Shown in pieces: positions 1 to 38,892 of a stretch of DNA of 38,892 nt (positions are counted from its first letter, which is position 1; each line of letters opens with the position of its first letter). A program made the position numbers and the translations under genes. This DNA is from Candidatus Nanopelagicales bacterium. GTDB lineage: Bacteria > Actinomycetota > Actinomycetes > S36-B12 > UBA5976. The stretch spans positions 1 through 38,892 of the forward strand of contig JBIKSQ010000001.1 in the NCBI GenBank assembly GCA_044348555.1. Direction: 5' to 3'. The notes below the pieces were generated by a model. The model did not search any database. It had not been told where the DNA came from and worked only from the letters and a program-made list of their open reading frames with translations.

Positions 1-437
1 TAAGAGCCACCTGCAAAACCAACTCTTGGATCATCAGCACCTTCCTGTATGACTTCTTTTCGGGTTCCAAGAAAAGTAATGATCGCTTGGGCGTCTGCAA
101 TTTCAAAGGCAGGGGAATTCATCGAAATTTGGGCAATCGTTTTTCCAAAACCGCGGGCAGAGTAAGTCACCACCACGTACCCAGCAGCCCGCAGTTTTTC
201 GGCTTGGTCTTCCAGGCCTAGTTTTGAGCCACCGAATCCATGCGCTAACACCACAGCTGGTGCCGGCGTAACCTCGGGAACAAAAATTGCCGCATCAATC
301 TGGATAGGTGTTGCGTCAGAAATTGAAACTGGGCCACCAGGAATTGTGATTTCTTCGAAAGTTGCTGCCTGAGCTGCGCCAACCATGAAGGTCAGTGGGA
401 ATAAGAGGGCAGCAAATATCGCAACAACTTTTTTCAT
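1..437 (-). CDS. secreted alpha/beta-fold hydrolase, N-terminal ~145 aa only (gene runs off the left edge)
   Basis: Absent from the ORF track because it is truncated. My translation from the ATG at 437 reads MKKVVAIFAALLFPLTFMVGAAQAATFEE (signal-peptide-like), then VVLAHGFGGSK, YVVVTYSARGFG and RVGFAGGS at the window edge. These look like an HG oxyanion motif and the start of a G-x-S-x-G elbow. Confidence 0.6.
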   Translation of the reverse strand, partial: MKKVVAIFAALLFPLTFMVGAAQAATFEEITIPGGPVSISDATPIQIDAAIFVPEVTPAPAVVLAHGFGGSKLGLEDQAEKLRAAGYVVVTYSARGFGKTIAQISMNSPAFEIADAQAIITFLGTRKEVIQEGADDPRVGFAGGS

Positions 438-489
438 AGTTTCACCTTAGCCCGAAAAAACCTACCTAGCAGCCTGAAAAGCAGGAAAA

Positions 490-1992
490 TTAGAGATTTC
501 CAGCGCTAAGTTCATCGAGCACAAACTTTGCTCGCGCTCTAGTTTCAGGCAAGTCACTTAGTCGTTTTAGACCACTAGTTTGTTGGAACATTCGGTGATT
601 GGATTTGAATTCATCGAGATTCCGGTCAATAAAGTCCCAGTAAAGAGTTGTGAATGGGCAAGCATCGTCATCCGTGCGGCTTTTTGGGTTGAAACGACAA
701 CCCTTGCAATACGTGCTCATTTTTGAAATGTAAGCGCCACCTGCTGCGTAAGGTTTAGTCATCATTGCACCACCATCTGCGTGCACACCCATACCAATCA
801 CGTTAGGGACCATTACCCAATCAGCTGCGTCGATAAAGACTTCGCGCATCCACTGAAGGTATTCCTGCGGATTTATCCCAGTGATCAATGCAAGATTGCT
901 CAACACCATTAGCCGCGGAATGTGATGTGCCCAACCACGTGTTTGGACATCTTCGACGATTGAGCGAACACAATTCATCTCAGTCTTTGCAGGATCGTGA
1001 TAGAGCGGCAAAAGTTTGCGCTGGGCCTGCAACTGGTTGCGATTTCGGTAATCCTCACCGAGATACCAATACATTCCATTGATGTACTCCCGCCAACCAA
1101 TGATCTGTCGAACGAATCCTTCAATCGAGTTGATTGGGATATCTCCTCTTTCAAATCTTTCGATTGCAGCGTCTACAACTTCGGCTGGGTGCAACAATCC
1201 GTTATTCAAGTAAGGACTGAGAATTGAATGGTTTACCGACCAAGAATCTGCAGGCATGGCATCTTCATAAGGGCCAAATCCTGGCAGTACATTTTCAACG
1301 AAAAACTCAAGTTGTTTTAGCGCATCCCGACGTGTAGTCGCCCAGTAATTCTTAGGTTCTGCACCCCAGTATTTACCAGCAATCTCTCTCATTACTTGCT
1401 GATCAATTTCATCCCATTCGAATTTTGGTGGCACCGGAAACACGTGGTTTTTTGGTGGAGGCAATCGGTTGTCTTTGTCGAAGTTCCACTCACCACCCAA
1501 AGGAAGATTCCCATCCATCAAATACCCAAGTCTTTTCCTTTGAAGTCGGTAAAAGTTTTCCATGAGATGACTTTTTTGAGACTTTGCCCATTCCAAAAAA
1601 TCTTCTCTGCCAGTGAAGAAAAAATCCGATTCTGAAATTTGAACATTGATGCTTTGGAGGTTTTGCGTCAATCGGTACGAGTTCGGTTCAGCTGCAAAAA
1701 CATCCTCGATTCCAGTTTGCTTGCGAGCCTTTTCAATTCCATCAATTGTGGTAGGCGCCTGAATGTAAATGGTGTTGAACCCAGCGAGCTTCAACTCTTC
1801 CACGAAATGTCGAGCTGAAGAAAGTAAAAAGTAGATGCGCTGGGAATGCCAGTTTGGATTCTGCAGCATTCTGGCACTCTCCACAAGCAGCACTGTGTCC
1901 GAAGTTGGATCGGCAGATCGGAGAACTCCGTGCGAAAGATTTAATTGGTCAAAGCCAACATATAGAAGTCGGCTCATGAGTTTCGCCGACAT
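490..1992 (-). CDS. cryptochrome/photolyase family protein, FeS-BCP / (6-4) photolyase-like (COG3046 type)
   Basis: 500-aa ORF with the photolyase-related core ([38 protein letters not shown]). Four Cys sit in the arrangement expected for the [4Fe-4S] cluster of bacterial FeS-BCP proteins ([27 protein letters not shown]). An alternative start at 1977 ([10 protein letters not shown]) would give an ATGA overlap with the upstream small ORF. Confidence 0.85.
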
Positions 1993-2114
1993 TTTTCTGA
2001 ACAGTACTTAACGTTCTCCCAGTCTCGCGCCCATTTTTTACGCCACTCAAATGGCAAATCACAAGTCACACATTGCTTAGGTGGAAAACCATTTTTAGTT
2101 TGAGCTGTTCTCAT
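1974..2114 (-). CDS. 46-aa zinc-ribbon protein, DUF2256-like
   Basis: Below the ORF-track length cut-off. My translation is [46 protein letters not shown]. It has a CxxC-x19-CxxxC pattern plus the WRKKWA...YCS..CR signature I associate with DUF2256/COG4338. A GGGTGAG Shine-Dalgarno-like element lies upstream, and its TGA overlaps the ATG at 1977. Confidence 0.7.
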
Positions 2115-2158
2115 AATCTCACCCTAGGGGCTGGAGGTTTCGTCAGCGAGTGGGAACT

Positions 2159-3865
2159 CTAGACGCAAACAATTTTGGCGTTGAATCTGGTGCCAGCTCG
2201 AGTTTTCTTGATACTCCACTCAATGCAGAAGTCGTTGAGAATATCTGTACCGACACCAGTCTCGGGAAGTGTTACAAGTTCCCCATCATTTGTCATAGTG
2301 ATATTGATTGCGGGGTCAGCTTCAGTTGTAATAACGATGTTTATCCAACTGGGCTGCCCATGCTTAATCGAATTGTTGATAACTTCGCGAAGCACTTCGA
2401 TAGTGGCGGTTGCGACGGTTGGCTGGGATTCAAGAATTGAAGACGCAGATTGTGAGAGTTTTATGTTGATATCACACACGCGATTCCACATTTTAATAAA
2501 CATGTCTAGATTTCTATTGAACTGATTTGGGGTTTCTGCTTCAAGAGTTAGTTGCTCAAGAGTTGATTCGATTTCTTGCAAGGTCGCTCTCACATCAATT
2601 TCTGAATCACGTTCTGAATGAACTGCTAGCGCGTTGAGTTGTCCTTGCAATCTGCCATGAATTAGATGTACGAGTCGATTTTCAGAAGTCTTAAGTTTCT
2701 GTCGCAGCACTTCTTTAGTGTGATTGGCGGTGCGATTTTCACGGGTAAGTGACCAGAGTTTTTGATCTCGCTGCTCAATTACGGTGAAGTAGACGGCGAT
2801 CGACAGACCAGCGACCACGGTTAGGCCGATTGAAGTGAAGGGAAGAAACTGAAATGCCTGCTGAGTTGCTGGATTTGCTAGAAAAACCAACCCTAGTAGG
2901 TAACCCGGTAATGCCCAAAGGATTAAAAGTAGAACTAGCTGAGCCCAGGTGGGCAAAAATCTTTTCACAGCGTCGTAAATATTCCCCGTCACTAGAACGA
3001 GCAGAGTTACCCCTGCCGGAATAATCAAAAGTGCATACAGGATTCCAATAAATTCAGAATAAATAATTATGGGAGGAAGGCCGGTTGCAGTACAGGCGAA
3101 AGCTGTTGTGAGTGGAGCAAAAGGATGACTTCGCGTGAGATCCAAAGTTAGATTTTTGGCCTTTTCCAAAATGAGTATGTTTGATCTTCGCATATCAACT
3201 GGAGCGCGGTATCTGGAATCTTTAAGTTCACGACTTAACGGTCGAAGATAATCGTTGAGTAGTGATACTAGAGAGTTTGTAGCCTTCGTTCCAGGTGTGT
3301 TGGCACCCTTTTCGTCCAATGACCCGGTTGCTTTATTCACTTTATTGCGGACTTCAGTAGGAAGGTCGTTACTAATCCAGTTGATTTGATTTCGCAAAAC
3401 TTGGCTCTCGAACAAAGTTTCTCTTCCCTGCTTTTCGAGAGAATCGATTGCTTTAAGGTTTATTCGGCCGTAATGAACCATGTAAGTCGCGATAACTAGC
3501 CAGATGAAAGAAACGAGTGTTCCTGGTACCAAACTTTTGGTGCTGATGAAAAATTCTGGATTATCAAAAGAGCGGATTGCCGCAAGCGTTAGAGCTCGGA
3601 CAATTCCGTATAGTAAAAACATAGACAATGTAAGAATCAACCATAATGCTGGTGCAAGTTTGGGTTGAACTTTGTGCCCTGCCCAAAGAAATAAGCCACC
3701 TAGTGAGTGAGCGATAATGGGACCAAAAATCAGAACCCAAAGACTTGATGTGGGGGTGGTTCGGTAACTAAGCGCAATCGCATATGTCCATGGAATTAAT
3801 ACAATCCAAGTAGTGATTGAAAATGCATCACTTCCTGATAGTGCGCTTCGTAGTCTTGAGATCAT
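2159..3865 (-). CDS. membrane sensor histidine kinase (HisKA_3/NarL-partner type)
   Basis: 568 aa with about 8 hydrophobic helices in two blocks. The H-box-like RLVHLIHGRLQGQLNAL has its candidate phospho-His codon at 2657-2659. The N-box is EVINNSIKHG and the G-boxes are TNDGE and ETGVGTDIL. Its start overlaps the regulator stop (ATGA at 3862-3865). Confidence 0.8.
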   Translation of the reverse strand: MISRLRSALSGSDAFSITTWIVLIPWTYAIALSYRTTPTSSLWVLIFGPIIAHSLGGLFLWAGHKVQPKLAPALWLILTLSMFLLYGIVRALTLAAIRSFDNPEFFISTKSLVPGTLVSFIWLVIATYMVHYGRINLKAIDSLEKQGRETLFESQVLRNQINWISNDLPTEVRNKVNKATGSLDEKGANTPGTKATNSLVSLLNDYLRPLSRELKDSRYRAPVDMRRSNILILEKAKNLTLDLTRSHPFAPLTTAFACTATGLPPIIIYSEFIGILYALLIIPAGVTLLVLVTGNIYDAVKRFLPTWAQLVLLLILWALPGYLLGLVFLANPATQQAFQFLPFTSIGLTVVAGLSIAVYFTVIEQRDQKLWSLTRENRTANHTKEVLRQKLKTSENRLVHLIHGRLQGQLNALAVHSERDSEIDVRATLQEIESTLEQLTLEAETPNQFNRNLDMFIKMWNRVCDINIKLSQSASSILESQPTVATATIEVLREVINNSIKHGQPSWINIVITTEADPAINITMTNDGELVTLPETGVGTDILNDFCIEWSIKKTRAGTRFNAKIVCV

Positions 3866-4506
3866 TCGTGATTATCAGAGGGCAGAGCCGCACCAAATGT
3901 GTCAAGATACAGTTTTGTTGCGATTACTCTGGGATTGGTTTTAGGGTCCCGGTTGAGTTCAAGCTTGTTGAACATACGGTGGATTGTTTGTTCGGCAGCT
4001 CGCAAAGAAGTGCTCCGCAGATCTGCGATTTCCTGGTTGGAATACCCGGTTGAAATCAATCTCAGCACATCAAGTTGTTGTTTTGAAAGCGTGTCCAAAG
4101 GTGACAAGCTCTTGGTTAACTTTGTTTTCTTTCCCTTAGAAAAGTGTTTGATTGAGTTAAGCAGTTCAGAGAAATCACCCAATTGTTTCTTGTCAAAGTA
4201 TGCAGTTTGTTCTTTTAGAAACTCCTGAACAGAAATTGGGATTCGGTAACTCGACAGCACAATCGCTGGAAAACTTGGATTCTCAATTTTCACACTTGTT
4301 AGAAAATCCAGACCGTTCTGTCCCGCTCCGAGATCGATATCCGTAACGATGATGTCAACCTGCTCATTGTCGATGAAGTCCAACGCCTCGTTGATGTCTT
4401 CAGCAGCCATCACCTCGTAACCCTCGTCAGAAATCACTTTTGCAAGCAGGGTTCGGGACAGATTTTCATCTTCGAGCAAAAGTACTCGGGTTGGGCGTTG
4501 TTCCAT
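3862..4506 (-). CDS. response regulator, LuxR/NarL family (REC + HTH)
   Basis: REC motifs RVLLLEDE and DIIVTDIDLG, and a C-terminal LuxR-type HTH (LSKQQLDVLRLISTGYSNQEIADLRSTSLRAAEQTIHRMFNKL). I place the start at M23 of the track ORF because a strong GGAGGAA Shine-Dalgarno lies 5 nt upstream of the ATG at 4506. Confidence 0.85.
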   Translation of the reverse strand: MEQRPTRVLLLEDENLSRTLLAKVISDEGYEVMAAEDINEALDFIDNEQVDIIVTDIDLGAGQNGLDFLTSVKIENPSFPAIVLSSYRIPISVQEFLKEQTAYFDKKQLGDFSELLNSIKHFSKGKKTKLTKSLSPLDTLSKQQLDVLRLISTGYSNQEIADLRSTSLRAAEQTIHRMFNKLELNRDPKTNPRVIATKLYLDTFGAALPSDNHE

Positions 4507-4617
4507 GTTTTTCCTCCAATAATTGGGGCTAAATGTACTCCTTGAGATATGCAAAAATGTGTTGAACAACACAATTGGCTTAGCGATAGTGGCACTTGCA
4601 AGTACTACTTTGAGACC

Positions 4618-6009
4618 ATGTCAAATACCAGCCCCGGATACTCAATCATTATCCGTATTCACGTCCAGCCTCAAGTCCATGCCCAAGGTTTAGTCGTAGC
4701 AGAGATTGCCAAAGTAGGAGCGGTGGTTACCGCTTTAGATATGGTCGAGCCAAATCCAAATTCGGTCGTTCTGGACATTTCCTGTGATGCGCGCGATAAC
4801 GACCATGTGCAGGAAATTCGAGAAGCTTTGGACGCATTACCAGGATGCCACGTCGACAAAATCAGTGACCGCACCTTTTTGACTCACATCGGTGGGAAGC
4901 TCGAGATTGCAGTAAAAGTCCCAATGCGAAATCGAGACGATCTGGCACGGGCATATACCCCAGGAGTTGCTCGGATTTGTCTGGCAATTCACGCGGACAA
5001 GTCCATGGCTCGAAATCTCACAATCAAGCGCAACTCCGTAGCGGTTGTCACTGACGGTTCTGCCGTATTGGGACTAGGCGACCTTGGGCCAGAGGCTGCC
5101 ATGCCAGTAATGGAAGGCAAGGCAGCGTTGTTTAAAAAGTTTGCGAACGTTGATGCCTGGCCAATTTGTCTTGATACGAATGATGTCGATGAAATTGTTC
5201 GTACGGTTGAATTGATTGCACCTGGATTTGGTGGAATCAACCTTGAAGATATTTCGGCACCGAGATGTTTCGAGATTGAAGCAAGACTTCGTGAAAAGTT
5301 GGATATACCTGTCTTCCACGATGATCAACACGGTACGGCGATTGTTGTTGTTGCAGCAATGCGGAATGCAGTTCGACTTGTTAAAAAACCAGTTGGCGAT
5401 TTGAAGGTCATAATGGTTGGCGCTGGAGCTGCCGGTAACGCGGTTGCTAGTTTGCTGGCAAAAAGTGGCATCACCGACATCACGCTATTCGACAGTAAGG
5501 GAGCGATTCACGCGGGAAGAACGGATTTGGACTCGTACAAATCATCCTTGCTGTCTTGGACCAACCCGCGTGGATTAACTGGTTCGCTGAAGGAGTCATT
5601 GGTTGGGGCAGATGCATTCATTGGTCTAAGCGCACCAAATCTGCTGGATGGTTCCGACATTGCCAAAATGAACAAAGATGCAATTGTTTTTGCTCTAGCT
5701 AATCCTGACCCAGAAGTTAATCCGCTAGAAGCGGCCAAATACGCAGCGGTTGTGGCAACCGGCCGAAGCGACTATCCAAACCAAATAAACAATGTTTTGG
5801 CGTTTCCTGGCGTTTTCAGAGGATTACTCGATGCTGGTGCCCACAAAATTACGGACGAGGTTTTGCTAGCTGCCGCGGCTGCTATCGCAGACTGTGTGAG
5901 CCCAACCGAGTTGAGCCCCGTTTACATTGTGCCAAGCGTTTTCCACAAAGACGTAAGTCAAATGGTCGCACATGCAGTGCGAGATACGTTGTTGGAACAA
6001 TCAAAATAG
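4618..6009 (+). CDS. NAD(P)-dependent malic enzyme with N-terminal ACT-like domain
   Basis: Classic malic-enzyme motifs: AYTPGVARIC, VAVVTDGSAVLGLGDLGPEAAMPVMEGKAALFKKFA, GGINLEDISAPRCFEIE, FHDDQHGTAIV, GAGAAG and LANPDPE. The start is uncertain. I chose 4618 (MSNTSPGYSII) because 4549 would overlap the divergent regulator region. Confidence 0.85.
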   Translation: MSNTSPGYSIIIRIHVQPQVHAQGLVVAEIAKVGAVVTALDMVEPNPNSVVLDISCDARDNDHVQEIREALDALPGCHVDKISDRTFLTHIGGKLEIAVKVPMRNRDDLARAYTPGVARICLAIHADKSMARNLTIKRNSVAVVTDGSAVLGLGDLGPEAAMPVMEGKAALFKKFANVDAWPICLDTNDVDEIVRTVELIAPGFGGINLEDISAPRCFEIEARLREKLDIPVFHDDQHGTAIVVVAAMRNAVRLVKKPVGDLKVIMVGAGAAGNAVASLLAKSGITDITLFDSKGAIHAGRTDLDSYKSSLLSWTNPRGLTGSLKESLVGADAFIGLSAPNLLDGSDIAKMNKDAIVFALANPDPEVNPLEAAKYAAVVATGRSDYPNQINNVLAFPGVFRGLLDAGAHKITDEVLLAAAAAIADCVSPTELSPVYIVPSVFHKDVSQMVAHAVRDTLLEQSK

Positions 6010-6034
6010 TTGAATGACCGAATAGGTTGAGCGC

Positions 6035-7417
6035 GTGGCTTATTTTGATGCTAAAACTGATCCCAGTGTGCGTCGCGCTGAAGTCCTTCAGTTGGTTGCG
6101 ATGTTTGACAGATTTGCTCGAATTCCAGTTTTGGAAGCCAAGCAGTACCAACTAGAGAATCTCAAGAATCTACTGAGCACTGCGATTGATAACAGCCCGT
6201 GGTGGGCTGCGAGATTAGCAAATGTGGATTTGTCCGCAGGTTCAATCGAAGAGTTGCTCCAGCAATTTGAATTCGAAACCAAGAAATCTCTGCAAGACAA
6301 TCGTGACGATATGGCAGTTCGGCTGCCTGCCTCAGCATTAGATGACTACACGTTTCAAAAAACTTCAGGTTCGACCAGCCAACCAATCCAAATCTTGAAG
6401 TATCTCCCAATTTATTTTCGAGAGCTTGATGCGGTCGCCATTCTTGAATGGCAATGGCAACGGCGGGACATAAAAAAGAAGATGGGTTTTTTTCGGCTAG
6501 GAGCCAGCGACGCAGATGCGATTCCGCTAGGTCCACCGTTTGAATATTTGGGGGAAGCTCCTTTAGCTTTTCAAAGATCATCCGTGGATCGTTCTCCAGC
6601 TGAATTGCTTGATGCACTTGAGAAACATCAGCCGGCGTATCTGCTTACCAATCCAGTAAGTCTTCGGTTGGTAGCCCAAGAGCAGATTTCGAATCCCCGA
6701 AAAGTTGTTGGGCTAGAGCAGATTCTGACCTTAGCTGACAGAGTCGATAATTCTTTGCGACAACTAGTGCGGGATGTTTTTGGCGCAAAGATTGTCGACA
6801 GATACTCATCGGTTGAGTTTGGGCCAATTGCAATTCAATGTCCGGTCTTTGAACATCTACACGTTGTAAGTCCATTGGTTTATGTCGAGATTTTGAATGA
6901 CAAGAACGAGCCTTGCGCAGTAAGGACTCCTGGAAGAGTGGTCGTCACAGGGCTAAGGACTTTGGCAATGCCGATTATTCGGTATGAACTCGGAGACATT
7001 GCCGAATGGGGTGATGATTGTGACGCCGGTATCAAATGGCCAGTCATCTCTAACGTGCATGGCCGTCAGCGGACCTTCTCGGTTGGCTCAGATGGAGAAA
7101 AACGTTTAGTCACATTGTTTGGTGCAGATTTCATGATGATGCAAGAAATCATTGACTATCAAGTTATCAAGTTTGATGATGCTGTGGTTTTCGCGGCCCA
7201 AGTCCGCCGGCCGTTGGATGAGTTGGAGCTCGATCGGATAAGGAAGTCGATGTGTGAGGTCTTCAGGGCTGAAGTGGATGTGCATTTTTACCTACAACAG
7301 GCTCCGATTCAGTCTGTAAATTGGAAAAACCAGGAGCTTTACCTAGCGGTTGGGCCCTTTCGCGATGGGATGACGCTCGCTGAAGTGCACGAGGTAGTAA
7401 AAACCGAACATAACTAA
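6035..7417 (+). CDS. adenylate-forming enzyme, phenylacetate-CoA ligase / CapK / F390-synthetase-like
   Basis: 460 aa with a GTG start. The AMP-binding P-loop variant is FQKTSGSTSQPIQI, followed by DRYSSVEFGPIAIQC and a YELGD motif near the C-terminal subdomain, as in PaaK-like ligases. The substrate cannot be inferred. Confidence 0.6.
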   Translation: MAYFDAKTDPSVRRAEVLQLVAMFDRFARIPVLEAKQYQLENLKNLLSTAIDNSPWWAARLANVDLSAGSIEELLQQFEFETKKSLQDNRDDMAVRLPASALDDYTFQKTSGSTSQPIQILKYLPIYFRELDAVAILEWQWQRRDIKKKMGFFRLGASDADAIPLGPPFEYLGEAPLAFQRSSVDRSPAELLDALEKHQPAYLLTNPVSLRLVAQEQISNPRKVVGLEQILTLADRVDNSLRQLVRDVFGAKIVDRYSSVEFGPIAIQCPVFEHLHVVSPLVYVEILNDKNEPCAVRTPGRVVVTGLRTLAMPIIRYELGDIAEWGDDCDAGIKWPVISNVHGRQRTFSVGSDGEKRLVTLFGADFMMMQEIIDYQVIKFDDAVVFAAQVRRPLDELELDRIRKSMCEVFRAEVDVHFYLQQAPIQSVNWKNQELYLAVGPFRDGMTLAEVHEVVKTEHN

Positions 7418-7473
7418 GCCTTTTTTCTTGTACTTACTACCAAAATTGACCAAAGCAGGTTTAATCTCTAGAC

Positions 7474-8091
7474 ATGGCAAAAAGAATTGTTCGCAACAAT
7501 CTATCGACTGACCAATTGATTTTGGAGGTCGCTCTTCAAGTTTTAGAGGCTGAGGGGCATGGCGGGTTCTCGATTCCGAAAATTGCTCAGAAAGCCGGGA
7601 TCTATCAAGGCAACATCACTTATTACTATCCAAGCCGGGAATCCTTGATTAACGCTCTAGCAGCCACAATTAACGATAAATATGGACAACAGTTTCAAGC
7701 CATGGCTAAGCAAGTCGATTTGAAATCAAAGACTTGGGCTGAAGATTTGATTGCTTGGTTAATAGATGACGCAATCAATCCAAAAACCTCGAAGGTATTT
7801 CCAGAGCTTTGGAGTATGGCGAATGCCCACCCACAGATTGCCAAGGTGATGGACGGCCTCTACGAAAGTTTGATTCGAGAAATGATTCAAGCATTGGGTC
7901 ATGATCCGAAGAGTCCGAAAGCTAGTGAATTGTGGAGAGTTCTTCGTCTTATCGAGGTGGCAGTTGAAGGTGTAACTGCCGTTTACGGCCGCAGTAAGCC
8001 TTCAAATAAGAAATTCCAGCAGACTCGAAAATCCATCATTGATACATTGTCGCCACAATTTACTTTGGCTCACAAGATGGCTTTGAAATAG
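7474..8091 (+). CDS. TetR/AcrR family transcriptional regulator
   Basis: N-terminal TetR HTH (GFSIPKIAQKAGIYQGNITYYYPSRESLINAL) and an all-helical C-terminal ligand domain. 205 aa. Confidence 0.85.
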   Translation: MAKRIVRNNLSTDQLILEVALQVLEAEGHGGFSIPKIAQKAGIYQGNITYYYPSRESLINALAATINDKYGQQFQAMAKQVDLKSKTWAEDLIAWLIDDAINPKTSKVFPELWSMANAHPQIAKVMDGLYESLIREMIQALGHDPKSPKASELWRVLRLIEVAVEGVTAVYGRSKPSNKKFQQTRKSIIDTLSPQFTLAHKMALK

Positions 8092-8171
8092 TTTCTTTTT
8101 GTATCTATAGCAGTAATGCCAATCAATGTGCGTAATCCGATAGTCGCTTTAGACTTCGGGCATAACTAAAT

Positions 8172-8266
8172 AGCAAGGGGAGCTCACATAAGAGTGGGCT
8201 GAGAGGGTGGCTTGGATACCACCGACCCATGGAACCTGATCTGGATAACGCCAGCGCTAGGGAGTG
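8172..8266 (+). promoter_or_regulatory. TPP (THI-box) riboswitch
   Basis: Read directly: AAGGGGAGC..GGGCUGAGAGGGUGGCUUGGAUACCACCGACCCAUGGAACCUGAUCUGGAUAACGCCAGCGCUAGGGAGUG. This matches the conserved GGGGNGC, CUGAGA, ACCC and ACCUGAUCUGGAUAAUGCCAGCG..AGGGA cores. The 3' GGGAG also serves as the Shine-Dalgarno for the ATG at 8269. Confidence 0.9.
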
Positions 8267-8268
8267 AA

Positions 8269-9312
8269 ATGAGAAAAGTATTTTTCGTATTAACCGTCCT
8301 ATTCGTAGCAGCAATTGTTGTTGGTACAAATCTGCTTACAGATAACACTCGAGCATCTGGAACTGTCACTCTGCTAACGCATGATTCATTCGTTTTGAGC
8401 GAGCAGACGATTTCCGATTTCGAAAGTGAAACTGGTCTCAAGTTGAAGATTATCTCTGCAGGGGATGCCGGCACAGTTCTTTCTAGCGCAGTGCTATCAG
8501 CTGGGCGACCAACTGCGGATGTGATTTTTGGTATTGATAACACCATGCTTTCTAAAGCTCTTGATGGAAATATTTTTGAAGCATATGTAAGTCCCGAACT
8601 CGAGTTTCTTGGTGACTCATTTCAAAATTCATTTGGCGGTTTAGTGTCACCGATTGACTATGGTGATGTTTGTATCAATTACGAAATTGAAAAATATGGT
8701 TTGAACCCACCAAAGAATCTTTCTGATTTGGTTAAGCCGGCATTTGCAAATCAACTAGTGGTGTCGGATCCAGCCGCTTCAAGCCCAGGGCTGGCTTTTT
8801 TGCTTGCAACCGTGGCGACCTACGGAACCGATTGGCCCGACTACTGGGCGCAACTGCGTGCTAACGGAGTGAAAGTAGTGGGCTCTTGGTCCGATGCATA
8901 TTATGTTGAGTTCTCAAAGGGTGGCGGAGATGGTGAGTACCCAATGGTGCTGTCCTATGCAACCAGTCCGGCAGCTGAAATTGTTTATGCAGAAGAGCCA
9001 AAGCCTGAATTTGTAAGCACGGCTGCAATGGCTAGTGGGTGTTTTCGACAAGTTGAATATGCAGGTGTACTCCGAGGCGCAGAGAACCCAGCTGGCGCAA
9101 AGTTGGTCATCGACTGGCTTTTGAGTGCTGAAGTTCAAGCAGACATCCCACTCAACATGTTTGTTTATCCGACCCGTGAGGGGATTGAGTTACCTCTGGA
9201 ATTTAGCAAGTTTGCTCCTCCGGTTTTAGAGCCACTTTCGCTTGATCACAATCAGATGGCAAATAATTTGGATGCTTGGTTGGCTGAATGGGATGCGGTG
9301 ATGAAAAACTGA
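8269..9312 (+). CDS. thiB: thiamine ABC transporter substrate-binding protein
   Basis: Signal/anchor sequence MRKVFFVLTVLFVAAIVVG, then a type-II SBP fold typical of the Fe3+/thiamine-binding family. It lies directly downstream of the TPP riboswitch. The track ORF start (8212) falls inside the riboswitch, so I moved the start to 8269. Confidence 0.8.
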   Translation: MRKVFFVLTVLFVAAIVVGTNLLTDNTRASGTVTLLTHDSFVLSEQTISDFESETGLKLKIISAGDAGTVLSSAVLSAGRPTADVIFGIDNTMLSKALDGNIFEAYVSPELEFLGDSFQNSFGGLVSPIDYGDVCINYEIEKYGLNPPKNLSDLVKPAFANQLVVSDPAASSPGLAFLLATVATYGTDWPDYWAQLRANGVKVVGSWSDAYYVEFSKGGGDGEYPMVLSYATSPAAEIVYAEEPKPEFVSTAAMASGCFRQVEYAGVLRGAENPAGAKLVIDWLLSAEVQADIPLNMFVYPTREGIELPLEFSKFAPPVLEPLSLDHNQMANNLDAWLAEWDAVMKN

Positions 9313-10847
9313 AAGCCGGAGCCAGCTTGAAGTGGCTTGGGACACTTCCAGTTGTTTACATTTCCTTGTTTTTTGCGTTGCCGATTGCGGCTCTAGCGCA
9401 AGAAGTGATTTCAGTAAGTATTCCTGGCAGGTTTCAAGAATCAAACCTTTGGGCAAGCACGGTTGAGGTTGCTTTTGGTGCAAGCGTTCAGGCACTTCTA
9501 AGTGCACTGGTTGCTGTCGTGGTTGGTTTTCCGTTGGCGGGCTTATTGGTCAACTACGAGTTTCGGTTTCGGGCGGCATTGCAATCATTGGTCTATGTGC
9601 CGTTTGTTTTACCAACTCTCGTCACTGGAATCGCAATTCGGCAGATGCTAGGTGGAGTTATAAGTCCGGGTCTGTTGCTATTGGTTGTTGCACATGCCTA
9701 TGTGAATCTCGCAGTTATCGTGAGAGTGGTTGGTAGTGCCTGGCAAGGAATCGATCGCCGGTTAATCATCAGCGCACAGACCTTGGGAGCTACACCGGCC
9801 AAGGTGCTTACCAGCATCGTCATCCCACTCATAAAGTCTGCAATTCTTAGAGCGTTTGCTCTAGTTTTTGTTTTTTCCTTCAGTTCGTTGGGGTTGGTGT
9901 TGGTCCTAGGTGGAAGGCAACAAACTCTAGAAACCCGATTACTTCGGCAGGTCTCACTTTTAGTAGATTTTCCAGCAGCGGCCGTAACTGCATCGATGCA
10001 ATTATTTGTGGTACTTGCGGTTTTGCTTTTGACAAGCCGAAGCAAGTCGGAGATTAATCAGCCAACAAGGTTTGCCCCAAAACAATTACCAAAGTCAATG
10101 TATGGGGCAGTGGTGATTGCGATCGCTGCCTTTACTGCACCTTTAATCTGGTTACTCCACTCCTCATTTTCCACTTCACAGGGGATTTCATTATCTAACT
10201 GGAACTTGGTCTTGCTAGATTTTCAGACTTGGCAGGCGCTCGGAAACTCGATTGAGATAGCCCTCATAACCGCAGGGCTGACAGCAGTTATTGGAATTGC
10301 TGCCGCCATGGCAGTGAATTCCGGAAGGCTTAGCAAATTCAGTGGAGTATTGGTTGTTCCACTTTCGGTGTCGTCCGTGACAATCGGCTTGGGACTACTT
10401 CTTGCGGTGCGATCTCGAGAAATCTTGGTGGTTCCAGATTGGTTGTTGCCATCAATAGCGCATAGTTTGGTGGCGCTGCCCTTTGTTGTAGCAATCCTGC
10501 TGCCACCCGTAAAGGCGCTGGATTTCAAGTGGAATACAGCTGCAGCTGCCCTTGGTGCCAAGCCACTTCAGGCACAAGCAACCGCGATCATGCCAATTTT
10601 AAAAGCAGCACTTCCTGCGGTGTTTTCGTTATCTGTTGCAATTTCGCTCGGCGAGTTTGGAGCAGCTTCGTTTCTTGCTGATTATGAAAATCCAACATTG
10701 TCTGTAGTGCTTTTGCGATTATTGAATCGGCCTGCAGTCGAAGCCGCAGGAATGGCTTCAGTACTTGCAGTGATCCTGATGATTGCAACAATTCTTCTCA
10801 TCTTAATCTGGCAACAATATGAAAGTAGTAAAAATGTCCGTAGCTAA
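9288..10847 (+). CDS. thiP: thiamine ABC transporter permease (duplicated two-domain permease)
   Basis: 519 aa, about 12 TM helices, with two tandem MalFG-type permease halves as in ThiP. It sits in an operon with the riboswitch-controlled SBP. An alternative TTG start at 9327 is preceded by GGAG. Confidence 0.8.
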   Translation: MGCGDEKLKAGASLKWLGTLPVVYISLFFALPIAALAQEVISVSIPGRFQESNLWASTVEVAFGASVQALLSALVAVVVGFPLAGLLVNYEFRFRAALQSLVYVPFVLPTLVTGIAIRQMLGGVISPGLLLLVVAHAYVNLAVIVRVVGSAWQGIDRRLIISAQTLGATPAKVLTSIVIPLIKSAILRAFALVFVFSFSSLGLVLVLGGRQQTLETRLLRQVSLLVDFPAAAVTASMQLFVVLAVLLLTSRSKSEINQPTRFAPKQLPKSMYGAVVIAIAAFTAPLIWLLHSSFSTSQGISLSNWNLVLLDFQTWQALGNSIEIALITAGLTAVIGIAAAMAVNSGRLSKFSGVLVVPLSVSSVTIGLGLLLAVRSREILVVPDWLLPSIAHSLVALPFVVAILLPPVKALDFKWNTAAAALGAKPLQAQATAIMPILKAALPAVFSLSVAISLGEFGAASFLADYENPTLSVVLLRLLNRPAVEAAGMASVLAVILMIATILLILIWQQYESSKNVRS

Positions 10848-11487
10848 TCAAAAGAACTTCTTTCAAATGAACAATCTTGTTTTGGGCTTTGGTTCGACCG
10901 CAATATCAACGGGGATCGATTTGGCGCTCGAAAAAGGTGAAGTACTAGCACTACTAGGACCAAGTGGTTGTGGAAAATCAACTCTTTTGAACACGATTGT
11001 GGGAGGCCAGAAACCTATTTCTGGTGCGGTCTTTGTGGCAGGGTCAGATCTTGCAGATACCCCCACACATCTACGAGGGGTAGGAATTATGTTTCAGCAG
11101 CCTTTTTTGTTTCCACATTTGAATGTATTTGAGAATGTGTCATATGCGCTTAAACAACAGGGAATGAGCAAGGATGAAATCTTTAGCAATGTAGAGGAAA
11201 TCCTCGAGGTGATGAAGTTAGGCAGTTACCGCAATCGACCAATAGCCGAACTTTCAGGTGGCCAAGCTCAACGGATTTCGTTGGCCCGATCTATTGTTGC
11301 TAAACCAAAAGTGCTTTTGCTGGATGAGCCACTATCGGCGCTGGATACAGAATTGCGAAAGGAACTGGCGCTGGAGATTAGTGCAATCATCCGACAACTT
11401 GGGATCACAACAATTTTTGTTACACATGACGAAGCAGAAGCAGAGGTCATGTCGCACCGAGTTTTGAGATGGCAATGGTCTTTGTAG
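10819..11487 (+). CDS. thiQ: ABC transporter ATP-binding protein (thiamine importer ATPase)
   Basis: Walker A GPSGCGKST, signature LSGGQAQR, Walker B LLLDEP and an H-loop VTHD. The start is ambiguous among 10819, 10834 and 10867. Confidence 0.8.
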   Translation: MKVVKMSVANQKNFFQMNNLVLGFGSTAISTGIDLALEKGEVLALLGPSGCGKSTLLNTIVGGQKPISGAVFVAGSDLADTPTHLRGVGIMFQQPFLFPHLNVFENVSYALKQQGMSKDEIFSNVEEILEVMKLGSYRNRPIAELSGGQAQRISLARSIVAKPKVLLLDEPLSALDTELRKELALEISAIIRQLGITTIFVTHDEAEAEVMSHRVLRWQWSL

Positions 11488-11521
11488 CGAGTCGACTCGC
11501 GCACATTCCCGATACATCAAA

Positions 11522-11553
11522 GCGGAGCGAGAATCATGCCCTTCTCGCTCCGC
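11522..11553. terminator. 12-bp perfect stem hairpin between convergent operons (probable intrinsic terminator)
   Basis: GCGGAGCGAGAA-tcatgccc-TTCTCGCTCCGC. On the minus strand it is followed by TTTGATG, so it best fits termination of the sqr-dsrC-dsrE transcript. A second 14-bp palindrome, GCGAGTCGACTCGC (11487-11500), abuts the thiQ stop. Confidence 0.55.
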
Positions 11554-11562
11554 AGTTCAGAG

Positions 11563-12078
11563 TTAGATGAAAATGACTTGAGCACCTTTTGCAATTTCAA
11601 TGAAATCTCCAGCTGTGATGATGCCACCTACGTCATCGCGTAAGTCTTTTTCTTCTACGCCGTACATGTCTGCTGAAAGTTTGCAACCCCAGAGACGCCC
11701 ACCTGAAGCAGTGATAATGTCAAGAAATTCGCTAACCGGCGGCACATCTAATTTATCGAACTCTCGTTTTAACATCCAAGTGGCCATGGCAGTCATACCT
11801 GGCAATAAAGACATGGACTGTGGGAAGTGCGCATCGCTACCAGGTAAGTGCATTCCGGTGTTGCCAGCCGGATTGAACTTCAGGTTGTCTTGTCTGGATT
11901 TCATAATCAAGTCAAAGCCCCAGAAACTGAAGAAGATGTCAACCTCTACACCTTCGCCTAGCGCAGCGTTTCCCATGATTAAGGCAGGGTAGGCCATATC
12001 GAGATTTGCTTTGGTGCAGATGAAGGCAATTTTTCGACCGTCATTTGAATCATCGTTAAAGCTTGGAATGAAGGACAT
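11563..12078 (-). CDS. DsrE/DsrF-like (COG2210-type) sulfur-relay family protein
   Basis: 171 aa counted from M51 of the track ORF (ATG at 12078, GGAGAA Shine-Dalgarno upstream). Motifs KIAFICTKANLDMAYPALIMGNAA and GGRLWGCKLSADMYG, with the conserved Cys, are typical of DsrE-like proteins that partner with flavoprotein disulfide reductases. Confidence 0.7.
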   Translation of the reverse strand: MSFIPSFNDDSNDGRKIAFICTKANLDMAYPALIMGNAALGEGVEVDIFFSFWGFDLIMKSRQDNLKFNPAGNTGMHLPGSDAHFPQSMSLLPGMTAMATWMLKREFDKLDVPPVSEFLDIITASGGRLWGCKLSADMYGVEEKDLRDDVGGIITAGDFIEIAKGAQVIFI

Positions 12079-12091
12079 AGCAATTCTCCGA

Positions 12092-12406
12092 TCAGACGCA
12101 GCCGGCAGGTTTAGGTAAACCTGCGATGTAGGACATTTTCTTACCTGGCTTTTTTGGAAAAAGAACAAACTGTTCTTTGATTGGGAATCCGCCGACTGAT
12201 TGAACTCGGCGGGTGGTTGCGGTTTCACCTTGAGTTTTAAAGTCTTCTCTCAGGAATTTGATGATAGCCCAGTGAGCATCAGTCAACTCAACTTCAATGT
12301 TGGTTGCTAACACTTTAGCTATTTCTTCATTCCAAGCGTCGTATTCAGTGAGGAAACCTTCGTCGTTTACATTTACATTTGAACCAGCAATTTCGATGAC
12401 AGGCAT
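12092..12406 (-). CDS. TusE/DsrC/DsvC family sulfur-relay protein
   Basis: 104 aa ending ...GLPKPAGCV, the hallmark C-terminal arm with a penultimate Cys. The DsrC-type core includes HWAIIKFLREDF. Only one C-terminal-arm Cys is present; the position about 10 residues upstream is not Cys, so it looks TusE-like rather than like dissimilatory DsrC. Confidence 0.85.
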   Translation of the reverse strand: MPVIEIAGSNVNVNDEGFLTEYDAWNEEIAKVLATNIEVELTDAHWAIIKFLREDFKTQGETATTRRVQSVGGFPIKEQFVLFPKKPGKKMSYIAGLPKPAGCV

Positions 12407-12422
12407 TGTGTCAACCTTTCTT

Positions 12423-13664
12423 TTAGTTTGTTTTCGGCAAGATCTTGCCGGTCATGGACATGAGAGTTGAAACTGGAAGTTTGCGGCCTGGAAGTAGCAA
12501 GTTCCAGTAGATCCACTCGAAGGCAAGTTTGCCTAAGTGGTTGATTCGCGTTTCTTTCAGTAGTGAGAATGGACCAACCTTTGGCAGTGGGAAGTGACCA
12601 GTTAGTGGCTGAGTTTCGTAGTTGAAATCAATCAGTAAGCCTTTTCCGTTTCCAGATTCGATGTAGCAGTTGGCATGACCATCAAAAAGATGTGTCATCT
12701 TTTTTCCTGTGACATGTTGTTGGAAATTTTCGATAAACAAATCGATTGCAAAGTGCGCTACTGACCCAGCTTTAGAGGCAGGGATATCGGATGCGTCACC
12801 TAGAACAAAAATATTGTTGTGCACTGTTGAAAGCATGGTTTCTTTATCCACTTTGACGTAGTTCAAGTCATTGCCGAGTCCAGATCGTGCGATGAAATCG
12901 GCACCCATATTCAGAGGGATGGTTACGAGTAGGTCGAATGGAATCTCTCGCTCATCCATTGAGATGAGAACTTTACGTTCATCATCAATCTGTTCAATCA
13001 CGAAGTCAGCCTCGAGCTTGATATCTCGCTCATCCAACATTCCTCCCAGTGTGGCTGAGGCAACAGGCTTGGTGAACGCGCCTTCAAGAGGAGTTACGTA
13101 AACAATTTCTACTTTGTCGCGAATACCCATCTTTTTGAAATATGAATCAGCTAAAAATGAAAACTCCAGTGGTGCGACTGGGCACTTGATGGGCATCTCG
13201 GTGATGTGGACTACTAGCCGGCCGCCTTGCCACTCTTGGAGTTTGTCACGTAATGCGGTTGCACCTTCGAGCGTATAGAACTCAAAAATGCTTTTCCCAA
13301 ATTCTTCACCGTCCATGCCAGGCGTTTGATCTGGCCGCGGTGTTGTTCCAGAGGCAATGATTAAGTAGTCATAAACAAACTCTTGGCCACCAACAAGTGA
13401 AACTTTGTTTTCATTGGCTTTAACCAGGTCTACTTCGGCGTTGACCAGTTTCAGGTTTTTTGCGAATTGGTTTTTTCGGCTTCGGACAAGCCGCTCAGGG
13501 GTATAAACACCAAAAGGCATAAGTAGTAAGCCAGGTTGATAAATGTGCTTATCGTCCTGATCTACGACCGTAATTTCCCAGTCCTGCTTTGATAACTTTT
13601 TGCGCAACTGATTGGCAGCCATAGTTCCTGCAGTACCGCCACCAAGAATTAAAATCTTTTGCAT
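12423..13664 (-). CDS. FAD-dependent pyridine nucleotide-disulfide oxidoreductase, sulfide:quinone oxidoreductase-like
   Basis: The start was moved to MQKILILGGGTAGTMAAN (GGAG upstream; Rossmann GxGxxG). A second nucleotide motif is FVLGDAS. Candidate redox Cys lie in PIKCPVAPLEF and GHANCYIESG, in positions reminiscent of SQR-family enzymes. Confidence 0.75.
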   Translation of the reverse strand: MQKILILGGGTAGTMAANQLRKKLSKQDWEITVVDQDDKHIYQPGLLLMPFGVYTPERLVRSRKNQFAKNLKLVNAEVDLVKANENKVSLVGGQEFVYDYLIIASGTTPRPDQTPGMDGEEFGKSIFEFYTLEGATALRDKLQEWQGGRLVVHITEMPIKCPVAPLEFSFLADSYFKKMGIRDKVEIVYVTPLEGAFTKPVASATLGGMLDERDIKLEADFVIEQIDDERKVLISMDEREIPFDLLVTIPLNMGADFIARSGLGNDLNYVKVDKETMLSTVHNNIFVLGDASDIPASKAGSVAHFAIDLFIENFQQHVTGKKMTHLFDGHANCYIESGNGKGLLIDFNYETQPLTGHFPLPKVGPFSLLKETRINHLGKLAFEWIYWNLLLPGRKLPVSTLMSMTGKILPKTN

Positions 13665-13757
13665 TTTGTGCTCCAGTCTGTCGGGGGCATTCCCTCCGGA
13701 CAACCACAAGTAAACACTTCACCCAGCTCCTGATGAATAGGCCTAAAGTCACAACAT

Positions 13758-14432
13758 TTACTCAGTAACCCAGCTGCCCTTTACGATTACTCGATAGCCG
13801 ACAGAGATGTTGTTTTTCCATAATCGGTCAATATGGCGATGCAGCATTCGGACACAACCATGTGAAGCGGGGTAAGTTTTTACAAGCGCATCAGTCGCCG
13901 ATCCATGCAGTGCGACCGAAGGCGCAAAGTATTTCGGCCGGTACATCCAGGCATCTTGATAAACAGTGGATTCCCACCAGCCATCAAACTGACGATTGAT
14001 TTGGAAGCGACCCTTTGGTGTTGGGAAACTGGACAAACCACTCGAAACTGGAAATACCGCTTTGACGCGACGACGATCATCTGTTTCAGTCCGATCAATC
14101 CAAGTCAGCGTTTGGCAAGTTAAATTAACGTGCAAGCCGACCGAGAGCAGCTGCGGCTTTGCGAAAGCTGTTGTGTTTACGATCGATGCTCGTTCACGTT
14201 TCAATGGTTTGCCGAATACTGCAACTTCCCCTGTAATTAATCGCCAGGCGCATGTAGCACGGAAGGTTTTGTCGTCGTATTCACCATCAACATTGCCAAC
14301 TGGCAATCCAAGCTTGGCTAGAGCAACCTCAACTTCAAGTTTGCTAGGGGCGACTACTGCTTCTTCCGCAGCCACAATCAGAGGCTGCACAGATAGTGCC
14401 AGTGCTGTAATGAAAACTAGAATTTTTCGCAT
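13758..14432 (-). CDS. L,D-transpeptidase (YkuD domain) with signal peptide and PG-binding-like segment
   Basis: Signal peptide MRKILVFITALALSVQPLIVAA and a PG_binding-like segment LAKLGLPVGNVDGEYDDKTFRA. The catalytic motif is HGSATDALVKTYPASHGCVRM (H...SHGC.R). Confidence 0.85.
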   Translation of the reverse strand: MRKILVFITALALSVQPLIVAAEEAVVAPSKLEVEVALAKLGLPVGNVDGEYDDKTFRATCAWRLITGEVAVFGKPLKRERASIVNTTAFAKPQLLSVGLHVNLTCQTLTWIDRTETDDRRRVKAVFPVSSGLSSFPTPKGRFQINRQFDGWWESTVYQDAWMYRPKYFAPSVALHGSATDALVKTYPASHGCVRMLHRHIDRLWKNNISVGYRVIVKGSWVTE

Positions 14433-14482
14433 GTCTTCATTGTTGGCCGACTAACCCCGATTAACAAGTGCCATAATCCCCT

Positions 14483-14950
14483 ATGACAATTTCTGAGATG
14501 GCAGCCCAATACAAGGCCTCAACCGATAAATTCTTGGCCGCTATTCAAGATCTAGATGTAGCAGTTCTAGACAAAGCTATTCCTGGTGAGTGGAGTGCCC
14601 GCCAAGTTATTCATCATTTGGCAGATAGTGAAGCGCAGTCCTATGCGCGACTACGTCGGCTACTGGCTGAACCCGAAGGATCCCTGATTCAAGGCTACGA
14701 TGAAGGGGCTTGGGCAGATTCTTCTTTGTTGGGGTACCAAGATTCACCAGTTGAGTTGCCACTTGCGGTGTTTATTGCTGTGAGAGCAGCATCGCACATG
14801 TTGTTATCACGCATAAGTGAAGCAGACTTAGAACGCGCAGGGATTCATTCGGAAAGTGGTCGTTATACGGTTTCAGATTGGGTGCGAAACTATACGAATC
14901 ATCCAGAGGATCATCTCGATCAACTGTTAATTGCTATTCAGCAACCTTAA
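14483..14950 (+). CDS. DinB-family (DinB_2 / MDMPI_N-like) metal-binding four-helix protein
   Basis: 155 aa with WSARQVIHHLADSE and a C-terminal NHPEDHLDQL, which are His-containing motifs typical of the DinB superfamily. Confidence 0.7.
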   Translation: MTISEMAAQYKASTDKFLAAIQDLDVAVLDKAIPGEWSARQVIHHLADSEAQSYARLRRLLAEPEGSLIQGYDEGAWADSSLLGYQDSPVELPLAVFIAVRAASHMLLSRISEADLERAGIHSESGRYTVSDWVRNYTNHPEDHLDQLLIAIQQP

Positions 14951-15482
14951 AGAAAGTCTTGAAACTCGGTGCATTTTTGTCTTTTTCTGAAACCAACGAT
15001 GCTGCAAGCGGCCATTTGATGTCGAGAGTCTCATCAAACGGGTTCACTTCATGCTCAGCTTCTGGGTTGAATGCGGTTGAGCACTGGTACAAAACTTTTG
15101 TGTCATCGGTGAGGGCTTGGAAAGCATGGCCAAAGCCCTCTGGAATATGAACTGCATTGTGTAGCTCGGAATCTAAAGTCACTGCGATCCACTGTCCGAA
15201 AGTTTTCGAGTGTGGACGCAAATCAACAATTACATCCCAGGCTTTTCCGGACACACATTGAACGTATTTAGCCTGGCCGGGTGGCACATCTGCAAAGTGA
15301 ATCCCACGGATAGTTCCTGCTTTTGAGGTCGAAAGATTGGTTTGCACAGATTCAAAGTCAATTCCAGCTGCAACCAGCAAGTCAGTTGGATTGAAAGCCT
15401 CAACGAAGTCACCCCGATTGTCATGGTGGACCGTTGGTTGAATTTCGATCACTCCATCAAACTCAAGTCTTTTGATGATCAT
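14934..15482 (-). CDS. rmlC: dTDP-4-dehydrorhamnose 3,5-epimerase
   Basis: RmlC cupin motifs: DNRGDFVEAF, GTIRGIHF, QAKYVQCVSGKAWDVIVDLR, HIPEGFGHAF and LDIKWP. Confidence 0.9.
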   Translation of the reverse strand: MIIKRLEFDGVIEIQPTVHHDNRGDFVEAFNPTDLLVAAGIDFESVQTNLSTSKAGTIRGIHFADVPPGQAKYVQCVSGKAWDVIVDLRPHSKTFGQWIAVTLDSELHNAVHIPEGFGHAFQALTDDTKVLYQCSTAFNPEAEHEVNPFDETLDIKWPLAASLVSEKDKNAPSFKTFFKVAE

Positions 15483-16351
15483 GCTTTACCTCGGCTGAGA
15501 AGCTCAAGCAGATAGTTTCCATAACCACTACTTACTAGGTTTGAGGCCAGGTTTTTAAGATCAGAATCACTAATCCAACCTTGCCGCCAGGCAACCTCTT
15601 CGATGCAACCTACCTTCAAGCCTTGTCGATGTTCCAAGATTCGAACGTATGCCGCAGCGTCATTCAGATTTTCAACTGTCCCCGTGTCCAACCATGCTGT
15701 TCCTCGAGGTAAGAGACTGACTCGCAATCTTTTTTCAGCGAGGTAAAGGGAATTCAAATCAGAAATTTCAAGTTCATCTCGATCTGAATATGCAAGTGTC
15801 TTAACTTTTTCAACCACGTCATTGCCATAAAAATAAATGCCAGGCACTGCCAAGTTGCTTTTAGGATTTAGAGGTTTCTCTTCGATTGAAAGCGCAACAC
15901 CTTCATGGTTCATTTCGACAACACCGTAATCCCTCGGATTAGCAACCTCGTAGGCGAAGATCTGTGCCCCATCAGTTTTTTCAAGACTCTCGAGCTGCCT
16001 ACCAAACCCAGCTCCATGGAAGATGTTGTCACCGAGCACAAGCGCAGTTTTCCGGCCAGCAATAAAATCTTCAGCAAGCAAGAATGACTCAGCGATACCA
16101 CGTGGTTTGGACTGCTCAAAGTAAGTGAGTTGGATTCCCCATTGTTCGCCGTCTCCTAGTAGCCGCTTAAAGGCTGAAGCGTCTTCTGGTGTTGTGATTA
16201 GCCCGATATGCCGGATGCCAGCAAGCATCAAAGTTGAGATCGGATAGTAGATCATGGGTTTGTCGTAAACCGGCAGCAATTGCTTACTTACGCCTTTGGT
16301 GATTGGCCAAAGGCGGCTACCTGTGCCACCAGCCAGAACTAATCCACGCAT
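15479..16351 (-). CDS. rmlA: glucose-1-phosphate thymidylyltransferase
   Basis: MRGLVLAGGTGSRLWPITKGVSKQLLPVYDKPMIYYPISTLMLAGIR is near-canonical RmlA. There is a 4-nt overlap with rmlC. Confidence 0.95.
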   Translation of the reverse strand: MRGLVLAGGTGSRLWPITKGVSKQLLPVYDKPMIYYPISTLMLAGIRHIGLITTPEDASAFKRLLGDGEQWGIQLTYFEQSKPRGIAESFLLAEDFIAGRKTALVLGDNIFHGAGFGRQLESLEKTDGAQIFAYEVANPRDYGVVEMNHEGVALSIEEKPLNPKSNLAVPGIYFYGNDVVEKVKTLAYSDRDELEISDLNSLYLAEKRLRVSLLPRGTAWLDTGTVENLNDAAAYVRILEHRQGLKVGCIEEVAWRQGWISDSDLKNLASNLVSSGYGNYLLELLSRGKA

Positions 16352-16424
16352 TTTGGTTTCCTTACAAAGATACTGGAGTCTACACTTTGGTTAGAGAACT
16401 TATTAGATACCACTAGGACATAAA

Positions 16425-17405
16425 TTGCGTTACTTAGTTACAGGTGGGGCTGGTTTTATTGGCTCAAACTATGTACGGATGTTACTGACAGGGCGGTTAT
16501 CCGCTGATGTCAGTTCCGTAGTGGTTCTAGATGCCTTGACCTACTCCGGGAATAAAGCGAACCTTGCATCAATCTGGCAGGACCCTAGGTTCACTTTTGT
16601 CCATGGAGATATACGTGACAAGAAAATAATTTCCAAGCTGCTGAGTGACTGTGATGTGTTAATCAACTTTGCTGCGGAGAGTCATGTTGATCGCTCAATA
16701 TCAGGTTCAGAAATATTTTTCGAGTCAAATGTCCTAGGGTTACTTAATCTGCTGGAGCAGGCGCGTTCATACCCTGATATTCGAATCGTACATATTGGAA
16801 CTGATGAGGTTTACGGTTCAATCGAGTCAGGTTCTTGGGATGAATCAGCTCCATTACAACCAAACTCACCATACTCTGCCTCGAAGGCTGCAGCGGAGCA
16901 TCTAGTTCGATCCTTTCACAACACCTTTGCTTCAAATGTGACTTCTACAAGGTGTTCGAATAATTATGGTCCTTTTCAACACCGAGAAAAGTTGATTCCG
17001 TTATTTATAACAAATGCGCTGCTGGATATACCACTTCCACTTTACGGCTCAGGTTTGAATCGGCGAGATTGGTTGCATGTAGATGATCATTGTCGAGCAA
17101 TTCAAATAGTTGCCGAAAAAGGAAAAGCTGGTGAGTCCTACAACATTGGGGGCGGGGTTGAGCTTTCCAATGTTGAAATCACGCAAAAGATTCTTGATGC
17201 GGTTAAAAAAAGTTGGGAACTGGTAGTAAACGTTTCAGACCGAGCCGGACATGATTTTCGCTATTCGGTGAACGATTCAAAGATTCGTGAACTTGGATAT
17301 GCACCACAGTGCAACTTTGAAGATTCCCTGAAGCAAGTTGTCACATGGTACGAGGCAAATCCAGATTGGTGGCAATCCGCTGAACTGGTGGAGAAAAACA
17401 AGTGA
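16425..17405 (+). CDS. rmlB: dTDP-glucose 4,6-dehydratase
   Basis: An SDR with TGGAGFIGSNYV, the catalytic YSASKAA and the DEVYG motif. TTG start, divergent from rmlA. Confidence 0.95.
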   Translation: MRYLVTGGAGFIGSNYVRMLLTGRLSADVSSVVVLDALTYSGNKANLASIWQDPRFTFVHGDIRDKKIISKLLSDCDVLINFAAESHVDRSISGSEIFFESNVLGLLNLLEQARSYPDIRIVHIGTDEVYGSIESGSWDESAPLQPNSPYSASKAAAEHLVRSFHNTFASNVTSTRCSNNYGPFQHREKLIPLFITNALLDIPLPLYGSGLNRRDWLHVDDHCRAIQIVAEKGKAGESYNIGGGVELSNVEITQKILDAVKKSWELVVNVSDRAGHDFRYSVNDSKIRELGYAPQCNFEDSLKQVVTWYEANPDWWQSAELVEKNK

Positions 17406-18289
17406 CAGCGTTTGTCGCAGTTACTGGCGCAAACGGTCAACTGGGGCGGGCAGTTGTCGCAGAACTTGAGAAACTAGATTTTGCTTACAGGGCTTTCACT
17501 AGAGATGACCTCGAAATCACTGACAGTTCTAAAGTCGCCAGCAGTATCACTTCGGAGTTCACCGCAGTCATCAACTGTGCTGCCTATACAAGCGTTGATG
17601 GTGCAGAAAGTCATCCCGAGGCGGCATTTGCAGTTAATGAAAGAGGTACGTCAAACATTGCAGCTCGATGTAATGAACTTGGAATTCGGATGATTCATGT
17701 TTCGACAGATTACGTGTTTGATGGGATGACTAACACGGCGCTTAGTGAGACTGATCTTGCCAGTCCACAAACCGAGTATGGAAAATCAAAATTAGCCGGT
17801 GAGACGGCTGCGCTTTCCATCAATCCCTCTAATACTTGGGTGGTTCGAACTGCGTGGCTCTATAGCGATTTTGGGAACAACTTTGCGAACAAAATTCTCC
17901 GGAAAGCCAAAAATGGGGAAGCTCTACGAGTCGTGAATGATCAGTTTGGTTCTCCCACTTCAGCAGTTGAGGTAGCCCGAGGTCTAGTCACAATTGCTAC
18001 ATCTAAGTCTCCGGTGAATGTTGGTGTTTATCACTGTGTCAACTCAGGTGTGGCGAGTTGGCATTCCTTTGCACTCGCATTGATTGAGGCGGCTGGCCTG
18101 CAAGACCTTCAAATTCAGCCAGTGGGTTCTGATTCATTTCCAACTGTTGCACAGCGGCCAAGATTTTCGGTTCTAGATACCTCAAAGTGGCAAGCCGCAG
18201 GTCTTCCAAAGATGTCCAGCTGGGAGCAGGCACTTCAGGATTTCCAAGTGAGTAAATGGCAGGAAATCCAGGGAAATTCTGATGTCTAA
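17402..18289 (+). CDS. rmlD: dTDP-4-dehydrorhamnose reductase
   Basis: GANGQLGRAV Rossmann motif, STDYVFDG and YGKSKLAGE, typical of RmlD. GTG start overlapping the rmlB stop. Confidence 0.9.
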   Translation: MTAFVAVTGANGQLGRAVVAELEKLDFAYRAFTRDDLEITDSSKVASSITSEFTAVINCAAYTSVDGAESHPEAAFAVNERGTSNIAARCNELGIRMIHVSTDYVFDGMTNTALSETDLASPQTEYGKSKLAGETAALSINPSNTWVVRTAWLYSDFGNNFANKILRKAKNGEALRVVNDQFGSPTSAVEVARGLVTIATSKSPVNVGVYHCVNSGVASWHSFALALIEAAGLQDLQIQPVGSDSFPTVAQRPRFSVLDTSKWQAAGLPKMSSWEQALQDFQVSKWQEIQGNSDV

Positions 18290-19469
18290 AGCAGCGCTGG
18301 CGACAAAGCTTGAGGATTTAGTTGCCCTGAGAGATGAATTCGCAGCGAAACTCGAAACCTCCCAATGCAGTATGGCCGAAGCCACGAGTTGGGGGATTTC
18401 AGAGGGAAAACTTTCTCATAAACCACCGGCATTTTTTGATGTTGTGGGAGTTCAAGTTGGTCAGACGCAGAAGCTGCTTGTTCAGCAAAATGAATCGGCT
18501 GTGGTGATACTTGTTCAAACTTTGGTTGATGGCGAGCGACACTATCTGATTTCTGCACGAGCAGAGCCAGGTCTTTTGAAAAAGTGCGTTATCACTTCAA
18601 CCATTCAATCAACCCCATCAAATTTGAATCGAGTTCATGGTGGACGTGCAACAAGTTATTATGATTTTTTAGTCGACAAATCGAACCCTGTTATCAAAAT
18701 TTTTGAGTCACGAGAGTTTGACTACGGATTTGTTTATGCAAATAAGCACAAATCTTTTCAAATATTGCAGGTATCGGCGATGCTGGAAACTGATGAGAGT
18801 TTTGCTTGGGTGCCTGAATCTGTCCTGGTGGAAGCAATGCGGCAAGACAATCTAATCGGAACGGATCTGCGGGTTTTGCTAGCCAAGTATCTTCTTTTGT
18901 TGAAGCACAACTTGAAGCCAGATCTGTCAGCCGGTAAGCCGCCGTGGAGTCAACCAATCGTTAAGATTGAAAATCTGGAGAACTGGCAGATTTTGGAAAG
19001 CGGAATAGAAGAGGTGAATCATCAGCAGGGTTTTTCAGTTAAGTTCTTTCGCACAAGTTCTCCAAGTCGTGAAAAAGTGAACTGGGTTCAACCAGTATTG
19101 GATTTCACATCGAATGGACGGTGTGGATTTTGGGTCTGGTCTATTGATGAGACCACCAGATATGGGGTCGGGCAAAATAATGAGATTGGCATTTCATATT
19201 CAAACGTCTTGAGCGCCGCAATACTCAATTACCCAGGTTTTACTGAAGCTGAGAATAAGTCGAGCAGAATCACAGATAAAGTCATGGCTGATTTTGAAGG
19301 TGGTAGATTCTTTGAAACCCAGTACGAAGTCGTGCTTGCAGAATTTGATATTGATGATGAAACGGAAGAAATTCTTTGGAAGACAGAATTAGAAATCGCA
19401 CAATGCATGGTTAAGGATTTTGCAACCACTGTGGAGTTCAGGCTGGCCGCCTCACTTTTACTGAATTAG
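18282..19469 (+). CDS. NDP-hexose 2,3-dehydratase family protein (EvaA/TylX3-like), short form
   Basis: Two tandem repeats of the hexose-dehydratase module. Repeat 1 has HKPPAFFDVVGVQV, ISARAEPGL and TSTIQSTPSNLNRVHGGRATSYYDFL. Repeat 2 has GFSVKFFR, REKVNWVQPVL and GQNNEIGI. There is an 8-nt overlap with rmlD. At 395 aa it appears shorter than my recollection of about 450-480 aa for characterised members. Confidence 0.75.
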   Translation: MSKAALATKLEDLVALRDEFAAKLETSQCSMAEATSWGISEGKLSHKPPAFFDVVGVQVGQTQKLLVQQNESAVVILVQTLVDGERHYLISARAEPGLLKKCVITSTIQSTPSNLNRVHGGRATSYYDFLVDKSNPVIKIFESREFDYGFVYANKHKSFQILQVSAMLETDESFAWVPESVLVEAMRQDNLIGTDLRVLLAKYLLLLKHNLKPDLSAGKPPWSQPIVKIENLENWQILESGIEEVNHQQGFSVKFFRTSSPSREKVNWVQPVLDFTSNGRCGFWVWSIDETTRYGVGQNNEIGISYSNVLSAAILNYPGFTEAENKSSRITDKVMADFEGGRFFETQYEVVLAEFDIDDETEEILWKTELEIAQCMVKDFATTVEFRLAASLLLN

Positions 19470-20680
19470 TTGTTGTCCAGGAATTTCAGAAATTTAGCCA
19501 CATCGATGGAGTAGTTCAGCTTGTCTGGGTGAATGGTTGCATCTGGAATAGATGTACCGTAGTAAGCGTAGAAATCTCTCTGAAAAATGTTTGCTAAATC
19601 CCAGTAGAAAATATTTAACCAGTTTTCAGGACTCAAGTAAGTAACTTTTGTGTCCTTAGTGCAAAAAATAGTGTTGGCCATGGCCGCACCCATAAGTCCC
19701 ACTATTTCATTTGCACTTGCAAAACGTTGAGCCTGCTCGTAACCAGATAAATCTTCTGGGTACACCACTTCGAAGCCACGTGCCTGCATTTCTGGGATGA
19801 GAGCAGCGAGCGAGTCAGGTTCCAACAAACGATTACCTCTTCGCAGCACAAATAGTTTTCTATTTCGATTTTTGGGTGCTACATGATGCATTGAAAATTG
19901 GGTTTTTACTATTTCAAAGAATTCCGGCGAGTGGTAATTCGCATGCATCGCAGTAGGTGTCACATAGGAAACTTTTTCAAAAAAGTATTTAACGTTTCTA
20001 GGCGCAAACTCAAACAGGATCTGTTTTTTTGGAAACAGACTTTCGATGAGAATCTTTTTTTGTTGGTCTAGTTCAGCAACTATTTCAGATGACTTTGTTA
20101 ATACCAATCGATTTTGGGCTGATTTTTTGGCTATAAGAAATGCAACGATGCGAGGCAAATCTTCGACCAGAAAGTGTCCCCAGTTATGGAAACCCTCATT
20201 TGTACAAAGCAAAGTTGGGATGCTGTCAGCGGTGATTATTCGCTCCGGTGATTTGGCTAGCAGTTCTTCCGTTAGCGGCCGTGTATGAGCACCCTCTTGC
20301 TTCCGACTAAATTCGTGAAACTTAGCCCAGGATTGTTCAGGTAGGAGTAGTTGATTGAGAAAAAAACAGACCCGCTGGAGTTCAACTTCATTTACCTGCC
20401 AAGTTTGCGAGTAATCTCGAGTGAGATTTTCTTTCATTCCTTCTAGATAACGCAATTGATCTGAGACGCTGTCGGAATTATCGGCAGCCAATTTAATTTT
20501 ACATTCACGGCTGTAAGGCTTTGCAAATCCGAGCGTTGCGAGCTTCTGGCGAAAAGGGGATTTGAATTCAAGTTGGTTCGTAAGTGTCGCCAGCTCTTGT
20601 ATGAAGTCAGGGTTTGCCGGCGAAAGGCTATCATCATCAATCAGCAGCACTGGTTGATTGATTGTGGCATCGCTCGTCAC
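19466..20680 (-). CDS. glycosyltransferase family 61 (DUF563) protein
   Basis: EGFHNWGHFLVEDLPRIV matches the (N/H)xxHWxxExLPR motif. The C-terminal block RRGNRLLEPDSLAALIPEMQARGFEVVYPEDLSGYEQAQRFASANEIVGLMGAAMANTIFC matches the GT61 acceptor/donor half. Confidence 0.65.
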   Translation of the reverse strand: MTSDATINQPVLLIDDDSLSPANPDFIQELATLTNQLEFKSPFRQKLATLGFAKPYSRECKIKLAADNSDSVSDQLRYLEGMKENLTRDYSQTWQVNEVELQRVCFFLNQLLLPEQSWAKFHEFSRKQEGAHTRPLTEELLAKSPERIITADSIPTLLCTNEGFHNWGHFLVEDLPRIVAFLIAKKSAQNRLVLTKSSEIVAELDQQKKILIESLFPKKQILFEFAPRNVKYFFEKVSYVTPTAMHANYHSPEFFEIVKTQFSMHHVAPKNRNRKLFVLRRGNRLLEPDSLAALIPEMQARGFEVVYPEDLSGYEQAQRFASANEIVGLMGAAMANTIFCTKDTKVTYLSPENWLNIFYWDLANIFQRDFYAYYGTSIPDATIHPDKLNYSIDVAKFLKFLDNN

Positions 20681-20945
20681 ATCCCGACTCTAGTGGCTTC
20701 ACTAATTTTTAGAACATGGCTCAGTGACACCAAAGGCTACTCCGCACTAACTTACCGACCTAAAGCAAAATGTCTGCCGAGGGTTAGAGAGTGACTTGGA
20801 TGCAGAATAAGGAGTTTGGGACACCTGGCTAGCAATCCTCTCGATGTCACTCTTTACCTTATTTTTACTCAGAAATTTCTCTGTTGCCAGCGGTTGATGA
20901 ATAGGATTCGGCAACTTCAAATCTTGAACAGGAATTCAATCCAAT

Positions 20946-22976
20946 ATGACAACTCAAAGATTGGTTATTCATTTAGGTCCGCCCAAGACAGGCTCGACTG
21001 CTATTCAGTCATTTATGCGGGCGGCCAGTGAGTCTGGAAGCCTGCGGAGTATTCAATATCCTCTAATTGATAAGAAAATTGCAGTGGATTCAATTGAGTC
21101 TGGTAATGGCAGCTCAATCAGCCATTACCTACGTCATGAGGGAGGCGTGAACCGGCCAGTAGCAGATCTAGAAAGAAAAGTCCTTCGAGTTCTGGGAGAT
21201 TGTCCAAACTCTGACTTACCCATTCTTTTAAGTTCTGAGGGATTTTGGGGGCTGGATGCTTTGTCTGCTCCTATGTGTGTTGACGCTTTACAGGGCCTAG
21301 GTTTCGCACCTGAATTTCTCTTTGTAGTGCGCCCTTTTCAGGACGTTTGGCAAAGTCAAATTTCTCAAGCCATTCGCGGTGGACGTTTTGAAGATTTTGA
21401 TTCGTCAATTGGATCTAAGATTTATGAGAACGCCATAAATCTTTGGTCACGCTTCGATCTGCCACTGCATGCAATCCCGTACGATTCTAGAAATGCAACT
21501 AGTAATTTTCTTGATTTCTTGGGTGAGTCTCACCTGAAGGATTTTGATTTTGGCTTTGAGAGAGTTAATCAAAAACTATCTGGACCTGAGGCTCAAGTTA
21601 TCCGAAAATATAATGGATCAATTGATGGAAATAAATGGTCCGTACAAATCGCTAATAATCTACGAGAGTTCTACGAAGAAGTTGACGTAGAAACCAGAGA
21701 AACCCTTGAGCGCGAAGTGAAAGAAACTTGTATCTCTAATTTAGAGATTCCGGATTCAATGCAACCAAAGCACGGGTATGAGCTGCTCAAGATTGCCAGG
21801 AAGCGCTGTGAGACCCCATTGAATCAAGATTTCTGGGAGCTACTGATGATTGGCTCGGATGCACCAAAGACATACACTTTTGAGAACACTCCAGCACTCG
21901 CAGCTCTTAATCCGGAGCCAATCCTGAGTGAGATTGAAAATGACCTGCTTCTCAAATCTACGATGCTTACGCTGTCGATGGTTCAAAACCATGCCAACAA
22001 TCTCGAAGCGTTACTTGCAGCCGGCTCACCGTTTAGTCAACTAATTTTGGCAAACGATGGAAAACTTGAATTCGACGCCTCGAGTCAGTTAGTTCGATCT
22101 CGGCTTGGCTTTGATCCGATTCACTATCTGATGCTTAATCCAGATGTTGATCGAGCTGGAGTTGAACCCTATGAACATTTCAAATTGTTTGGTAAATCTG
22201 AGGGACGCTACACAAAGATATCCAAAAGAACTGCGTCTAAATCTGTCTTTCTGAATGGCAGACCACTATTTCTAATTCACTCTCCAAGAACTGGTGGAAC
22301 TGCTTTGAGAGAGATGCTGACCGATGAATTTGGCGAAGATCGAGTAACAAGGTCGCATCAAAATGTGGCTGTTGAGAAGAAAGAGTCATATAAAGATTTT
22401 GAATTTTTACTTGGCGAAAAGGGTGTACAAGCAGCATCAAAGAACGCAGTTCTTGTAGGACACTTTCCAGCACAAGTGAAAGATGAATTAGATTTTGAAC
22501 ACTATTCTGCGATTTTTGTTCGAGAGCCAATCGCAAGATCAATCTCAATGTTGAGGAAAGAAGTGAAGGATAAAGGTTTAAGCATTGATGAATTGATCAG
22601 TGATACTTATTTTATGGATGAATACATAAAGGATGCTCAGTGCCGAATTCTCTCGGCTCCAGCGTCACTGGAATCCGGAAGCGGAATTTTTGATGTTAAC
22701 GAATCCATGTTGGAGTTGGCGAAATCCAAGTTGAAGGAGTTTGACTTCATTGGACTCTATGAAAACTATAATGAATCGATTCGCCATTTTGACTCGACTT
22801 TCAAAACGAGTCTTCAGAGTCGTATGGAAAAAGTTAATGAAAGTCCAGATGTTGAAGTTCCGACTGGTATCGCAGAAGTACTCACACCGCTAGTTACGAT
22901 GGACCTGAAACTTTATGAGTACGCAGTGGAGTTGTTCCAGGCACGTATTAGCAATACTGACATGCAGGTTCATTAG
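20946..22976 (+). CDS. tandem double sulfotransferase-like protein (two PAPS-binding-type domains joined by a helical linker with an NPDV motif)
   Basis: The N-terminal domain has GPPKTGST (aa 11-18), SSEGFWG and VVRPFQDVWQS (aa ~127-137). The C-terminal domain has SPRTGGT (aa 446-452), FVREPIARSIS (aa 524-534) and FDFIGLYENYNESI, which is Sulfotransfer_2-like. These correspond to 5'-PSB and R-x-P...S motifs. Confidence 0.6.
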   Translation: MTTQRLVIHLGPPKTGSTAIQSFMRAASESGSLRSIQYPLIDKKIAVDSIESGNGSSISHYLRHEGGVNRPVADLERKVLRVLGDCPNSDLPILLSSEGFWGLDALSAPMCVDALQGLGFAPEFLFVVRPFQDVWQSQISQAIRGGRFEDFDSSIGSKIYENAINLWSRFDLPLHAIPYDSRNATSNFLDFLGESHLKDFDFGFERVNQKLSGPEAQVIRKYNGSIDGNKWSVQIANNLREFYEEVDVETRETLEREVKETCISNLEIPDSMQPKHGYELLKIARKRCETPLNQDFWELLMIGSDAPKTYTFENTPALAALNPEPILSEIENDLLLKSTMLTLSMVQNHANNLEALLAAGSPFSQLILANDGKLEFDASSQLVRSRLGFDPIHYLMLNPDVDRAGVEPYEHFKLFGKSEGRYTKISKRTASKSVFLNGRPLFLIHSPRTGGTALREMLTDEFGEDRVTRSHQNVAVEKKESYKDFEFLLGEKGVQAASKNAVLVGHFPAQVKDELDFEHYSAIFVREPIARSISMLRKEVKDKGLSIDELISDTYFMDEYIKDAQCRILSAPASLESGSGIFDVNESMLELAKSKLKEFDFIGLYENYNESIRHFDSTFKTSLQSRMEKVNESPDVEVPTGIAEVLTPLVTMDLKLYEYAVELFQARISNTDMQVH

Positions 22977-22978
22977 AC

Positions 22979-23920
22979 ATGGATGTGTTAAACAGAAAAC
23001 CCCTGTACGCATTCGGTGAACCAAAGGGGCAAGAAAATTCGCCAATTTTGGTGTTGGGTTCAGCTCGTGGTGGAACTTCAATGGTGGCAGGAGTGCTGGC
23101 CAAGCTAGGTATTTTTCTGGGAGAAGGTGCTGTTTCGCCAGTCTATGAATCGAACGAGTTGTCAGGGCGGCTTTTGGGTCGAAGTGACAGAAAAGCAAAG
23201 AGTGCGGTTGCTGAGTTAAATGCCAATCACGCCTTATGGGCTTGGAAACGACCTGCTGCGGTATATGACCTAAGCCGAACAATGAAAAGAATGCAGCCCA
23301 ATCGAGTCATTATGGTGTTTCGTGATCCCATGGCAACCGCATCTCGTAGGTCTATGTCGGTTGGAGACTTACAGGTAAGTGACTTTGGCGGAATTTCAGA
23401 ACATCTACAAATGGTTTTGAACGAGTACAGCGAAATGTTGGCTTTAGCGTCTGGACTTAAAGTTCCAGTTGCAATGGTCAGTTATGACACGGCACTGCGA
23501 AATCCAAAGGAGTTTGTGGAGCAACTTGTTGCCTTCTTAGGTGTTAGCGCAGAGCCTGAAGCGCTTGCATCAGCTATCGAATTCATAAAGCCAAGTCCAG
23601 CTGAATATATGATGGCTGTAAGAACTCAGTATGTCAATGGAGTGCTCGATGGGGTGGATGAAGATTCGATATGGGGTTGGGTAAAGTCTCAAAAAGGTGA
23701 TACCGAGGGACCAGTAGAGGTGGAGATTCTGCTTAATGGCGAAAGGTGTACCTCGATGTTGGCTAATCAGCAACGTAATGATTTAACCGGAGCAGGCTAT
23801 GGGGATTGCGCATTTAGATTTGAGCTAGAAACTCCATTGCCCGCTGGTACCGAGGTGCGAGTCCGGGTCTTAGGCGATGGCTTAGAATTAAGAAATTCAC
23901 CACTATTTTTTAAGGGTTAG
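22979..23920 (+). CDS. sulfotransferase family protein with extra C-terminal ~95-aa module
   Basis: ILVLGSARGGTS (PSB-type loop, aa 23-34) and VFRDPMATASRR (aa 113-124). The ATG lies 2 nt after the upstream stop. The C-terminal module reads GVLDG..IWGWV..VEVEILLNGE..QRNDL..AGYGDCAFRFEL. Confidence 0.6.
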   Translation: MDVLNRKPLYAFGEPKGQENSPILVLGSARGGTSMVAGVLAKLGIFLGEGAVSPVYESNELSGRLLGRSDRKAKSAVAELNANHALWAWKRPAAVYDLSRTMKRMQPNRVIMVFRDPMATASRRSMSVGDLQVSDFGGISEHLQMVLNEYSEMLALASGLKVPVAMVSYDTALRNPKEFVEQLVAFLGVSAEPEALASAIEFIKPSPAEYMMAVRTQYVNGVLDGVDEDSIWGWVKSQKGDTEGPVEVEILLNGERCTSMLANQQRNDLTGAGYGDCAFRFELETPLPAGTEVRVRVLGDGLELRNSPLFFKG

Positions 23921-23935
23921 AGGGCGGTTGAAGTA

Positions 23936-25261
23936 ATGGCTTTAAGGACATTCGAGGAGTCTGATTCCGAGTATGAGCTCGCTCAACAACGCCCTCCAAG
24001 CAAACGACTAATCCGTCAGATTCTCGACACTTTACGGTACCCAAATGCATTGCTGGTTGTAGCAGCATTGACGATTAAGCCTTGGTTTCAATCTAAATTT
24101 GCAGATGACCAAATCTTGCGTAACCGCGAATGGAAAAGTGGTCAGCCGGTACTGCTGGTTGGTTTATGGGAAAAAGGTGAAGTGCGTTCAGATGTATCCC
24201 GATTACTCAAGTTAGCAAAGAAACAAGGCGCCTATGTCGTAGGTGTCAACACCAGCCGACTTTCCAATCCAACTTCTGGGGAAGATTTGTTCGATTTGTA
24301 TATCGAACGATTCAACTATGGTCGGGACTTTGGTTCGTATAAGACCGGGATACTCAGAATTCACAAGCAGATCGGCTTATCGAATATTCCAAGATTGGTC
24401 TTACTTAATGACAGCGTTTTCTACTTAGAAAAAGAAACTCCAGAGTTTTTGGACAAAATGCTGTCTTCAACTATTGATGTTTTGGGGGCCACTGAGAATT
24501 TTGAAATTCGCCGACATCTAGGTTCCTTCGCGATCTCCATAGGCAACAGTGTTCTGAGTAACCCAAAGTTTTTGAATTTTTGGCAGAAGTACCGCTTAAG
24601 CGATTTGCGCACTCGAGTAATTCGTACAGGTGAAATGAACTTGACCAAAGTTCTCGAGAAATGTGCCACCAGCGACAACCAGTTCGATGCGATTTACACA
24701 GTCAAGTCAGTTTCACAATTTTTGCAATCAGATCTGAAAAACATAGACACAGCACTAGCGTTAACAACCCACAGTAGAAATCATTGGCGTAAGCTGACAA
24801 TGCGCCAAGTGTTAGAAGCCTGGCGTCAGCGGAATCTCTACACTGTGACGAATCTCAATTCGAGCACTCAAATAAATACAGACTCTTCGCTAGATACCGT
24901 AAGTGCGCCTACGACCTTGGTCGCTGCCCAAAAGGAACTATCGCGACTATATCCGTCGGTTGATAAAAAAGCAGTGGCAGCTGAAATTAGGGAATTAACT
25001 ATTGGTGCTTTGTTGTTGACATGTGTATCGGGAAGCCAAGTCCATCAAAATGGACTTTTATTTCATCAGCTTGGATCCCCGTTGGTGAAGTTAGACGTTA
25101 TCTATCGCGGGACCTGGTCCTATGAGGATGCTGAAAAATTGATGACATCAATTTCAGTAAGTGACAAGGTTGAGTTGTCACGGCTGCTCTACTCGCGCGC
25201 ATATGGAGAAGACGTGCTGCGTGGATGGCGTCGGGCCGCGTTCATGCGGGGAATCATTTAA
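23936..25261 (+). CDS. polysaccharide biosynthesis protein, putative glycosyltransferase distantly RgpF-related
   Basis: 441 aa. Motifs NYGRDFGSYKTG, VLLNDSVFYLEK and RHLGSFAISIG...FLNFWQKY resemble blocks I recall from rhamnan-synthesis-type transferases. That recollection is weak and the function is tentative. Confidence 0.35.
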   Translation: MALRTFEESDSEYELAQQRPPSKRLIRQILDTLRYPNALLVVAALTIKPWFQSKFADDQILRNREWKSGQPVLLVGLWEKGEVRSDVSRLLKLAKKQGAYVVGVNTSRLSNPTSGEDLFDLYIERFNYGRDFGSYKTGILRIHKQIGLSNIPRLVLLNDSVFYLEKETPEFLDKMLSSTIDVLGATENFEIRRHLGSFAISIGNSVLSNPKFLNFWQKYRLSDLRTRVIRTGEMNLTKVLEKCATSDNQFDAIYTVKSVSQFLQSDLKNIDTALALTTHSRNHWRKLTMRQVLEAWRQRNLYTVTNLNSSTQINTDSSLDTVSAPTTLVAAQKELSRLYPSVDKKAVAAEIRELTIGALLLTCVSGSQVHQNGLLFHQLGSPLVKLDVIYRGTWSYEDAEKLMTSISVSDKVELSRLLYSRAYGEDVLRGWRRAAFMRGII

Positions 25262-26040
25262 CTTTTGTTTCTGGCTTTAATGATTTTTTGATAGGTGGCA
25301 ATCGCTTTTTCAATGCCAGAGTCACTTATGATTTTTCCGTCTTGCAGAACAATCCCTCTGTTACAGAAATCTTTTAGCAGATTTGAATTATGTGAAGCTA
25401 GCACCATAATTCCAGCTGAGTCCATAAAACTAGAAAGTCGGCGCTCCGCCTTTTTTGCAAAATCGGAATCAGCAGCTCCGATACCCTCGTCAATCACTAG
25501 AACCTTAGGGCGAAGTGCGGTAAGAGTTGAGAATCGAAGTCGGGCAGACATGCCAGATGAATAAGTAAAAACGGGGTCTTCAATCCGTTCACCAAGTCCG
25601 CTGAACTCAATAATCTCATCTACTAGTGATTGCATATGTTCAATGCTCTCACCGAGCGAAATCCCGATGGACACAATGTTTTGACGACCGCTAGCTTCTT
25701 GATCTAATCCCAACTCTGCCCCACCTAGAAGTCCAAGGGCACGTCCCTTTAGGTAGTACTCACCTTCACTAGGTGGCAGCACACCAGCTAGGACATGCAG
25801 CAGTGTGGTTTTTCCCGCCCCGTTTAGGCCCAAAATTCCAAGTCGGTCTCCATCGTTCAGAAACAGTGAAACGTTATCCAACGCTTTTACAGTGCGCTGA
25901 CTATCGCTGCTCCTTTGAACGAACTTAAGAATTCGCCGTTTGAGGTTGTAATCCAGCGGACTAAGTATTCGATACTCAACACTGACATTGTTCAGCATTA
26001 GTCTGCAGGCGTCTGGTAACTCAGTATTCATTAGACCCAA
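25258..26040 (-). CDS. polysaccharide/teichoic-acid export ABC transporter ATP-binding protein (Wzt/TagH/RgpD-like), no C-terminal glycan-binding domain
   Basis: Walker A GLNGAGKTT, signature YSSGMSARLRFS and Walker B VLVIDE. At 260 aa it consists of the nucleotide-binding domain only. Confidence 0.9.
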   Translation of the reverse strand: MGLMNTELPDACRLMLNNVSVEYRILSPLDYNLKRRILKFVQRSSDSQRTVKALDNVSLFLNDGDRLGILGLNGAGKTTLLHVLAGVLPPSEGEYYLKGRALGLLGGAELGLDQEASGRQNIVSIGISLGESIEHMQSLVDEIIEFSGLGERIEDPVFTYSSGMSARLRFSTLTALRPKVLVIDEGIGAADSDFAKKAERRLSSFMDSAGIMVLASHNSNLLKDFCNRGIVLQDGKIISDSGIEKAIATYQKIIKARNKS

Positions 26041-26873
26041 TACCTCAACCTTTGGCGTGAGAAAGAAAATGCATAGAAACCGAGTGCCAGGTTAACCACG
26101 GTAAAGCTGATTGCCGATATCCAGGAAAGCGGAGAAACGGCGTCTCCCAAAATTGGCGACCTAACAATTTCGAGTAGATACGCAATTGGATTCCAGGCTG
26201 TGAGTAGATTCCTTTGCGAAGCTGCTAGGTCATCTGGGTACCAAAAGATTGGTGTTATAAACATGAAGACGCTGGAGAGTGTTTGGATAAGAGGCGCAAG
26301 ATCTCGAAAGCGAGCTGCTAGGGGGGCCACCCAGAAAGAAATTGCAAAAGCATTAATCAGCACTAGCGCCAGACCAAGGACACTTAAGAATGCAGCTTCA
26401 CTCCAATCACGATGAAGAACGAGAAGAGTGATTGCCACAGCTACTAGATCGTGACCGAGCTGGATCAAGGTTGTTGAGATGAATCGAAAATTGAGAATCG
26501 AAACTGGCATTGCTGAATTCTTTAGAACTGAAATGTTTGCAGTTATCAATGTTGCAGAGGTATTGAGTGAACTCACTAGGACACTGAAAACGATAAAGCC
26601 AATCGCTACGTATGGAATGAAATCAGCGATATCGCGCCCTAATAAAGTGCCAAACAGCAGAGATAGTCCGGCAATGAAGAAAAGTCGCTGCAGAGTGATC
26701 CACCATGGGCCCAGAATGGTTCGACGGTACTTCGATAAAACTTGTTGTTTTGAAATTACCCACCAAGCGGCTGGGCTCTCAATACTCTGCTTCAAATCCT
26801 CCAGCGCTGCAGCATGGCCGGTTTGGTATTGAAGAGTCATGCTTTGGTACGTTTTTGGTGGTCTATCGAGCAT
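26031..26873 (-). CDS. ABC-2 type polysaccharide export permease (Wzm/TagG/RgpC-like)
   Basis: 280 aa with 6 hydrophobic helices. The N-terminal YRRTILGPWWITLQ motif is typical of ABC-2 exporters. It overlaps the ATPase gene by 10 nt. Confidence 0.85.
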   Translation of the reverse strand: MLDRPPKTYQSMTLQYQTGHAAALEDLKQSIESPAAWWVISKQQVLSKYRRTILGPWWITLQRLFFIAGLSLLFGTLLGRDIADFIPYVAIGFIVFSVLVSSLNTSATLITANISVLKNSAMPVSILNFRFISTTLIQLGHDLVAVAITLLVLHRDWSEAAFLSVLGLALVLINAFAISFWVAPLAARFRDLAPLIQTLSSVFMFITPIFWYPDDLAASQRNLLTAWNPIAYLLEIVRSPILGDAVSPLSWISAISFTVVNLALGFYAFSFSRQRLRYWV

Positions 26874-26881
26874 TACTCCTC

Positions 26882-27973
26882 CTAACCTTTTAGATCTCTA
26901 AACAGCTCTTCGTATTGGTCAACAATTTGTTGCCACTGATAGTTACTCAACACATGTTTGCTGAGAAGTTTATTCCGTGGTTTTTGCTTCCATGGTTTTT
27001 CATTGAGTAATTTCTGAAGTTCGAGCAAGTCTTTCCACGCCCATCCATTTTCTGCTGTTACTTCATTGTTGAACGGGTTATCGTGATGAAGAACCTCAAC
27101 TCCAGCAGCAGAACCACGCAATAGCGCTGGGTTGGTGCCACCGGTTCGGTGTCCGTGTATGTAAACCTGGCAGTTAGACCAGAGAGATTCGAGAATTTCC
27201 TGGTCCCAGACTGGACCTAGGATTATTGAATTCGGGTGTTTGGCAGCAGCTTCGACTACTAAATGTGCGTATTTGGATTCACGATTTCGTGATTCCCCAA
27301 CAATCACAAGTTGATTTGTACTGGCCTCTCCGTGCGCTGTGATTATTTCGGCTACCTGCGTGTCTGATTCCCATCGCGCCACAACCAAGTCATAGTCGGA
27401 ATCAATGCCCGCGATGATTTCGGATTCAGTTTGTGGCGATACCGGTGCTCGGCTGCCGTAACTAATTACATTTAACTCCCGATTGAAGTTGGTTTTATAC
27501 CATTTCGCAACAGCTCGTGAATCTGTTAATAGCGTGATTTTAGATTTAACGGCAGTCTTGATCGCACTGTGGAGGACTGCCCCTCCCAGACCACGCCACT
27601 TAATCCGGGTGTGCTCGAGTCCTGCCATATGAAGGACAGTTGGAATTCTTGCAGTGCGTAGGAGTTTTGCCGACCATACGTTTGCGGGATTACAAATCAG
27701 TACAACGTCTGGTCTTGAAACAAAGATTGCATGAAGAGTTGATGAGAATCCAGACGAGATACTTTCAAATGCTTGGCCTGGCATCGTCGCACTTCTAATA
27801 GCAGTTAGATTCTTGGAGAGCTGCTGTTTTTTTGGTTGCGCCTCGGTACTTCGGCCATAGACAGTTACAAGGTGTCCCTTCGCTGCAAGGCCATGCCCAA
27901 GCTCGTCCGCTAACGTTTCAAATCCGCCGTATCGAGGTGGTAAACCTCGAGTCCCGAGTATCGCAATTTTCAC
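26882..27973 (-). CDS. glycosyltransferase (GT4-like) with N-terminal DUF1972, RgpA/WchF-type rhamnosyltransferase-like
   Basis: MKIAILGTRGLPPRYGGFETLADELGHGLAAKGHLVTVYG is the DUF1972 signature. The C-terminal GT-B half contains HGHRTGGTNPALL (E/H-x7-E-type region). Confidence 0.8.
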   Translation of the reverse strand: MKIAILGTRGLPPRYGGFETLADELGHGLAAKGHLVTVYGRSTEAQPKKQQLSKNLTAIRSATMPGQAFESISSGFSSTLHAIFVSRPDVVLICNPANVWSAKLLRTARIPTVLHMAGLEHTRIKWRGLGGAVLHSAIKTAVKSKITLLTDSRAVAKWYKTNFNRELNVISYGSRAPVSPQTESEIIAGIDSDYDLVVARWESDTQVAEIITAHGEASTNQLVIVGESRNRESKYAHLVVEAAAKHPNSIILGPVWDQEILESLWSNCQVYIHGHRTGGTNPALLRGSAAGVEVLHHDNPFNNEVTAENGWAWKDLLELQKLLNEKPWKQKPRNKLLSKHVLSNYQWQQIVDQYEELFRDLKG

Positions 27974-28815
27974 TTTGTAGCACTTTGAAAATTCAAATCT
28001 TCAATTGCCACCACACCTGCTCCAACGACAGATGCGATTACTCCAACAAGGCGTTCAACAGCATGTGACACTGTTCCATCCGCTGGCGAAGGCTCAGTTG
28101 AAAACTCATTTACTGAGAGATTCAGCTGCGAGATTTTCTCAACAATTGAGGGAGTAGCCCAAAACATAGTCCCTGCTGGGAATGTGAAGTCGGATGGAAG
28201 ATTATCTATTCCAACATCTTGCGCCAGGCTCTTTATCTGGTTCAGGTTTGCGCCGAGATAGTTGGTATCCAAGCAAAAATTCTTTTCCGTTGTGAAGAAC
28301 TCTTGTGTGGCAGAAAGGTGGCGGAGCTTGATTCCAAGTTCTGGCGCAAGAAGTCGAAGCGCCAGCGAATGATCAAGCACGGAACCTGTCGGCAGATTTC
28401 TAGGATGCTTAGTATGAATTTTCAAGACTAAGGCAGATTCAGAGAGCAACTTTTTTTGGGCCAAGTTCACAAATGGAAAAACGTCGCGGCCCTGATTGTC
28501 AAAGGCATATACCTGCGCTCCAGTGTTGAATCTAGTGTTTAACTTAGAAACTTGAGACTCAAGCTCATGACTGGTTGTTAAAAGTACTTGGGTGTTTAGC
28601 CCACTTTCATATTTAAAACTTCGAATGGCTTGCAGAATCTCGCTCGCAGAATCTAAGTAGTAAAGGTGCGCAACAATTGTCACATCGTATGTAAAGGATT
28701 GAGCTTCAGTCTTTTTCTGTTCAGCGAGCGTCGCATCTAAATTAGGTTGACGCCAAATTAATAAACGATAACGAAGGCGTCGCGCTTTTCCAGTTAAGCG
28801 TCGGATGAATCGCAT
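27970..28815 (-). CDS. rhamnan synthesis protein F (RgpF) family protein
   Basis: A series of RgpF-type blocks: VAHLYYLD, NQGRDVFPF, LKIHTKH, FPAGTMFWA, DGTVSHAVERL. Confidence 0.65.
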   Translation of the reverse strand: MRFIRRLTGKARRLRYRLLIWRQPNLDATLAEQKKTEAQSFTYDVTIVAHLYYLDSASEILQAIRSFKYESGLNTQVLLTTSHELESQVSKLNTRFNTGAQVYAFDNQGRDVFPFVNLAQKKLLSESALVLKIHTKHPRNLPTGSVLDHSLALRLLAPELGIKLRHLSATQEFFTTEKNFCLDTNYLGANLNQIKSLAQDVGIDNLPSDFTFPAGTMFWATPSIVEKISQLNLSVNEFSTEPSPADGTVSHAVERLVGVIASVVGAGVVAIEDLNFQSATK

Positions 28816-28858
28816 TGACAGAGTATTGCAGTGAATTGCGAGTTTTTGTGCACTCGTT

Positions 28859-29848
28859 TTATGAAGTTTTGCGGTAGTTATGAATTGTGTCGTTTGCTAA
28901 TCTTTTTTTAACCTTAAGTAGTTTTTCTTGTTCCAAATAAACAACGGCCATTCCAGATTCTGTAAATCCACTTGCGCCAATTTGTAACGTAAACGTTCGG
29001 ATCCCATCATTTGGTAGATTTCTCAATATCTGGGCAGTCTCAATGGCAAAGCCAAGATCAACTCCGTTATCCAAAGCCAAGTACGGTGAGATCTCTCTAA
29101 AGGCTCTCGTGGCAGCTACCGGGTTACTAAGCAGACCATTGCTCAGTGACTTTTGGAGTATGGCGAGAATGACTGCCCGCTGGTGTTCAGCTCGCTGGTA
29201 ATCGCCACGTGGAAGGTTTTTTCGTTCTCGTGAATAGGCCAAAGCCTCGGTACCGGAGAGGGAAATCAACCCGGCTGGAAACTCGAATTCAACTGGGCCA
29301 CTAGATGAGAAATACTGATTGTTGATCAGTTCGACTCCGCCAATTGAATCGATGAGTCCTTCGAAGCCATCAAAGTCAATCAGCGCCACATGATCAATTC
29401 GGGTATCTAAGATGTTTTCGACAGTGGCCACCATCGTTGGAACTCCGCCAAGGGAAAGAGCTGCATTCACTCGGTTCATCCCATAGGAGGGAATTTCAAC
29501 GTAGGTATCACGCATAATCGAGATGATGGTTATGTACTTTTGATTGGCAGAAACATGAACGAGCATGATGCTGTCTGCCCGAGTTCCTTCAATATTGTCA
29601 ATGCCTTTTCCGCTTTGACCCGCTGAGTCCACACCTAGAAATAGGGTGTTTTGCCCGTTAGCGGCTTCATCGGTAGCGGGGCTTGGCCGTTTTGACTCAT
29701 CTGGGAAAACGTTTTCAATTCGAGTCAGGTTGGAGTTGGCCTGAATCAAGCCAACAATCAAGCTTCCCACCGTAACTAAAGCCCAAATGCCCAAGGAGGC
29801 AACAATCCCGAGTAAAACTCGAGACCGAAATGACTTTGGCAGTTTCAT
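28859..29848 (-). CDS. LytR-CpsA-Psr (LCP) family glycopolymer-peptidoglycan ligase
   Basis: An N-terminal TM anchor, then LFLGVDS, RADSIMLVHV, ISIMRDTYVEIP, NRVNAALSLGG and REKNLPRGDYQRAEHQ, which are classic LCP blocks. Confidence 0.9.
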   Translation of the reverse strand: MKLPKSFRSRVLLGIVASLGIWALVTVGSLIVGLIQANSNLTRIENVFPDESKRPSPATDEAANGQNTLFLGVDSAGQSGKGIDNIEGTRADSIMLVHVSANQKYITIISIMRDTYVEIPSYGMNRVNAALSLGGVPTMVATVENILDTRIDHVALIDFDGFEGLIDSIGGVELINNQYFSSSGPVEFEFPAGLISLSGTEALAYSRERKNLPRGDYQRAEHQRAVILAILQKSLSNGLLSNPVAATRAFREISPYLALDNGVDLGFAIETAQILRNLPNDGIRTFTLQIGASGFTESGMAVVYLEQEKLLKVKKRLANDTIHNYRKTS

Positions 29849-29948
29849 AGTGAACTCAGGCTACCTTCTGTAACTCAACAAGTCTTATTGCGAACCTTTT
29901 GCAGGTGCGAATCATTCGTGATAAGTTTTGCCACGAAAAGGAGTTTTT

Positions 29949-30632
29949 ATGCATATCCCAGATGGTTTTATTGATACCCCAGTGTCAATGGTGGCCCTAT
30001 CAATCTCTGCAGTAGCGATCGGAGTTTCGCTTAAGCGCACAAAGGGCCAGTTTGAAGAAGCGGTTGCGCCCATGGCTGGTCTTGCTGCGGTATTCATCTT
30101 TGCAGCCCAAATGGTCAACTTCCCGGTTGCCGCTGGTACAAGTGGTCACCTAATTGGTGGTGCCTTAGCCGCAGTTCTGATTGGACCTTATGCGGCGATT
30201 TTGGCGATGACTGTTGTGGTGGCGCTACAGGCGATTATTTTCGCAGACGGTGGCATAACCGCTTTAGGGCTCAACATTCTCAACATGTCGGTGCTTTCCG
30301 TAATTGTAGGCTGGGTTGTATTCCGTGGAGTTTTACGAATCAAGCCTTCACGTGCAGGTGTGCTCGTGGCATCCTTCGTAGCTGGTTTCTTTAACGTGAT
30401 TGCCGCTGCGGTTGGATTCGTAATTCAATTTGCGTTCGGTGGAGTTGGACTGGTTGAACTTTCACAAGTCTTTACTGCAATGGTCAGTGTCCATACGTTG
30501 ATCGGACTTGGCGAAGGTGCAATCACTGCACTGGTTGTTGGCTCGGTTCTCTCGACCCGACCTGACTTAGTTTGGGGCGCAAATGATTTGCTTCCAAAAG
30601 CTGAACTACAAATCAAGAGTGGAGCAAACTAA
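29949..30632 (+). CDS. cbiM: ECF transporter substrate-capture component CbiM (Co/Ni)
   Basis: The start is set at MHIPDGF, the N-terminal Met-His that ligates the metal in CbiM/NikM. An AAAGGAG Shine-Dalgarno lies 5 nt upstream. The rest is a multi-TM protein. Confidence 0.9.
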   Translation: MHIPDGFIDTPVSMVALSISAVAIGVSLKRTKGQFEEAVAPMAGLAAVFIFAAQMVNFPVAAGTSGHLIGGALAAVLIGPYAAILAMTVVVALQAIIFADGGITALGLNILNMSVLSVIVGWVVFRGVLRIKPSRAGVLVASFVAGFFNVIAAAVGFVIQFAFGGVGLVELSQVFTAMVSVHTLIGLGEGAITALVVGSVLSTRPDLVWGANDLLPKAELQIKSGAN

Positions 30633-30919
30633 TGAGAGATAAATTCATTTTTGCCGGACTTGGAGTTTCGGCTCTTGTTGCAGGTGGCTTAAGTCTGTTT
30701 GCATCAAGCGATCCAGACGGACTAGAAAAAGTTGCTGAAGATCTGGGATTTATTGGTACTGGCCAAGATTCAGTTGTTGCTGGGTCTCCACTGGCCGATT
30801 ATGGAATTGCTGGAATCGATGCGACTTGGGCAAGCACTGTTTCGGGCATCACTGGAATTTTGGCATCAGCAATTGTTGGGTATGGCCTTTACCTTTGGAT
30901 GAAAGCTCCAAAGGCATAA
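30632..30919 (+). CDS. PDGLE-domain small membrane protein (CbiN/NikN-equivalent)
   Basis: 95 aa with two TM helices flanking the literal motif SSDPDGLEKVAED. Its start overlaps the cbiM stop (TAATG). Confidence 0.75.
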   Translation: MRDKFIFAGLGVSALVAGGLSLFASSDPDGLEKVAEDLGFIGTGQDSVVAGSPLADYGIAGIDATWASTVSGITGILASAIVGYGLYLWMKAPKA

Positions 30920-30923
30920 CTAA

Positions 30924-31700
30924 GTGGCCGCTCCAGCACATGAACATGGGCATCAACTAGGCGATCACCTATATATACACAGACACACCTGGATACATGA
31001 TTTACCAGCTCAAAATAAAGTTATTGCACTTATAGCTTTCATGGTTTTAGCGGTAAATATTCCAATTGAGCGCTGGGACTTGTTGGCCACGTTGTTGGTT
31101 TTGGTTTTTGGACTTTGGTTTGCTGCAAAGTTGCCGATCAAAAAAGTGGCACCGCGGTTGCTGATAGAAATCCCTTTTGTGTTCTTTGCGATTTTGCTGC
31201 CTTTCATTGCTACCGGAGAACGGGTTGAGATTCTGGGTGTTTCAGTTTCCCAACCCGGACTCACGTTCGCAATCGCCTTTTTGTTGAAGAGCACAATCGG
31301 TGTAGCAATTGCTATCTTGCTTTCAGCAACAAGTACTGCTCAAGAAATTCTGACGGGCTTGAATCGGCTGCGGATGCCAGGGGTGTTGCTGCAGATAGCT
31401 GCGCTTATGGTTCGATATTCAGCGGTTGTCACGAGTGAACTGCAACGCATGGAAATTTCACGGCAGGCGCGAAACGGTGGTGCTGGGCTCTCTTCTTGGC
31501 CAAGTCGGGCAAGCAGTGTTGGAGCTTTATTCATTCGTTCGTACGAACGTGGTGAACGCGTTCACTTGGCAATGCTTTCTCGAGGTGGAGATGGCGGAGT
31601 TGTTTTACCAGCAGGAGTTGCAGCCACACGGCTTCAATGGTTTGTTAGCCTTATGTTGCCAGCTGCTGCGCTGGCTTTTGTGATTTGGAGTCGAGTATGA
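30924..31700 (+). CDS. cbiQ: ECF transporter transmembrane (T) component CbiQ
   Basis: A polytopic protein with a CbiQ-type C-terminal region (LQRMEISRQARNGG). The N-terminus is His-rich. Confidence 0.85.
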   Translation: MAAPAHEHGHQLGDHLYIHRHTWIHDLPAQNKVIALIAFMVLAVNIPIERWDLLATLLVLVFGLWFAAKLPIKKVAPRLLIEIPFVFFAILLPFIATGERVEILGVSVSQPGLTFAIAFLLKSTIGVAIAILLSATSTAQEILTGLNRLRMPGVLLQIAALMVRYSAVVTSELQRMEISRQARNGGAGLSSWPSRASSVGALFIRSYERGERVHLAMLSRGGDGGVVLPAGVAATRLQWFVSLMLPAAALAFVIWSRV

Positions 31701-32467
31701 CCAACGCCCTTGAGATTGATGGATTGGCCTATGCCTATCCGGATGGACATCAGGCGCTATTCGGGGTGAACTTGAACATCGCAACAGGTGAGCGGGTTGC
31801 TCTGTTAGGACCAAACGGTGCTGGCAAAACAACTTTAGTGATGCATTTGAATGGAATTCTTCACGGTGGAGTTGGTGCAGTTCGGGTTAACGGAATGATT
31901 GTTAATCCAAAAGACAAAGCAACCATCAAAGAAGTAAGACGTCGGGTTGGTGTGGTCTTTCAGGATCCCGATGATCAATTGTTTATGCCGACAGCCTGGG
32001 ATGACGTCGCCTTTGGCCCGAAAAATTTAGGGCTGACTGGTGCTGAACTAGATGAGCGGGTTGATTCAGCGCTCGCGGCCGTACGAATGACGGAGTTTGC
32101 GCAACGCCCACCTCATCATTTGTCTTTTGGCCAACGTCGCAGAGTTGCACTCGCCTCTGTTTTGGCGATGCAACCAGAAGTTTTAGTTTTGGATGAACCG
32201 AGTTCAAATCTAGATCCTGCAAGCCGCCGAGAGCTTGCAGATATTTTGCGCTCATTAAACCTTACAGTTTTAATGGTCACGCACGATTTACCGTTTGCAT
32301 ATGAGATTTGCCCACGTTCGGTGATTCTTGCAGGCGGCGTGATTACGGCCGATTCAACAACCGATGAAATACTCTCGAATGCAGAGTTGATGGAAGCAAA
32401 TCGACTAGAGCTTCCATTTGGATTTGATTTGGCTAGCGCCCGCGCCGCAGTAGCGGGCCGGCGCTAA
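31697..32467 (+). CDS. cbiO: ECF transporter ATPase CbiO
   Basis: Walker A GPNGAGKTT, Q-loop FQDPDDQLF, signature LSFGQRRR and Walker B LVLDEP. I chose the start at 31697 (MTNALEIDGL) for its ATGA overlap with the cbiQ stop. The track start is 31685. Confidence 0.9.
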   Translation: MTNALEIDGLAYAYPDGHQALFGVNLNIATGERVALLGPNGAGKTTLVMHLNGILHGGVGAVRVNGMIVNPKDKATIKEVRRRVGVVFQDPDDQLFMPTAWDDVAFGPKNLGLTGAELDERVDSALAAVRMTEFAQRPPHHLSFGQRRRVALASVLAMQPEVLVLDEPSSNLDPASRRELADILRSLNLTVLMVTHDLPFAYEICPRSVILAGGVITADSTTDEILSNAELMEANRLELPFGFDLASARAAVAGRR

Positions 32468-32481
32468 CCCAGCTTTTTGCT

Positions 32482-32742
32482 TTAGGAAATCAAGCCGACT
32501 TCGCGGAGTTTGGCTTCCATATCTGGATCGCTTGGCTCAACAAAGAAGCTGCCATCAGAGAATTGCACAACCGGGATGCTCTGGCGGCCACTGATTTCAA
32601 CTGCTTTCATCATCGCAGCCTCATCGTTTGCGGTGTCCAAATAGTTGTAAGCGACACCATGCTTATCGAGTAGGCGCTTGGTGCGACGGCAATCCCCACA
32701 CCACTCGGCACCGTAAAAATCAATGTTTGGTGAATCGGACAT
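32482..32742 (-). CDS. glutaredoxin-like / mycoredoxin-like thiol-disulfide oxidoreductase
   Basis: 86 aa with active site FYGAEWCGDCRR (CxxC) and the cis-Pro region RQSIPVV. A strong GGAGGAAAT Shine-Dalgarno lies upstream. Confidence 0.8.
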   Translation of the reverse strand: MSDSPNIDFYGAEWCGDCRRTKRLLDKHGVAYNYLDTANDEAAMMKAVEISGRQSIPVVQFSDGSFFVEPSDPDMEAKLREVGLIS

Positions 32743-32857
32743 ATTTCCTCCTAGTAGGGGAGAAATGTTATGGCTTTACACGGTATTCTGCCTATGGCAG
32801 GATAATCAACGGAGAATTGGCTTATTTACAGCAGATTCTTTTGAGTAGGAGCGGAAA

Positions 32858-34942
32858 ATGCCGAAAATAGGTCGAGTTTTGTTCGTAGAGTCGCACGCTT
32901 CAGCGTGGAGTTCTCGAGCCGAAGTTGCGCTACGCATGAATCCAGTTAACCCCAAAGATGCTGGGTACATTCAAGCAGCCGATTTTGCCCGAATGGCGGG
33001 CTTCGAGTTTGCGGTTCATGAATCCGGAGTACTCACTAAAGCGCAGCTGGCTGAGTCGGATGTTTTGGTACTGCCGCATTCTTCGATTCCCGAGTGGGAA
33101 AAAACAGTGGATGCCTCTAGCCCAATTTTTTCAGCTGCGGAAATCTCCGATATAAAAGACTTTGTCGAGCAAGGTGGAGGCTTGCTTATCCTGGCCGAAA
33201 CTGAACAACCTAAGTACGGCAACAACTTGGCAGAAATTTCAAGTTTGTTTGGAATCACAATTTCGAACGTTACAGTTCAAGATCCAACGAACTCCCATAA
33301 AGATGTTGCCACTTGGATAAAGCCAGTTGAAGTTGTAAATTCAAAATTTGATTTGCTAGCAAACATTGAATCGGTTGCGTTGTATCGGGCTGGCGCACTT
33401 GTCGCCACTGATCCAAGAGTTTTTTCCGTGCTGCGCACCAGCAGTCAAGCAGACCCTGCGGATGCTGCGTTGCTACAAGTTGTTGAGTTTGGAAAAGGCA
33501 GAGTTGCGGTATTGGCTGACTCAGACATTTTTGGCGATGACTCGATTCAAGAACTCGATAATGAAGCCCTCTGGGTAAATCTCTTGATGTGGCTCATGCC
33601 AGGGGATCGCGGCAAACTTGATACGAATGCAAACTCGGTCACGGAAATGCATGCATGGCAAGAATTAGTGACAGCAATCGAGACGCTGCGCCCGTTGCAG
33701 AATTCAGATGGAAGCATTAATTTCGAAGTTGCTAACGGTGAACAAGTGGTTGCTGTAGTAGAAAACATAAAGCGCTCGATTATTGAGATTGCCCCATTAT
33801 TCCCGCATCAAAAGAACCACCTAGATGCAACCCTGAGGGATTTTGACAAATGGGTTTCAGCTGGATTTACGGTTCCAGACTTCTTCGATTCGCTGATGCT
33901 CTTCCATCCTGACCAAAATCGTACGCATGGGCTGGAGAACTTTGTGGTTTTCCCGATGTACACCCAGAACGGAAATTTGAATCGAAACTTTGAAGCGGTT
34001 GTCACTCGAACCTTCTGGCCGGATTTTGCAGAGAAACTAGAAGCGACCAAGTATCAGAACGCAGCTTTTGTACCAATCGAGTTTGTGGGCTTCACAAAAG
34101 GTTACGACACACATTCAGCTGTGCTGTTTCCCGAGACCGTGGCTACTCGCGAAGTTGGAACATTCACTTGGGGTGGAATTTTCTGCGATAGAGAAGCCGC
34201 GCGCTTCCGCAAAGTCGCAACTGAAGCCAGCGAGCTGCTGAAGTTGTCGCTGCCAGCGGATGCAGAATTGCTGTTGCAAAGTCAAAAACTCGCACAAGAA
34301 ACATTCGTGTTGTGGGATTTAATTCATGATCGCACCCACTCACATGGAGACTTGCCCTTTGATCCTTTCATGATCAAACAGCGCATGCCATTTTGGATGT
34401 ATGCACTTGAAGAACTCAGATGTGATTTGAATACATTCAAAGAAACATCTCAGCTTGAAGCGGACGGCATTTTCTACGGTCGATTTATTCGTTATGCAAT
34501 CCTCTTTGACCGGTTGTTCAGATTCCCAATCACTGGTGAACGGGTGCGCAACTACGACGGCTTAGGTGGGCAGTTGATCTTCGCTTGGTTGCATAAGCAA
34601 GGCGTGCTCCATTGGACTGACAACACACTCTCATTCGATTGGATGAAAGTAAACGACAGTGTCATCGAGCTATGTGATGCGGTCAATGATTTGTACCGGG
34701 AAGGTATTGATCGTTCACGTATTGCCCACTGGATGGCCGCACATGAATTCATAGCAGCGTGGGTGACACCGCACCCTGCCTCAAAGTGGGCTAAGGGAAT
34801 CGAAGAGTTACCAATCGAGGGTGAGACCAAAGAGCTGGTTGATGTGGTTTTGGGGGATGAGTTCCCGCTGAATGTTTTCTATGAGGCGCTCCGCACCAAA
34901 CTTGCCCCTACGATTGCGGGCGTATCTGGAATTACGGCATAG
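32858..34942 (+). CDS. 694-aa cytoplasmic two-domain protein of unknown function (N-terminal GATase1/DUF4350-like fold; C-terminal His/Glu-motif domain)
   Basis: A long clean ORF with an AGGAG Shine-Dalgarno and no signal peptide or TM helix. The N-terminal region has SDVLVLPHSS, EQGGGLLILAETEQ and GRVAVLADSDIFGDD. The C-terminal region has LIHDRTHSHGD (nt 34325-34345) and, 28 aa later, ALEELRCD (nt 34409-34426). I am confident it is a coding region; the function is unknown. Confidence 0.6.
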   Translation: MPKIGRVLFVESHASAWSSRAEVALRMNPVNPKDAGYIQAADFARMAGFEFAVHESGVLTKAQLAESDVLVLPHSSIPEWEKTVDASSPIFSAAEISDIKDFVEQGGGLLILAETEQPKYGNNLAEISSLFGITISNVTVQDPTNSHKDVATWIKPVEVVNSKFDLLANIESVALYRAGALVATDPRVFSVLRTSSQADPADAALLQVVEFGKGRVAVLADSDIFGDDSIQELDNEALWVNLLMWLMPGDRGKLDTNANSVTEMHAWQELVTAIETLRPLQNSDGSINFEVANGEQVVAVVENIKRSIIEIAPLFPHQKNHLDATLRDFDKWVSAGFTVPDFFDSLMLFHPDQNRTHGLENFVVFPMYTQNGNLNRNFEAVVTRTFWPDFAEKLEATKYQNAAFVPIEFVGFTKGYDTHSAVLFPETVATREVGTFTWGGIFCDREAARFRKVATEASELLKLSLPADAELLLQSQKLAQETFVLWDLIHDRTHSHGDLPFDPFMIKQRMPFWMYALEELRCDLNTFKETSQLEADGIFYGRFIRYAILFDRLFRFPITGERVRNYDGLGGQLIFAWLHKQGVLHWTDNTLSFDWMKVNDSVIELCDAVNDLYREGIDRSRIAHWMAAHEFIAAWVTPHPASKWAKGIEELPIEGETKELVDVVLGDEFPLNVFYEALRTKLAPTIAGVSGITA

Positions 34943-36000
34943 TGGGAAAAATGATTGAAAATGTTTGGCGTGGATTTGCAAGCGACAACTACGCAGGAAT
35001 GCATCCGGAAGTGCTCGCTGCAATTGCAGCGGCAAACGTCGGACATCAGTCTGCTTATGGTGATGACGAAGTAACCGCGAAACTCCAATCAGTCGTTGAA
35101 CTCAATTTTGGACCAACCGCAAAAGTGTTTCCAGTGTTCAACGGAACCGGCGCAAACGTCACAGCCCTTCAAGCGATGCTGAATTCGTGGGAAGCGGTCA
35201 TTTGCGCTGACACCGCTCACATAAACGTTGATGAGGGTGGTGCACCCGAGAAGGTTGCTGGCCTAAAGCTTTGGACGGTTCCAAACTCTGATGGAAAGTT
35301 GACTCCAGAATTAATCAGATCTCAAGCTTTCGATTTTGGTTCGGTGCATCGTGCCCAACAGCGAGCAGTTTCCATTACCCAGTCAACAGAACTTGGAACG
35401 GTTTATTCGATCGCCGAGTTAAAGGAAATCGTGAAAACTTCACACGAGCTGGGACTTTATGTGCATCTTGACGGAGCTCGAATTGCTAATGGTGCTGCAG
35501 CCCTAGGTGTCACCCTCAAAGAAATGACAACTGATGTCGGCATCGATGTGGTTTCTTTTGGCGGCACCAAAAACGGCGCGATGGGCGCTGAGGCTGTTAT
35601 TGCGCTTAACCCAGAAGCACTTCCACATTATGAATTCGTACGAAAGTCTGCGATGCAGTTGGCCAGCAAGATGCGTTTTATCAGTGCCCAGTTGATCGCA
35701 CTTCTAGAGAATGATTTGTGGTTGCGGAATGCTCAGCATGCAAACAAAATGGCTGGGTTGTTAGCTAGTGAAGTCTCAGAAATTTCAGGAGTGGTGTTGC
35801 CCCGTAAAGTTGAGGCAAATGCAGTGTTTCCAATATTGCCAGCCGCTGTAACTGAAAAACTCCAGCAGGACTTTAAGTTTTACACGTGGAATCAATCAAC
35901 CGGAGAAGTTCGATGGATGTGCAGTTGGGATACAACTGCCGATGATGTTCAATCATTCGTTGCTGCAGTGCGAACTGAAATGAAGGCTCACACTTCGTAA
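34942..36000 (+). CDS. ltaE: low-specificity L-threonine aldolase (PLP, beta-eliminating lyase family)
   Basis: FASDNYAGMHPEVL, YGDDEVT, FNGTGANVTAL, HINVDEGGAPE and FGGTKNG (PLP Lys region). The GTG at 34942 shares a base with the upstream TAG. An alternative ATG is at 34951. Confidence 0.85.
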   Translation: MGKMIENVWRGFASDNYAGMHPEVLAAIAAANVGHQSAYGDDEVTAKLQSVVELNFGPTAKVFPVFNGTGANVTALQAMLNSWEAVICADTAHINVDEGGAPEKVAGLKLWTVPNSDGKLTPELIRSQAFDFGSVHRAQQRAVSITQSTELGTVYSIAELKEIVKTSHELGLYVHLDGARIANGAAALGVTLKEMTTDVGIDVVSFGGTKNGAMGAEAVIALNPEALPHYEFVRKSAMQLASKMRFISAQLIALLENDLWLRNAQHANKMAGLLASEVSEISGVVLPRKVEANAVFPILPAAVTEKLQQDFKFYTWNQSTGEVRWMCSWDTTADDVQSFVAAVRTEMKAHTS

Positions 36001-36018
36001 CAAAATGTCGTGGCGCTC

Positions 36019-36462
36019 TTAAATGTCGAGTGGCCGATTTTCAAAAGGTGTTGAAAGCACAAAAGTAGTTTTGGTAGAGACATTGCATGCGGCGCGAATT
36101 CGCATGAGTAAATCCTCAAGCCCAACCGGTTCAGATACGCGAACCTTCAGTATGTAACTTTCGGATCCTGCTACGGACCAGCAAGAATCAACTTCTGGGA
36201 AACTCTCTAGTCGTTCGGGAGTGTCATCGGGAGCAGATGGGTCGATTGGGGTGAGCGATACCAGTGCCGTGATTGGAAGTCCCACTTCCCGCGGATCAAT
36301 GTCGGCGGTGTAGCCCCGAATGACTCCGCGTTGTTCAAGCCGCTTTACGCGTTGGTGAAGAGCTGAAGTAGAAAGTCCGGTTTCTCGCCCAACATCCGCG
36401 AAAGACATTCGGCCATCCCGACTCAGAAGTTGCAAGATTTTTTGGTCTAGTGCGTCATCCAT
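36019..36462 (-). CDS. Lrp/AsnC family transcriptional regulator
   Basis: LDQKILQLLSRDGRMSFADVGRETGLSTSALHQRVKRLEQRGVIRGY is the AsnC HTH, followed by a C-terminal RAM/ACT-like domain. Confidence 0.9.
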   Translation of the reverse strand: MDDALDQKILQLLSRDGRMSFADVGRETGLSTSALHQRVKRLEQRGVIRGYTADIDPREVGLPITALVSLTPIDPSAPDDTPERLESFPEVDSCWSVAGSESYILKVRVSEPVGLEDLLMRIRAACNVSTKTTFVLSTPFENRPLDI

Positions 36463-36510
36463 GGTCTCATCGAATCACAAAGTTTGCTTTAGGACTAGCC
36501 AACTTTGAAA

Positions 36511-37107
36511 CTAGCTCGTAGCTAAGCGAAGCGCAAAAAACGCCAACCCAACAGCGATAGTTAAATCAATTCTTCGAAGCACTGCTGGATTGGTGAGCAG
36601 AGGGCGGAGTTGGGCTGCAGCAAGCACCAGGGTGGCCAGCCAGAGCATGCCCCAGAGCGCATGAATACCTGCCAGCAGTAGACCGCCAGCCACTGGAGCA
36701 ATCCCTGCAGGCAGAAACTGTGGCATGACAGTGATGTAGAAAATGCCGGCTTTTGGGTTGAATAAATTGCTGGCAAATCCTTTCCAGAACAAGTTTTTTG
36801 GAATTTCAGTCTCTTCGAAGTTGTTTCGGGATTGCGATCGAACAATGTCGATAGCGAGGTATGACAAATAGCAGACCCCGGCGATTTTTAGCAGTTGAAA
36901 CCAGATTGAGCCTTCAGTCAGAAGAGCTGCTGCCCCAAGTCCAGCAAGTGGACCCCAAATAAACAAACCGGAAAGAATTCCGGCTGAGACAACAAAACCA
37001 GCGCGTCGCGAAATCATTAGAGATGTGCGTAGCGTGAGGGCGTTGTCTGCACCAGGTAGCAAAGTCAAACCCAGCGCTAACAGGGAGTATTCCCAAACAC
37101 CTGACAC
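36511..37107 (-). CDS. LysE/RhtB family amino-acid exporter
   Basis: 198 aa with 6 TM helices and the N-terminal LTLLPGADNALTL motif (PGP/PGA-type). GTG start with an AGGAG Shine-Dalgarno. Confidence 0.85.
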   Translation of the reverse strand: MSGVWEYSLLALGLTLLPGADNALTLRTSLMISRRAGFVVSAGILSGLFIWGPLAGLGAAALLTEGSIWFQLLKIAGVCYLSYLAIDIVRSQSRNNFEETEIPKNLFWKGFASNLFNPKAGIFYITVMPQFLPAGIAPVAGGLLLAGIHALWGMLWLATLVLAAAQLRPLLTNPAVLRRIDLTIAVGLAFFALRLATS

Positions 37108-37151
37108 GAGCCGCTCCTGATAAGTTCGTTTTAATCTGCCAAACTAAGCGT

Positions 37152-37505
37152 ATGGTAAATATTTTAGGAAAATGGGCATCTCTCTCAGTTGCGTTTTGGG
37201 CAGCTGAATCATTATTGCCTGGAGTCACAGTTACGGGCGAAGCATCAACCTACTTGTTGATTGCATTCATCTTTGGGATTGTGAATGTCACGGCCGGCAC
37301 TCTCTACAGACTTTTGACTTTTCCAATAACTATTTTGACCCTTGGGCTATGGTCATTTGTAGTGAACGCGTTTATGTTGCTTGCAACTGACAGTTTCTTA
37401 GATGCACTTTTTGTTGATGGATTCTGGTGGGCGCTAGCCGGTGCGCTAGTCATCAGTTTTGTATCTTCAGTAGTAAACAGTGTTTTGAGTTCAGTCACCA
37501 AGTAG
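37152..37505 (+). CDS. DUF360 / phage-holin-4_2 family small membrane protein
   Basis: 117 aa with 3-4 TM helices and the layout typical of YvlD/DUF360 (WAAESLLPGVTV, LLTFPITILTLGLWSFVVNAFML). Confidence 0.65.
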   Translation: MVNILGKWASLSVAFWAAESLLPGVTVTGEASTYLLIAFIFGIVNVTAGTLYRLLTFPITILTLGLWSFVVNAFMLLATDSFLDALFVDGFWWALAGALVISFVSSVVNSVLSSVTK

Positions 37506-37991
37506 TTTCACGCTTGGAAGGCCAATTTCGCCAAGCAAGAAATCCACTATTGATTGCCAGTCTGGAAAGTCCTTGGCAGTGCCATCTTTGTGCATTCCGA
37601 AATGAAGCTGGATCCCGGTGAAATTCGGATGTAGGTTGTCGTCAATTAGGTAGTCGCCAACATTTAGATGCTTGTTGTGGCTGATAGTGACTTTCTTATA
37701 GAAGGCTGTTCCGGGTGAATCTCCAAAGTGTTGTTTGATCCACGCGAGTTTCTGAGAAGGTGCAGCTGGGTTGTCCCAGGGCGAAGTTGTCAGAATATGC
37801 AGGTCGTAGTGCTGGGTAAGCACATCAACTGCAGAGATGGCGCCAGCCATCGGCTTCGCGTTTGCAAAGACTTCAAGATCTGCATCGAGTGGGTCACTGA
37901 CTTGGCCACCAGATTGAACAATTGCATCAAAGTGACCGATAAAGTCGACCAGCGTTCCATCCATATCGATGTAGACGATTTTCTTTGTCAT
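37491..37991 (-). CDS. HAD-superfamily 5'(3')-deoxyribonucleotidase-like phosphatase
   Basis: HAD motif I is IYIDMDGTLVDF (DxDxT). Size (166 aa) and layout resemble NT5C-type nucleotidases. Specificity is not established. Confidence 0.5.
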   Translation of the reverse strand: MTKKIVYIDMDGTLVDFIGHFDAIVQSGGQVSDPLDADLEVFANAKPMAGAISAVDVLTQHYDLHILTTSPWDNPAAPSQKLAWIKQHFGDSPGTAFYKKVTISHNKHLNVGDYLIDDNLHPNFTGIQLHFGMHKDGTAKDFPDWQSIVDFLLGEIGLPSVKLLGD

Positions 37992-38006
37992 CTTTTTCCC
38001 CCTTTT

Positions 38007-38858
38007 TTATTGGTTTGATGCAAGCCACGAGCCTGCTAGGACAAGCGGGAAGCCGATGGCAATCCCAAGAGTTAAAACCTCATCTAGAAAAACAATACCT
38101 AACACGATCGCAACCGCTGGATTGAAGTAGGTGATAAGGGTGGATCGCATTGGTCCAATCTCTGCAACCAGTGCAAAGAAAACCAAAAATGCAGCAACCG
38201 TGCAAACAAGTGCCAGCACCACCACAGCACTTATGACGGGTGGGCTTGGGACTTCTGCAGGCCACCGGACGATTGCGAACGGTAAATAAACTAGTGAAAC
38301 GAAAGCTAGTGAGAAAGCAATAATGGTTGCCGAATCAGCATCGGCAGGTGTGTCATTGATAATGACAGGTCCAAACGCGTAGCCAACCGCGGCCAACAAC
38401 ACCATACCGATTGCTAGCAACCCCGAATCTGACATTGCAGAACCGTCACCGACCAACAGACTGACCCCAATCAGCCCGACAGCAAGTCCAACCAAACGTT
38501 TCCCGGTTGGTTTTTCGCCACGGCTGTACGCAATCACAACCCCAACTAGAGGAACCGTCGCTAATAGCAAGCCGGTTAGACCCGATGAGATTTCCATCTC
38601 CGCCCGCGAAATAAACCACCAGGGGAAGACCATCTCGACGGCTCCGAACAGCAAACCAAATTTCCAGTACTTCAAGTTTCTGCGGAGTTGGCCGCGGTAC
38701 CAGCTCCAAAGCAGAAGCAAAATTGCAGAAGGCAAGGTTCGAGCAAAGACTGTGATGACTGGGTCGAGTTCCTCGACTGCGATCTTGATGAATAGGTAAG
38801 GCAAACCCCAAATGATTGAAAGCGCTACAAAGAGGGTCAATCCGCGTCGTGTCATCAT
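38007..38858 (-). CDS. EamA/DMT family transporter
   Basis: 283 aa with 10 hydrophobic helices as two EamA repeats. The N-terminal WGLPYLFIKIAV block is typical of this family. Confidence 0.85.
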   Translation of the reverse strand: MMTRRGLTLFVALSIIWGLPYLFIKIAVEELDPVITVFARTLPSAILLLLWSWYRGQLRRNLKYWKFGLLFGAVEMVFPWWFISRAEMEISSGLTGLLLATVPLVGVVIAYSRGEKPTGKRLVGLAVGLIGVSLLVGDGSAMSDSGLLAIGMVLLAAVGYAFGPVIINDTPADADSATIIAFSLAFVSLVYLPFAIVRWPAEVPSPPVISAVVVLALVCTVAAFLVFFALVAEIGPMRSTLITYFNPAVAIVLGIVFLDEVLTLGIAIGFPLVLAGSWLASNQ

Positions 38859-38892
38859 CCGAGCCTAATGTGATGCGTAAGTCAGAGGTTTA

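Follow-up and report, generated by a model that had tools for sequence, protein, structure and literature searches.

Two coupled genes for sulfotransferase-type proteins in an actinobacterial rhamnose-type wall glycan cluster suggest a sulfated polymer

Two adjacent genes in the window (the whole 38,892-nucleotide stretch of DNA that was analysed, from an uncultured actinobacterium of freshwater type) encode three domains of sulfotransferase type, two of them assigned strongly and one moderately, within a cluster for a rhamnose-type wall glycan (Table 1). These genes lie inside an ABC-exported, LCP-ligated cluster whose synteny extends to three relatives, which makes a sulfated wall glycan the natural reading, and the presence of three such domains makes it probable that the wall polymer is decorated with sulfate. 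We consider it reasonably probable that the cluster product is a sulfated rhamnose-type wall glycan that receives its sulfate in the cytoplasm, before export. If true, sulfation of a wall polymer would be unusual for Gram-positive bacteria.

Table 1. Positions of the features discussed, numbered along the window; aa, residues of the encoded protein.
Feature	Position	Strand	Basis or detail
dTDP-L-rhamnose genes rmlC, rmlA (-), rmlB, rmlD (+), plus NDP-hexose 2,3-dehydratase	14934..19469	mixed	Pfam dTDP_sugar_isom, NTP_transferase, GDP_Man_Dehyd/Epimerase, RmlD_sub_bind, Hexose_dehydrat
GT61 glycosyltransferase, divergently transcribed	19466..20680	-	Pfam Glyco_transf_61 1.7e-18
676-aa protein gene, two sulfotransferase-type domains	20946..22976	+	ORF; N-domain, helical spacer, one 34-aa repeat, C-domain
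N-domain core, divergent sulfotransferase-like P-loop domain	20946..21581 (aa 1-212)	+	AF2 fold, family profile
Pair 1, N-domain PSB loop GPPKTGST	20976-20999 (aa 11-18)	+	
Pair 1, N-domain PB element VVRPFQDVWQS	21324-21356 (aa 127-137)	+	R129-x7-S137
Helical spacer	21582..22100 (aa 213-385)	+	several short helices; varies more than the rest of the protein
Single 34-aa repeat copy	22110..22208 (aa 389-421)	+	FDPIHYLMLNPDVDRAGVEPYEHFKLFGKSEGR
C-domain, Sulfotransfer_2 / HS6ST-like	22251..22973 (aa 436-676)	+	family profile vs HS6ST3
Pair 2, C-domain landmarks	aa 446-452; 505-506; 524-534		PSB SPRTGGT; conserved GH; PB FVREPIARSIS
313-aa protein gene	22979..23920	+	
Sulfotransferase domain of 313-aa protein	22979..23626 (aa 1-216)	+	Pfam Sulfotransfer_3, AF2/Foldseek
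Pair 3, 313-aa landmarks	aa 27-34; 57; 87/90; 113-123		R-x-G type PSB GSARGGTS; conserved E57; W87/K90; PB VFRDPMATASR
C-terminal beta-sandwich, about 95 aa, candidate glycan-binding module	23627..23920 (aa 217-313)	+	
RgpF N-part-like glycosyltransferase, 441 aa, third gene of the operon	23936..25261	+	Pfam RgpF 27.3 bits, profile 18-153/503
Wzt ABC ATPase, 260 aa, NBD only	25258..26040	-	Pfam ABC_tran aa 54-185
Wzm ABC-2 permease	26031..26873	-	Pfam ABC2_membrane 3.2e-12
GT4 glycosyltransferase, DUF1972-type N-terminus	26882..27973	-	Pfam Glyco_transf_4 + DUF1972
RgpF C-part-like rhamnan synthesis protein	27970..28815	-	Pfam RgpF 1.2e-25, profile 262-498/503
LCP (LytR-CpsA-Psr) ligase, glycan to peptidoglycan	28859..29848	-	Pfam LytR_cpsA_psr 1.8e-40

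The two genes are tightly coupled, since only 2 nt separate the TAG stop of the 676-aa gene (22974-22976) from the ATG of the 313-aa gene at 22979; the RgpF-like gene starts 15 nt past the end of the latter. A regular expression for a PSB motif paired with a PB motif was run over the six-frame translation of the window, which gives 70 segments of 100 aa or more; it matched exactly three times, always within these two genes, and never when the two proteins were shuffled 2000 times. The arrangement described in an earlier, sequence-only reading, i.e. two adjacent coupled genes with three motif pairs, was confirmed, as was its account of the context: a GT61 gene lies upstream, the RgpF-like gene follows downstream, and the exporter consists of Wzm and a 260-aa Wzt with no domain besides the NBD. 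The NCBIfam model for a galactan-export Wzt spans aa 17-251 of this protein, and a C-terminal carbohydrate-binding domain is absent. The gene order GT61, 676-aa gene, 313-aa gene, RgpF, Wzt, Wzm, GT4, RgpF and LCP is shared by three relatives (L001, L002 and L003), which also keep rmlABCD, with the sulfotransferase genes and GT61 as the co-varying part of the cluster; GT61 identity is 84% in L001 and only 34% in L003, where the gene is partial. Both sulfotransferase-type genes are under purifying selection (dN/dS 0.10-0.15; 0.15 for the 676-aa gene against two orthologues). The nearest named relatives are Nanopelagicales, with a CbiM only 62% identical. In layout, the cluster resembles the streptococcal and lactococcal Rgp/Gac clusters (rmlABCD, RgpF-type and DUF1972-type GT4 enzymes, RgpC/D-like Wzm/Wzt and an LCP ligase), but RgpF is split into two genes, the cluster adds a GT61 and an NDP-hexose 2,3-dehydratase, and the host is an actinobacterium. 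Whereas Rgp/Gac polymers are decorated with side-chain sugars and glycerol phosphate, sulfation is predicted here instead.

Both its sequence and its predicted structure argue strongly that the 313-aa protein is of sulfotransferase type. It clears the cutoff of Pfam Sulfotransfer_3 (40.5 bits against 27), and the top 29 PDB matches that Foldseek returned for its AF2 model (pLDDT 86.6) are either PAPS sulfotransferases or enzymes of the sulfotransferase fold with PAP in the crystal, with TPST2 as the best match (E=3.6e-7) and SULT, Stf0/1/9 and CurM-ST among the others. TPST and NodH-type Sulfotransfer_3 enzymes (3ap3, 5wrj) are thus the best structural match of the catalytic domain, as well as the top match of the N-domain of the 676-aa protein. 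An Arg-type PSB is shared with these enzymes. A conserved Glu (E57) follows about 27 residues after the PSB, the conserved residues being taken from an alignment of 25 family members; E57 presumably occupies the catalytic-base position of TPST and the HS sulfotransferases. In contrast, identity to TPST is about 15% with TM-scores of about 0.4-0.46, a carbohydrate acceptor is expected, and only the 313-aa protein carries the extra beta-sandwich. This module was modelled with 6-7 strands (pLDDT mostly 85-95) and is kept in full-length homologues of Proteobacteria and Thermodesulfobacteriota; its profile found no sequence match in the PDB. Compared with the L001 orthologue, it is 47% identical, against 71% for the catalytic domain.

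For the 676-aa protein, only 5 close full-length relatives were found among 5.8 billion clusters, and an exhaustive profile search divided it into three modules. Because a Pfam search with its own sequence gave nothing above threshold, the domain assignments rest on family profiles. For the C-domain, the family profile matched HS6ST3 (5t03) with E=1.5e-14 over three collinear segments that include the PSB and the PB, compared with E=0.015 when the window protein alone was aligned to the same chain. The likeness covers the PSB (HvmKTaGT against HiqKTGGT), the PB (flRePiaRslS against mlRdPvsRylS) and about 105 C-terminal residues. Pfam Sulfotransfer_2 scored 14.7-18.2 bits on the window's C-domain (cutoff 22) and reached 1.6e-7 in relatives. 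The domain differs from HS6ST in remaining below the Pfam gathering score, in having Arg for the PSB Lys, and in being bacterial, cytoplasmic and fused after another sulfotransferase-like domain. Its AF2 model was unusable (pLDDT below 50); the family profile argues strongly for a sulfotransferase-type domain.

The N-domain, the founder of a family for which Pfam has no model, was modelled well (pLDDT 80-94), with a strand (4-10), loop and helix (17-29) around the PSB and a strand (120-128) followed by a helix (131-145) around the PB. Its top PDB fold match is TPST2 (E=1.2e-3), but P-loop kinases were nearly as good: PFKFB kinase domains, thymidylate kinases, zeta toxins and APS-kinase-like domains followed at 2e-3 to 2e-2, for which reason support for a sulfotransferase-type domain is moderate. 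These matches raise the alternative that only two sulfotransferases are present and that the N-domain is a P-loop kinase-like or a non-catalytic nucleotide- or glycan-binding module, with which the lack of a PDB match by sequence, the non-significant hhalign comparisons with the C-domain and 313-aa families, and the lack of a Pfam match across this part of the window protein would agree. We consider this unlikely, given that GPPKTGST misfits the Walker A pattern (G-x4-G-K-[ST]) and fits a sulfotransferase PSB, with its Lys ahead of the Gly, and that R129 and S137, with R-x7-S spacing on a strand-turn-helix, are invariant or near-invariant, like K14, among 27 family members. Moreover, the only Pfam families matched by several members are Sulfotransfer_4, _1, _3 and _2 (weakly, over about 150 aa, with one member clearing the Sulfotransfer_4 cutoff), no kinase family was matched by any member, and an independent fusion of an N-domain to a Sulfotransfer_3 domain lies 7 kb from cysD-cysNC-cysQ. 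The claim of three sulfotransferase-type domains hence holds up well for the 313-aa protein, by both Pfam and fold, and for the C-domain through its HS6ST3 profile, and to a moderate degree for the N-domain.

The sequence-only reading had further speculated that a helical stretch of about 200 aa could act like a coiled-coil ruler beside a sulfate cap. Helices are indeed predicted, but as about eight separate ones over aa 213-369 (DSSP on the AF2 model: 213-225, 232-244, 248-265, 274-288, 294-300, 316-321, 329-358 and 362-369) rather than one long stretch, and they are followed by a low-confidence segment with the 34-aa repeat. Elsewhere, hundreds of large proteins carry 5-18 copies of this repeat in tandem beside varied partner domains, and no Pfam model was found for it in the tandem-copy proteins examined; it is 97% identical among orthologues (dN/dS 0.02-0.035). 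Conservation is lowest in the spacer, with 47-60% identity to orthologues and saturated dS.

In the capping scheme, sulfate on the non-reducing terminal sugar would end polymerisation, with the spacer of the 676-aa protein as a WbdD-like length ruler. The cluster does belong to the ABC-transporter-dependent type, for which terminal caps are known (PMC3482155, PMC9445017), and the 676-aa protein shares with WbdD (E. coli O9a) and WbbB the architecture of multi-domain cytoplasmic modifiers with a helical region between catalytic modules. The 313-aa enzyme bears a beta-sandwich of its own, and in Ca. Competibacter a Sulfotransfer_2+Wzt_C fusion, alongside a short Wzt, hints at coupling between sulfotransferase and terminus recognition. 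In Aeromonas salmonicida, a sulfotransferase-domain ORF adjoins Wzt and WbbB, and the bulk O-antigen carries no visible sulfate (PMC4483657). We nevertheless regard a cap with a ruler as quite unlikely. The Wzt encoded here lacks a cap-reading CBM, the longest predicted helix is 30 aa, and standalone N-domain proteins of 380-400 aa regularly carry the spacer with its repeat as well, so that it is not a fusion-specific ruler. NBD-only Wzt systems of the Klebsiella O2a type are not known to use caps. In addition, the beta-sandwich showed no similarity to Wzt_C, and three domains drawn from separate sulfotransferase lineages are more than capping would call for. A WbdD/WbbB-type terminator, in which phosphomethyl or Kdo takes the place of sulfate, is not supported as a model for the 676-aa protein: no extended coiled coil is predicted and the spacer is poorly conserved.

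We instead infer decoration of a glycan acceptor from a PAPS donor in the cytoplasm. With rmlABCD supplying dTDP-L-rhamnose, GT4, GT61 and the split RgpF would assemble a rhamnose-containing wall polysaccharide on the cytoplasmic side, linked to undecaprenyl phosphate. While this glycan is still lipid-linked and not yet exported, the three PAPS-type domains would attach O-sulfate to its sugar hydroxyls, and because they come from three different lineages, they probably target as many as three distinct positions or residues, on the chain or its side-branches. Acceptor recognition would likely fall to the beta-sandwich of the 313-aa protein and, in the 676-aa enzyme, to the variable N-domain and the spacer. 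The sulfated polymer would then leave through Wzm and the Wzt without a carbohydrate-binding domain and be joined to peptidoglycan by the LCP enzyme, giving a polyanionic wall polymer free of phosphorus.

Sulfate might also be destined for an acceptor other than the cluster polysaccharide (a lipid, a small metabolite or a protein), or the enzymes might be non-functional for want of PAPS; we consider this very unlikely. Characterised actinobacterial sulfotransferases act on glycolipids and menaquinone, and Stf0, Stf1 and Stf9 are among the fold matches of the 313-aa protein. Weighing against sulfation of the wall glycan as well, no PAPS-synthesis genes (cysD, cysNC, cysQ) were found within the 38.9-kb window, and cultured Nanopelagicales lack a complete assimilatory sulfate-reduction pathway, although the papers are silent on the activation steps (PMC5301498, PMC12817590). 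The dN/dS values speak against decay, however, and the coupling to a glycosyltransferase gene within a syntenic glycan cluster, as well as the co-variation with GT61, argues against a different acceptor. The relatives of each domain are also repeatedly fused to or located beside glycosyltransferases and Wzm/Wzt: N-domain genes elsewhere adjoin Wzm, GT4 or GlfT2 genes, a GT2 fusion to a C-domain-type domain exists, and Ca. Competibacter additionally encodes a Sulfotransfer_3+GT2 fusion.

Among known systems, cluster-encoded polysaccharide sulfation is probably the closest kind to the sulfated wall glycan proposed here, which places it in an actinobacterial LCP-ligated wall glycan. In a review, polysaccharide sulfotransferases have been defined by a PSB Lys/Arg, a PB-helix Ser and a beta-sheet, with mention of the R-x-G PSB of NodH, a Sulfotransfer_3 enzyme (PMC11625862); this type of PSB recurs in the 313-aa protein. 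Mesorhizobium loti KpsS, Sinorhizobium NodH and LpsS, and the enzymes of the cyanobacterial xss cluster for synechan (PMC8205485) are likewise cluster-encoded, cytoplasmic and PAPS-type; sulfotransferases are also reported from the clusters for the sulfated capsules of marine Vibrio and Cobetia (PMC11641403, PMC11766843). Whereas these examples concern capsule, EPS or LPS of Gram-negative bacteria or cyanobacteria, the glycan here would be a wall polymer of the streptococcal Rgp type. The enzyme set differs as well: the three domains, one of them without a Pfam model, belong to three lineages, and two are fused in one protein.

In the window, whose mean G+C content is ~45%, Pfam places rmlABCD, rhamnosyltransferase-type genes (RgpF and GT4), the ABC exporter genes wzm and wzt, and an LCP ligase gene in one locus, which marks the cluster as Rgp-type; an initiating polyprenyl-phosphate transferase was not found within the window. 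The stop codon of the gene for the 676-aa protein (TAG, 22974-22976) is followed after 2 bases by the ATG of the gene for the 313-aa protein on the same strand, and an RgpF-like gene, the third in the row, starts 15 nt past the latter. The order GT61 / 676 aa / 313 aa / RgpF / Wzt / Wzm / GT4 / RgpF / LCP recurs in three metagenomic relatives (contigs L001-L003), whose counterparts of the 676-aa protein are 68-76% identical to it. RgpF itself is apparently split, with its two parts matched by genes on opposite strands, and the NCBIfam scan found no match for the RgpF-like protein or for GT61. The 2,3-dehydratase gene overlaps the end of rmlD and implies a 2,6-dideoxy or 3-amino sugar alongside rhamnose; no partner ketoreductase or aminotransferase for it was seen within the window. 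Three sulfotransferase-like pairs of PSB and PB elements, which a sequence-only reading of this DNA had noted, are indeed present: at aa 11-18 and 127-137 and at aa 446-452 and 524-534 of the 676-aa protein, and at aa 27-34 and 113-123 of the 313-aa protein. Written as a regular expression (PSB-like loop, 60-125 residues, then hydrophobic-R-[PDE]-[PF]...S), the motif pair matched exactly these three sites in a six-frame translation of the whole window and gave 0 matches on 2000 shuffles of both proteins; the motif pairs are real, and no chance pattern.

Genes of the cluster and modules of the 676-aa protein
Feature	Coordinates	Strand	Basis or remark
rmlC	14934-15482	-	Pfam/NCBIfam scans
rmlA	15479-16351	-	Pfam/NCBIfam scans
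rmlB	16425-17405	+	Pfam/NCBIfam scans
rmlD	17402-18289	+	Pfam/NCBIfam scans
NDP-hexose 2,3-dehydratase	18282-19469	+	Pfam/NCBIfam scans
GT61	19466-20680	-	Pfam/NCBIfam scans
676-aa and 313-aa genes	20946-23920	+	
RgpF, N-terminal-third match	23936-25261	+	Pfam RgpF positions 18-153
Wzt, 260 aa	25258-26040	-	Pfam/NCBIfam scans
Wzm	26031-26873	-	Pfam/NCBIfam scans
GT4 with DUF1972	26882-27973	-	Pfam/NCBIfam scans
RgpF, C-terminal-half match	27970-28815	-	Pfam RgpF positions 262-498
LCP ligase	28859-29848	-	Pfam/NCBIfam scans
cbiMQO and actinobacterial DUF6421 protein	downstream of LCP ligase gene		
676-aa protein, module 1	aa 1 to ~240		matches standalone proteins of 380-460 aa
676-aa protein, module 2	aa 387-422		34-aa repeat
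676-aa protein, module 3	aa 436-674		matches standalone proteins of 235-260 aa

The 313-aa protein matches Pfam Sulfotransfer_3 with 40.5 bits (gathering score 27; E=4.9e-10); the NCBIfam scan found no match for its sulfotransferase domain. Its homologues number 26, including full-length ones in Polaromonas, Methylovulum and a Thermodesulfobacteriota MAG, and an AlphaFold2 (AF2) model computed from the homologue alignment (pLDDT 86.6) shows an alpha/beta domain (aa 1-216) joined to a beta-sandwich (aa 217-313). Polysaccharide sulfotransferases are defined by a PSB strand-loop-helix and a PB strand-turn-helix geometry (reviewed in PMC11625862), and in the model these elements take the form strand 21-27 / RGGTS / helix 33-42 and strand 109-114 / FRD / helix 117-127, respectively. 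Conserved across the family are R30-G-G-T-S behind strand 21-27, a Glu at position 57, W87 and K90, and F-R/K-D at 114-116 ahead of helix 117-127; an R-x-G type PSB, like the R30-G-G found here, has been described for NodH (PMC11625862). When the model was compared with the PDB using Foldseek, the first 29 places went to PAPS sulfotransferases, together with a few enzymes of sulfotransferase fold that had been crystallised with PAP; TPST2 came first (E=3.6e-7), and the set also includes TPST1, cytosolic SULTs, the CurM sulfotransferase domain, retinol dehydratase, and mycobacterial Stf0, Stf1 and Stf9. The beta-sandwich of ~95 aa (23627-23920), which is kept in homologues of several phyla, found no PDB match by sequence search and has no detectable similarity to Wzt_C at the sequence level. 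It is the protein's most variable part between strains (47% identical to L001), and may be a glycan-binding module.

The C-domain of the 676-aa protein is regarded, on sequence grounds, as a Sulfotransfer_2/HS6ST-like sulfotransferase. A profile of the window segment and 11 standalone relatives matches zebrafish heparan-sulfate 6-O-sulfotransferase 3 (PDB 5t03) at E=1.5e-14 in three collinear pieces, namely the PSB (HvmKTaGT vs HiqKTGGT), the PB (flRePiaRslS vs mlRdPvsRylS) and ~105 C-terminal residues, while the window protein by itself reaches E=0.015. Pfam Sulfotransfer_2 (PF03567) gave 14.7 bits on the whole protein and 18.2 on the domain alone, short of the cutoff of 22, and matches 3 of 12 relatives (best 1.6e-7); the NCBIfam scan of the domain found no match. 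T449, G451, T452, H506, R526, P528, R531 and S534 are invariant in the family alignment; as basic residue of the PSB, the window protein and its close orthologues have Arg (R448), the wider family either Lys or Arg. The structure of the 676-aa protein was predicted from a shallow alignment (22 proteins, obtained with a chimeric N+C profile), which was too shallow for aa 356-676: pLDDT stays below 50 there and this part of the model is unusable.

For the N-domain, neither Pfam nor NCBIfam matches the window protein, and the family profile found chance-level matches only among PDB sequences. The indirect lines of evidence agree with each other. When 27 members of the family were each scanned individually, the Pfam families matching more than one were Sulfotransfer_4 (5), Sulfotransfer_1 (4) and Sulfotransfer_3 (2), all weakly; Sulfotransfer_2 matched one of the 27, and the remaining families gave single matches with E 0.008 or weaker. 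These sulfotransferase matches are ~150 residues long and span both motifs, and one member attains the Sulfotransfer_4 gathering score (22.9 vs 22.8 bits). In the AF2 model, which is good for aa 1-355 (pLDDT 80-94), PKTGST lies between strand 4-10 and helix 17-29 as a strand-loop-helix, and R129 closes strand 120-128 with S137 within helix 131-145 as a strand-turn-helix. G16, R129 and S137 are invariant among the 27 sequences and K14 is nearly so; S96/E98 behind strand 93-97 are also conserved. The best Foldseek match in the PDB is TPST2 (E=1.2e-3), with P-loop kinases close behind (2e-3 and weaker), so that the fold search by itself does not separate a sulfotransferase from a P-loop kinase. 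The loop G-P-P-K-T-G-S-T departs from Walker A (G-x4-G-K-S/T). An assignment as APS kinase, considered because of APS-kinase-like folds among the Foldseek matches, was ruled out since the domain has no canonical Walker A. Alignment with hhalign to the C-domain and to the 313-aa family was not significant, although the sole aligned segment sets the PB motifs in register. Taken together, we consider it quite probable that the N-domain is a PAPS-binding sulfotransferase domain. The sequence-only reading had called all three domains sulfotransferase-type. For the 313-aa protein both the profile HMM match above threshold and the fold of the model bear this out; the C-domain agrees at the level of its profile match, which includes PSB and PB; and the N-domain agrees in motif geometry and conserved residues, with weak family-level Pfam matches and with TPST2 only slightly ahead of P-loop kinases in the fold search.

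Independent fusions and gene neighbourhoods of N-domain family members add to this indirect evidence. In locus L085, a 619-aa protein (P0182) combines an N-domain-type region with a bona fide Sulfotransfer_3 domain (66.6 bits) and is encoded ~7 kb downstream of the genes for PAPS synthesis, namely cysD, a cysN-cysC fusion and cysQ (L085 1-3508 and 10001-11860); transposase genes lie between the cys genes and P0182. In Nanopelagicales-type MAGs (L084 6860-18398, L088 187-12663), N-domain-family genes adjoin an ABC-2 permease gene (Wzm), with GT4, UDP-glucose dehydrogenase and sulfatase genes nearby. A sulfatase gene lies 1.4 kb upstream; in L088 there is, in addition, a Sulfotransfer_3 gene at a distance of 9 kb upstream, and L084 carries a second N-domain-like gene (17208-18398). 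Another member adjoins genes for GlfT2, GT2 and UDP-galactopyranose mutase, with Wzm/Wzt nearby. A metagenome scan with the N-domain returned 17 loci, mostly short, with no further cys-gene association.

Close relatives of the 676-aa protein over its full length numbered only five in a word-index search, and a scan of 185,579 GTDB species representatives with this family found no relative. Searched exhaustively with HMMER and the orthologue profile, 1.84 billion representatives yielded 3820 matching proteins, and these matches split the protein into the three modules of the table. In the examples inspected, standalone N-domain proteins consist of the domain, a helical region and a single 34-aa repeat copy at the C-terminus; hence the spacer belongs to the N-domain family and is not a product of fusion. 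It is the least conserved part of the 676-aa protein (47-60% identity to orthologues). Its AF2 model breaks up into eight separate helices (6-30 aa each) across aa 213-369, with a low-confidence segment behind them that holds the repeat. The coiled-coil ruler that the sequence-only reading had raised as a possibility was rejected, as the AF2 model shows no extended coiled coil. The 34-aa repeat (FDPxHYLxLNPDVxxAGxDPxxHFxxFGxxEGR), present as a single copy at 22110-22208 (aa 389-421), elsewhere forms tandem arrays of 5-18 copies in hundreds of large proteins, where its companions are methyltransferase-GT2-GT1 giants, RTX proteins, cadherin-domain proteins and a glucosaminidase; in the repeat regions of those proteins Pfam gave no match. 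Among orthologues of the 676-aa protein the repeat is 97% identical, with a dN/dS of 0.02-0.035, and this extreme conservation suggests that it contacts a conserved partner.

Divergence within the locus is uneven. In comparison with L001 and L003, the genes on either side reach 80-99% identity at a dS of ~0.6-1.0, whereas the 676-aa gene has diverged much further in its N-domain and spacer, where dS is saturated; the 313-aa gene has saturated dS along its whole length when compared with L001. The neighbouring GT61 is 84% identical to L001 and 34% identical to L003, where the gene is partial (L003 1-324). Whole-gene dN/dS is 0.10-0.15 for both the 676-aa and the 313-aa gene. Together, these values show that the sulfotransferase genes and GT61 are functional, and that a variable cassette, made up of GT61, the N-part of the 676-aa gene and the 313-aa gene, lies in a locus whose remainder is 80-93% conserved. 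This pattern fits enzymes that set a strain-specific surface epitope, and is what would be expected from surface-antigen diversification.

Domain identities, gene order, conservation and selection are documented here; which donor and acceptor are used, when sulfation happens and at how many sites is inferred in the following reading, the best supported one. The cluster would assemble, on a polyprenyl carrier at the cytoplasmic face, a glycan that contains rhamnose; before this glycan leaves the cytoplasm, the three sulfotransferase domains would transfer sulfate from PAPS to defined hydroxyls on it; the sulfated polymer would leave via Wzm/Wzt; and the LCP enzyme would join it to peptidoglycan. 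A more novel alternative is that sulfate on the non-reducing terminal sugar acts as a stop or export signal, read by a glycan-binding module on the sulfotransferase itself, the transporter being free of a carbohydrate-binding domain. A hint at such a layout comes from a Ca. Competibacter cluster (L086 / L087 10001-11740 and 19397-20143), in which P0184, a Sulfotransfer_2 domain fused to a Wzt_C carbohydrate-binding domain, is encoded beside a short Wzt (244-248 aa) and a ~1000-aa Sulfotransfer_3+GT2 protein. Aeromonas salmonicida has a sulfotransferase-domain ORF next to Wzt and WbbB, with no sulfate seen in the bulk O-antigen (PMC4483657). The reading module would then be the beta-sandwich of the 313-aa enzyme and, in Competibacter, the true Wzt_C of the fusion, a reading to which, as a whole, we give a slim chance. 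The sulfate stop signal as such we also hold to be improbable: the sulfotransferase domains come from three different lineages, the transporter is without a cap-reading domain, and the spacer is unlike a ruler, for which reasons we favour decoration over capping. As the sequence-only reading had it, the Wzt ATPase has no C-terminal glycan-recognition domain: an NBD-only NCBIfam model spans aa 17-251 of its 260 aa, so that it is covered end to end and carries no carbohydrate-binding domain, and Wzt_C had no match anywhere in the cluster. The same absence counts against the WbdD-type terminator proposed in that reading, whose cognate Wzt would be expected to have a cap-reading C-terminal domain, and the ~8 separate helices of 6-30 aa at aa 213-369 count against its ruler. 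If true, a sulfate signal read by the sulfotransferase's own module would represent a new trans-acting logic for chain-length control, and would equally give freshwater actinobacteria a sulfated, phosphorus-free wall polyanion.

Some bacterial polysaccharide clusters are known to encode sulfotransferases, such as those with NodH and KpsS in rhizobia, the synechan cluster (PMC8205485), and the sulfated capsule clusters of marine Vibrio and Cobetia (PMC11641403, PMC11766843). Unlike those systems, the present cluster has an actinobacterial host and a predicted LCP-ligated Rgp-type wall glycan, and it differs further in the number and modular fusion of its sulfotransferase domains, in the extra beta-sandwich on the 313-aa enzyme, and in the N-domain, a sizeable sulfotransferase-like family that, like the 34-aa repeat, has no Pfam model. 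A limited literature search, which is no proof of absence, found neither a sulfated wall rhamnan in actinobacteria nor a sulfate cap in ABC-dependent pathways. The literature searched describes sulfated polysaccharides only from cyanobacteria, marine Gram-negative bacteria, rhizobia and algae. Among Gram-positive bacteria, wall polymers that are linked to peptidoglycan and bear sulfate are all but undescribed. If the cluster does make a sulfated polymer, freshwater-type actinobacteria, which are abundant, would have a polyanion free of phosphorus in the place where one usually expects teichoic acids, with consequences for their phosphorus economy, for recognition by phages and grazers, and for the binding of cations. 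Bacterial rhamnan-sulfating enzymes could also be of use for rhamnan-sulfate-type polymers.

Neither cysD, cysNC and cysQ nor any other sulfate-activation gene was found within the window. Cultured Nanopelagicales are reported to have no complete assimilatory sulfate-reduction pathway, a statement that covers the pathway as a whole rather than ATP sulfurylase and APS kinase individually (PMC5301498, PMC12817590), and the window organism is only distantly related to those isolates. In a GTDB scan, the best CbiM match was a Candidatus Nanopelagicales MAG (62% identity), a rough placement only, and no GTDB representative genome has the cluster beside cbiM. Given this CbiM identity and the lack of a GTDB relative of the 676-aa protein, the host is an uncultured actinobacterium that lacks a close representative among genomes. 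Nanopelagicales-type MAGs do contain sulfotransferase-like and sulfatase genes, which makes it unlikely that sulfate-ester chemistry is wholly absent from these lineages, and does not in itself prove a PAPS supply. Elsewhere in the window, a 568-aa ORF (2159-3865, -) with no Pfam or NCBIfam match lies directly upstream of, and overlaps, a response-regulator gene (3862-4572). A gene of sulfur metabolism lies close to the cluster: the ORF at 12423-13709 (-) matches the NCBIfam model "type III sulfide:quinone reductase, selenoprotein subtype" with 626.8 bits (cutoff 525).
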